From assembly GCF_963921235.1 (NCBI RefSeq), contig NC_086108.1, positions 49,540,001 to 49,604,000 on the forward strand: DNA of 64,000 bases. Direction: 5' to 3'. Within the stretch, counting starts at the first letter, position 1. Every line of letters begins with the position of its first letter. The notes under the pieces were generated by a model. The model was given only the letters and a program-made list of their open reading frames with translations. It did not search any database and had not been told where the DNA came from. The stretch comes from Mobula hypostoma. Its lineage: Eukaryota. A program made the position numbers and the translations under genes. Below are positions 1-64,000 of the stretch, one piece after another.

Positions 1-2120
1 GAGAGGTGAGGGTAGATATACGACCATTGGAAAATGGTGCTGGCAAGGTAGTTATGGGGACCAGGGAAATGTTGATGAACTGAATAAATATTTTGCATCA
101 GACTTCACTGTGGAAGACATTACCAATATGTCGGAAGTTCAAGATTGGCAGAGTGTGTGGTTGCCATTACTAGAGTGAAGGTTCTTGGGAAACTGAACAG
201 TCTAAAGGTCGATAAGCACCTGTACCAGATGGTATACAGTCCAGGGTTCTGCAAGAGGTGGCTGAAGAGATCGTGGAGGCATTAGTAATGATCTTTAAGA
301 ACCAATTGATTCTGGCATGGTTACAGAGAAATGGAAAATTTCAAATGGCTCTGCACTCTTCAAGGAGGGAGAGAGGCAGAAGAAAGGAAATTATAGTCAT
401 AGTCATACTTTATTGATCTCGGGGGAAAATGGTTTTTGTTACAGTTGCACCATAAGTAATAAATAGTAATAAAACCATAAATAGTTAAATAGTAATATGT
501 AAATTATGCCAGGAAATACGTCCAGGACCAGCCTGTTGGCTTAGGGTGTCTGACCCTCCAAGGGAGGAGTTGTAAAGTTTGATGGCCACAGGCAGGAATG
601 ACTTCCTATGACGCTCTGTGTTGCATCTCGGTGGACAGTTAGTCTAACTTCAGTGGTTGAGAAGATGTTGGAATTGACTGTTAAGGATATGGTTTTGGTG
701 TACTTGGAGGCACATGATAAAATAGGCTGTAGTCAGCATGGTTTCCTTAAGAGAAAATCTTGCCTAACCAATCTACTGGAATTCTTTGAAGAAATAACAA
801 GCAGGGTAGACAAAGAAGAGTAAGTGGATGTTGTTTATTTGGGTTTTCAGAAAGCCTTTGACAAGAAGCCTCACGAGTCGCTTAACAAGTTAAGAGCCAA
901 TATTATTACAGAAAAGATGGTAGCATGGATAGAGATTTGGCTGTTAAGCACAAGGCAAAGAATGGGAATAAAGGGAGCCTCTTCTGGTTGGCTGCCCATG
1001 ACTAGTGGTGTTCTTCATGGGTCTGTGTTGGGAACACTTCTTTTTATTATATTTGTCAGTGATTTGGATGATGGAATTTGTGGTCAAGTTTGCGGATAAT
1101 ACGAAGATAGATGGAGGTACAGGTAGTTTAAAGGAAGTAGAGAGGCTACAGAAGGACTGGCAGATTAGGATAATGGACAAAGAAGTGGCAGATGGAATAC
1201 AGTTTTGGGAAGTGCATGGTCATGCACTTCGGTAGAAGAAATAAATGCATTGACTGTTCTCTAAATGGACTTGGAAGTGCTCATACAGAATTCTCTAAAG
1301 GTTCATTTGCAGATTGAGTTGGTGATCAGGAAGGCAAATGCGATGATAGTATTTATTTCAAGAGGACTAGAATATAAATGCAAGGATGTAATACTGAGGC
1401 TTTATAAAGCACTGGTGAGGCCTCACTTGGAGTATTGTGAGCAGTTTTGGGCCCCTTATCTAAGAAAGGATGTGTTGACATTGGAGAGGGTTTCAAGGAG
1501 GTTCACAAAAATAATTCTGGGATTGAAAGGCTTGTCATAAAAGGATCATTTGATGGCTCTGGGCCTGTATTCGCTGGAATTCAGAAGAATGAAGGATGAC
1601 CTCATTGAAACCTATTGGTACATGGGGCTTAGCAAAATAGAGGGCTATGCACTAGGGAAATTCTGGGCAGTTTCTAGAGTAGGTTACATGGTCAGCACAG
1701 CATTGTGGGCCGAAGGGCCTGTAATGTGCTGTAGATTTCTATGTTCTATGTTCTATGAATGTTGAAAGCCTTTGATAGAGTGGATGTGGAGTGGATGTTT
1801 CCTGTGGTGGGAGAGTCTAGGACCAGAGGACACAGCCTCAGAATACAAGGGTGTCCTTTTAGAATGGAGAAGAGGAGGAATTTTGTTAGCCAGAGAGTGG
1901 GAATCTGTGGAATTCATTGCTACAGGCTGCTGTGGAGGCCAACTAATTGGGTATACTTAAGGCAGAGGTTGATAGATTCTTGATTAGTCAGGGCATGAAG
2001 GAATATAAGGAGAAGCCAGGAGATTGGGGCTAAGAGGAGAAATGGATCAGCCATGATGAAATGGTGGAGCAGACTCTATGGGCCAACTGTCCTAATTCTA
2101 CTCCTATACCTTATGGTCTA
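1..2120 (+). mobile_element. Degenerate CR1 (HER1-like) LINE, RT region to 3' tail, interrupted by a Rex1-type end and a second CR1 tail (about 1619-1757)
   Basis: ORF fragments SQHGFLKRKSCLTNLLEFFE, DVVYL.FQKAFDK, KFADNTKI, LYKALVRPHLEYC; typical 3' tail. Confidence 0.9.
397..634 (-). mobile_element. 3' end of a Rex1/Babar-like LINE inserted into the CR1
   Basis: Minus strand reads PPRCNTERHRKSFLPVAIKLYNSS, then aataaa and a (tatgac)n tail; CR1 sequence resumes on both sides. Confidence 0.65.
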
Positions 2121-3265
2121 ATATCTATAATTGCAGGTAATTGTGGAATAGGTTGTTGCATCCAAATATAGAATAAATATAATGAAGTGATGAAGTTCCT
2201 TACATGACAAATACAAACTACTTTACTTGGGTCATAGAGCTAGTGATCAGATGTTTGTGCACAGGATTTCAGCATGAGGGAGGACTGTGTCAGGTTTTAA
2301 ATGATCCATGTGATAGAGATGCAATGACATCAGTTGTCAGGATTCAAGAAACAAGTTGGTACCTGTTAACTTTCTACTAATTCCACCTACATTCTTTTTA
2401 AAGCTTGCAGACGTAACCACTGCCAGATCAGCAGCAATGACTTGAGCAGATTAAAATGAACAAAAACCACAAATTCACTTGCAATTGCTTTGACTCCTTA
2501 TCCACTTTTTACTTTGCCTTGAGATTCAGCAACTCATGCAGAGGTCTAAACAATAAAGATCGCAGACAATGCCCATAGAAGACGAAGGTTCTGAAGTAGA
2601 TCTTAAATAATCTGAAATCGTTTGGTCAAGGTGTATCCAGCACTGCATTGAAGTTAGCAACTGGGTGGAGCCAAGTGGGAAGGTTGCTGAGATACCAGTG
2701 ATGCATTATAGGAATCACAGATGCAGGACAGACAGATACTTGACACTTAAGTTTAATGGCTTGTTTTTTCAATGCAGTGTTATGCACAACTATAATGAAA
2801 ACATCAGCCCTGAAGTGAGGTGTTCACTTTTTCAAATGGCATAGAGCCAACACACCCACCTCCACACTTGTTAACTCTCTGAATCTGTGCTTGGTTAACG
2901 ATTAATTCCATTATTTGGTTAAGATCAATCACCTGCCCGAAAGTCTGTTTCTTCTCACTGAGCAGCCATCTTTGAGCATGCACAAACCAGCAACATCCCC
3001 TCTAACCTTGCACCTGCTTGCAGTGTTCGGTGTTACCTGCCTTCATTCAGTGACAAAGTTTGTTGTGGCTTTGCTTGAATGTTGATTCTATCTGTTATAC
3101 TTGCATTGTTGAAGTTGAACCATAGAACCCGGGGCGGAATTGGAGTTACTCAGGTTGAACGACTAAGTTAATCAACTCTTCAGTAGGTCAGATAGCACCT
3201 ATGAAGGGAATGGACAGTCAACATTTTGAGTGAAAATCCTTCACCTGGACTGGAAGGGTCCAGAT

Positions 3266-4376
3266 CAGAGGTTCCCAACTTGGGGTTCATGGACCCCTTG
3301 TCATGGTCCGGTCCATGAAGTCTGCATTCCGGTTCACGGTCCAGTCCATCGACCTTTGTTCCGAGTTTTCCTGTTTTCTCCCTTGTTCTGTTGGGTGCTT
3401 TAATTGAGGCACCTGATTCACATTTCGGTCTGGCACATAAATACCTCTGCAAACCAGGGACTGTTCCCTTCCCTTCCCCTTCCTTCTGAAGCCTTGCCTG
3501 CGTCCTCACCTGTAACGCTGTCAGGATCAACCGCCAGCGCAAGAATGGGGCCTTGCATTTCAAGATAAGGAACTGTCTGTCGTTGTTTGGAATTGTCTCT
3601 TTGTGTCTTCACCTTCGCTAGGTAGACCTGGCTGTTTGCTGCTAACTTGAGTTGGAAACTGTCTCTCTGTGTCCTCGACTCTGCTGGGTAGGTCCGGCTG
3701 TTTGCTGCTACCCTGAGTGGAGAACTGTCTCTTTGTGTTCTGTGTATAGAAAGAGCCCCGGCCCTTGGTCCTGTTCCTAAGGAGGGGGTCCTGGCTCTGT
3801 GTGTTGTGTACGAGTCCCGGCCCTACATCCTGCTCCCAAGGAGGGGTCCCGGCTCTGTGTTCCATGTTCCTGAGTTCCAAGTCCAAGGCTCTGAGGTTCC
3901 CGTCTCCCAAGACCAAGACGAGGCTCGTGGTCTCGTCCTGTCCATGTGCCTCACCCAGCCCTGTGCTGGAATTCCCTCGTCATGCCCAGGAGTCTCACGT
4001 CCAGTCCTGTAGCCATGTCTTGTCCTAGCCTAAACCCGGATTCTGGTTCTGAGTCAAGACCCAGGTTCTGGGTCCTTGTCCAGGCTCTAGTTCCGGAGTC
4101 CCGTGTCTCTAGTCCAGGCTCCTTGTTCCTCGTTCCTTGTCTGGGTTCTGTGTTTCTTGTCCATGTCCTAGCCCAGGCCCTGCATCCTAGTCTCGTCCAG
4201 GGCCTGTGTCAATGTCCAGCGTCCTTTCTTCCACATTTCCTTGGCTTTCTTCCGAGACCTGTTCCTAGTACTTCAGTGTCTGTGTCTTGCATTTGGGTCT
4301 GGTCCCAACGCCCTCTATATGACACCCCTTGGTTAAAGGTAAGGCTGCATGGCATAAAAAAGGTTGGGAACCCCTG
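3266..4376 (+). mobile_element. About 85-bp hAT (Charlie-like) MITE split by a solo LTR
   Basis: TIR cagaggttcccaac...gttgggaacccctg; 8-bp TSD gtccagat/gtctagat; uninterrupted copy at 56075-56153. Confidence 0.8.
3299..4324 (+). mobile_element. Solo LTR (probably Gypsy-type), 1026 bp
   Basis: TGTCAT...ATGACA termini, 5-bp TSD CCCCT (3294-3298, 4325-4329), TATA-like ataaata near 3437, internal repeats of about 66 bp. Confidence 0.85.
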
Positions 4377-5249
4377 GTCTAGATGCAGGGCCTTGACACT
4401 AAATGTGACTGTCTATTTCCCTTCACAGATACTGCCTGACTCATTGAGTTCCTCCAGCAATTTGTCTTTGCTCCAGATTCCAGCACCTGCAGTTTCATAT
4501 TCTTTCCTCCTCTGGCTGTCTCCATTGTGTTTTTTTTTAATCAATATATGTTTCATTTCCTACAATAGAGAGTGAAATGGATGACTTCCTTTCTCCAGGG
4601 TCACTTACAAAACAAAAATGTTTCCATCTTCCACATATTGAATCCATAATTCAATTGTACCACTTAAAGAAACTGAAGTACCAACTGCGGCCATCTTGAT
4701 TTGACTTCCCACGATGATTGATGTAGGCACTAAAGGCTAAGTGAATGCAGTTCAGATCTGTTTCATTGAACCATACTGCTTCACAGGTTGAAGGAAGGAC
4801 TTCCAAAATCTTATGAAAGCTTACTTCTGAAAGCATCCAGTCCATTCTTCAATCATTCTCAAGAACTATTACTACAAGGACAACATTTGAAGTATTCAAC
4901 ACTGAACAGCATAATTCAGCAATTCAAACTATGTTTTCCTTTGATAAATAAAATCAGTTTTTATTTGTGCATTCATCCAAAAGAGAACGCTGATAACAAT
5001 AAGATCACAACACGATGTAAAGTCAGCTTTAGTTACCACAATATGCAAATTCCTCTTATTTTACACATTCACTTTTTGTTAAAATTTTTAAAATTTTTAA
5101 ATGTGCTGTCTATTGTTACTCATAAATTCAAATGCTGCTAACAAGCAGGGGGAATATAAAAACTGAGGAAGAACTCCCACTACCCTGGCATCTTAGAATC
5201 AAAAGTATCATGAGGGAGCTTTAGTGTTCTACAGTCATACTCCTCTACA

Positions 5250-5800
5250 CCCGAGTTTAACCTTGCCAAATGTGACGTGTTGCTCTTTGGGAGATCAAAC
5301 CTAAAGAGGCAGTACACTTATTGGTAAGACCCTTATCAATGTTGCTGTGCAGAGGGATCTTGGGACACAAATCCACCCCTCCTGAAAGTAGCTACGCAGG
5401 TTGATTGAGTGGTAAAGAAGGCACATGACACGCTGGCCCTAATTAATTGAGAAAATGAGTCCAAGAGTAAGGAAGTTATTTTGCGGCTTTATAAAATTTT
5501 GTTAGGCCCCGTCTGGAGTATTGCATCCAGTTCCAGTCACTCTATTATAGGAAAGATATTGAAGCTTTGGAGAAGGATGCATTAGAGCAGGGGCTCCTAA
5601 CCTTTTTGTATGCCATGGACCCCTACCATTAACTGAGGGTCTGTAGACCATAGATGCCTGGTTTCGAGAATATAAGGAGAGTTGGACAAACATGGCTTGT
5701 TTTCTCTGGAGCAGTGGAGGCTGAGGAGAAGTCTGATAGAAATTTATATGATTATGAGAGGGTTAGAGTAGCTGGCCAGGATCTTTTTCCCTTGATTTCC
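5250..5800 (+). mobile_element. Decayed CR1 3' fragment containing a partial hAT MITE (about 5588-5650)
   Basis: Similar to the other CR1 copies (ttataaaattttgttaggccccgtctggagtattgc); MITE end caggggctcctaacc. Confidence 0.7.
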
Positions 5801-6010
5801 CTTGACTTCCCATCTGTATCAAAAATGGACCAATAAAAAGTGTTGTATCTACAGGTTCAAACAAACTCACATCCATTCACCCGCTGCAAGTAAATACAAA
5901 AAAAAATCCTTAACAGACAATATGGATCAGTTTCATCAAATACAGTCTTACACCGAAACTAAACAACTGAAAATGCTGGAATCACTCAACAAGTTAGGCA
6001 TTATCTGTAA

Positions 6011-6050
6011 AGAGAGAAAGAGAGAAAGAGAGAGAGAGAGTGAGAGAGAG
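6011..6050. repeat. (GA)n-rich microsatellite inside a minus-strand PLE tail
   Basis: agagagaaagagagaaagagagagagagagtgagagagag. Confidence 0.8.
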
Positions 6051-6247
6051 GTAGGTAATGTTTCAGGTCACAGCCCTTCATCGGAATTGGGAAGTAGAGA
6101 AGGAAAAGGTGGTTTTGTACTGCAGTAAGGGAGTGGGAGGGTAAACAAGACAACAGGGACAGAAGGAGTTCCCAGAGAGAAGCAGATTTTCTTCAAGTTT
6201 GGCATTCATAGAATGTAGACTAGTACAGTAGATGCCCTTCAGCTAAT

Positions 6248-8804
6248 TAGTCCGTGAGCCAGTTGGGTTGGTCGGTACCATCTGAGGGGAATAATGCTCA
6301 TAGTGATTTTTGGCAAGGTATACATCTCTAGAGTTAGAAAATACACCATTGCACCAGTGGTAGCTTTATTACTCCAAATAAGTAATCGCTTTTTGTATAT
6401 ATTCCATATTAACATCAGTACAGCAGAAAATATTACCCCACCCCCCAAAAGGTAAAAAACCTCATTTGGAACGATTTCTGGAGTTTTATCAATGTCGTGA
6501 TATTTTCCATATTGTTGTATCAAATCAAAACAATCTTAAGCTTTTGTCATAGCATATAGAATTACAGTACAATAATTCAAATCTGGGGTTCCACACAGCC
6601 ATAACCTAGGCCCTATTTGGTTGTAAAATGAAGGTATTTAATCAAAGACTGCTTTCCATATTTTGTTTTCCATACTTTCATAACTTATTAATAATCATAA
6701 TAATTTTCCAAGTCTTCCACATCTTCATCTGAACTTTCCACACTCTCTGAGGTGGATGCCTGGTTCTCACAGTCTGCCAGTCTACATATGTCAATACACC
6801 TGAGGCCATTTGCAACACATGTACATCTTGGGAATGAACATTTTTTTTGGACAGTTACAGGCCAGTAGATCCAGGAGGGCATCGGGTGCTGACTGGCCTT
6901 CCATCCAGTGCACCACCAACTGTTCAGCTTCCTCTTCTCTCTCCATCTTCCATCCTCTGCCAACAGGGCTTGGCACTTGTGGGTCCTTCTCCAAACATCT
7001 TCTCCATATACCAGCCTGGTAGTTGGCTCGCTGTGCATGTTTTGTTAAGCAGTCCTTGCATGGTGGGAGTTGATGACTTTTGGGGCATACAGGAAACAAA
7101 GGATATCCTCCATATGTAGACTGCGCCCTTATGCCATCACTATGATGCGTACAAACAAAGACCTGTCTGCTTTCAAGATGATCGCCCTCTCATTTGATTT
7201 CACTTCTCTCTTCTTACACATATCACTGAATGTTTTCAGCTTGTTGGTTTTCATTGGGTCATGGAATTTCTTTGCTGGTGTGTCTTCCTCTAGTCTCTCA
7301 TCCTTGAAGGTTGCATAGCATTGCTCACCAATGTCATATGCCTTCATCAGGTCGGAGGTAATGTCCTTGGGGGCTGTGTTTGCCGTAGAGATGCTAATGA
7401 GCTCCCACTTCTCTGCAAATGGGTGGACCCATTCATGTATGAAACTGCTTCCTCATCTTTCTGGATTCTTGGTCACTGTAGCTCTGCATGACAAAGTTCT
7501 GATTTGTTGCCTTGCACCATCTCCCTTAACTGTCCCAGGAATGCACTGTGGTGCTCAGCTGTTATGTAGTAACGCTTGATAGCTCCAGCATTCAGGCTGA
7601 ACTGTGATGTGCCTCCAGGAGTCTGTGTGTCTTTGTTCACTGTGGCTTCAATAGCCTGGTCCACAGGGATCTGCTCAAGGGGGTTGTTACTTGACAGCTG
7701 CGCTGAGAATTGGCCTGTCTTGAAGGCCTCATACACAGAAGGATTCTTCTCTGGGAGGTTCATCATCTGAGCAAAGTAAGGGGACAGGTACCTGACATAA
7801 TTCATCTTATAATAGGCAAAGCACCATGGGATCATGGTTCTTATAGCATGGAGGTACAACTCCCGGCCCCCTCACGAGAGGCGCGCAGAAGCCCGAGTAT
7901 TATGTTCTTTACGTTCTCTGTCATGTCAATGTATGATATCCAGAATGCGAATCGCTCTCCATTGTTGTGACGGAGGTGTTCCAGAAAGTCTGTCCACAGG
8001 GTTATCAGCTCAGCTAAGAGTGGACTTTGCAGCAGATTGTTCAACTTCTGTTGGTTCAAGTCATTGGCCATGTCGTTCACATGGTCTAAGAATGATTTGA
8101 TCATCTCATTCCTCTCTGGAACGTTGTCCTCAACCCATGGAGTGAACTCTGCCCATGCGAGTCTCATCAGTGCTTCATAGATGTACTTGTGGACCCTGAC
8201 AGCACGACTGTAGTGTTTACCATCAAGGACTCCATTGATGGACCCCTCTGTGACAATTCCAGCCTCTATGCATACATCCTTTAGACCAGCATCCCGAAAT
8301 CACTTTCCTAGGATGGCTAAGGCATTACATATGGTATGGAGTGTCCCCATCCTGAGAAGAATGTTGGAGAAGCGCTCTTTATGCTTCCAGGCAATTTCAG
8401 CGGCTTTTGCATAGAGTGCTTGATCCATGACTGCCACAATTGTTTCTAGATGAAGTTCCTTCCTGATTAGCTCTGATTGGTTCAGGATTTCAGATACTGT
8501 GGTCAACTCTGTGGCTGGTGAATTGATGGTTGTCAGATACCCAACAATATCTTGGAGATTGGTTCTTGGTTTGTGGTGCTGATATTAAAACCGGTCCAGC
8601 TTGGGATTGTCTAATTCTCTGGATCTGTTTGCCTTGCAAGTGTCCACACCAGGTTCTTCTTGCAGGCAAGAAAGCTACCACCGCTGCAATGCTATCACAA
8701 TTTTTCTAGCACTAGGGGTGTATACCTTGCCAAAAATCACATTCAGAATTATTCCCCCCAGATGGTACCGGTGGCCCAAATTTGGGGTCCTGGCTCATGG
8801 ACTA
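6248..8804 (-). mobile_element. Academ (AcademX-like) DNA transposon, internally deleted and non-autonomous, 2557 bp
   Basis: Imperfect TIRs of about 100 bp, TAGTCC...GGACTA; 3-bp TSD AAT (6245-6247, 8805-8807); broken minus-strand transposase with PSWTGFN, MDQALYAKA, RMGTLH, GKHYSRA, VDQAIEATVNK and a C-terminal LPPC...HAQRANYQA.IW...Cys cluster. Confidence 0.82.
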
Positions 8805-8889
8805 AATGATGTTTGGTCAACCCTTTAATCTACTCCAAGATCACCCTTCCCTCCCATATAGCCCTCCCTTTTTCTTTCATCCATGTGTC

Positions 8890-9225
8890 TATTCTTGGAA
8901 AAAGATGTTTCTCATGGTCTAGGACAAGAGGGCACAGTCTCAAAGGGCGCCCTTTCAAAACAGAGATGTGGAGAAATTTCTTTAGCCAAAAGGTGGTAAA
9001 CTTGTGGAATTTGCTGCCACATGCAGCTGTGGAGGCCAGGTCGTTGGGTGTATTTAAGGCAGAGATTGATAGGTTCTTGATTGGACATGGCATCATAGGT
9101 TATGGGGAGAAGGCCGGGAACTGGGGTTGAGGAGGAGAAAAAAAATGGATCAGCAATGATTGAATGGTGGAGCAGACTCAGTTGGGCCAGATGGCCTAAT
9201 TCTGCTCAATACCTCATGGTCTAAG
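8890..9225 (+). mobile_element. CR1 3' end
   Basis: SRTRGHSLK...FFSQKVVNLWN...FKAEIDRFL in ORF 8813..9130, followed by the tail. Confidence 0.88.
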
Positions 9226-9399
9226 TCTCATTTGCCTTGTACATCCTCAGTGAATTCTTATTCATGTCTCCCCCACACTTTCAGCACTTTAAGCTACCTC
9301 AGTTTAAATTAGTTCACTTGAAGGGTCCTTGGCTCTGTTTCTCTTTCCGCAGATGCTGCCCGGCCTGCTGAGTAATTCCAGCATGTTCCAATTTTATTT

Positions 9400-11345
9400 A
9401 TAGTATCACAGCTGTAGCAAAGGAAGATAGCATGGATGGGTAATTTACTGAGTTAATGTGGGTTGAAGTCAGAAACAGGAAGGGAACAATTACTCTGTTG
9501 GGAGTATCTAAAGCCCACCCCCCACCCCAAATTTTGGAAAAGGCGTTAATATAACAGGGTTGTTGTCATGAGTGACTTCAACTTCCCTAATATTGGTTGG
9601 CACCTCTCTTAGTATGAGAAGTTTAAGTGGGGTAGCATTTGTGAGGTGTGTCCAGGAAGGATTCCTGACACAATATACGGACAGGCCGACCACAGGAGAA
9701 GCCATGCTGGATCTGGTACCAGGCAATGAACAAGGTCAGGTACAGATCTCTCAGTGGGCAATCAGTGCTAAGACAGCGACCACAAATCCCTGACCTTCAG
9801 CATAGCCTTGGACAAGGATAGAAATAGACAGCATGAAAAATATTTCTTGGGGGCGCTAATTTGGATGCTCTTAAGCAGGAACTTGGGAGCATGATTAGGA
9901 ACAGATGTTCTCAGAGAAATACATAACATAAGTATAGAGATTGATTAGGAAACACTTGGTTGGGGTTCTGGATAGGTTTGTCCCATTGAGGCAGGGAAAG
10001 GATGGCAGGGTGAAGGAACCATGGTTGACAAGAGAAATGAAACACTTAGGTTTAACTTAAGGTTCAGGAAGCAAAGACCAGACAGGGCACTTGAAAGTTA
10101 TAAGGTATCCAGGAGGGGCTTAAGAAGGTCTGTAATGAATACTTTGCTTCAACATTCACCAGTGAGAGGGACCTTGACGAATATGAGGTCAGCGTAGATA
10201 TGCTGGAACATGTTGAGATTAAGAAACAGGATGTTCTGGAACATTGAAAAAATGCTAGGATAGATAAATCCTCAGGGACAGATGAGATATACTCCAAGTT
10301 ATTACGAGAAGCGAAGAAAGAGATTGCTGCACCTTTGGCTCAGGAATGGTACCAGGAAACTGAAGGGTGGCAAAGGTTATTCCTTTGTTCAAAAAGGTAA
10401 TAGGGATAATTCTGGGAATTATAGACCAATGAGTCTTACTGGGGTGCATTCTTAGAGACAGGATTTATAAACATTTGGAGAAGCATGGAATTTCTTGCCC
10501 ACAGAAAGCAGAGGAAGGTTGTAGATGGAGTGTATTCTGCCTGGAGGTTGGTGACCAGTGATGTTCTGCAGGCATCCTCTTTGGAACTCCCGCTCTTAGT
10601 GATTCTTGTAAGTTAGTAGGATGAGAGAGGGGAAGGATGGGTTAGTAAGTTTGTAGACGACATGAAGGTTGGTGGAGTTGTACATAGTATGGAGGACTTT
10701 TGTAGGTTGGAGTGGGACATTGACAGGATGCAGAGCTAGTCTGAAAAGTGGCAAATCCCAAAAACTGATACACTTTGGAAGATTGTTTTGAAGGCAGAAT
10801 ACAGGGTTATGGCAGGATTCATAACAGTGTGGAGGAACAGAGGGCTTTGAGGGTCCATATTCATAAATATCTCAAAATTACCACACAAGTTGATAGTTGT
10901 TCAGAAGGTATATGATGTGCTGGCCTTCATTAATTGGGGAGTTGAGTTCAAGAGCCGTGAGGTAACGTTGCAGCTCTATTAAATCCTGGTTAGATCATAA
11001 TAGTAGTTAGGCCACGTCAGGTAGTATTACATTCAGTTCAGGTTGCCATTATAGGAAGGATCTATGTGCTTTGGAGATCTGGAGGCCTTGGAGAAGGCAC
11101 AGAAGAGGTTCACCAGGATGCTGCCTGGATTGGAGGACATATGCTATGAGGAGAGGTTGAACAATCTTGCATTGTTTTCTCAGGAACTGCAGAGGCTTGT
11201 TAGGAGTTCATAAAATAATGAGAGGTATAGATAGATAGATGACATCTTTTTCACAGCATCAAAATATCTAATACTGGAGGGCATGCATTTGTTAGAGGGA
11301 GAAAATCTGAAGGAGATGCATGGGGCAAGGTTTCTTCCTAATTTT
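9400..11345 (+). mobile_element. Decayed CR1 LINE, endonuclease to RT fragments
   Basis: gacttcaacttccctaatatt (DFNFPNI), LTQYTDRPT.GEAMLDLV, gacgacatgaaggttggtgg, ttcaccaggatgctgcctgga. Confidence 0.85.
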
Positions 11346-11413
11346 TTCAGTACAATCCCTGGGCGTAAACAGGTAATGCAAAAGAATTATGTATCAACCA
11401 GACCACACATGTA

Positions 11414-13027
11414 CAGAGGCATGCAAAAGTTTGAGCACCCCTGGTCAAAATTTCTGTTACTGTGAATAGTTAAGTGAGTAGAAGATGATCTCCAAAAGTC
11501 ATAAAGTTAAAGAGGAAACATTCTTTTCAACATTTTAATCAAGATTAGTGTATTATTTTTGTTTTGTACAATTTTAGAATGAAAAAAAAGGAAGGAGCAC
11601 CATGCAAAAATTTGGGCACTCCAAGAGATTTGAGCTCTCGGGTAACTTTTACCAAGGTCTTAGACCTTAATTAGCTTGTTAGGGTTATGGCTTGTTCACA
11701 ATCGTTAGGAAAGGCCAGGTGATGCAAATTTCAAAGCTTTATAAATACCCCAACTCCTCAAACCTTGTCCCAACAATCAGCAGCCATGGGCTCCTCTAAG
11801 CAGCTGCCTAGCACTCTGAAAATTAAAATAAATGATGCTCACAAAGCAAGAGAAGGCTATAAGAAGATAGCAAAGTGTTTTCAGGTAGCTGTTTCCTCAG
11901 TTCATAATGTAATGAAGAAATGGCAGTTTATGGGAACGGTGGAGGTCAAGTTGAGGTCTGGAAGACCAAGCAAACTTTCCGAGAGAACTGCCTGTAGGAT
12001 TGCTAGAAAGGCAAATCAAAACCCCTGTTTGACTACAAAAGACCTTCAGGAAGATTTAGCAGACTCTGCAGTGGTGGTGCTCTGTTCTACTGGGCAGTGA
12101 CACCTGCACAAATATGACCTTCATGGAAGAGTCATCTGAAGAAAATCTTTCCTGCGTCCTCACCACAAAATTCAGCATCAGAAGTTTGCAAAGGAACATG
12201 TAAACAAGCCTGATGTGTTTTGGAAACAAGTCCTGTGGACTGATGAAGTTAAAATTGAACTTGTTGGCTGCAATGAGCAAAGGTATGTTTGGAGAAAAAA
12301 GGGTGCAAAATTTCATGAAAAGAACACCTCTCCAACTGTTAAGCACTGGGGTGGATCGATCATGCTTTGGGCTTGTGTTGCAGCCAGTGGCATGGGGAAC
12401 ATTTCACTGGTAGAGGGAAGAATGAATTCAATTAAATATCAGCAAATTCTGGAAGCAAACATCACACCGTCTGTAAAAGAGCCGAAGATGAAAAGAGGAT
12501 GGCTTCTATTACAGGATAATGATCCTAAACACACCTCAAAATCCACAATGGACTACCTCAAGAGGTGCAAGCTGAAGGTTTTGCCATGGCCCTCACAGTC
12601 CCCCGACCTAAACATCATCAAAAATCTGTGGATAGACGTCAAAAGAGCAGTGCATGCAAGACGGCCCAAGAATCTCACAGAACTAGAAGCCTTTTGCGAG
12701 GAAGAAAGAGTGAAAATCTCCCAAACAAGAATTGAAAGACTCTTAGCTGGCTACAGAAAGCGTTTACAAGCTGTGATACTTGCCAAAGGGGGTGTTACTG
12801 AGTACTGACCATGCAGGGTGCCCAAACTTTTGCTTCAGGCCCTTTTCCTTTTTTATTATTTTGAAACTGTAAAAGATGGAAATAAAAAAGTAATTTTGCT
12901 TAAAATATTAAAGAAATGTGTCATCTTTAACTTTATGCCTTTTGGAAATCAGGTCATCTTTTACTCGCTTAGCTATTCCCAGTTACAGAAATTTTGACTG
13001 GGGTGCCCAAACTTTTGCATGCCACTA
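11414..13027 (+). mobile_element. Full-length Tc1-family transposon (IR/DR type), inactive
   Basis: TA-flanked; long inverted ends of about 210 bp with outer and inner repeats (gcaaaagtttg(a/g)gcaccc); 1614 bp. Confidence 0.95.
11786..12808 (+). pseudogene. Tc1 DD34E transposase pseudogene, 340 codons, no frameshift
   Basis: MGSSKQL..., GRPSK, WTDEVKI, QDNDPKH, SPDLNIIKNLW; in-frame TGA at 12098 and 12137; catalytic E replaced by K at 12620-12622. Confidence 0.93.
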
Positions 13028-13359
13028 TATATGAAAGACCTCTCTTCTGATAACCCGAATTCTACTGAATTGTGATGTTTTCTGGCAACCTGCTTTAAAA
13101 AAAACAAAATATGACACCCAGAGGCAGGACCTGAACGTCATTACCTCATTGTTGAGCTGTGATCAATTGTCATTGCTTGCAGCATAGACTGCACCTCACC
13201 AAGGTGTGTTCATATGTTTTGCATGACTAACAGATAGTCAGCCAGAATAACTGGACCCACCCATGATCATATGAGAAAAAATCATTTCCAGAGGGCCTCT
13301 AGTAAGACAGCTGTGTTGTGAAAATTAAGAAATTCAGATGTTTAAAATCTGAAATAGAA

Positions 13360-14440
13360 TATAGAAAATTTGGCTCATGATTTTGTGCCAATCTTTTAAC
13401 TTACTCCAAGGTTAATCTAACCCTACTCTCCCACTTAGCCCTCCATTTTTCTTACTTCCTTGTCTCTTAAATATCCCTAAAGTATCTGACTCTACCACCA
13501 CTTCCAACAGTGTTTTCCATGCCCCAACCACCCTGTGTATATATAAAAACCTCTGACATCCTTCCTATACTTCCCTCCAATCATCTTAAAAGTATGTCAT
13601 TTTGTATCAACCATTGCCGTCCTGAGAAAAGCGTGCTGGCTGTCCACTCTGTCTACGCCTCCTAACTTACTCACCTCTGTCAAATTGCCTCTCATCCTCC
13701 TTCACTGCAAAGACAAAAGCCCTAGCCCACTCTACCTTTCCTCACAAGACATGCTCTATAATTCAGATACTTTCCTGAGAAATCTCCTCTGAGCTCTCTC
13801 TAAACCTTCCAGATCCTTTCTATAATGGGGCAATTGGAAGTGAATGTAATCCTCAGCATGTGGCCTAACTAAAATTTTATAAAGCCGTAATATAACTTGC
13901 TGACCTTTAAACACAGTGCCTTGACCAATAAAGGCAAGCATGCCATATGCCTTCCTTACTACTCTATCAACTTGTGAGGCCACTTTCAGCCAGCTATGCA
14001 CTTGGAATCCAAGATCCTTCTGTATGTTGAAAGCAGTAAGGATCCTGCCATTAACTGTGCTTTTCCTTTACATTTGATCTCCTAACATGCAAAACATCAC
14101 ACTTCCCTGGATTAAACTCCATCTGCCATTTCTCCAGCCATATCTGCACCTGACCTTTTGGCAATCTTTTGCACTATCCACAATGTCACCAATTTTGTTA
14201 TTGTCTGCGAAATTACTAACCCATCAATGTTTTCATCGAAGTCATTTATATATGACAAACGGCAGAGGTCCGAGAGTATCGCTAGCCTCAGATCACCAAA
14301 ACAGACTAAGACCCATGGACTACTACCCTTCATAATCTAGGGACAATTCTGAATCCAAACGCAACATCACCATGGATCTCATGGATCGTAACCTACTGAT
14401 TGTCTCCTTTGAGGCACATTGCTGACTAGCTTTCCACAAT
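13360..14440 (-). mobile_element. Decayed CR1 3' portion
   Basis: ORF 13756..14001 LKVASQVDRVVRKAYGMLAFI...LYKILVRPH; ORF 14112..14333 YINDFDE. Confidence 0.88.
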
Positions 14441-15026
14441 CCATCCACCAGTCGCCTTTGCTACTTGTAAGAAATGACCTGCTCCACACAATCTCCCTAA
14501 TCAGGCCAAACATACATAAATCCTCTCCAATAGTTCACTGATGCATGGCATAAATTTATCTGCCGGAGCATTTTAAAATTCTAGACTGTTGAGAATTAGA
14601 GGCTCCAGAAAACAAAATGGTGTATTTGAAAAGTTAAAATTTTAAAGTTTAAAGCCTTTTGGCTAGCAAAAAGACATCTCATGCACACTCACTGATGAGC
14701 TGTTCCTATTACTAAGCTGACAGTGTTATGAATACACCTATATCCTGTTATCCCAACATAAAGTGGACATGACAATGTAAGTAAATAATTTGTAAATAAT
14801 TACAAATACAGAACACATGAAAGCTGAAGGAACTACTTAACACAACATTCCTCCTTATATATCTAACATTTTGTTCCTATATTCTGCTCACTTAATCAAA
14901 ATTATATCCAGAACTTGCTAGTTAAGGGAAATATCACAATATTTAATTAAACATGCTTTTATTAAACCTGTTGATCTCTACTGATGACAAATTTGCTTTA
15001 ATAAAGCTCTTTTACTCAGAAAATGT

Positions 15027-15330
15027 GGGGCACCTCTGCAGCATAGTATTTAGCGTGACGCTATTACAGCTCGGGACGTCAGAGTTCAGAGTTCAATTCC
15101 AGTGCCGTCTTTACGAAGCTTGTATGTTCTTCCCGTGAGCATGTGGGTTTCCTCTGGATGCTCTACTTTCCTCCCACAATTCAAAGATATACTGGTTAGT
15201 GGGTTAATTGGTCATTGTAAATTGGCCTGTGACTGGGCTAGGGTTAAATAGGCGGGTTGCTGGGCAACGTGGCTCCAAAGGCTGGATGAGCCTGTTCCAC
15301 CCTGTATCTCTAAATAAAATAAAATAAACA
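15027..15330 (+). mobile_element. V-domain SINE (HE1-like)
   Basis: tRNA-like head with B-box-like gttcaattcc, V core gtgggtttcctctggatgctctactttcctcccaca, CR1-like 3' end and (aaaat)n tail. Confidence 0.75.
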
Positions 15331-15639
15331 AAAATGGGAGAGTAGGAAATAGAATTTTATTTCTTTATTTATTCATTGATGGGATGTAACTACTAACAGT
15401 GATGCAGACTTATCATCCCACCTAAATGCCCTTAAACTGCAATGGTACTGAAGAGTCAATCATGTGCAGGATGAGCGAATGTTACGCTGGAGCAGACTTT
15501 GAAGAAACTCTGCAAATTAGGAAGAGTCAGTCAGAGTTGACCTCCTGTGCCTACTCTGCCATTTAATGATAATGGCTGATCTGACTGTATTCTTGACTCT
15601 GCCCCGGTGATCTTTTACCTCCTTTTTTATATTTAATAT

Positions 15640-15890
15640 TGATGGTGATGAGGAAACAGATTAGAGCAAGATAGATTAGTTGATTGCGAGGTGCTGCAAT
15701 AACAACCTTGCTCTCAGGGTTAATAAGACAAAAAAAATGGTTTGCAGACTTCAGGAAGAACAGGAGACCACACACAGGAGGGATCAGCAATAGAAAGGGT
15801 GGACAGCTTCCAGTTCCCGGTCATCAGCATCTTAGAGGATCTATTCTGGGTCCCACATATTGATGCAATCATGAAGGCGGTCCAATAATT
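15640..15890 (+). mobile_element. Decayed Rex1/Babar-like RT fragment
   Basis: aataacaaccttgctctc...aagacaaa...gacttcaggaag and a V..F.F.G..I..DL.W-type segment. Confidence 0.55.
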
Positions 15891-16689
15891 AAGAGGGTGC
15901 AGGTTCAAATTTTAACATAAATTTGGCATAATAATATAATAATAAAAAGTTTTACGTTTAAGAAATGCTAGAATAAAAGTGTCCATCTGGAGAAAATAAT
16001 TCTTTAGCGCACACACTTTAGAAAGTAAATTGATATTCTTTCATCCTATTTGGCCTGTATGTGACCACAGTCTCATCTATCTTCTTCAAGACCAAGTAGC
16101 CCTCTCAGCTTTATTGCAATACAATTACTTACAATTTTTCACCTCCTCAGGGCACCTGGTGTTGGGCAATTAGAGCTAGCTTTGCCAACGATGCCCACTA
16201 AATAACAACTGAAAAATTACCTTGATACCACACTTTGGGGAAAATTCCAATTCCTGATTACTATCTGATTGTCTGATAGAGCGAGTTGAATCCAGTTGTG
16301 TTAGTCCCTCTCCAGGTTCATGTTCCTTTGCTGAAGTGTTTAGTTACTACGAAATCATATTGCAATATGAATCAGTGCACAGACGATGAGAATAAATACT
16401 AGCTTCCTGAATGTATAAAAGCTCTCCTTTGTACTGCTGGAATATATACTGAAAGAGCCAACTTAGCTTGTTTACCGCTTCAAAAAAGTGAAATGAACTG
16501 GTGGGTAACAAATGCATTTTTTTTAATTGAAGGATTACCCTGATCTATAGCAATTGCTTCTACTTCTCAAAGGAACAAGAATTCCAAACCTTAGCCAGCA
16601 GGCACAGTGTTGCAAATACACTGGAAGCATTTCACCTTCTCTCAACAGGTACTTTCCAAAGGCTTGGCACTATTCCAGAAGAAGTAGTC

Positions 16690-16968
16690 TGGGCAGGGCA
16701 GGGCAGGGTGTAATGTTTTGTAAGGGCTGAGTTCTGTTCTGAATGATAGAGCAAAGCCACACAATGACAGAGGGCTGGGCTCCTGTACATGTCTGAATCA
16801 CATTGGGAGACTCTGATCACAATTTATTGCAGGAGATTCTGAGATGTGTCAGAATTAGTCAAGCAGCGAGGCAATATAAGTTCACTTGATGAACACCTTA
16901 CTATACATTTCTTCTTCTACGATAGTCAACGCCAGTTAAGTTGTATGGACTGAACTCCTTGGTTGAAA
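16690..16968 (+). promoter_or_regulatory. Putative LAMC2 core promoter and 5'UTR: G-tract cluster 16691-16708, AP-1-like TGAATCA 16794-16800 and TTAGTCA 16855-16861, TATAAG 16875-16880
   Basis: Motifs read directly, lying just upstream of the signal-peptide exon in a stretch with no recognisable repeats. Confidence 0.55.
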
Positions 16969-17068
16969 ATGAATGCACTCATCTTACTGGCACTGACTGC
17001 TTACAGCTTTCTTATTATGTTATCCCATGTATCTGGCACCTATGTTTGGACTGGTAGAAGATACGTAG
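16969..17068 (+). CDS. LAMC2: LAMC2 exon 1 (coding part): signal peptide MNALILLALTAYSFLIMLSHVSG-TYVWTGRRYV
   Basis: AAAATG start, hydrophobic core, VSG cleavage-type end, AG|GTAGGT donor in phase 1 matching exon 2, TATAAG about 95 nt upstream. Confidence 0.82.
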
Positions 17069-20000
17069 GTAGGTGTCTACATTTATTTTTCCATTTGTAA
17101 TTACACATTAACAAGGATTTCAAAGTCTGAGTGAACTGTGGATAGTTAACTTACAAAAGTTATAGAATATTATGATGTTTCAATGCTGAACTGGTTATAT
17201 ATTATTGAACATGCTTTGAGTGATTTTGTGTGCTGTTGAATAGGTAAATTATAAATTGTATTATTTTTATTACTGCTTGTTATTTTAAATAATATTAAGT
17301 CCTAATGCAAAATTTCAGCTTTTATTCACAAGAGAAATACAAAGCAAGGGAAAAATCTGAAAAATCTCTTCAATATAAAGAGATGAATGTTTGCTGTACT
17401 TTCTACTGTTAATGAAAAAGGTGCAGAATTTAAAATACCGGCTCTGAAATTAGTTCAATCCACTGGTTGGAAAGTGGCAATGGATATTCATTTGCTGTTT
17501 ATGTATACATTATATGTTATGATTACTTGCCTGTCCCCAGTTTAACTGTATTTCAAGATGTTCTTAGATAGGCAGAGATTTTTTCTGAATATATGTAAGT
17601 TGAGGCCATGTATATCGAGAATGGAATTCCACGCCAAAAATTACAAGTCCCATCAATCCATCGCTGGATTTCCCAGTGCACAAAGCATCAGATCCCGTTT
17701 TTAATGACATATTTACCTGCAATTAATCGCAATATATTTCTAACTTATAATGTGTATCTCCCGTCTCAGTTTTATTGCTTTATTCACCTGAGGAAGCTCC
17801 TCCTACACATCCTGGGTGATGTTATTACTCTTCTGTAAGCTCTGTCAGCAAGTTGTTATGTCTCACTTGGACAGAGGAAGCAGCTGTGACAAATGGAGTA
17901 TGGAAAGTGCAGACAGCTTCCTCAAGAGGCATCAGCCAATTTGCAGGCTTCGTGGATCAAAAGTCCCTCTCTTGAATCCAATTAGTTCGTTCTACAATAC
18001 TGAATCATAAGGATAAAATCAAAGTCATGAGAACTCTTTGATAGTTACTGGCATGTTAGAGCAGAGATTCGGGAAACTAGAAACAACTGGCACTCTCCAG
18101 AATGAGTCTCCGGGAGAGTTTCCAGCATCCCAGCAGTGCATGGAATCCCACTCCGCAGCAACAGCAACGGAGCATTGGACAAACATGGGCAAGGGGAAGG
18201 AGAGGATAAGACAGGGTATAGGTTAACCATTTGGAAGACGGGACCAAGTGTAGCGTATCCAAATTGCTAATGGCACTAAATTGAGTGGGAACACATGCTT
18301 TTCAACTCATTTTACGTCATCAGCAAACTTAGACATGCTACACTTGGTCCCCTCTTCCAAATATGGAGAGTCTGCAAAGAGATACAGATCGTTTAAATGA
18401 GTGGGAAGGACTTGATAGATGGAGTACAGCACTGAAAAATTTGAAGTCATCCAATTTGGAAGGAAAAATAGAAGATCAGATTTTCATTTAAGTGGTGAAA
18501 GTTTGCACTATGCTGTTGAGCAGAGGAAATTGGGAATGCTTGTGCATGATTTGCAGAAGGTTGGTTTGCAGATGCAACGAGTTATCAAGAAGGAAAATGG
18601 AATTTTGGACTTCACTGCTAGAGAGATTGAATTTAAAAGCAGGGATGTTATGCTGCAACTGTACAGGGTTCTGGTGAGGTCACATCTGGAGTACTGCATG
18701 CATTTCTGATGCTTGCCGTGTTTTGTTTGTTTTTTTTTGATGATCATGATGGCTTTCTTTTCGTCTTGATTTCATGGCTACCCGGACAAGAAGAATTTCA
18801 GAGTTGTGTACTTTGAAAATAAACGAATCTTGGAACGTTTGATTCTGGAGATGAAGGGGTTAACTATTGAGGAGAGATTAAATTGCCTGGGACGACATTT
18901 GTTGGAGTTCAGAAGAATGAGAGGGGATCTTAAAGAAATATATAAAATTATGAAAGGGATAGATACGATAGAGGCAGGAAAATTGTTTCCACTTTTAAGT
19001 GAGACTAGAATTAGGGGACATAGGCTGAAAATTCTGGGGAATAGCTTTAGGACGGGCAGAGCACCAATCTTTTTGGAAGTTACGTATCTCACCTGTTACC
19101 TCAACACCACCTCTTTAGTCAAGAAAACACACTTCCTGAGGAGATTGAGGCGAGCATGGCTCCCCACCCCTATCCTAACCGCATTCCACCAGAGCATCAT
19201 TGAGAGTCTCCCACCCAGCTGTACCTACACCGGTCATGAGAAGTGCAAGGCATTTGACTGCAAGACCCTGCAACCGATTGGGGTGACTACAGAGGGAATA
19301 ATCAGAGTCTGTCTTCTCCCCATCCAGGATATATACCAGAAGCACTGTGAGGGCTCTCTCAGTGCATTGTCAAGGGCTCCCTTCCCATCCATCCCACAAT
19401 CTCTTTGACTTCCTATTGTCAGGCAGATGAAACTGAAGTATAAAGAACAGGGACTGCTAGGCTGGGTAAAAGCTTCTTCCCCCAATGTCCAAGAGCTCTG
19501 AGCACCCTGATACCACCCAGTGCAAATTATTTATGACAGCGCCGGTAGCATTATACTGTTGTATATTTAATTATGTGCTGTATGTGCACTTTAGGTCAAC
19601 TTGTACATGGAGAGAATATCTTTTATTGTCTGTTAATATTACTTTATGTGCTGCATATGTACTGCGTTTTGCACCTTGGTGCGAGAGGAACATTGTTTCG
19701 ATTAGCTGTATACATGTGTACAGTTGAATGACAATAAACTTGAACTTGAACCTGCTTTTCCCAGAGACAAATTCTGCACCCAGGGAAGCAGTAGAGGCTA
19801 CCACATTAAATATATTTAAGACACAGGTAGATGGATTTTTGCATAGCAGGGAAATTTAGGATTATGGACAATATTTTCCTTTACAGCTGCACGGGCCAAC
19901 CATTCTCTGAGCAGGAATTTTTTTTTTTACACGGCCTGGAAACTGTGCAGCACTTTAATATAACATTATATAAAAGAAAGCTTCAGCTGTATGGTAACGG

Positions 20001-23000
20001 AGGCTATGTGCCTTCTTTTCTCATCTTCTTAAGGGTGCCTTCCAAATGTTCCACAGCAAGAGATGTGAGAGATCAGCTCTCTACTGCAGGATTCTGGTGG
20101 CCTGCTCGTTCCCCTGCGCTGATAACTTAAGCATACCTCCTCTGATCAACATTCCTGTTAACAGTCCTCAGTGCCCCCTTGCTTCCACCTTGGAGCCCCG
20201 CTGACAATGTGGGAGTGCAGCAAATGAGAAAAGATGCATGGGGGTGATAGCAACTGTGATAGTTGTCTATTTTAGACACTGATCTCAAAGGGATGGGTGA
20301 TTCTGATCTGTGATGTTTGATGTCAATCATTTACGCAGAATGGGTCTGGGTCAAAACAGAATCTCCAAACCACCTGTCGGCTCATTTTAAATGCATGGCT
20401 GGTGACAATCAGATGAGCATTGTTAAAATTATGGACTGCAGCAGAATGGGGGGGGGGTTCTTATCTTGGGCATCAGTTGAACAACATGGCTGGCTGCGCT
20501 TTGGGCATTGTGGGAAAAGCTAAAGATACTATCTGTGTGCTGTAATCTTGCTGCAGCCAGCATGGCACCAGACCAAATTTCAGAGCAAATGTGCCTGATA
20601 TTTTGTAGAATAATTAGGATGTCAATTTTATTTGGGATAACAGAGTGGCTGTTGTCTTCTAAACCAAACAGAAAGGCCATGATTCCTATCATTGCTTCCT
20701 CCCTATGGTGTGCTTCAGAGAGGGTCAGCTACAGTATTGATCTGATAGCCTTCCCCCATTCAACGAGTCCTTTGGACCCATTGAGATGAGAACCACACAG
20801 CGGAAAAGAATCAGAGAAAACCTTCCCTAGAAAAGTTTCAATTAAGGCAACTCCCAGCTTTGTAGCAGTAATGTAACCCTTCTTTACTGGTTGGAGAATC
20901 ACAGAGCTCAAAATGACAGACTGATAGTGCATAATAGGCTAAAGGACAACATGTTGGGCCAGTATATCTAACCCACTCCTCAACAGCTTCATACTTAGCA
21001 GGAAGTGTTGTAATATGCACCACAGGATAAAACTCTGTCTACCCTACTGAATTCCTGCAAACCAGTCTCTCCCTCGATCAAAACCCACACTGTATATGAT
21101 TCATTGGCAATGCCTGTGTTAATAATGCTGGCATTAAAGGTACACCCCATAAAATGTGTCTTTTTCCTAACTTGGTAAGCAACCCTGACATTCAAATTTC
21201 TTTTACTACGAAAGAATGTTTGGGAACAAAATTTTCCTCACTGCAAGTTTTGACTATTGTGCATTTTACAAATGCAGCGAAGAGATTTTGAAACTACATC
21301 GTGACTCTTAATGTCTAGAATGCTATTACACATTATCAAGCTCAGTAACTTATCTTCATCAAATCCTGATGCCTCGTATGAGATAAAATACTCTTTAGAT
21401 TGAAAATCAACAAGTGTGGGAGTACAGTAGTCTTTTGGCTCCCAGAATGTGTCCTCCCAACAGGGCATGAGTGGAGAAATACATAAAGCAAATCTGGTTG
21501 CAACTGTCATGGAAGATTTTAATTTACATACTGATCAGATGAACCAAACTGGCTGGGATATCAGAGAAGACAAATTTGTGGTGTGAGATAAAGACAACTT
21601 CATTCAATAGTATGATACAGAACCTACTCAGAGATAGACAATTCAGATTCATCAATAAGGATTCATAAGGCATCTTAAGGTTATAGTTCCTCTCAGTGGT
21701 AATGACCACTATGTAGAATTCCAGATGCAGTTTGAGAAACAGCAATAAAAGATCTAAACCATTGTCTTCAACTTAAATAAGGACAATTCATGGTACGAAA
21801 GTGGACTGCACAAAGTGGACCTGGAATCTAAGCTAAGAGACAGGCCAGCAGATGAACAATGGTAGATATTCAATCCGCTTGTCCTTAACACTCAGCAGGA
21901 ATTTATCCCAATTAGTAAGAGAGATTCATGATAAAGTGGAATATTCTTTGATTAACAAAGGAGGTCAAAAATAATATTAAATTCTAAGTAGGGCATACAA
22001 AATGACAAGGGCTAGTGGTAGGCCTGAGGGCTAGGAAGATTTTTAGGACCCAGCAGTGAAAGACCAAAAAGCTCATAAAAATATCTTAAGAGAAAACTTG
22101 TGGGCATAAGAAATAGTAGGAATTTCTAACAATATATAAAGAGTAAGACAACAGCATTCAGGCATTTGTGCCAAGATGCCAGGCAATGACCTTCACCTAC
22201 AAGAAAAAGTCCAGTCAGCTACCCTTCATATTCAATGGTATTACCATCAAAGATTTTCCCCACCATTAAACTTCTGAGATTAACACTGATCTGAAACTCG
22301 ACTGAATCAGCCACAGAGGTATAGTGGCTCCAACAACAGGTTAGAGCTGCACATCATTTGATGTCTTACTCACTCCCTAACATGACAAATCTCTTCCAGT
22401 CTTCAAAAGGAATGTAATGGAATATTCCCCATTTTCCCAAGTGAGTTGCATTCTAATAACATTTACAAAGTTCAGCACCATCCAGGACAAAACAGCATAT
22501 TTTTTACAGTAGTATAGCAGTTAGCTTAACACTATTACAGTGCCAGTAACATGGATTCAATTCCCACCACTGTCTGTAAGGGGTTTGTACGTTCTCCCCC
22601 TGACCACGTGGGTTTCCTGTGGGTGCTCTGGTTTTCTCCCACATTGCAAAGACGTATGGGGCAGTAAGTTAATTGGTTACATGGGTGTAATTTGGCAAAG
22701 GTCCGTTTCTATGCTGTTTCTCTAAACTAAACTAGAACTATTTGACTGGCGTTTCATCAAATAACGTGAACATCTGTCCCCTCCATCACCAATGTACAAG
22801 GCTGTAATATTTACCATCTGCAAAATGCACTGCGGTTATTTACCCAGGGAATTTGTCCCATCCTACAACTTCTACACCCTGAGAGGCACAAGGGCAGCAG
22901 GTACATCCTGCCTTGCAAATACCATCCCTTCATCATTAGGTCTAAAACCTGGCACACTCTACCCAACAAAATTGTGATGGTACCTTCATTAGAAGGACTA

Positions 23001-26000
23001 CAGCAGCTGAAGGAGGCAATCCACTACCTCTTTCCCAGTGGCACTCTGAGATTTACAAGCCTTATCAGTGACAACTGCATGTCAAATAAAATATTCTTGT
23101 GAGTATAAATGTGCATTCTTCTTCCTTTAGTAAATGGCTATTACTAATATTGCTGTGCTGAATATAGATGCCAATTTTAAAAGGCAATGTATTGTTTAGT
23201 AATTCCCATAACTACAAATCAACATATACCATGAGAGGCCAGAAACTTCACTGCAATTGCAAAACCCTTATCGCTCTTCCCTGTCTTCCTAAATCTGTTG
23301 TGTGTGGTGACAGGCATGATGATATAGGGATCAGGTATCCAATGCACAACAGCAATTCCAAACAAGTTCAGAAACCTATTTAGTGATTTGCAACTCAATA
23401 AACAACATTTCTTTTCATTTACCTCGGCTCTGGTTATAAACCACTGTATTAATCCCACCCAGGCACACATCAGCTGAATGCTGAAGATCGATCAGTGTTC
23501 AATTAACTATAGTCTACACCTAAAAGATGTTCCGGAAGCTATCTGTCCAGCACATCAGTGGCTTTAAGGAAGCAGATCTCAAGAAAAAACACAAGATGCT
23601 GTACTTAAGTACCAGTAAAGCTAAAAACTAAAAAGATTATTGTTGTTGTTTAAAATAATCCTTTAAATATCTCATTATTTGAAGACCTTCATTGTTCCTT
23701 CCTTTTTCAGCACTTGCATACAGCATCATAGTTCAGTCTTCTCTACTCATGGCCCAATGGCATATAGGGTGTAGAACTCAACCATTTGGATAGATGGAGT
23801 TAAGATCGGATACAATCCAACTGAATAATGGGACAGACTCAAGGGGCTGCGAATAGTCCATTTGCATTTACATAGCAACTATTACATTGACTTAAAGCAC
23901 AACACATCTGAAGAAAAGTTGTTACATCTGCAGCAGAGAGCATAATTGATATGCCTCTATTACCTGGAAGTTGTCCATCTCCTTGGACATCACTTCTACT
24001 GAGCACATATGATTGGTTGCAGGAGAGGGCAATCTATTCACTTTACAGGGATAAGGAATAAAGAAGGTAATTAATAACTTGTTCAATGATTTAAGTGTCT
24101 TAATATGTTTTGATGAATTTTTAGTACAAAAGATATTTCCATCAATGTTAATCAATTTAAAACGTAAACCAAACTTCGACGGGCCCATCCTCACACATGC
24201 AACTTTGCCTTTGCCAAACCCTGTGAGGGGCACTGGAATTTGAGATAGGGATAGGGTTGGCTCTAAACATTGTACCACTCAAGGACTAGTTGCCATAAGA
24301 TCTCACCAATCTAGTTGAAGAGGCAAAGGTTGGGCAAGATTGCTGAGTCCAAACAGGTGGGGTTATGGTATCGGGCTATCTCATCCAGTATGATCCAACT
24401 CAGTAATGCTTCAGCATTGATAATTTCAGATTTTGCTCTACACATTTAATGCCTTCTTTTTTACATCAACTGCATTAAGCAGTGACACTGTGTTGTGCTG
24501 TCTGTAGGATATATGCAATAAATGTTAGGATATTTACAATAAATGTCAGGATATATACAATAAATGTTAGGATATTTACAATAAATGTTAGGATACATGC
24601 AATAAATGTTAAGGCACTAATGAAAACTGATGGACAAAGAGAGCTTCTGGTTCAAACTCTGTTGTTCCCTGAAAGAGGAAAAATATGCTCAGTGGCCACT
24701 TTATTAGGTACAGGAGTAGAACCCGGTCTGGTCTTCTGCTGCTGTGAACCATCCACTTCAAGGTTTGACATGTTGTGTATTCAGAGATGCTCATCTGCAC
24801 ATGACTGTTGTAACGCATAGTTATTTGAGTTACTGTCGCCTGCCTGTCAGCTTGAACTAGTCTGGTGATTCTCCTCCGATCTTTCTCAATAACAAGGGGC
24901 TTTTGCCCACAAAGTTGCCGCTCACTGTATGTCTTTTATTTTCTTGTTCATCTCACCTTTCTCTGTAAGCTTAAGAGAATATTGTGTGTGAAAATCCCAG
25001 GATATGAGATACTCAAACCACATCAATCATCATTCCATGGTCAAAGTCACTCAGATCACATTTCTTTCCCATTCTGATGTTTGGTCTGAGCAACAAATGA
25101 ACCTCTTGACCATGTCGGCATGCTTTTATGCATTGTGTTGCAGCCACGTGATTGGCTGGTTAGATATTTGCATTAATGAGCAGATGTACCTAATAAAGTG
25201 GCCACTGAGCATATATAGATAGGGAGTAGGCATACTTATTTTCATAGGTCAAGACATAGAATATAGAAATTGGGATGTTATATGGGAACTTTACAAAACA
25301 TTGACCAGGACACACAGCAATTGTGTGTACTTCTGATGGCCTCACTATAGGAAGGATGTGGTTGCAGAGGAGTTCCACCAGGATACTGCCTGAAATAAAG
25401 GACTTTAGCCTTGGGGTAAGATTGAACTGACTGGACTTGTTCTCCCTGGAGTGAAGGAGACTGAATGGTGTCCTTTACACAATATTGTAAAAGGTATAGT
25501 TTCAGTGGATAGTCAGAATCTTTTTCCAGTGTTAGGGGCATCAAAAAAACCAGAAGCCATAGGACCAAGGCGAATGGAATGAATTTTAAAGGGGACGAGG
25601 AGAAAGGTTATTTCTTGCACAAAAACTGGTTAATATCTGGAACTTGTTGTCAGAGGAGATAATGGAATCAGATATAATCACAGTTTTTAAGAGACAGTTA
25701 GTTAGACACTTGAAGAAACAAGATATTAGAGGATATGGACACAATACAGGCAAATCGTATCATGTAAATGGGTAAAAAGGTTGACATGGACATGGGAGGC
25801 CATAGGGCCTATTTCTGTGCTGTATGAATTTATTATTCCCTTTTTCCCTTTAATACAGCAAGAGGCATCAAAGTAAAAATAAAGTTGTGTCCTCTATTTT
25901 CCACCTTTGAAATACATCTTCAAGCATAAATATGTATACCTGTACAATCAGAGTCAAAAATAGACAGACACACACTCCCTCTGTGGTTTGCAGGTAATGT

Positions 26001-29000
26001 CTAAGATTGATAATTAACTGGCTGTAACTCAGATGACTGGCTGTTGCTTTGTGCTCCTGAGTAACCACTTGAAGCAGGGTAGGGCCTCGATCCAGCAGTC
26101 ATGGCAGTAACAGAGCTGCATGCCAAAACAAGCCCGGAGATCTCCTGGGTAAAGACAAAAGGAGTGCTTGTGTAATGCAGTAAGGCCTAGCTCCGACTTG
26201 CCTTTCCAAGTACTGAGTGCTGATTCAGAGTTCAGCTCTCATTAGTTCCTGAAGAAAACAGCTTTCAGGACGTTAAACAGCCCTTTCCTGTGAAGCAAGC
26301 TGTTTGCAGCTGTGCAAAGAAGGGACAGAGGAAGAGGTATAGTTTACTGCAAAATCACTGAAGTATTTAAATTAACTCAGAAAGAACTGGTGCTATTAAT
26401 TGGTTGTTGAAAATTGAAATTACTCTTGAAAACCTATGGATGGCATTGTGTGATTTGATGTCTGCTCACCACTCACCGTGCAGGTCTAACCACGGTATGA
26501 ACAGACATTGCCATCCTGAGAGCGCCGTGTACCAGCTCGGTGGCACACTCCATGCCAGTTGTGGATTATTAGCATGCGGGAAGGCACTTGTACATGTGCT
26601 GGAGACCTTATTTCCCTGGCTTGGGAAACCCTTGGTGATGTTTCTCGGCTGCATCTTTTCATGAGGAGGAGCGTGGCTTCAAACTTAGCCCCTTGTCCCA
26701 AACAAGAAGACACAATTGAAAAATGTCACCATGGTTGGCATCAGGGAAGAAGCAGCAATCTGAAACACTTAGGGATATTGGGGCAAATTTCGACATTCGT
26801 TTGATTATTTTCCTAGAACATCTCTGTCTTTGTTCTTGGGCTTTTGTTGTTTATATAATTCAGACCGTCCGATTTAGACCCAGAATAAGCCAGGAATCCT
26901 AGGAATGGGTCAGGACCTCACTGGGCTAGAGGCATTTCATCCACAGCACTTGTGGTGAAAAACGCCAGTGCAGCCTGTCACTGTATACGACCAGGGATAG
27001 GGCATGCTGAAGGATGAACTTTGCCAGCAAGCTGGCTCAATGTTCGGCAATTACTCTGCTGACCTGGCCGTCTTGTTGTTGAAATGCAATAGGTCTTGAA
27101 GATTTTATCATCTTTTTGGGGAGGGGGCACTGGAATTTGAAGAGCAATCCTAATCTCAGATTCTTATACTGTTTCCATGTACCTTCTCCACCAGCATAAC
27201 CCATTTTTAAATATTAACGTTGATCTGACAGAGAGAACATGACTTGATCCTGTTCCAGATATGCACTACTTGGTAACCAACATGGTCCTGACAAAGGGTC
27301 TCGGCCCGAAACGTCGATTGTACCTCTTCCTATAGATGCTGCCTGGCCTGCTGCGTTCACCAGCAATTTTGATGTGTGTTGCTTGAATTTCCAGCATCTG
27401 CAGATTTCCTCGTGTTTGTGTTTTTAAAAACCAACATGGGGTGTTCACTTTTCGCAAAAAGCAACCAGGAGTGTTTCATCGGACAGTTAGTATAACTACT
27501 GCCTGCAGCTCAATCGATTCGAGTTCAGCCCTGATCTCCAGTCCTGTCTGTGCAGAGTCTGCCCATTCTCTCAGGGACTACACAAACTTTCCCAGCTGTT
27601 ACGATTCCCTCCCACATCCGAAAGATGTGTGGTTTCTAGATTAACTGGCATTAGGGTATAGTTGAGCGGTAGTTGTTGAGAATGTGCCAAACAGTTTTTT
27701 CCCTATTGACAATTGATTTGAGTCTTACAGAATTTTATGATTATTATTATTATTTATTATTAGAGATACAGTGCAGTAATAGGCCCTTCCAGCCCAAAGA
27801 AAATGCGCAACCCAATTACACCCATGTGACCAATTAATCTACTATCCTGAATGTCTTTGGAATTTTATGAATTTAGTGGCATTATAAGAATCTCCACAGG
27901 CAGGAATGAAACTTTTATTTCATTTATCAGATTTGGATATGAATCATCTCTTTCGCTTCAGTCCTGCATTAGACACAATCACATTAAATGGGCAGAGAAG
28001 ACTACACTAACTGCAGCGGACTGCTGTAAAGATCAAAAATAAGGGGATTTAGATGCTGAAAAGCACTGTAAAATAACTTAAAAGAAATGAGAACAAAAGA
28101 TGGATGGAATGTGGTGTTATTTTTGTGTTTCTATTACAGTGAAATACTTGAAGTGCTTGCATGCACAAGAAATACATTGAACTTTACTGAAAGATAACTT
28201 CAGTTACAATTCCAATTATATCCCAAGCCATTTGTTTGCTGGGACACTTCTATCAGATTCTTAATCTTTCACAGAGTTCTTCTATCTGTTTATTTATCAC
28301 TGCACCATGCAACAATTCCTAGTTTGTGGCAGCACTTCCCTGCACAATCCTTGTCTCCAATTTCCAGCAACTGGTACCTTGCCCATGACAATTTATCTGC
28401 ATTTTCGATCACTCCATCACTGATTATTGCCCATCAGTTGCTTAGCTCCCAAAACCTGGAAGATGCCTTCTGAATTTTTGCATTCCAAAAAATGTTAAAT
28501 GTCGGTAATGTGTTCTGTTGTAAACCTTCTCATCTAATGAATGAATATGTAGCAACACTGAAAACCAGGTGCTTGTCTCTCTGCTCTGTTTATCATCCTG
28601 CTAGGGAGACACTGCTAGGCATTGCTGGATGAAAGATTTGCAGATTTGCAAATCCACAAAATGATGCCTGCTTATTGCTGACTCCACAGGACTCTGCTAA
28701 GCAGCCCAATAATTTTACTCTGGCTTTGGATTAAACTGTCTCTAAATTGAAATTAGCCCTAAGACATAAACTTAACTCAAAACAAGAAATTTGTAGTGAC
28801 TGAACAGTAATGTGGTAAAGGGTCCAAGGAAGACTGGTGAATTGGACTGCCCAGTTGTACACCTTCACTCTTTTTGTTACAAAAGGCAGGATCTCCTGGT
28901 GGCCAACCATTTCAATTTGACTTCCCATTCCAATTCCACATGTCAATCCATGGCCTCCTCTACTGCCACGATGAAGCCACACTCAGGTTGGAGGAGCAAC

Positions 29001-32000
29001 ACTTCATATTCTGTTTGGATAGCCTTCCACCTGACGGCATGAACATCAATTCCTCCAGCATCGGGTAATCTCTCCCCCTCCTTTCTCCTCTCTTTTTCTA
29101 TTCTCTATTCTGATTACTCTTTCACTCCTTCACTTCTCCTGGCTGGCCCACTATCTCCCTCTAGTTCCCATCCTCCTTCCCTTTCTCCCATGGTCCACTG
29201 TCTTTTCCTATCAAATTCCTTCTTCTTCAACACTTTTATCTCTTCCACCTATCACCTCCCAGCCTCTCGCTTCATTGCCCCTCCCACCCACACACCTTCC
29301 CATTCACCTGGTCTCACCTATCATCTGCCAGCTTGTACTCCTTCTCTTCACCCCTTCCTTATTTTGACCTCTGCCCCCTTCCTTCCCAGTGCTGACAAAG
29401 GGTCTCAGCCCGAAACAAGGATTGTCCATTCCCCTCCATAGATGCTGCCTGACTTGCTGAATTCCTCCAACATTCTGTGTGTGCTGCTCAAGTTCCAGCT
29501 TTTCTTAACTAAACTGGTAATTTAGGGGAAATTTTAAGACACTGGTTTCTGAACAACTAGACTCAAATTCATTAAGTTTATAGCGAAGAGACATACTAGG
29601 AGTTACATTCTGCAAGTCTGGGTCAAACTGCATTACACTGTTTACATGCAGCTATATCTTGAATTCCAAATAAGCAGGCAATTTGCCCAAAATATAGGCA
29701 TTAATAATCTATATATGTGAAGAGTGAAACTGATCAATTAGATCACCATGAGAAATGAACGTCATTTGTGAAGGAGTGTGTGTGTGTGCATTTGATGAAC
29801 TGATTTACTCAATCATGAATTTGTACTATGTGATATGATGTCCTTGTCTCATGCCTCACTGAAATAATCAGTAATCTCTGCATGGCTGAACTTCAATGAA
29901 ACCTTGGATCACTGACTACAAAACAGGTTACATTCAAGTCAGTTGAAATATGATAATGTTCAGTCACTGAGTTTTGAAGGAATAATAGTGATGAACTTGA
30001 AGAATATTCAAAGCGTGAGATACATTAATTCTGTTTTAGCATTATAACACAAAACAAAGGTAACTTCTTAAGTTTAAAACAGCGCTCTGCCTAGTGCTCT
30101 AGATTTAACTATTGGAGGAACCCAGATCTGTCAATTATTAACAGATGTACTTTTGGATGCACACATCAGAGGTATGGAAATACCACAATCTGCAAGTTTC
30201 CCACCAAATCACAATGCTTTCAGACCCTGAACAATGCAAGTACCCTCAGCACAAAGACTACAGCAGTTCAAGGCAATAGCTCCTCACCAGCTTCTCAATG
30301 GCGATTTGAGATGGGAAACAAATTCTGGCCCTGCTCAAGATGCCCACAACCAAAAAAAATTTGAATTAAGGAAATAGATATTACTTGTGAACAAGTAATG
30401 AAATGAAGTGGTTGTAAAACGGTTTGGTCCTGATACTGTTTAGGAAAGGAAGGAATGAGCTATTAATGGAAATTTCCTCCCCATCCCGACCTAGGAGCGT
30501 AGTAAATTACTCTTTGATGCCAGAGATGCAGTGAAGCGTTGTTCCATTTTAAGTCACTTGCACAGCTATAACACTGGTTAACAGTTAACTAGTTGGACTA
30601 AGAGGCCTATCTTAACTGTTAAGGAATCTTAGTCGAAAGTGTAAAAGAATGTTTCAAGGTGTAACTCTTTGCTGCCTCTGCAAAGTTAATTCTAATGATT
30701 CAGGGTGTGCTCTGGGTGTGTAAGGGAGAGCACTTCATAGTATTTCTCTCCTAATTCCATGATGTGGGTTTACTTTAAAAGCTGTATTTTTTACAGCAAG
30801 TCTAAATGGAGCTCTTTAACTGATAGTAGTTAATTGCAAAATAGTCTCTCAGAAGACAATATATTATCTGAGTTACAGCCATCCACTGCAATACTTTTTG
30901 GCATTCATCACTTATACTGCGTAATGGGACTGCGTCAAGTGTGCTTTTGTGCAGAGCACCAACAGCTGAAACTGATGGCTAGCATTTAAGTTTTGAGGTG
31001 GGATCGCATAGAGCAGTGGAACTTTCAACCCACACTATCAGTATTGGACATGCACAATATAGAGTTATTGGTTTCCACAGAATGTTTAGCAACTTGGAAG
31101 GTACCAGATTTCACCGCAGACCGACTGTGTTGAACCAACAGCTCACAACAATTTCCATTCATGCTGCACTTCCATGCTGCATTACAAAATCAGAGGAAGC
31201 CACGTGGCTTACCGAGAGAGCAATTCCATCAGACCCGTTCCCCGTTCCCCCAGGTATTTTCCTGGAAACTATGAGATTCTTCCCACCCACCAACACAAGG
31301 AATAATTTTAAGTAGCCAATTAGATTAGAACATGAGGACACGCAGTCCTCTTTTATTGTCATTTAGTAATGCACGCATTAAGAAATGATACAATGTTCCT
31401 CCAGAATGATATCACAGAAACACAAGACGAACCAAGGCTAAAAAAACTGACAAAAAACACATAATTATAACATATAGTTACAACAGTGCAAAGCAATACC
31501 GTAATTTGATAAAGAACAGACCATGGGCACGGTAAAAAAAAATTATCTTAGCAACAAGCACAACTTTGGGATATGGGAAGAAAGAAGAACACCTGATCAC
31601 AGGGAGAATATCCAAACTCTGCAAGGAAAGTTCCAGAGGTCAGGGTCACTGTGTCACCCAATGACCCAACATAGAGCGTAGGGAACTTCACAGCAATGTT
31701 ACCAGACAAAATTTCATCTCCATTCACACAGAGAGAAGAGACCAAAAGCTCAGTTAAAGGTTTTCAAAAGCATATGAAGGGCTGAAGGGAAAGACTGAAG
31801 GGCTGGGCCAGGTGTGTGTAACACAATAAAGTTCCGACTAGAGGGATGAAACCACAAACACGAGAAAATCTGCAGATGCTGGAAATTCAAGCAACACACA
31901 TCAAAGTTACTGGTGAACGCAGCAGGCCAGGCAGCATCTGTAGGAAGAGGTACAGTTGACGTTTCGAGCTGAGACTCCTTGTCCTGATGAAGGGTCTTGG

Positions 32001-35000
32001 TCGACTGTACCTCTTCCTAGAGATGCTGCCTGGCCTGCTGTGTTCACCAGCAACTTTGATGTGTGTTGTTGGGATGAAACCACCTTGTGTTTCTCTTCCT
32101 GAATGCAGTGTGGGAATCCCTATTGACATTTAAACTAAAGGGAAAGGCCTTGTTAATAACCTGGGGACACTTGATCCAGGCTCACTGAGTAGTGCAGCGG
32201 AATTGCCTGCAGAGCCCTGTTCTTTGGGTGTTCCTTTTATTTGCTTGTCCTATTAGGAAGTGCTTCTCCTCACCCACATGGCAGTTCTAAGCAGGATCTT
32301 TACTCAAATGCGTTTATAGATGATGGAGCATGATGATAATGACTGGTGGTTCCTGAACGACATTGAAAGATGTGAACAATTTCATTCAGCTGGGACATAA
32401 GGTCTACCTGACCATGATGGGGGTAGTGGGTGTAAATATGGGGGCAGGAAGGAGAGGTCCTCTGCGGTCACTACCCAACCCTCTCTGATAAACATGCAGC
32501 ACATTTGGGACATGTGAGTTTGTGTGTTGGTGCAGAATCTGTGCGAGTGTGATATTTTTGTCTCGCTTCAAACAGGATCTAATTTACATTCCTACATCTG
32601 TATCTAACAGTAGGTGTCTACATGCTGTTGGGAGAAGGGTGGTTTCACAGAATTGGGATGGAGTGGAAGATAGTGCAGATAATATACTTCATAGGGAGAG
32701 CAGAGGATTTACCTCCAAATGGAAAAGCGAAACAGAGCCACCTTGTGGCACTTCCTTCTTTGATGGGATCAGTGAAAGTATTTTGAATGCTGCTGATGTA
32801 AATTGTATTTTTAATAATCTGTGTTAAAGAGTCCTTAACCTGAAAGGTCAGGCTAACTCATCTCATTACATTTTGTAATGGAAGCCAGTTATTTCAGGAA
32901 CAAAAATAGCCCAAAGCTCCATTGCAGATGTTGTACTACTGGTCTACTAGCAACAGGCACCAAGCAAGAATGTCTAGGTAATAACTGCTGAAGGATCAGA
33001 ACTAAAGTGAGCCAGAAATCATTATACAAATGTTAATAAATTCAGCTTAAAAACCAAATCTATGTCCTTCTGTTAGACACCAGGTCCATGGACAAATGCT
33101 TGCATTTGTCTTGCACCTTATCACACAGCCTTAACATACTGAGTAACATGAAATTAATGTTCAATTGCATTTCTTATGCAGGCAGTTCATTAAAAACCTG
33201 ATATAAAGTTATTTTACTTTCTTTTCATACGGACTTAAGGACAGTTTTCTATAAGGAAAATGCAGGGGGGTAGTGTAAAAGAAATGGTAATTTCTAAAAT
33301 TAAATTCTCTTGGTTGCAATGTTTCTATTTTAATTTAGAAGTCACCTATCATAAATAGTTCCAAGTTTGTTAGTGAGTTCTGCGGTTATTTGAGGGTTAT
33401 GATACGTGAAAGTCTGGCTGGTGTGTCGCCGAGCCATTCTGACTGTGTGAGCCGGCCCTCAGCGACAATACTAAATGCCCCCCAGGAGTTCTGTGGTCAT
33501 GCTGTGTTTCCCTATTGATATAATCCGTTTAAATCCATTTCCCCTGTGAATCTTCTTTGCTTGTACTTTGTTACAATTTTAACATTCTTAAACATCATGC
33601 TAAATTAAACATACAACGTAATTATTTGTCCTGGATCATTTCACAGCACAGTGAGGTTAAGGGTCTAGACAGGCAGACTACTACAGCTGTTGCTTTGTGG
33701 AGTTAAATGACTAAAATGGAGTTTGATAGGGTTGACAAGCAATTAAAACAATAAAAGGAACAATGATTAAAACAAGCCAATGAAGTACGGAATGTTTTTA
33801 ATCAATCAGGTGAATTGCATTGTTAATGCAGCTATGAGCAAGTACTACTGATCGGCAGACAATTTAATGAGTCAGTGCAGCATTAAATATGAGTGAAAAA
33901 TAAATTGTTTTCGAATGGTGCTGCTGGTATTGACATTAATCGGCATCTTTGGTTAAGCTATATATTGTCTTTCCACAGCCTGCAACTGTAACCGTAGGGC
34001 CAGACAATGCGTGTGGGATCCTACACTCTATCATCAGACCGGAAGTGGTACACGCTGTGTAAACTGTGTTGGTAACTTTGAGGGAATACACTGCGAGAAA
34101 TGTAAGGAGAATTACTACGCAACACGAGGCAGTCACTGTCAGCCCTGCCAATGCAATTTACTGGGTAAGTTTGTGGAGTTCTGGGAGAGAGTACAGTGAA
34201 ATCATTTGCCTACAGCCCAATGGATTAAGGGTCGATATTAATCAGATCAAGATGGCACCTTGAGGCTTTTTTACTTTAGATTAAATGACCATTCCAATCT
34301 TGGGTGAGTGATCTCTGCAGTGGGCTTTCCTCTTTTCATATTTGATATCAATCTCCATGGATGATTGGTGAGAATCATCTGATATAATGAGCACAGATAA
34401 ACAGCACCATTTAGAAAGCTTTCTCAGGAGACCTGATGACAGATTCATGGAGCCACTTTGCTGTGGTCTGCTGTCCCCTGCTTCCTTGTTGTATGTTCCA
34501 GAGTGAAAATAATAGAAAGAACTGGGAATTTACAGTCCTCTGTGCCACTTTGTTTTAAATTAAATCATTTTGTTTCTGTGCAAGAGAAAAAAGAAATATA
34601 ATTAGTCCAAAGATTTGTTATTTAGTAAATCTAAAAGTGGTAAATGTGATCTAACTTTAAGCATCTACAAATTGAAGGCTGCGGAGAGCTACCATTTAAT
34701 TTTGCACACATATAAGCCAATAACAACACCAGCATAAAGAATAAGCCATACTTGCCTTAAGTAGACTCCATCTAGGGGTTGAGTGTTCAGTCTATACATT
34801 ATAGACCATGCAACACAACAAAAAGGAGACAATGTTTCAATTTCATGTCAAATCTTCACATGACAAGAAAAGTTTACAAAATTGAATGCAAAAATACTTG
34901 ACAAAATTGTCAGTGACTAGCAGACACTATTGCACTGTTGCCATTTGACAACGTAGGGTCTGCAGACGCTGGCACCTAGCACACAAAACACACTGCTGGA

Positions 35001-38000
35001 GGAAGTCAGCAGATCAGGGAACATTTGTAGAGGGTAATGGACAGTTAACTTTTCAGGTCAAGACCAGATGAAGGACCAAGACTGTCCTTTCCCCTCTGCA
35101 GATGTTCTCCGACTCTCTAAATTCCCTGCTCTTTGTTTTTTGCGCATAGTTGACTTTCACTGAAACTACTTGTGACCCGAGTAGCAAAATTTTGAGAATC
35201 TGCGTAGAATGCCACAGCCCAACACTGATGCTTCTGAAGGCTGTAATCTTTCATTTGGTAGCAAGCAGCAGGAAAGGGAAATCAGTTCCTGTACAAAGTC
35301 GATAAAATTACCTCAAAGTATGTTTAAGTCTCAGTTGCCAATGACTAAACTCTTATTTTATCTTTCATAAAGAAAGAGTAATTGATCAGGGTGGGTTCAG
35401 TAATACAACGCAATAGTTTCTTCAAGTCATCGTCAAGGACAGAAGAGAGTTTGCAAAAAACCTGAAGAAAATGAATAGATAGTAAACAATTCATCGTTGT
35501 GTGTATATACTCATATACTTGGAACTATGGTAAAGGCTCTGCCTCACAGTGTTGAGACATCTGTTAATGCTTCACAATGTGCCACGTTTTGACATGTTGC
35601 ATGGAAATGCAAAGGCATCTTGTAAGTGACCAAAATATCGATATTGGTTGATCAATTGTGAACTAACTACCTTTTCCATGCTTAAGTGATTATTAAATGT
35701 CTGCATTAATATACTATCTAGACAGCATCATTCCTGCTCATGTAGCACTCAGTTTGTCTGTATTATCGGGGATGAACACCCTTTGTTTTTTTAAAATCGT
35801 GGGATGGACTTTGAACCTGAATGCTTTTAATTAGAGTTAAAAGTGCACTCAACTGAGTGAAGTTAACAAGAACTTACTGTGAAGTGGTTTTGTTTCGATG
35901 TTTTCTGTTTCTCTCAGGCTCCACTGGTAGTAGCTGTGATGAGTACGGTCGCTGCAGGTGCAAAGCAGAAGGGGTGATTGGGGACAAGTGTGACAAGTGC
36001 CAGCCTGGGTTTTACTCATTATCCAGCACTGGTTGCAGGTAGGTGAACTGTTACCTCCTCCTGCATGGCATGTCTTTTGAACTATGATGTAGTACTGCAC
36101 TTTTAATGCATAACAACAAAAATAAAACAGCGAACTTAATGTTTGTACAGGCCAAAGGCAAGCCATTGTTTTAGAGGTACACCACTTATTAGTTCTATAA
36201 TTGAAATATAAATCTGCCTTTCCTCTGTTCAGAGGTAAATCAGGTCTGCTGTTCGTTGATATTGTTTTCTGCCTTTTGAACAATTTGCAACATCTGGTGT
36301 TTCTTATTATTTCATCTATTGCACTTTTAACTTTCTGCAGTATGCCAGATAACTAAACCAATCCACTTCTTGCGGCAAGGTTGATCAATGTCTTTGTAAC
36401 TCTCGATTCACATCCTAATCTTTTTGAATTGCTCGCACTTCCATTCCTTTGATATTCTTCCTTTATAAGCAACTGTCTAGTTCCCTTTTAAAACAATTTA
36501 TGGGCTTTGCTTAAACAAAGATTTGTGGTGGAAAATCCTACATTTTAACCATAGAGTGTGCAAAGAATGCTTTTTAGCCTTTCTTCTGGTTTTTGGTGAT
36601 CTTTACTTTATGCCATCATATCATCAACTCATCAATCAGTGCACACAATCCTTCAGTATTTACCATTTCCAAACCCTGCACAATTGTGCAATCCTCCATT
36701 AGCTCATCCATTAACTATGCAACCTTGATGAGAAGATTTGAATCTCCCTTTGCAATGTGAATTTTTCATCTTAATGGGTTTAGGCAACAATCTTTTCATT
36801 GTTTTTATGCCCATTTTATAACAATGTTCTCCAGACTATACATCACACCACAGGCCGAAACACCAAATAGTTGATTAACAAGTACTATCAGTCAGATGGG
36901 AAGGGGAACATGTGGGTCAACATAAGTTACCTGGGTCAGCCGGGCAAGTTAAGAGCTACATTATCCACATATTTCCATGTAACTTATATGAGAGTGGCAC
37001 ATGGAGTCAAAAACATTCAGTACTCTCTGGTCAGTGACGTGATCTGCTATTACTTTAACAATATACTATTTTGTGAACTCATCAAAGACCTATATAAGAG
37101 AACACACTACATCACACTGTGCACAATCACTGTGTTACACCAGCCAGATTTCTTCACAATAATAAACTGCCAGCACCTCTCTACACAGAAATATAAAGGT
37201 TTTACCATTAGCTGAGAAATAGTGCTTCCAGAGCAGGGTGGGTGGAAAGTAGCAGGACAAAACTTAGTGTTCCATTTGAGTTAATCATTGCATGACACCC
37301 AATTCTCCCAGAATTAAAAAACTGTTGTTTTGATGGCAGGCGCTGTACTTGCAATATGGCGGGTGTTACAAGAATTTGTGATGCTGAAACAGGAGAATGC
37401 AACTGTAAATATAATGTTGAAGGGTCCAACTGTAATCGGTAAGTGGTTCAAATAACCTCACCATTAGGAAGAGTTCTCTCTCATATTTCTTCTATTTTTC
37501 AGATTTCTGCTCTCACCCCAGCTTCCTCCAGATGGAACAGTGCTAAAGTGCCCCTAGTGCTCACCTATCACCCTCCTAGCCTCCAAATCCAGCGCATCAT
37601 CCTTTACCATTTCCACCACCTACAGTAAGATCCCACCACCAGCCATTTCTCCACTCATTTCCACCTTCTGTAGGAACCACTCCCTCCTCGACTCCGTGGC
37701 CCACTCATCTCTCCCTGATCTCTGAGGTAAACCCCTGCATCTACCAGAGGTGTAACACTTACTCTTGCAGCTCCTCTCTCACCACCATCCATAGACCTAG
37801 ATAGTTCTTCCAAATGAGGCAAAGATTCATGTGCACCTCCTCCGACTTTGCCCACTGCATTCAGTGCTCCTGACATGGGTCCAAGGGCAGATGAGGAACC
37901 TGATTTAAAGACAAAGATTAGCTTTATTTGTTATTGAGATGCGTCGTTTTGTGTCAACGGCCAACACAGTTTGAGGATTGTGCTGGGTGCAGGCTACATG

Positions 38001-41000
38001 TTTTACCATGCTTCAGGTGCCAGCATAGCGTGCTCACAACTCAGTAGCCCTAACCGTATGTATTTGGAATGTGGGAGGAAACCAGAGCACCTGGAGAAAA
38101 CCCATGCGGTCAAAGGGAGAGCACACAAGCTCCTTACAAGCAGTGGCGGGTGTCAAACCCTCATCAGCGATTGCTGGTATAGTAAAGCTATTGCGCTAAC
38201 TGCCACGAACAATTCACCGAGCGTCCATGCTCTCTCTGCAAGGGCCATCCTAAGCTTCCGTCAAGTGCAGTTTCTGTTCCCCTTCCCATTCCCACACTGA
38301 CCTGTCCTCAGCTTCACCCTCCATTGTCCTTCCTCATCCATTGCCAGAGTGAGGTCATATTCCACATGGGTGGTCATAGCCCAGCGATATGAATATTGAT
38401 TATTCCAAATTCAGAATAGATTCTGCTATAGTGTGCTCCTCCCTCTCCCCCAACCCCCCCCATCTGATCCTCCAGTCCTCTTATTTTCATCTTCTTTCCC
38501 ATGTGCCAGCCCCTCCAGCCTCCCCTCACCCATTTTCATAGTCCTCTCAGTTCCAACCTACTACCCATACATTTCTCCCTCTGCCTCTCATCGCCCAACC
38601 TCCTCCATCTTGTTCTGGTTTCATCAGCCTTTCATCTCTCTCTTAATACTTCTTCTTATCACTCTCCTGTTATCAGATACTGAATGTATGTTCCTGTTAT
38701 CACCTTTTTGTAGCTAAAACCACATTTACCCTCCCCCCCACCAGGTTTTATCAGCCCTTTCAGTCTTGCCTCCATCTAACATCCATCTCCTGCTGACTCC
38801 CAGCTTCCATGCTACCCCTTCCCTACCTGACTCGATCTGTCCGTCATCCTTCAATCACCCCAGCCCTGGTCCATCCCTCATTAACCTGGTCCCTGTCTCA
38901 TCACTCCCCTCACCTCTTTATACCGGCTATCTTCCCGTTCCACTTTCAGTCCATGCCCAAAACATCATCAATTTCTCTCCTTCCACCACCCCTCATGCCA
39001 AAACCAGCTTAACCTCCAAGTTTATCCAACAAATTGATTGTTGCTCCAGGTTCCAGCATCTGCAGTCCGCTGTGTCTCCATTAGAAAATGCACGTGCAAC
39101 TACATATGTTTTTACACTATAATTATGTTTAACATTGGCAAGTATAACTGTCCTTAAGTCATACTGGTAAAGTAGCAAATCTAGCATTGTTAGTTACTTC
39201 ATCGGCATAATTCTTTGACAATATCTTCTGACCCTCCCTCCCTACCTACCTATGGACCTATACCTGAAGCTAATAAAATATACAAATTGCACAAAATTTT
39301 ATTAAACATATTAGTTAACCTTTATAGTTACTATTTTATTGCTATTTGATTAAAACTATTAGTCTTCCATTTTATTTTTCAACAAAATATTGAGCAAAAA
39401 TGCATAGTAAAAATTAATCCCTGGTCTTGGATGTTATTTTACAACAAGGGTCATTTTGCATGAATTAGGTGGATCTTTCAGCATTTGATAGGTGTCTGCC
39501 TGATTTGGAAGTACTGTTGAGCAGTGCTATATCTCAAAGGAACACCAGTATCATGTAAATAAAGCAACAAGAAACATATTCCAAATGATTTTTTTCTTCC
39601 CCAAAGTTGCAAGTTTGGCTATTACAACCTTCATCCAGAAAACCCCATGGGCTGTTCAGCATGTTTCTGCTTTGGGCATTCATCAGACTGCAAAGTGGAT
39701 GATGGTTACCAGGAGGCTGACATCACATCCACCTTTGATTCAGGTACTGTGGCACCTATTGTAATGAACTGAGCTGAGGTAGCGCTCAACAACTAATCAT
39801 GGTAGAAATTTAGTTAGCATTAAGAATAAAGTGAGGTCACGAGCCAGAATTTTTGGCGGACTCAAATGTAAAATCAAGCCTGTGTATGGAATCAATGGTC
39901 GAGTAGTCAAAGTGAAAAGATTGTTTGAATGATTTGTGTATTGACATTTTGGAATATGTTACCCTAGTAAGCCAAAAGCTACCGGTTTGGAGAAGCCAGC
40001 CTGGGCTTCCGGTTTTGAGAGCTATGCATCTCATCTTCACTTTCCTCAGCTGGCCTACAAACATTCATTGTCCAAGAGCAGAGTTTCTGGAATGCAGCTA
40101 GTGTCTACAGAGTCATACATCAGCATTGAGGTGACAGGAGGAGTCAGGTTGGAATGTGTCCACCTTCGGGCTGTAGGGTTGGAGAATAACTATTGGAAGT
40201 TTTGTACAAACTAAACTCTTACTTGTAGTAGTGTGAGGAAATGCAAGACAGGTAACAGTAAGATCCTTTGATAAGAAATCACAGTACAGCAGGTGTTAAA
40301 GATAATGATCCAAGTGCCCATCTGAGCCATTTAAATTCTCACCTGAAACAAAAGTTGTTTTCCATTTCAGAGGAAGTGGATTCAAAAGCTAATCTAGTAA
40401 TGTTATGGAAGTTGTCAATGTATTAACATTTCACTTTGTCATAACATTGAAATGCATGTTACTCCAGCTTGAAATATTTCAGAAAAGGAGTGCACCATTG
40501 TTACGTTATACCAAAAAATTTGTGCATCAGTTTGGTAAGGAAGAAAGACGCAAATTCCAATTATGTACTTAGAACTACAAAGCTTTGTCTATTAGGACAG
40601 AATAGCAAGCATTAAGATGCTTATCTGGGTGTTCACAGGCCCCTCTCACTGCCCGACCCGTGGCACCGTACACGACCAGCTCATTGGCGAGGCCCAAGCT
40701 GCAGTATATTTATACCCAGTCCACTGATATGAAATGCTGCAGTAGGTAGGTCAATACATTAGCACAATCTCAAACCACCAAACCAGGACCACTTATCATC
40801 ACTATCAACACACTTCACAACCCACAACTGTTCACCTGATTTTCATGCTCACCTGGTTGTAGATTGCATTCTGAATGTTGTATTGTAGCTCCATGGTTGC
40901 TGTGTTGTATCTCCACAGTCATAATCTAAGCTCCTGCAGCCAGTTCACATACGCCCAAGGTCACAGTAGCGAAGACGTTTGATAAGCGTAAGGATTAACC

Positions 41001-44000
41001 CTTTACAATACAACCACGACAAGGGGTGATAAGATACCAAAAATAATTTCTTTTTGCAAGTGGTAAAGGTTGGAAATTACTAATTATCATGTTATGTAAT
41101 GTGACTAGTGAGTATACACTGCACATTCTCCATTACATAACGGAAGAGAATGGCTCCTATTATACGTCCAATGATTGTACAGTGATTGCTTGCATAATTT
41201 CTTTGTGCAGTTTAATTTTGTGATGGCATCCATTAGTCTTGCGAGACCATTGATCTGCCCCTGGAAAGTCCGTCTGTGTTGTACCGTCGCAGTGAGGCGA
41301 CGCTGGAGTGTCCTCTCCAGGGTGCAGGCCTGGACAAGGTTGTATGGAAGACTGGCAGTTGCCCATGCAGCAAGTCTCCCTTCTCTATGACACTGATGTT
41401 GTCCAAGGGAAGGACAACGGCCGATACAGCTTGGCACCAGTGTCGTCACAGGAATTGCCAGAACGAGGTTGAAGGCAATGTCAGACTGCCTTAGGGACTC
41501 CAGCTCTGGATTTGTCCTCAGGGTTTACTACTGAAGCCTTCCCCATGAGTGGGTATGGCCACAAGGCAGTGGAGGTTTGAAATCAGAGTTTTCCCTCTCC
41601 TAGATGGACTGCCTTCCCAGGCTGACAAGCTCCATCTACCCGAAGCACTGGTTTTAAGGCGCCAGGACCCGCCTTCGCCCCTTCTCCTGTCAGTAGAAAC
41701 AGTTCCACGGGGCTTAGAGGCTAAGCCACACGAGAAGGCCAGGAGTTGGACTTGGTTGTCAGAGGCTATTTGAGGCGCATGCAGTGAGGAGCACCTTTAG
41801 GTAGTGGGAGCTTGTCCCCACTACCACTCCTCCGCTTGACAACCTTGGAACAGTTTAATATTAGTGTTTAATTTACTGATTTCAGCTAATCTGGGATATT
41901 GCTGAAAAAGACATAATTAATTGTCATTAAAATTACAAAGAGCTTGTAATTTACTAGCCTTGGTTTGTGCACAGGTACTGAAAACTGGAAAGCACAGCAT
42001 CGCTGGGGTTCTGATCTCCCTCTCATGAGATCATCATCATCTCGTGACGTTATTCTTCAGGCTGAAGATGAATACCCGGTATACTTTGTTGCTCCAGGTG
42101 AGATGAGAGCAATTACAGGCACTGCGTGCAATTTGTTAATTCTGGTTCAATTATATGATGCATGCTTTGATAAACCGCCCATCTGAAATTGCATGCAATA
42201 TCTCAGCATTTAGAATGCTCTTATCATTCAACTTTGTGTTCTCTTACTCAAACACTTTTACTATTTTGATTAATTTTGAGCTCGCTTCAAGAATCAGCAA
42301 CTTTCAATTTTGCAGTCACAAGTGGATTGTCAGTAACTCTAATTGTCAGTACTTTACAAAACAGGTAGAGAGGGTGGATTTCCACTTTTGCTAGAATTGT
42401 AATGTTAATCAGTATTTTGACCATGACAACTGACACAATCATTTTTGATACTGATTTTGTTTCTTACATTCTTAGCTGAAGATAAGTAACATATCTATGT
42501 GAGATTTTTATGTTAAAGGGAATAATATAGAATTAAGTTTCAGAATATTGGCTTGTCCATTTAAGACAGAAAGGCAGAGGAATTCCCTCAGAGAATTATG
42601 AATCTCTCCAATTTTCTACCCCAGAAAGCTGAACATGGAGTTGCTGACTGCATATGAAGCTGAGTTAGACAAATTATTGTACTACTGGGGAATCATGGGT
42701 TGCAAGGAATGTGGAGTTGCTGAAATTGGCACAGACATGATTTTATTGATGGATAGAGCCAGTCTGAGTGGCCATATTGAGAATTCCTACCCCTATCTCT
42801 TAGATAGCTGTGGGCTGCTGCGCATTAGCAGTAGGATGCTGTGTAGGCCTTAACAATTAGGTGGGAGCTGGTCTCCCTTTGAAAGGCTGCCCTTTGGCCT
42901 TCACAGGTAAAAACAGCATTTTCCTGATGGTGCACAACCCAGTCGTGACTTCACCAGCTGGTAATCGAAAACAGTGATCAAGTGTGGGATGGCTTGCTGT
43001 TTCTCCTGCTTCACAATAAATGCTATAAGAAAAATCATTAAACAACTGAATTTGTTATAGCTATGAACTGAAAATAGAGCCAATTTTAAGGCCTGTTTCA
43101 GCTTGCTATTATGTAGGTTGTAAAGATCGTTTCTCATTTTCCACTTCTTTCCGTCTTTAGCCAAGTTCCTTGGAAATCAAATGTTGAGTTATGGGCAAAA
43201 TCTCTCCTTCACATTCTACTTGGAAAGGGATGGTGCCTACCCATCAGTGGAAGACCTAATCCTGGAAGGAGCCAGTCAGACACTAACTGCACAAGTGAAC
43301 GCACAAGGCAATCCAATGCCATCCACGAACAAGCAAACATACAATTACAGGTAGACAAAGCAGATGTTTGGATAGCAAGTATTTAAAAGTTCAGTTGATG
43401 AATAATTCTGATTGAACTGTGATTAAATAAAACCAACCAGATCACCTCCACCACATTGAGCACCAACTACAATTCCCGGTGAATACCCCTGTTGTGAACT
43501 AAGGCATAGTGCTTATTGGGATTGAGTGGGAACAACTATCATTAAGTCCACAGTATGTTACCAGAAGGTAGCTCTTACAATGGCCATATAATTAACTTTG
43601 TTGTAATCTTTAAAGAATTGATAGAATAAACCATTTACTGTTTATTTGTTATTAAGAGTCATGATTGTAAAATTTTTCTGTTGGTATTTTGTTTAGTAAT
43701 CAAATGATGTAAGACTATCTGACTATCTTAGATAATTTCCTTTTGTTTCTGTAGGCTCCATGAGGCTCTGGAGTATGGATGGAAGCCATTTATAACCTCT
43801 TTTGAGTTCCAGCGGGTGCTCAGTAATCTCAGGGCCATCAAAATCCGTGGTACCTACACCCAACGGAGTAAGTCCGTGTAAAGCTCCCTTGAGCTGGGGT
43901 AAATTAAATGTAGGAAGCACAATATTGCAAAGCAAATCAATTCATCAGAGAACAACCAAAATATGTTCAAAGGTTTAGGTGAATATGTGAAGCAGATGTA

Positions 44001-47000
44001 AAAAAGTTTGAAGCATCAATCAATATTTGTGTTCATCTGTCAACAGATTAATACAGTATCACAGCTATTACATTCAGGCAGATGGTCCCAATCAATTGTT
44101 CCCGTGCAGATACTTGGACCGGTTTGGTTACTTTCGGTGGACACTTTCTCAGCTCCTAATTAACTTCAAGCAGATGTCAAAGATATTGGAAAAGCAAAAA
44201 AAGCACTAACACAAGCCAATGTTATAGGAATTTTAGTTTATTATTATTTTTAAGCCATAGAATCATAGTTGTTTAGGCCTGCTTCTCTGCAATAACCCTA
44301 CTTTATTCGTCACCACTTTCAACACATCTACTCCCAGATTTTGCCACTCCCTTTTATACCAGGGGCAGTTTATAATGGCCCATTAATCTACCATCTGCAC
44401 ATTCTTGAGATGTGGGAGGAAACAAGAAAATCAGGTGAAAATCAGAAAGAACATGCAATCTCCACACAGACAACACTGGACATCAGGACTGAAAGTGGGC
44501 CACTGGAGGTCTCAGGCAACTATTTACTATTTGTGTCATATGTAAAAGGCTGCAGATGCCCTAAGTCTGAAATAAAGGCAGAAACTGCAGCTCAGACAGT
44601 ATCTGCAGAGAGAGAAAAATAGTTCATGTACCAGATCAATGTCCTTTCATCAAAAATGGAAGTTGCTTGTCAGCATTTTTAGTGGTTTTTTTCATATAAT
44701 TCTATTCTTTTTTCCCCCTGTTTTTCAGTTTATTTATTGTATAAGCTTAGCAATCAATGAAGATTGGAATCTTTGGGCAAACTGCAAAAGCTGACAACTT
44801 CTCTAACATAGAAAAACTTATATTTTCAATGGGAATGGCAATGTTGAAAGATGATAAAGTGCAATTTTGACATAAACGTGGTGCCTCTGATTCTGATATC
44901 CTTGCTGAGCAATCCATTGCCAGATTGTATGACTAGGAACCCTTACACTAGGTTTCTGCATTTCCAGGGCACATTAATTTCAGCTGTCGGCACAAATGGC
45001 ACTCGCTTTGATCCAGATTAGAAGAAAACAAAATGAGCCAGCCATTCCTGCTACTGCTCAGTAACTGGTGATTCCTGGCTTTCCTCTTCAGTGAGCCCAC
45101 AGCAATGAAGAATGAGCCATGATAACGGGCCTCTCCTTTTCTACGCCGATCCACGTACTTCCCCAATAAAGGCAGAGTTGCTTTGAGTCCTTCCATTTCC
45201 CCCAAAGTACTAATGGACGTTTCTTTAGAGGAATGGATGGACTTTTCATCCAGATCTACTTTATCTGATAGACATAGGGAAGATTCAGGAACCTTTAAGG
45301 AATCTAACAAGTATTGGATTCCATCTTTTGAGAGTTGCTTAAGATTTGCAGACGCCCTACTTTCTCCCTGAGAGTTGTGGATGGCAGCCAATGACTTTCA
45401 ATGCTTCTAGACCCATAGCTGACATATCGTTGTCCGGCCTCTGTGAAGGGCTTGGACAAGGATTGGGTTTAAGCCAGGTCTCTGGAAAGTTGAAATATCA
45501 ACATGTTCAGGTTGTGCAGGTAAACTGCACTTAAAGATCTAAGCTTAGGAACCAAGTGGCTCAGGCTAGAACATCAGTGTTGCTCCAGGGATTCTTATTC
45601 TTTGCCTTCCTCATTTCTATTTTGTAATGTTCAATGCAGAAGGGCATTTTAGATGTACTGCTTTAGGTTGCTCAGTAAGAGCACTATTAAAGCCTGACTG
45701 AATGCACTTACAAGCAGTCAACACATAGTTGAATATAAGCATAGTACTTTCTCAGTGTTATTAAACTACTGAAACATGTAATAGTTCAGCAATATGGTAC
45801 TGAGAATAAACTGAATACTTTGTATTCTAGGTCCTGGCCACATTGATAATGTAGTCCTGCACACCGCCCGAATTGGCAATGGAAAACCAGCTCAGTGGGT
45901 AGAGAAGTGTACGTGTCCAACGGGTCATGAGGGGCGATTCTGTGAGAAATGTGCAAAAGGTTACACAAGGGAAAGTCGTCATCTCGGACACTTCAGCCGT
46001 TGTGTGCCATGTAACTGTCAAAGCCCCAGTGAGACCTGCGACCCAGAAACTGGTGAGTCTGCTGATAAACTGACTCTGGAATGGGAGACTCTTATCTACG
46101 TCTCTCCTCCTAATAAACACCTGTGGGACTCTTGGTGAAAGTAGAGTACTGGGAGAGAAATTCGTATGGAATGTTACGGAAATACACAAGGACAGAAACT
46201 CATTTCCGGTTGCTTGTACTAAATACATAATAATTGTTGTGACTGCATGCTGACCTCCACTTACAAAATTCAGCTCTATCCATCAACTTCAAATGTGCTA
46301 ATGTCTTGATGTTCTTGGTTTTTCTTTTTATAAAGATTACACTTATAAAACAGTAGACATTAAATAAATCTAATGTTTACCTGCAATATACACTTTTTAA
46401 TGCCTGATCAATATTCCATGATATTTGATGTCAGTTTGCTTTTACTTATTCCCATTGGTCAATTTGTCAAGGACGTCAATAGAACAACTGAGTAACACCA
46501 GGTATTAGTAAGTGCTGAGTTCAACATTGAGAATACCTTTGTCACTCTATCAGAAAAAGGATGGGAAGGATCTATCCAAGATGTTTCTAGCTCTTATAGA
46601 AATGAGTTGCCAGGAAAAGAGCAAATATCTAATTTTAGCCGGAATAAGTGGGGATACAGATCAATGAAAGACTGTGTGAAATTAATTAAATATTTAACAC
46701 AAACAATGAGCACTGAAGTAGATGACAACAAGGGAAGGCAGCTGCCTTGGTGTCAGATGGTTGCCTTAAACAGAAATTTGTTCAGTTCATGTTGGAAAAA
46801 GGGAAAATGCCCATTTGTCCAGTTGACAAATTCTTGAATTTTTTTTCCTGTTGCATTCTAGGCTCCTGTTACACCAGTGATCAATCCAGAAACCAATGCC
46901 CACATGGTTACTACCTTAATCCTTCTGAACCAAGTGGGTGCAGTGTCTGCCCTTGTCCTGCAGGTACAGGTTGCACTGTGGCACCAGATGCAAGGGAGGT

Positions 47001-50000
47001 TATATGTGTGGGCTGTCCAGATAAAACAATGGGTAAGTGTTGGCTACATCTATCAACCTTAAATGTGTTAAAGTTGCTATTTTTAAGAGCACATGAAAGA
47101 AGCACGACAAAAAGTACTTCAAACAAAGGAAATACACTGTTATATACAACTCAGGTTAGAACCATTTATCATAAGTGGCACAGCCATATAACATTATCCA
47201 CCTTGTATGTGAATGCCCTAAGAAAATCTACCCATTATGCCAGGCTGTGTTGTATAACATTCTTAAAACATCATCTATATGCAAACATTTCCAGATGTAA
47301 ATCAAGATGGTTTCAAAGTCCCAGCTCTTAAGTCATTGTTAACTTGTCCAAATTGGGTCTTGGTCTAAACATCCATAAACAAAGATCATCTATCTGTCTG
47401 TCCCATTGCAGAGCACTGCCCTACCCAACTCCACCCCCATCACCCCCAACAATAAAGGTCCAGAACAAGACATTGGCAAATTAAGAACACAATTAGTGAT
47501 TAAATATACCAAGACCTCCAATGAGCTGGCTGTCTGAATAAATATGTGTTAGATGATCATAATATCAAACCTGGCATGTGTACTGGACTACAGAGATCAT
47601 GACATGGCACCAAGAAGAACTGCAGAGATACTACCAATGATCTCTTAAAGTATTTTTCAAATCTACTGGCTGGATGACACCAGACTCCCAAAGCAGACAT
47701 TGTACTCCGAACTCCATCATAGCAGGAAATTATCTGGAAACAATAAAGGAACATTCTCTGAAAAAAATTGTAAAATCTTCACCAATTCCTGACCCTTGAG
47801 TGCTGAAAACAGTAAACATGCTGGAAACATTAATTCTTCATTGTAACTACGTAAAGGGCAAGTGAGTGTGGCAGATAGTACACAACATCCCCATCAAATG
47901 CTTCATCAAGCACCTCTACATCATCTGTGGCAGACTTCATTTAGCCCAGAGATCATGCAAGCTCCATCCTGAGGGACCGTTTGTGATGAGGAAGAATTGA
48001 GATAAAACCTTATTTAAAAGATACAGTAAATTACATTGAAATGTATTTCATCGCATCCAGAAGTGAATTAACCTATGTAATACTGCATTTATAACTGTTA
48101 TTGTACCTGTTTTTATAGCATCAGGCATAGCAATACAGTACAAACTTAAACAAAAAATAAGATGCTCCATATAAACTGCATTTTGATTACACTTTGGAAC
48201 TCCTTTAATATCTCCCAAAATGTTGTGGCATTAATATTTTTGTTTTGCCATCAATCTTGTTCCTGAGACATTATCGTTACGTGAAGCTAGTTATTACCGT
48301 AGATCGGTTTATGTATTGAATATACTAGATCTCACTGTTAGAACATCATCATCATCATCATCAGGTGCCATGCTCAGTTTGAGCTTTGACTGGAATGGCC
48401 CACACACTCCTGTTTCGGTTCAAGTGGATCAATTCATTGGTATTCATTTCCAGTTCTCTGGCTTCTGTCTCCATCATCATTTGCCTTTGTCTTCCTTTTG
48501 CTTTCTTCCCTTCAGTCTTTCTCATAATTACCGTACATTCTAACTCCTCTTTCTTAATCACATGTCCAATGAAGTTACGTTGCCTTTTCATGATCTCATA
48601 AATTATTTCTCTTTTTGTGTTTGCTCTGTTCATGACATCCTCATTAGATATCCTCATTATAACACTCAGTCAATAATTGCATCATTTATTCAAAGTACCT
48701 CCTGGTTTACCACAAGAGAGAACTACAATGAAGCAAATAATTTCACCATCACTACACCAAAATCATACCTAACAAATCCTTTCTTAGTCACTAAATTAAC
48801 ATAGAATTGTGATGAGCTTAACTTTTCCCATTCATAGTTCAGTATTCAGATTACAAATGGTTAACCACTCCGCATTGATAATTTAACATAACACAACATA
48901 TCTACTGTATGTGAGAAGAACACATATTAAAGTCATTGGTTGTTTCGGGAAATGATGGTTCCAGGATAACATCCCATGCACCATCAGTTTATAGGCCATA
49001 CCACTCAGGGACTCAGGCTATATTTTTTGTGACTGTATGTTTCTTTGCTATCATAACTACCTGTATATACTATATATGCAATGTGCTCTGTGTTGGCCCT
49101 GAATAAACGCTGCTTTGTTTGGCTCCATACATGTGTATGGTTGATTGACAATTAAACTTGTAGTTGAACTTGCTTTGGCTAAGAATGATTAGTGTTTAGT
49201 TAACACCAAAGTTCAAGTTTCAAACACAGGCAATCTTCATTCCTTGATCTAATTGCACCATTTTCCTAGGTAAACAGTGTGAAATGTGTGAAGAAGGGTA
49301 CTTTGGAAACCCACGAGCAGGTAGACGCTGCAAACCTTGTGCATGCAACAATAATGTGGATCCCAATTCAATTGGGAACTGTGACCAGTGGACGGGGGAA
49401 TGTCGGAATTGTCTCTACAATACTGCGGGACATCACTGCGAGAGGTGCAAACCTGGATTCTATGGAAACGCACTTGCCTCTAATCCATCAGAAAAGTGCA
49501 AACGTAAGAACTGCTTTTAAATTTTATATGTGCTTGTCTTTGTGCAATTAATTTCATGCACTGAATCTGCAAAACTTTAGGTTAGTTTTGCATTAAAGCA
49601 AACTGTAGCCACTTCATGTTCTCATTTGATTCAATTTTTTTCTAATCAAGTCACTACATTAAGGCTGCTAAGTTAGAAGTTCTTTTTACATTGCTGGATT
49701 GTGATCCACATATGGCAGATATCCAGTGAGACATCCATTCTTCTTTCTTTTCAAATCTTTTTATTGTTATGTTATACAGGAAAAATAACATGAGTACATT
49801 GAAGTAACAACACTTACAATGCCTCAAAAAAGACATTATCTTAAAGATTGAAAAAAATTTTGTGATAACAAAAAAAACCTACTAAGCAGAAAAGTGAGAG
49901 AAAAAAGAACCCATTAGGTGTACAATCCCAGAGTCATGCATCATACAAAAAGCTTCTAAAAATAAACATCAAACCGCCAACAAGAGAAGAAAATATACTC

Positions 50001-53000
50001 AAAAATTTACAATTAGATCGTGGAAAAATTATATCAATTAACTCAAATGATAATAACGAGCAAATGAGCCCCATCTTTTCTCAAAATCAAATAAAGGTTC
50101 AAAGGTTCAACTTTTAATTTTCTCCAAACTAAGACATAGCATCACTTGAGAGAACCACTGTGACAAAGTGGGAGCTGATGTATCCTTCCACTTCAACAAT
50201 ATGGCCCTCCTAGCTATCAATGTAACAAATGCAATAACATGTATTATTACAATGGGATAAGCATCCTTTATCTAAGATTAAACAGGATTGGGAAAAGGAA
50301 CTTAATTTGACTTTTATGACGGAGGATTGGATGCGGATATTGAAGTTGGTTAACTCTTCTTCAATTTGTACTAGCCATTCATTGATTCAATTTAAAATTG
50401 TACATCGTTATCATTTGACAAAGGAGAGACTTTCTAAAATCTTTTCTAATGTTGATAGTCATTGTGATAGATGTAAAACTGAGATAGCTACACTGACACA
50501 TATGTTTTGGTCTTGTTCTATATTAGAACAGTTCTGGAAGTCGGTTTTTTCAACAATTTCTGAAGCACTTAAAATTAATTTACAATCTAATAAATTAACT
50601 GTGCTTTTTGGAATAATTCCTCAAAATATTCATGGTATTTCTGTGTCTGAGACATCCATTCTTACTAGTTTGGAATGAGCTCAGTTTTTCAGCGGTTAGC
50701 CATTGTAAAGGGGATAACCATCTGCGGATTTGTTGACAAGGCACAGAACTAGTCTGAGACCAAGTGTTTAAGGACCTAAATAGAGGAAAAGTTGTCTCCC
50801 TCCACAGAGCTCCTCACAAACTGTATCATCAATTCCCGTTGCCTCCTGACAACTTTCAAATGGCAACTATCAAAACCATCTCCCCCTCCCCCTTTCAAAT
50901 CCCTTACTCACTCTTCCTTCAGTTAGTCCTGACGAAGGGTCTCGGCCTGAAACGTCGACTGTACCTCTTCCTAGAGATGCTGCCTGGCCTGCTGCGTTCA
51001 CCAGCAACTTTCATGTGTGTTGCTTGAATTTCCAGCATCTGCAGAATTCCTCGTGGTTTATGTATCAAAAGTGATAATCATATTCTTTTAAACACAATTA
51101 AATATATTCAATTGTGACAACGGCCAAGAATTGTTTAGTGGCAATCAACGTTAAAGAGTGGTGGGGATGGTAAGTAAGGCCACGAGTGGGTGAATGACTG
51201 GTGGGAAAAATAAGTCAAACTCAAGGTAATAACTTCACAAGCAAACTTTCCCACATTTTTGTGCTCTCCCTTGCAACATTAGGCAACGTATTGTATGAAA
51301 TGCAAACTCTCTTCTCCCACGGTCAATGGATTTATTAAGGTGACTGAACAGGCTGCTTGAATGTAAGATTAACTGTTTCATTAATAAAATAGTTGTTTTA
51401 CAATAAAGGAGTGAGACATTTGTTATGCTTTAGTTTCCATATTCCATTACTGCAGGTTTTCTCTAAACTTTTGAGAAGTATTGTATCAAAGAAAGTGAAG
51501 GAACAGACCTTAATTAAAAATAATGTTACTTTTGCAGCATGTAACTGTGACCCAAGAGGTTCTTGGTCCTTACAGTGCAGGGGTGATGGGACATGCAGTT
51601 GTAAGCCAGGAGTTTTTGGAGATCAATGCAACCAGTGTGCAGGAAACTCTTATTACAACAGCACCACAGGCTGTGAGGTTTGCCCTGACTGTTACCTATC
51701 AGTAAAAAACAAGGTAGGTGTCTGCTTTCAAGTTCCCAAGAGCTTGAAGATACTGTTTACTGTATATTCAATACCTTGATAGTGTTGACTAAGAGCAAGG
51801 CTTATGACAAAAGTTATTACTTTCTGAAAATGCCAGCCTACATGTTGATCTTACTGGCATGTCTGCTAATATGTTCTGCTGATAAAAAGAATGAGTAAAA
51901 TAGGGAAACCAATATTGAAATTTGAGTCCAAAAATGGAAAGTAAAGATTAAAGGCATCAGCCTGCTTACAGTATACATACCACATGTATTGTAAAGGACC
52001 ATTCTGTAAATCTTTCAAATTTTAATGTGATAAGATTTTATTTTAATTCAGAAATAAGATTAGATTAGCTTCATTTGTCACATGTACATCAAAACATCGA
52101 AGCATATAGTTATATGCACTGTTGTGTCAATGACCAACACAGTCTGAGGATGTGCTGGGGGCAGCAAGTAAGTGTCACCATGTTTCTGGTGCCAACATAT
52201 CATGCTCACAACTTAGTAACCCATTCATCTTTAGAACGTGGGAGGAAAATACAAGTGGGAGGTACTAAGTTTTCATAATCTGACATATACAGTAGGCTAT
52301 AATTAATATAGAACAAACAATTTTACCATAAAGAAGCTTGTAGGGTATGATAGATTCAAGACCACTATTTAAGTGATAGTATGATCTTGGAGCATATATT
52401 AACAATCATGCACATTGGCACTGTTCCCCTCAATGTTGCTATCATGGGTAGGTGTTGACTCAATGACACCTAGCCTGTTCCATTGAGGTCAATTATCAAT
52501 GTTCAATGCAGTCATGAAAATCACTTCCAGGAAATGCATTTACTCTTTAGCCAGGTGATTATAGCAACTATTATTCTGCATGAAAGTAAATTTCAACAAA
52601 CATCAGTTCACTCTGATAATTAGATTCACCATCTTGTAGTTTTGGAAACTGGTCAAAGGCAGGACCACATCAGTTTCTGATGTGTCATTTTATATAGTTA
52701 GATAGATACTTTAACATAAAAAACATAGAAAACCTACAGCACAATACACGCCCTTCGGCCCACTATGCTGTGCCAAACATGTGCTTACTTTAGAAATTAC
52801 CTGGGGTTACCCATAGCCCTTTATGATTTATTGATCCCAAAGGAAATTACAGTGTCACACTAGCATTACAAGTGCACAGAAATACAAATATTAGAAGAAA
52901 ATTAAAAAAGAATTTTAAAAAATTTACCTTAAAAATAAGATGTATAAGGTTTCCAAGTTCACACTGATAAGATGGTAGTGCAAGAATTACTGTAATTTTA

Positions 53001-56000
53001 TACAGTAATGGATGTACATCCACACCGTCCAGATAAGTGATGGTGGCATTGCACAGTATTGTGCAAGGTGTCCAAGATATCAGGGTGTGGTAAACAGAGA
53101 TAAACAGAAGTTAATAACAGTCTAACAGGAGAGGGTCATTACTTCCCCGGCTATAGGTTATAGCCTAATAGAGCCTAATGGCTGACTCCAACTCTTATGC
53201 ACAGACTCTAACTTGGTGATTTGAGCAATATGTTTCCTTGGATGTCCTGTGCTCCTGAAATCATGTTCAATTCTACGCAGGAGAATAAAGGTGAAGATTG
53301 GGAGTGGATCAGGTAAACAGGATATCTTGCAAAATAAAATGAGGCGTAAACATTGCTAACAGAAAATGTGAGGCTTGCACAGCCAGAGGCACAGCAGGTG
53401 TTCTTCAAATGAATGGAGAGAGCTATTACTATCACCACCATTAAATAAGCCTCTACCCACCTCCCCAGCCCTTCGATGCCTAATCTTTCCACCATACTGC
53501 TTAATATTTGCATTCTAAACACAAACTTTGATTATTATACAATCCTGAAGCTACATTTAGATTATATTCCTGGTTAATCCTCATTGCTGGCAGAGAACAA
53601 CGTGAAGTTAATTTGTATCTAAATCATTCAAATAAAAAGTTTAGTTTTGTGCAATGTTCTACCCATGCTCTTCAAATGCTTGCGTCGAATCTCTGTTAAA
53701 CTAGTTAAAAATAGAAGTTTTGAAATAAGGCATGCAGACCACTCAGGATGCTTTAAATCTATGTTACTAGTCCACAGATCAGATAAAAAGATGCCTCTGA
53801 TTTGCTTGCTGGGACTGCTATGCAAATACCTATTTCATCATTCCCAACTTCACCAGTGTGAGATATTTGTCTCTCTAATTGGTCTCTGACTTCGCCCAGT
53901 TATTATCCATTCACAGATAAGATAGGTAGATTTTGGATGATTCTCATTTCACAATGTGAGCTTTTAGATAAAACAAGTACTTGCAAATGGATTGTTGGAA
54001 TTTTTGGATGAATTATTTTCCCTCTCTGTTCTATCCATCAGATACTGAAACACAAGAATGTCATCAGAGATCTGGAAATTGTCATCTCAAAACTGATAAC
54101 AAATGGGAGGCCAGTGAATGACAAGGACCTTGAGGCAAGAATGAGAAAAGCATCAGAAGTCCTCCACAAAATGATGACCATGGCTAAAGAGATTGAAAGT
54201 AAATACCCATTTTGACTTTGATGCATCAAATTCCTCAAACTTTATTGATTGTATTGTATGTAACAGATTCATTTCTTCCTTTTGAACTGACTACCCTAAA
54301 GTATCTCATTCACTTGGCTGCACTTAATGGTTCATCAAATTAGTCAGCTATATAAACCATCTCAACCAACAAATCCTAGTCCCCATCTATTGTAGAGTCA
54401 TCAAGCCATACAGCATAGAACAGGGCCCTTCAGACCAGCAATATCCATGCTGATCTTTTTGCCCATCTGCACTAATCACATTTGCCTGCATTGTTCATAT
54501 CCTTCTGTGCCATGTAACATGTATGCTGGATTTCACCATCTCTTCTGTCAGCGAACTCCAGATATCAAGTTCTCTCTGTGTAAAGAGAGTTTTCTCTTCA
54601 TATCCACTTTTAAAACTCTTTCCTCTCACCTTAAGCCTATGCTCTTTAGATTTTAACAATCTTACCTCTATCAAGTCATCCCTCAACCTACCAACCTATC
54701 AAATCTATTCCCATAACTAATGTCCTCCAATCCAGGCAACACCCTGGTGCAGCTCCTCTGCACTCTCTCTTGCCTATCTCTATTATAGAGATAAAAATGA
54801 GCTCCTCCCTATGCTGGCTGAGTTTTTGATCTGTTTAATCGTTCTGTATTTTTTTTAAAAATGACTAGTCAGGTGAGATCAAGTAACTTGACATGGATTG
54901 AACTTGAAATTTTCCTTGTTGTTGTAGTGCAGTATCATACCACAATGGTGCATTAATAGAGTAGAGTTGCCATATGTAGAAGCATTCAAGAGACATAAAT
55001 TTAAGAAGGTAATGTATCTAGCCCTGGCAGTAAAGAGCCGATTCTTTCTACAGATGATGATGAAAGTAATCTCGATGAACTGAAAATCTTAAACAATAAG
55101 CTGGGCACCGAGACTTATCGCCTGAACAACATTGGGAAATCTGTTGATGAGATTAGAAGGTTGATTTTAAATTATGAAGATCGAGTCCAAAACACGGATC
55201 AGCTGCTAAGTAATGTCAGGACAAAAATCCGGCAAAGCCGGACGGAAATGGACCAAATGGTGAGTCCTCATGAGATTAAAAAGGCTAAAATTTTCATTAT
55301 TTTAAAATAACATCCTGTCTGTTACAAAATGGTCATTGTTGGTATCCAAGTTAGGAATGCAAACAAGGCAGCCCTGGTGTTTCAAAACCCTAAGATTCCC
55401 CAAATGTAGTACCCTGACAAATGGGAAATACACTTACTATTTCAGTCCCTAGGTACAACTGTCACTTCTACTGCTGTAACAAAATCCCATGAAATATTAT
55501 TAGTCATTTACCGTAACTCGGTCACTTGTTATTTTGCAATTCCCAGGTAGTACATATTCCCCCAGGTAGAACATAACCCTTTATAATGCCACAGCTTCAT
55601 GTTTCACCATTGTTTCTAGTAATGCTGCAGTATCTTGCAAAGACACTTAGAGTAGCCTTGCTGTGAAATAATCATTATTATAGCTACATGTAATAACACT
55701 GCCTACTGCTATGACAGAGTTCTTCACCAATTCGCTATTATGTCATCAGTGTGTAAGAATTTGAAGCAGAACTGGCAAAATGACACTTTAAGCATTCATT
55801 ACCTTTCAGTGAGAACACAGTCCATGCAATACCTCAAGTTTACTTTGCTGACTGTTTCTGCATTCTTTAATTCCCCCAATAGAAATAAAGTCACTTTCAG
55901 GCTTGAATATCTCAGTCAATATACTGAATGACTGAATATCCCTTTGAGATAGATAATTCCAAAACATTATCTTTTCTTGAAGGAAATTTCTTTTCTACAT

Positions 56001-59000
56001 GCTCTTAGATGGCTAATCACTAATCCTGAGGCCGTATCTCAGAATTCAGCAGCTGGAAGAGTCAGTATCTACCTCGTGGGTTCCCAAACTGGGGTCCATG
56101 GAGCCCTAGTTTAATGGTATTATCCATAGCATTAAAAAGGTTGGGAATCCCTGATCTACCTTCAGTGTCATAACTCCTTTTAATGACCAAGCCCTCATTA
56201 AAAATTATGTGATATAGTTGAACCAAAGGGCATCTGGGTGAAAATAATGTTGAACAATATAACTGCTCAAAGATTAAAGAAAGGCAGAGCTTCTCAGTAA
56301 CTCAGCTGACACAGATGATAGATCACATGTATTTGGACTCCGTCCCTGATCAGCTCACAGTTGCTGCAATTACTGCTGTTGAGCTACATTAACACTGAAG
56401 CATAAGATGAAAAATCTATCCTGTAATTGTGGCTACTGCTGAAAGGGATATTGATACCAATCCAGTCTTTTACTCAGACAACATTAGTTTCTCTCCCCTA
56501 ATGAATAGGCACTTGGAGAGCAAAACAGCATTTGACAGCATCGACGGGAAGCAGGATTCAAAGTTTTGAGGATGGATTGTGATTAATGCTGTAAATTCTA
56601 ATAATTGGGAAAATTAGATATTGTTGACAACTGTTACATTATTTCTTACAGCCATCTTTGCCAACAAATCCTAGTGGAGGCACTGTCCCAAGTGTTTTGG
56701 CAGATGAGGCTCGTAGACTGGCAGATAAGTATGTGGTCTATTTATAAGCATTCCATTGCCAAATTCATTTCATGCCTTCAAAGAGGAATACTAGGAAATT
56801 CGATTTTGTCGTCTTTTATTCAGGCATCAGAAAGATGCAGAGGACATTGAACAGTTCAGTGGAGCTGCCAACATGTCTGCTTTCGAAGCCCTTCAAATCA
56901 TTACTCAAGCAATCAAAGAAGATCAGCGAACCTCAGAGGCCATTAAACTACTAATTCAGCAGTAAGTTGAAGCAAACTTCCATCAATGATATCTGAACGC
57001 TTACTTTACACTTTGTACTTTCGCACACCTCTATCCCTCACTGTACTGACTACAACATACGATGGAAAATAACAATTCTTCTCTTTCAATTGATGTTTAG
57101 CTGAAGTGCTTAAAATGTTAAAATGGTGCTGCAAATCCCAAAAAGCAAAATGTACTCAGGTCTTGTCATGATACCTGTAACACATATAAAGCAACCAAGG
57201 AACTGTTATCTGGATAGGTTTAGAATTAAGTCATAACTGATACTCATGACCAAAACAGCAGGCGCTTGTTGGACTGCAAAATAATTTATTTTTTTAATAA
57301 AATTCCATCAGATATATAGAAATTGTATTAACTGTTGAAGGTAACTATAAGTATTCTTTATCTACAAAATAACTGAAGAGTATCGTAGAGGCGGTCACAA
57401 CCCCAGCAAGATCACTTGAAGATAGTTAAGTGCAGTTTTACACGATACCATGAATATGGGAATGAACATAATTACAATGTAAAGCAAGGAAAGGAAAGAA
57501 ATTATACGTAATAAATCAGTGGACCACTGTCTCATACAATGAATTAAGCAACGACAACTTGCGTTTTGAGAGTGGTATCTCGACTATGTGGGGGTATTTT
57601 AAACATGATGCTAAGAGATTTCATTCTGCTTAGATCAAAACAGAAGAGTGACATGGCAGCATATCTAGAAGAACAAGCAAACAGAATAACTACAAAAGCA
57701 CGGAGAGGCAGTGAGAGGGCCAAGAAGAACTATAATGAGCTGAACAATTTGCTTACAACTGATATATCATCCCTTGAGGTAGGTTATGTTTTTGAGTCTG
57801 TTGATCAAGGGAAGGGGAAAGGAAGAAAGATCCATACCACTGATGAATTTCATTGGTGAATGGAGATAATTCATGATGGAATCCATCAGTTTATCACAGG
57901 GTGGCTTTGGAAGCAGTGAAAACAGTAAACAAAAGGTGATGCATTTGATTTCAGACTTAATGGTAATTATTCATCAACTATCAATTACGGAGAAGCTATT
58001 CAAGCCTTTTTCCTTGCTTAAATGGGAAAAGAATTGCATTCTTGACCCTCTGTAATGGCTCCAAATGGGCCATTTAATCAATGCACCACCCTCATGTGAC
58101 CAACGAGGAGAGTACAGGTGAGATCCTTTGCTGCTGGTGTGTTAACTGATTTCATCTGGGATTCAGAATTGACTTTAGTGCCCCATTCCTCAGGAGGATT
58201 AGTATTAGCATTCAGATCACTTTGTAATTAATAGGTTTTGATGTTTGATTATAAACAGAGTACCAAGCCTGAAGCATTGAATTAGTGGATAACTCACTGA
58301 CTCATACTCATGATCTCATTTTAGGCAGGGAAAGGAAACTATTTTGTTAACAAAAAGATACTTTAGAAATGAATATCTCAAAGAACATAATATTTCTATT
58401 ATCATCAATTACTTTCTTGTATTGATTCAGGATGATGAATCTTCTAATAATTTAACCTCCTCCTGCACCTACATAGGGCACCTTCTGAATAAGAAAAGAT
58501 TGTGTTTCAGAGTTCAAAGATAATTTATTTCAAATTAACTGCAATAATAGGATCAAGAAGGTTCCTCCACTTTTCCCATCTCCGTTGTCTCAGAGAGAAA
58601 CCCAGATAGACCAGACAGACTATGAAAGTGGGAATAAGGAGCAAGTAGGGATACAATCGTAATGTACAACAAAGTCATCCCATGAATATAGCTGGATATT
58701 TGAGAACTTAGGGTGATGAAATCAAAATGAAAATAAAATCTTTACTTTTCCTCATCAGAATGAAGCAAATCAACTGAAAGACAAAGAAGCTGCCATGGAA
58801 TCTGAACTGAACAAAAAACTTGAACTGGTTGAAACTTTGAAAAATAGTGTCAGTGATTCCCAGAGAGAAATCGCGAGAATTTTAGAGAAAGGAGAAATAG
58901 ACAAAATGGTAAGTATCTAACAACTGTGAATATGGTGAAGTGGTTGTTGAGTTTTCTTGAAGATTTGCTTTGATCCATATTAATATAAGAATTATGTCAT

Positions 59001-62000
59001 TGTAAATTTTGGCATAACAACATAATTAATTTAGCCCATAGCATAATGTAAGTCTTCAGCCCTACAGCTATAATGTACAAAAGTAATGTTATGGCTCCAT
59101 TCATGGTTCCTTCACAAAATCAAACCATCTACAGTTTTAGATGAACGCTGTGGGTTTACTTGATTAGAACAACAGCTATATTCTTTGCACTAAATGTTGC
59201 TTGTATACTTCTTGCTTTCAGATGCTGATAGATATTATGAAATTCAAAGTTAATTTATTATACATCACCATGTACAACCCTGAACTTTATTTTAAAATTG
59301 CACCACTGCTTAAGACTTGGCAAATGGGAATTGATAAATAGGAAACTGAATGTGTTGGACTCCTTGGGTTTTTTTCTCTGGGATGTATTCTCCATAGGAA
59401 GAAGAGATTGAATAGCAGTTTAATGCACTACCTTTATTTGCTTCTGAAAATATAGTTTGAATATTCATCTCCAAATCTGTCATTGTTGTATTACATTGGG
59501 TGTTTATGCTCTAATGAATATGCATTTTGGGTATGGTCAGAATGTTATGATTTTTAATACTCAACATAATGCAAAACCTTTTGCACTGATGTTTAGGTCT
59601 GAAATCTGAGTGAGCGTCTTATAGATAGCGTTCTGTGATGTCAGCACATATTTGTAAAATATGTCTGGAGACTGGAAACTAGTTAAGAGAGAAAGTACGG
59701 ACACAGGAAATGAGAAGCAAAACAGAGAATACTCAAAATACCCAGCTTAAGAAAGGTCTTTGACATGAAATGTTAATTCCCGTTTCTCTCCACTGATGCT
59801 GCCTGACCTTCTGAGTATTTGCAGCATTTGTTTTTTGTTTTTATTTGACTTTTTACAGTTAAGGGTTTCATTTAGTTCCTGGGTCTGACTGTTTACCTCT
59901 CCATAGACAGCTGCAACACTGCAAGCCAGAGCGAAAGCCGCTAAGTATTTGGCTGAAGAGGCTGTCAGGAAAGGGTCATACACACTGGAGCAAGTTGATC
60001 GGATCATAAGCAACTTAAGAGGTATGCAACCAACCTTTGTGAATTCAAAAATAAATAGCAAACTATCAGTTTGCAGGCTCATTATCCTCAGCTGTATTTT
60101 TTAAAAATGAAATCTGATGTGTTTTGCTTTCTCATTTACACTGGGCCCTTGGCTCACCAGCATTTCATTGTTTTTTTTTATGTGTGCCTTCTTCTGTGAA
60201 GCACACACAAAGTATTTGTTTAATTCCTGTCTCTTTTCTTTAGTCCCCATCATGAAACTTGCTGTCTTTACCTCTGAGGTCTGCATTTGAAAGTATCTTT
60301 CTTTTTTACTTACTGATGGATGCTTTTACTGTCTCTTTTTGGTGCTTCTCAATCCTTTTTTTTTTGCCTTTTTTGATGTATTCTGAAACACTCTAATTTC
60401 TCATGCCTACTGCTTCTTTTCCCCTGGAAATTTTGTCTTTTCCTTAGATTTAATTTTTCTTGTCATCTGTAGTGAAGTGATTTTTCCTGAACTTTTCCTG
60501 AAGTGATTTTTGCCGAAAATGAAAGTATATTTGTTGTAAATCATGAAATTTTCTTTAAATGCTAACCATCATCTGTAGTTTCCCCAATCTACCACAGCCA
60601 ACCTGCCTCTTGTACCTTATTAATTTCCTTAGATTAGTTTGAGAACTCTGGCTTCTGATTGAGATACATCACTTAAAAGTTAACTTGACACAATCTTCCT
60701 CTTCCAAGGGATCCTTTACAACATTATTAATTAACCTATTTTTTTTGCAAAATATCAGATTTTAAATAGCCAGCTACTTGTTTCTTCAACATACAGCATG
60801 TCTAGAAATGCATCATTTCATGATTTCAGCCCTTACATTGTTAGCGCCAACTGCGTCTTTCTTGAGTGCCGTATGATTTGTGTTATGTGGACCTCTAATT
60901 TTCTCATTTATACCATGCCCTCAGTGTGACTATTTTCTCACCAGTGTCCTCTGCCTACTAATTATTAGTTCCATCTGAGTGATACCATTACTTACCCCTG
61001 GCTGGCGGAGTGAAGATCCTTCCTAAAAACTATACTGTTCTCATCGCTCATTAACAGCAGTAACCCAGCTCCTTTCCATTTTTTGCCTGTGCTTCCTAAA
61101 TGTCACATATCCTGGAATATTCAATTCATAGCTTTGGTCGTCCTGCAATCACTATTGGGTGAAGGCAATTATGTACACAATGCCAACGTGCAACTATTCA
61201 TACCACTAATTCATCCATATTCCTGCAAATGCAGTGTGGATTTAGGTATAGTATTTTTAACTTGACCTTTTAACATTTGCTTCTGTACATGTTAATGTGG
61301 CACTGATATTATTACTTTTACAGATCCTGCTTTTTCATCTCTTACCTAGGATCAGCTAGCAGGGCATCATCCCTTCTTCTACCCAGACCAAAAACAATTT
61401 CTGGTCCTTCACCCTCTCCCTACAGATCCCTTCAGAGACGTTCTTGATCCTGGGATCGGGAAGGCAACCAACCAACCGGTTCAAATGACTACAATCAGGA
61501 ATCAATGTTGCCCTCTCACGGTCCTTCCTCTCATAGTGTGAAGGTCAGCCACTCATGGTGGCACACTCCCACATACCTCCTGAGATCCATTATGCTCCCA
61601 AGCATCCAAAAAGGAAAATCTGTTAGTAAGTGCAGAGAAACTAAGGGTGCTTGGCAGTCTATGTCGGCAATGGTGTAAATGAGTTCTCTGTTTTGTGCAC
61701 CACAGGGATTTCCGTTATTGTTGCTGTTCCAAAACTTGCAGCTCGTGCTGCACACACCCTTTCACAATTTGCCACATTACACAAGATGCATGTCCCACCT
61801 CAGACCCAGATCTATTTATTTATTCATCACATGTACAGCGAAACATAGGGTGAAATTTGCAGTAACAACCCGCATACGCAAGGATGTGGCCCACAGGTTT
61901 CATCACACATCCTGGCACTAACATAGTCTGCTGACAATGCTTGGCAGAAAAAGCACAGAACACAACAAGTCCGGTGGCTAGTGATGTGCCTCAGGGATCT

Positions 62001-63877
62001 GTACCAATGTTGTTTGTCATATATATTAATGCTCTGGATGATGGGGTGGTAAATTGGATTAGTAAGTATGCAGATGATACTAAGATAGGTGGAGTTGTGG
62101 ATAATGAAGTAGGTTTTCAAAGCTTGCAGAGAGATTTAGGCCAGTTAGAAGAGTGGGCTGAAAGATGGCAGATGGAGTTTAATGCTGATAAATGTGAGGT
62201 GCTACACTTTGGTAGGACTAATCAAATTAGGACATACATGGTAAATGGTAGGGCATTGAAGAATGCAGTAGAACAGAAGAATCTAGGAATAATGGTGCAT
62301 AGTTCCCTGAAGATGGAATCTAATGGGGATAGGGTGCTGAAGAAAGCTTTTGGTTTGCTGACCTTTATAAATCAGAGCATTGAGTATAGGAGTTGGGATG
62401 TAATGTTGAAATTGTACAAGGCATTGGCGAGGCCAAATTTGGAGTATTGTGTACAGTTTTGGTCACCAAATTATCGGAAAGATGTCAACAAAATAGAGAG
62501 AGTACAGAGAAGGTTTACTAGAATGTTACCTGGGTTTCATCACCTAAGTTACAGAGAAAGGTTGAACAAGTTGGGCCTTTATTCTTTGGAAAGTAGAAGG
62601 TTGAGGGGGAACTTGATAGAGGTATTTAAGATTATGAGGGGGATAGTTAGAGTTGACGTGGATAGGCTTTTTTCCATTGAGAGTGGGGGAGATTCAAACA
62701 AGAGGACATGAGTTGAGAGTTAAAGGGCAAAAGTTTAGGTGTAACATGAGGGGGAACTTCTTTACTCAGAGAGTGGTGGCTGTGTGGAACGAGCTTCCAG
62801 CAGAAGAGGTAGAGGCAGGTTTGATATTGTCATTTAAAGTTAAATTGGACAGCTATATGGACAGGAAAGGAATGGAGGGTTATGGGCTGAGTGCAGGTCG
62901 GTGGGACTAGGTGTGAGTAAGAGTTCGGTATGGACTAGAAGGGCTGAGATGGCCTGTTTCCGTGCTGTAATTTTTATATGGTTATATGGTTATAACAAAG
63001 GAGAACATACCAAGCCACTAAACAACAAAAACAGCCAAACAAGTTCCTTTCCTACCTCGCACTAAACCACATACACGGACATTCCTCCAGTCCAGGGTTC
63101 CATGCCTCCAGTGCCCAGGCTTTGACCTCGCTGAGACACCCTACTATGCTGTGCCTTTTCCAATAAATTGTGCTATAGAAATGTGCTATCAAATATACAC
63201 CGTGCTTATCAATAATCTCACTTTTGCTGGAGTTTCTTTTCAATTGTAGTATCACACTTTCATTCCTACTTATCTTGCTCCCATCACCCCTGCTTTTTGA
63301 AGGCCTCTTACCAAAAGCCTAAACTTTGTTATCCAAGCAAGGCTATGTTCAAACCACTCTCTGCTTTGGAAGCTTCAGAAACAAAAGGGATTCTCTGAAT
63401 GCTGGAAATTTTGTGCAACACACACAAAATGCAAGGACTCAGCAATTCAGGTTGAGGGTCTCGGCCTCTGATGTTGATCCTCTATACGTACTGCCAGACT
63501 TACTGAATTCCTTGGCCTGTAATGTCGATCCTCTATACCTACTGCCAGGCTTACTGAATTCCTCCAGCATTTTGTGTGTGTTGGAAGCTTCAGTATTAAA
63601 CACCAAAATACCAGCAGCAGAGACAGCTGACTTCAATTGATAACATAAATTATACATGGTTTTCTTTGATATTACAGACTTCAACACACGTGTGGTCATC
63701 AATAAAACAGCTGCTGAAGATGCCTTGAATAAAATACCGAATATTAAAAGGACCATTGACAGGGCCAACACACTGACTGACCAGGCTGAGAATAAACTGG
63801 GGAATGCGTTAACAACGTCCAAAGATGCCATGGGAAAAACTGAAATGGCAGATGATACTGTCAATGATATGCAGGAG
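16969..63877 (+). CDS. LAMC2: Laminin subunit gamma-2-like gene, coding exons 1-20 (3' end outside window); signal peptide, LE modules, L4 domain, LE modules, coiled coil
   Basis: 20 exons joined by hand with GT-AG sites and matching phases give an uninterrupted 1020-codon frame. No LN domain between signal peptide and first LE; truncated LE containing CYTSD; only one LE between the nidogen-type module and the coiled coil. These are gamma-2 features. Confidence 0.9.
18229..19870 (+). mobile_element. CR1 3' region with nested insertions (about 18708-18838 and a Rex1-like piece at about 19065-19752)
   Basis: ORF 18419..18709 LQLYRVLVRSHLEYC; ORF 18806..19408 switches from CR1 (RRMRGDL.EIYKIMKG) to Rex1-like (FLRRLRRA...LTAFHQSIIES); (ttgaac)n tail at 19738-19751. 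Confidence 0.82.
21410..22160 (+). mobile_element. Highly decayed CR1 endonuclease-region fragment
   Basis: gtcatggaagattttaattta (VM.DFN), gaacctactcagaga...gaccac remnants. Confidence 0.55.
22505..22730 (+). mobile_element. V-domain SINE
   Basis: Core cgtgggtttcctgtgggtgctctggttttctcccacattgcaaagacgta. Confidence 0.75.
24505..24610. repeat. Minisatellite, 21-bp unit x5 (taggatat(a/t)tacaataaatgt)
   Basis: Direct head-to-tail copies with no spacers. Confidence 0.92.
24686..25211 (-). mobile_element. Non-autonomous Tc1/mariner derivative, 526 bp
   Basis: Perfect 27-bp TIR tgctcagtggccactttattaggtaca / tgtacctaataaagtggccactgagca, flanked by TA. Confidence 0.88.
25220..25830 (+). mobile_element. 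Decayed CR1 3' fragment
   Basis: cactataggaaggatgtg...ttccaccaggatactgcctg; tail gggcctatttctgtgctgtatga. Confidence 0.72.
27286..27428 (+). mobile_element. Short Penelope-like terminal insertion with a degenerate hammerhead motif
   Basis: 11-bp TSD aaccaacatgg (27275-27285, 27429-27439); ctgacaaagggtctcggcccgaaacgtc. Confidence 0.78.
28815..29500 (+). mobile_element. Penelope-like (Neptune-type) element 3' part: GIY-YIG C-terminus, pyrimidine-rich UTR, hammerhead-like tail
   Basis: LLVANHFN...HMSIHGLLYCHDEATLRLEEQHFIFCLDSLPPDGMNI, followed by ctgacaaagggtctcagcccgaaac. Confidence 0.82.
31856..32070. mobile_element. Fold-back Penelope-like terminal insertion
   Basis: 13-bp TSD gggatgaaaccac (31843-31855, 32071-32083); inverted arms of about 69 bp. 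Confidence 0.82.
33979..34164 (+). CDS. LAMC2: LAMC2 exon 2, LE module (CNCNRRARQCVWDPTLYHQTGSGTRCVNC...CQCNLLG)
   Basis: ttccacag acceptor, gtaagt donor, laminin-EGF Cys spacing. Confidence 0.93.
35918..36038 (+). CDS. LAMC2: LAMC2 exon 3, LE module (GSTGSSCDEYGRCRCK...GCR)
   Basis: ctctcag acceptor, gtaggt donor, phase 1 to 2. Confidence 0.93.
37340..37438 (+). CDS. LAMC2: LAMC2 exon 4 (RCTCNMAGVTRICDAETGECNCKYNVEGSNCNR)
   Basis: ggcag acceptor, gtaagt donor, LE Cys pattern, 99 nt phase 2-2. Confidence 0.92.
37470..39085 (+). mobile_element. Decayed Neptune-type Penelope-like element interrupted by a minus-strand SINE-like insertion (about 37905-38205)
   Basis: KVPLVLTYHPPSLQIQRIILYHFHHLQ in ORF 37443..37628; long CT-rich UTR; tail ccagcatctgcag. 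Confidence 0.72.
39607..39743 (+). CDS. LAMC2: LAMC2 exon 5 ([28 protein letters not shown]...TSTFDS)
   Basis: polypyrimidine-ccaaag acceptor, gtactg donor, CFCFGHS motif preceding L4. Confidence 0.92.
41200..41850 (-). repeat. GC-rich interspersed repeat, possibly RTE-associated non-autonomous element
   Basis: Abrupt GC rise in an AT-rich intron and resemblance to RTE-type UTR sequence recalled from memory; no protein motif seen. Confidence 0.35.
41975..42097 (+). CDS. LAMC2: LAMC2 exon 6, L4 domain (GTENWKAQHR...YPVYFVAP)
   Basis: acag acceptor, gtgaga donor, YFVAP motif of gamma-chain L4. Confidence 0.92.
43161..43350 (+). CDS. LAMC2: LAMC2 exon 7, L4 domain (AKFLGNQMLSYGQNLSFTF...TYNYR)
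   Basis: tctttag acceptor, gtagac donor, KFLGNQ..SYGQ.LSF motif. Confidence 0.93.
43755..43867 (+). CDS. LAMC2: LAMC2 exon 8, L4 domain (LHEALEYGWKPFITSFEFQRVLSNLRAIKIRGTYTQR)
   Basis: ctgtag acceptor, gtaagt donor, NL.AIKIRGTY motif. Confidence 0.93.
45831..46052 (+). CDS. LAMC2: LAMC2 exon 9, end of L4 and LE (GHIDNVVL...WVEKCTCPTGHEGRFCEKC...CDPETG)
   Basis: ttctag acceptor, gtgagt donor, conserved WVE.C.CP.G motif. Confidence 0.94.
46862..47032 (+). CDS. LAMC2: LAMC2 exon 10 (GSCYTSDQSRNQCPHGYY...CPDKTMG)
   Basis: ttctag acceptor, gtaagt donor, gamma-2-type shortened LE. Confidence 0.93.
48343..48650 (-). mobile_element. RTE-clade LINE 3' end with (TGA)n tail
   Basis: ORF 48361..48657 RISNEDVMNR...KRQRNFIGHV...EGKKAKGRQR; (cat)n at 48344-48362. 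Confidence 0.85.
49270..49503 (+). CDS. LAMC2: LAMC2 exon 11, LE modules including the III4-type module (CNNNVDPNSIGNC...CLYNTAG)
   Basis: tcctag acceptor, gtaaga donor; overlaps track ORF 49284..49520. Confidence 0.94.
49743..50647 (-). mobile_element. L1-clade LINE insertion with inverted 5' segment
   Basis: 16-bp TSD tgagacatccattctt (49727-49742, 50648-50663); + segment has the CCHC knuckle CDRCKTEIATLTHMFWSC; minus segment continues HVIAFVTLIARRAILLKWK to aataaa and an A-rich tail. Confidence 0.9.
50876..51062 (+). mobile_element. Short Penelope-like terminal insertion
   Basis: 8-bp flanking repeat tatcaaaa (50868-50875, 51063-51070); same family as 27286-27428. Confidence 0.78.
50924..50961 (+). 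ncRNA. Minimal type I hammerhead ribozyme motif (PLE-associated)
   Basis: tagtc-CTGACGA-agg(gtctcgg)cct-GAAA-c-GTC-gactg: stem I, catalytic core, stem II, palindromic ACGT stem III, GUC cleavage triplet. Confidence 0.68.
51538..51713 (+). CDS. LAMC2: LAMC2 exon 12, last LE and start of coiled coil (CNCDPRGSWSLQCRGDGTC...CPDCYLSVKNK)
   Basis: tttgcag acceptor, gtaggt donor, CP.CY..VK motif. Confidence 0.94.
54042..54198 (+). CDS. LAMC2: LAMC2 exon 13, coiled coil (ILKHKNVIRDLE...AKEIE)
   Basis: polypyrimidine-catcag acceptor, gtaaat donor, heptad-like, phase 0 to 1. Confidence 0.87.
54400..54785 (-). mobile_element. Decayed CR1 3' end
   Basis: ORF 54495..54686 RDDLIEV...HRLKVRGKSFK...FTQR..IWSSL. 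Confidence 0.75.
55054..55259 (+). CDS. LAMC2: LAMC2 exon 14, coiled coil (DDESNLDELK...TEMDQM)
   Basis: ttctacag acceptor, gtgagt donor, open frame phase 1 to 0. Confidence 0.87.
56075..56153 (+). mobile_element. 79-bp hAT-type MITE
   Basis: Perfect 8-bp TSD atctacct (56067-56074, 56154-56161); imperfect TIR gggttcccaa/ttgggaatccctg. Confidence 0.8.
56652..56728 (+). CDS. LAMC2: LAMC2 exon 15 (PSLPTNPSGGTVPSVLADEARRLADK)
   Basis: ttacag acceptor, gtatgt donor, LA.EAR.LA motif of gamma chains. Confidence 0.85.
56824..56961 (+). CDS. LAMC2: LAMC2 exon 16 (HQKDAEDIEQ...IKLLIQ)
   Basis: ttattcag acceptor after a 95-nt intron, gtaagt donor, phase 2-2. Confidence 0.87.
57634..57778 (+). CDS. 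LAMC2: LAMC2 exon 17 (SKQKSDMAAYLEEQA...DISSLE)
   Basis: gcttag acceptor, gtaggt donor, phase 2 to 0. Confidence 0.86.
58759..58908 (+). CDS. LAMC2: LAMC2 exon 18 (NEANQLKDKE...GEIDKM)
   Basis: ctcatcag acceptor, gtaagt donor, 150 nt phase 0-0. Confidence 0.88.
59907..60021 (+). CDS. LAMC2: LAMC2 exon 19 (TAATLQARAKAAKYLAEEAVRKG...NLR)
   Basis: ccatag acceptor, gtatgc donor, ARA.AAK.LAEEA..KG motif. Confidence 0.9.
60095..61300 (-). mobile_element. Highly decayed CR1 fragment
   Basis: ORF 60101..60286 MMGTKE...ELNKYFVC matches the CR1 segment at 50-110. Confidence 0.6.
61970..62995 (+). mobile_element. Comparatively young 5'-truncated CR1 (HER1-like) LINE
   Basis: 256-aa ORF with SDVPQGSV, KYADDTKIGG, WQMEFNADKC, one frameshift near 62675 and a (tatggtta)n tail. 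Confidence 0.93.
63378..63595. mobile_element. Fold-back PLE-type tail with an internal duplication of about 51 bp; another copy starts at about 63945
   Basis: tgctggaa...caacacacacaaaatgc versus ccagcattttgtgtgtgttg; duplicated gatcctctatac.tactgccag.cttactgaattcct. Confidence 0.6.
63678..63877 (+). CDS. LAMC2: LAMC2 exon 20 (DFNTRVVINKTAAEDALNKIP...MQE)
   Basis: ttacag acceptor, gtaatt donor, NKTAAE.AL.KIP motif of gamma chains. Confidence 0.92.
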
Positions 63878-64000
63878 GTAATTATTTAGCTAATTTCCAA
63901 CTCTGTAAAAGTCAGTGAAATTAAATCTTACAGCTTTTGCAATTAACACACATCAAAGTTGCTGGTGAACACAGCAGGCCAGGCAGCATCTCTAGGAAGA

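What the first reader, a model, noticed from the sequence alone, without database searches (positions are those of the whole stretch)
49353..49418. A gamma-2 chain that keeps the gamma-1 nidogen-binding residues
Seen: NVDPNSIGNC...CLYNTAG with Asp, Asn (+2), Ile (+4) and Tyr (+19). Known: high-affinity nidogen binding by gamma-1 module III4 (NIDPNAV) depends on Asp800, Asn802, Val804 and Tyr819, the same spacing. Mammalian gamma-2 has NVDPSAS (and His for Tyr, as recalled), and its two serines explain the very low nidogen affinity. Inference: this animal's laminin-332 may bind nidogen directly and link to collagen IV, an ancestral basement-membrane wiring later lost. The module lies C-terminal to the predicted BMP-1 cut, so it would be retained.
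Basis: partly seen in the sequence, partly recalled or inferred. Interest (0 to 1): 0.75.

Follow-up and report, generated by a model that had tools for sequence, protein, structure and literature searches.

The report
Ray laminin gamma-2 keeps nidogen site
This devil ray's laminin gamma-2 chain, like those of the other sharks, rays, chimaera and coelacanth examined, keeps the residues that gamma-1 uses to grip nidogen, so it likely still binds nidogen, unlike the human chain, although binding has not been measured.

Summary
A spliced exon (49270-49503) encodes Asp, Asn+2, Ile+4 and Tyr+19, in register with gamma-1 Asp800/Asn802/Val804/Tyr819. The gene is an LN-less gamma-2-type chain of a Mobula ray; trees reject placement with gamma-3 or with shark gamma-1. 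The motif is not special to this animal. All 15 of 15 cartilaginous-fish gamma-2 chains keep D, N, an aliphatic residue and Y. Coelacanth and sevengill shark have the exact gamma-3-type heptapeptide, and sturgeon and gar keep D/N/V. It was eroded separately elsewhere: Asp to Glu in 120 of 120 bird clusters, Val to Ser in a lizard, varied in teleosts, two serines in human (literature). The ray module was inherited vertically. Against strong binding: Asp is shared by beta chains, and loop positions invariant in 104 of 104 gamma-1 clusters drift here. Conservation of the two diagnostic sites is only suggestive (background chance about 0.16). Most likely it binds nidogen more weakly than gamma-1 but better than human gamma-2. 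The collagen IV link and laminin-332 assembly are untested. Side finding: the bird gamma-2 module looks overwritten from gamma-1 by gene conversion.

The parts
49270..49503 (+). Exon (234 nt) encoding the end of LEb2 and all of LEb3 (III4), the nidogen-site module
   Evidence: AG at 49268-69 and GT at 49504-05; spliced joints 47031>49269 and 49503>51538 in contigs of runs X1-X3
49338..49499 (+). LE module LEb3/III4 (residues 511-564 of P0446), 8 Cys, loop a of the same length as in gamma-1
   Evidence: Pfam PF00053 best stretch 511-564; ungapped alignment to 1KLO/1NPE/1TLE
49359..49373 (+). Loop a pentapeptide D-P-N-S-I, matching gamma-1 D800-P-N802-A-V804
   Evidence: Codons read directly; alignment to mouse gamma-1
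49416..49418 (+). Tyr +19, matching gamma-1 Tyr819 (not diagnostic: His in 6 of 104 gamma-1 clusters; Tyr or His in 11 of 14 beta chains)
46861..47032 (+). Exon with the gamma-2-type shortened LEb1 (lacks Cys5 and Cys6) and LEb2; candidate BMP-1 site with Asp at about 46879, aligned to the S-G-D of chicken, lizard, gar and sturgeon gamma-2
   Evidence: human cut G434-D435 from PMC3544776; cleavage in the ray is inferred
51538..51713 (+). Exon with the single LE module after III4 (two gamma-1 LE modules are absent) and the start of the coiled coil
16969..63877 (+). Laminin gamma-2-type gene, 20 coding exons in the window (residues 1-1020 of 1189); runs off the window's 3' end; a signal-peptide-like exon is followed directly by LE exons, no LN domain
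   Evidence: Exact peptide match to P0446 (RefSeq, Mobula hypostoma) at 1018 of 1020 residues, the other two at exon junctions; no LN hit by tblastn of four gamma-1 chains; no PF00055

Best explanation
This is the ray's laminin gamma-2 chain, and its LEb3 (III4) module carries a vertically inherited copy of the gamma-1 nidogen-binding loop that likely still docks on nidogen's G3 propeller, probably more weakly than gamma-1 and much better than human gamma-2. Shown: gamma-2 architecture and tree position; the four residues; splicing of the exon; retention in 15 of 15 cartilaginous-fish chains; no homogenisation with ray gamma-1. Inferred: gamma-2 arose by duplication of gamma-1 before cartilaginous and bony fishes split. 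Asp, Asn and Ile would insert into the propeller's central pocket as in 1NPE, while spacer positions drifted. The module would stay on the chain after a cut in LEb1. Bound nidogen could tether this non-polymerising laminin to perlecan and collagen IV as one of several redundant links. Birds, a lizard, some teleosts and human each altered the site separately.
For: Register with the solved gamma-1 site. D, N and Y invariant and +4 always V/I/L in 15 of 15 chondrichthyan chains, while +1, +3, +5 and +6 vary. Site rates alternate slow and fast along the loop: D 0.30, P 2.73, N 0.24, S 1.35, I 1.0, G 3.22. Asn+2 occurs in 0 of 14 beta-chain modules, so it is not a fold requirement. The ray module groups with other chondrichthyan gamma-2 (94/91) and is no closer to shark/ray gamma-1 (28-31 of 48 residues) than to dog gamma-1 (29 of 48), so conversion does not explain the retention. 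Coelacanth and Heptranchias gamma-2 have N-V-D-P-N-A-V, the heptapeptide quoted for human gamma-3. Worm LAM-2 with Ile at +4 recruits nidogen in vivo, and even worm LAM-3 with D-x-M-x-I does (passages). D800/N802/V804 are the key contacts (passages).
Against: No binding data and no complex model. Against background the signal is modest: in chondrichthyan LE modules Asn columns are invariant in 11 of 30 cases and aliphatic columns stay aliphatic in 12 of 27 (joint about 0.16; about 0.05 if D and Y are added). The module as a whole is no more conserved than its neighbours (19 of 48 non-Cys columns invariant, against 31-55%). A803, V804, G805 and N806 are invariant in 104 of 104 vertebrate gamma-1 clusters; the ray changes two of them, and other sharks replace G805 with K, E, R or S. 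The last loop of LEb2, a module that adds contacts in 1NPE, is 4 residues shorter than in gamma-1. Teleost alpha-4 shows D-x-N-x-I too (5 of 5), with no binding known to me (recalled). Nidogen is not the major laminin-collagen IV bridge by genetics, and epidermal basement membrane forms in double-null mice.
Confidence: 0.55

Rival explanations
1. Decaying relic: the gene is gamma-2, but the loop no longer binds nidogen usefully. D, N and Y persist through ordinary structural constraint and slow chondrichthyan evolution, and the drift at +1, +3, +5 and +6 has already spoiled the site.
For: Positions invariant in 104 of 104 gamma-1 clusters vary freely here. The diagnostic pair is expected by background at about 0.16. 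The module is not more conserved than its neighbours. The site has been altered repeatedly in other gamma-2 lineages, so it is dispensable there.
Against: Asn+2 is kept in 15 of 15 chondrichthyans, coelacanth, sturgeon, gar, the lizard and 120 of 120 bird clusters, but in 0 of 14 beta modules. The alternating slow/fast pattern falls on the known contact residues. Invertebrate sites with Ile work.
Confidence: 0.3
2. The loop is functional but serves another partner, such as nidogen-2, another YWTD propeller protein or fibulin-2, or it binds nidogen without any collagen IV bridging role.
For: The spacer residues differ systematically from gamma-1 (Ser at +3 in 12 of 15). Mouse gamma-2 binds nidogen-1 and fibulins through L4-LEb1, a different region. 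In worm touch neurons nidogen is recruited without the laminin site.
Against: The conserved residues are exactly the nidogen-1 contacts. No other ligand for this loop was found in the literature searches.
Confidence: 0.1
3. The chondrichthyan gene is not the LAMC2 orthologue but a separate LN-less offshoot of the gamma-1 stem, so the site is simply gamma-1's and no laminin-332 is implied.
For: Gamma-2 monophyly has only 88/87 support. A clade of chondrichthyan chains plus all gamma-1 is not rejected (AU p 0.098). The ray lacks the L4 cysteine and the truncated last LE of bony-vertebrate gamma-2. RefSeq names most of these proteins 'gamma-1-like'.
Against: It would need three identical independent losses: LN plus first LE, Cys5 of LEb1 with an Asp at the same place, and the same two LE modules after III4. 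A shark-specific gamma-1 duplicate is rejected (p 0.0008), as is gamma-3 (p 0.004).
Confidence: 0.05

Closest known systems
Laminin gamma-1 LEb3 (III4) nidogen-binding module (PDB 1KLO, 1NPE, 1TLE)
   Same: Same 8-Cys module, ungapped loop a, D/N/Y at the key positions, aliphatic residue at 804.
   Different: Ser for Ala803, Ile for Val804, Val for Ile799; 4-residue shorter loop at the end of LEb2; sits in an LN-less chain that cannot polymerise; 28-31 of 48 residues identical to shark/ray gamma-1.
Human laminin gamma-2 (LAMC2, laminin-332)
   Same: No LN domain, three LE + L4 + shortened LEb1 with a candidate cut before Asp, one LE after III4, Glu third from the C-terminus.
   Different: Human has serines at +2 and +4 and lacks high-affinity binding (PMC2185082). 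The ray lacks the L4 cysteine (human C309) found in all 7 bony-vertebrate gamma-2 aligned, and has a complete last LE module.
Laminin gamma-3 (LAMC3)
   Same: Carries N-V-D-P-N-A-V, one conservative change from gamma-1; reported to bind nidogen (title of Gersdorff 2005 seen in reference lists).
   Different: Full-length chain with LN, no C-terminal Glu; placement of the ray gene with gamma-3 is rejected (p 0.004).
C. elegans LAM-2 and LAM-3 nidogen loops
   Same: D-x-N-x-I (LAM-2) recruits nidogen in vivo, the same triad as in the ray.
   Different: Full-length gamma and alpha chains; the partner is worm NID-1, so affinity for vertebrate nidogen does not follow.

Membership tests
Laminin gamma-2 (LAMC2 orthologues) | No LN domain; signal peptide followed directly by LE modules | tested here: met
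   No LN hit in the window with four gamma-1 queries; no PF00055 in P0446, present in Narcine gamma-1; a spliced contig of run X3 leaves only about 42 nt ahead of the ATG (computed)
Laminin gamma-2 (LAMC2 orthologues) | Shortened LEb1 lacking Cys5, with an Asp at the processing site | tested here: met
   All 14 gamma-2 rows aligned share it; 0 of 12 gamma-1 and 0 of 2 gamma-3 rows do
Laminin gamma-2 (LAMC2 orthologues) | Two gamma-1 LE modules after III4 are absent | tested here: met
   Same gap in all 14 gamma-2 rows; spliced joint 49503>51538
Laminin gamma-2 (LAMC2 orthologues) | Groups with bony-vertebrate gamma-2, outside gamma-1 and gamma-3 | tested here: inconclusive
   Best tree joins them at 88/87, not starred; gamma-3 and shark gamma-1 placements rejected; sister to all gamma-1 not rejected, p 0.098
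Laminin gamma-2 (LAMC2 orthologues) | Glu third from the C-terminus (integrin binding; absent in gamma-3) | tested here: met
   Present in P0446, beyond the window's end
Laminin gamma-2 (LAMC2 orthologues) | Tandem position beside LAMC1 | tested here: inconclusive
   No LAMC1 exon in the 17 kb upstream; gamma-1 and gamma-2-like proteins list contigs of identical length in Narcine and in Heptranchias, which suggests the same chromosome only
Laminin gamma-2 (LAMC2 orthologues) | Assembles with alpha-3 and beta-3 into laminin-332; cut by BMP-1/mTLD | not testable with these tools
   Partners were not searched for and no genome is held
Bony-vertebrate subtype of gamma-2 (not claimed) | Extra cysteine in L4 (human C309) and truncated last LE module | tested here: not met
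   L-P-C in 7 of 7 bony-vertebrate rows, Ser or Thr in 7 of 7 chondrichthyan rows; last LE complete in chondrichthyans
Gamma-1-type nidogen-binding LE module | Asp800 and Asn802 in loop a, with the same loop length | tested here: met
Gamma-1-type nidogen-binding LE module | Val804 (hydrophobic contact) | tested here: inconclusive
   Ile here; Val in 104 of 104 vertebrate gamma-1 clusters; Ile works in worm LAM-2
Gamma-1-type nidogen-binding LE module | Full vertebrate gamma-1 loop (A803, V804, G805, N806 invariant) | tested here: not met
   Ser at 803 and Ile at 804 in the ray, so it is filed as a variant site, not as the gamma-1 site
Gamma-1-type nidogen-binding LE module | Measured high-affinity binding to nidogen G3 | not testable with these tools

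The most novel reading that the evidence does not exclude
Nidogen binding is the ancestral and still common state of laminin gamma-2: sharks, rays, chimaeras and coelacanth would anchor laminin-332 through nidogen with near gamma-1 affinity. In birds the module appears to be refreshed from neighbouring LAMC1 by gene conversion, yet it keeps Glu for Asp800 in 120 of 120 clusters. The site would thus have been switched down repeatedly by different single changes, and the textbook statement that gamma-2 has no nidogen site would be a mammalian special case.
Probability: 0.3. Interest if true: 0.65.

Novelty: new variant of a known kind. Interest (0 to 1): 0.45.

Why it matters
The rule that laminin-332 does not link through nidogen rests on the human module. 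If cartilaginous-fish and coelacanth gamma-2 bind nidogen, the rule is a derived state, and the epidermal anchoring system moved from a nidogen link to reliance on collagen VII and covalent partners. The natural series found here (exact motif, S/I drift, D-to-E, V-to-S, double serine) gives a ready panel for measuring what the G3 pocket tolerates. The impact is limited because nidogen is a redundant linker in vivo and the residues are an inherited copy of a well-known site.

Tried and rejected
Own-genome search: no genome is held, so synteny and the presence of LAMA3, LAMB3 and NID1 were not checked. Mammalian, amphibian, turtle and crocodilian gamma-2 were sought but not retrieved: one search listed 120 of 442 hits (mostly gamma-1), one search listed 120 of 382 (all birds), and the PDB search with chicken gamma-2 returned no gamma-2 chain among 23 sequences. 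The human state therefore rests on the quotation in PMC2185082. The primary mutagenesis papers (Mayer 1995, Poschl 1994 and 1996, Gersdorff 2005) are not held, so the measured effects of A803S, V804I and D800E are unknown to me. Gene conversion from ray LAMC1 as the reason for the retention was tested and rejected. A shark-specific duplicate of gamma-1 and a gamma-3 identity were rejected. Sequencing runs: no holder is on record as RNA; X1-X4 are guessed RNA, so only the spliced joints are used, not depth; run X4 had no contig over the exon, which shows nothing. Ten literature searches listed no paper on this motif in non-mammalian gamma-2 or on LAMC1-LAMC2 conversion; the library lacks most subscription papers, and supplements were not read. 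Three look-ups of earlier scan findings returned nothing.

Full report
Observation. The + strand at 49353-49418 encodes N-V-D-P-N-S-I-G-N-C ... C-L-Y, with Asp at 49359, Asn at 49365, Ile at 49371 and Tyr at 49416. The 77-residue exon product matches the mouse gamma-1 fragments 1KLO and 1NPE at E about 2e-36, without a gap across module III4/LEb3. The register with D800/N802/V804/Y819 is therefore correct. The exon is 49270-49503. Contigs from three public runs in two studies (X1-X3; RNA status is a guess of the tool) join it to both neighbours at GT..AG joints.

The gene. Twenty coding exons from 16969 to 63877 match the RefSeq protein P0446 (Mobula hypostoma, named 'gamma-1-like') at 1018 of 1020 residues; the last 169 residues lie beyond the window. 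There is no LN exon. Three deletions relative to gamma-1 are shared with bony-vertebrate gamma-2: LN plus the first LE, part of LEb1, and two LE modules after III4. A tree of 31 chains, built without the III4 exon, gives gamma-1 as one clade that includes shark and ray gamma-1 (100/99), gamma-3 outside, and gamma-2 as one clade at 88/87. AU tests on 15 of these rows reject joining the chondrichthyan chains to shark gamma-1 (p 0.0008) or to gamma-3 (p 0.004), but not a position sister to all gamma-1 (p 0.098). A published small tree puts gamma-3 nearest gamma-1 (PMC5785718, passages), which differs from mine but does not affect this assignment. Architecture plus tree make LAMC2 orthology very likely. 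The ray lacks two bony-vertebrate features, the L4 cysteine and the truncated last LE.

How widespread the motif is. In 15 of 15 chondrichthyan chains (rays, skate, sawfish, sharks, chimaera) D, N+2 and Y+19 are invariant and +4 is V (10), I (4) or L (1). Coelacanth and Heptranchias have N-V-D-P-N-A-V with Tyr; sturgeon has D-L-N-T-V with Tyr; gar has D-L-N-A-V with His. Of 13 ray-finned gamma-2-like rows (6 named, 7 assigned by best BLAST hit), 6 keep D, N and an aliphatic residue, 4 have lost them, and 3 gave no alignable module. All 120 bird gamma-2 clusters listed (120 of 382 hits) have Glu in place of Asp800. One lizard, Varanus, has Ser at +4 and a 13-residue deletion, which could be a gene-model error. 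Human has serines at +2 and +4 and lacks high-affinity binding (PMC2185082, passages). No mammalian, amphibian, turtle or crocodilian sequence was retrieved. So the ray is one example of a broad ancestral state, and the site was altered several times in different ways.

Is it under selection for binding? For: along loop a the known contact positions are slow and the spacers fast (D 0.30, P 2.73, N 0.24, S 1.35, I 1.0, G 3.22, N 2.09). Asn+2 is absent from 14 of 14 beta-chain modules, so the fold does not need it. The ray module was not refreshed from gamma-1: it groups with other chondrichthyan gamma-2 (94/91) and shares 28-31 of 48 residues with shark/ray gamma-1 against 29 with dog gamma-1. 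Worm LAM-2 carries D842/N844/I846 and recruits nidogen in vivo (bioRxiv 10.1101/2022.02.11.479800, passages), so Ile is tolerated in at least one system. Background invariance is high (127 of 297 non-Cys LE columns; Asn 11 of 30; aliphatic staying aliphatic 12 of 27), which gives about 0.16 for the two diagnostic sites and about 0.05 for all four. A803, V804, G805 and N806 never change in 104 vertebrate gamma-1 clusters (some clusters are the same species) but drift in chondrichthyan gamma-2. The last loop of LEb2 is four residues shorter, and LEb2 adds contacts in the complex (PMC4227867, passages). Teleost alpha-4 also shows D-x-N-x-I in 5 of 5 rows.

Mechanism. In gamma-1, loop a inserts D800, N802 and V804 into the centre of nidogen's G3 propeller (PMC11260871 and PMC3544787, passages). 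The ray loop has the same length and an equivalent triad, so it would dock the same way, probably with reduced affinity (inference). The candidate processing site, an Asp at about 46879, aligns with S-G-D in chicken, lizard, gar and sturgeon. The human cut is G434-D435 (PMC3544776, passages). The site lies upstream of III4, so the module would be retained if cleavage occurs (inference). The onward link to collagen IV is the weakest step: reviews state that genetics does not support nidogen as the major bridge, and that epidermal basement membrane forms without nidogens. Assembly with alpha-3 and beta-3 was not tested. I put N-dependent binding clearly above human gamma-2 at 0.55, a decaying relic at 0.3, another partner at 0.1 and non-orthology at 0.05.

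Side finding. From Pro801 onward, bird gamma-2 matches the majority residue of 13 bird gamma-1 rows at 45.75 of 48 residues on average. Flanking modules of chicken and ostrich gamma-2 are only 26-48% identical (non-Cys) to gamma-1. A module-only tree puts bird gamma-2 with amniote gamma-1 (92/94) and rejects gamma-2 monophyly (p 0.016; 56 columns only). Both paralogues carry His+19 in manakins, and His+19 plus a rare Arg (3 of 120 gamma-2, 1 of 13 gamma-1) in swifts, although a treeswift gamma-2 does not. This suggests gene conversion between LAMC1 and LAMC2 in birds; DNA-level tests were not possible, and these pairs were picked out after viewing 12 pairs.

Literature. Ten searches listed no paper describing this motif in non-mammalian gamma-2. 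The library lacks most subscription papers and I read no supplements. I saw passages of PMC2185082, PMC4227867, PMC3618921, PMC3544776, PMC11260871, PMC3544787, PMC5785718 and the bioRxiv preprint, and only the reference list of PMC2120759. Mayer 1995, Poschl 1994 and 1996 and Gersdorff 2005 were seen as titles only.

Verdict. A real feature with a correct gene assignment and a plausible, directly testable function. It is an inherited copy of a known site, shared across cartilaginous fishes and other early-branching jawed vertebrates, and binding is unmeasured. New variant of a known kind; interest 0.45.

Noticed in passing
Bird gamma-2 proteins P0167, P0301-P0419 against bird gamma-1 (P0048-P0098 subset); homologous to window 49362-49503: The bird gamma-2 III4 module is nearly identical to bird gamma-1 (mean 45.75 of 48 residues) while its flanks are far more diverged; rare states are shared by both paralogues in manakins and swifts; Glu replaces Asp800 in 120 of 120. 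Possible recurrent LAMC1-LAMC2 gene conversion with a maintained switch residue.
   Followed up: partly
window 43145-43351 and 46861-47032: Chondrichthyan gamma-2 lacks the L4 cysteine of bony vertebrates and has an even six-cysteine LEb1, so a cut before the Asp would be predicted to release the N-terminal fragment without the disulfide reshuffling described for mouse.
   Followed up: partly
window 51538-51713: The last LE module is complete in all 7 chondrichthyan gamma-2 rows aligned, as in gamma-1, but truncated in all 7 bony-vertebrate rows.
   Followed up: partly
P0035, P0037-P0040 (teleost laminin alpha-4): An alpha-4 LE module carries D-P-N-L-I at the aligned positions, with a loop one residue longer; worm LAM-3, an alpha chain, binds nidogen by a similar loop.
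   Followed up: no
P0160/P0428 (Varanus gamma-2): Ser at +4 and a 13-residue deletion removing two cysteines and the Tyr of the module; real decay or gene-model error.
   Followed up: no
window 11723-12805 (+): Two open frames resembling a Tc1/mariner transposase remnant upstream of the gene, judged by eye from the translation.
   Followed up: no
window 824-1537, 18419-19405, 50238-50675, 61935-62708 (+): Fragments resembling LINE reverse-transcriptase-type retroelements, judged by eye; intronic repeats at 48184-48804, 49633-50667 and 50875-51081 draw very high depth in all four runs.
   Followed up: no
P0002-P0013, P0444-P0447: RefSeq names nearly all of these chondrichthyan gamma-2 chains 'laminin subunit gamma-1-like', which may hide them from gamma-2 surveys.
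   Followed up: yes
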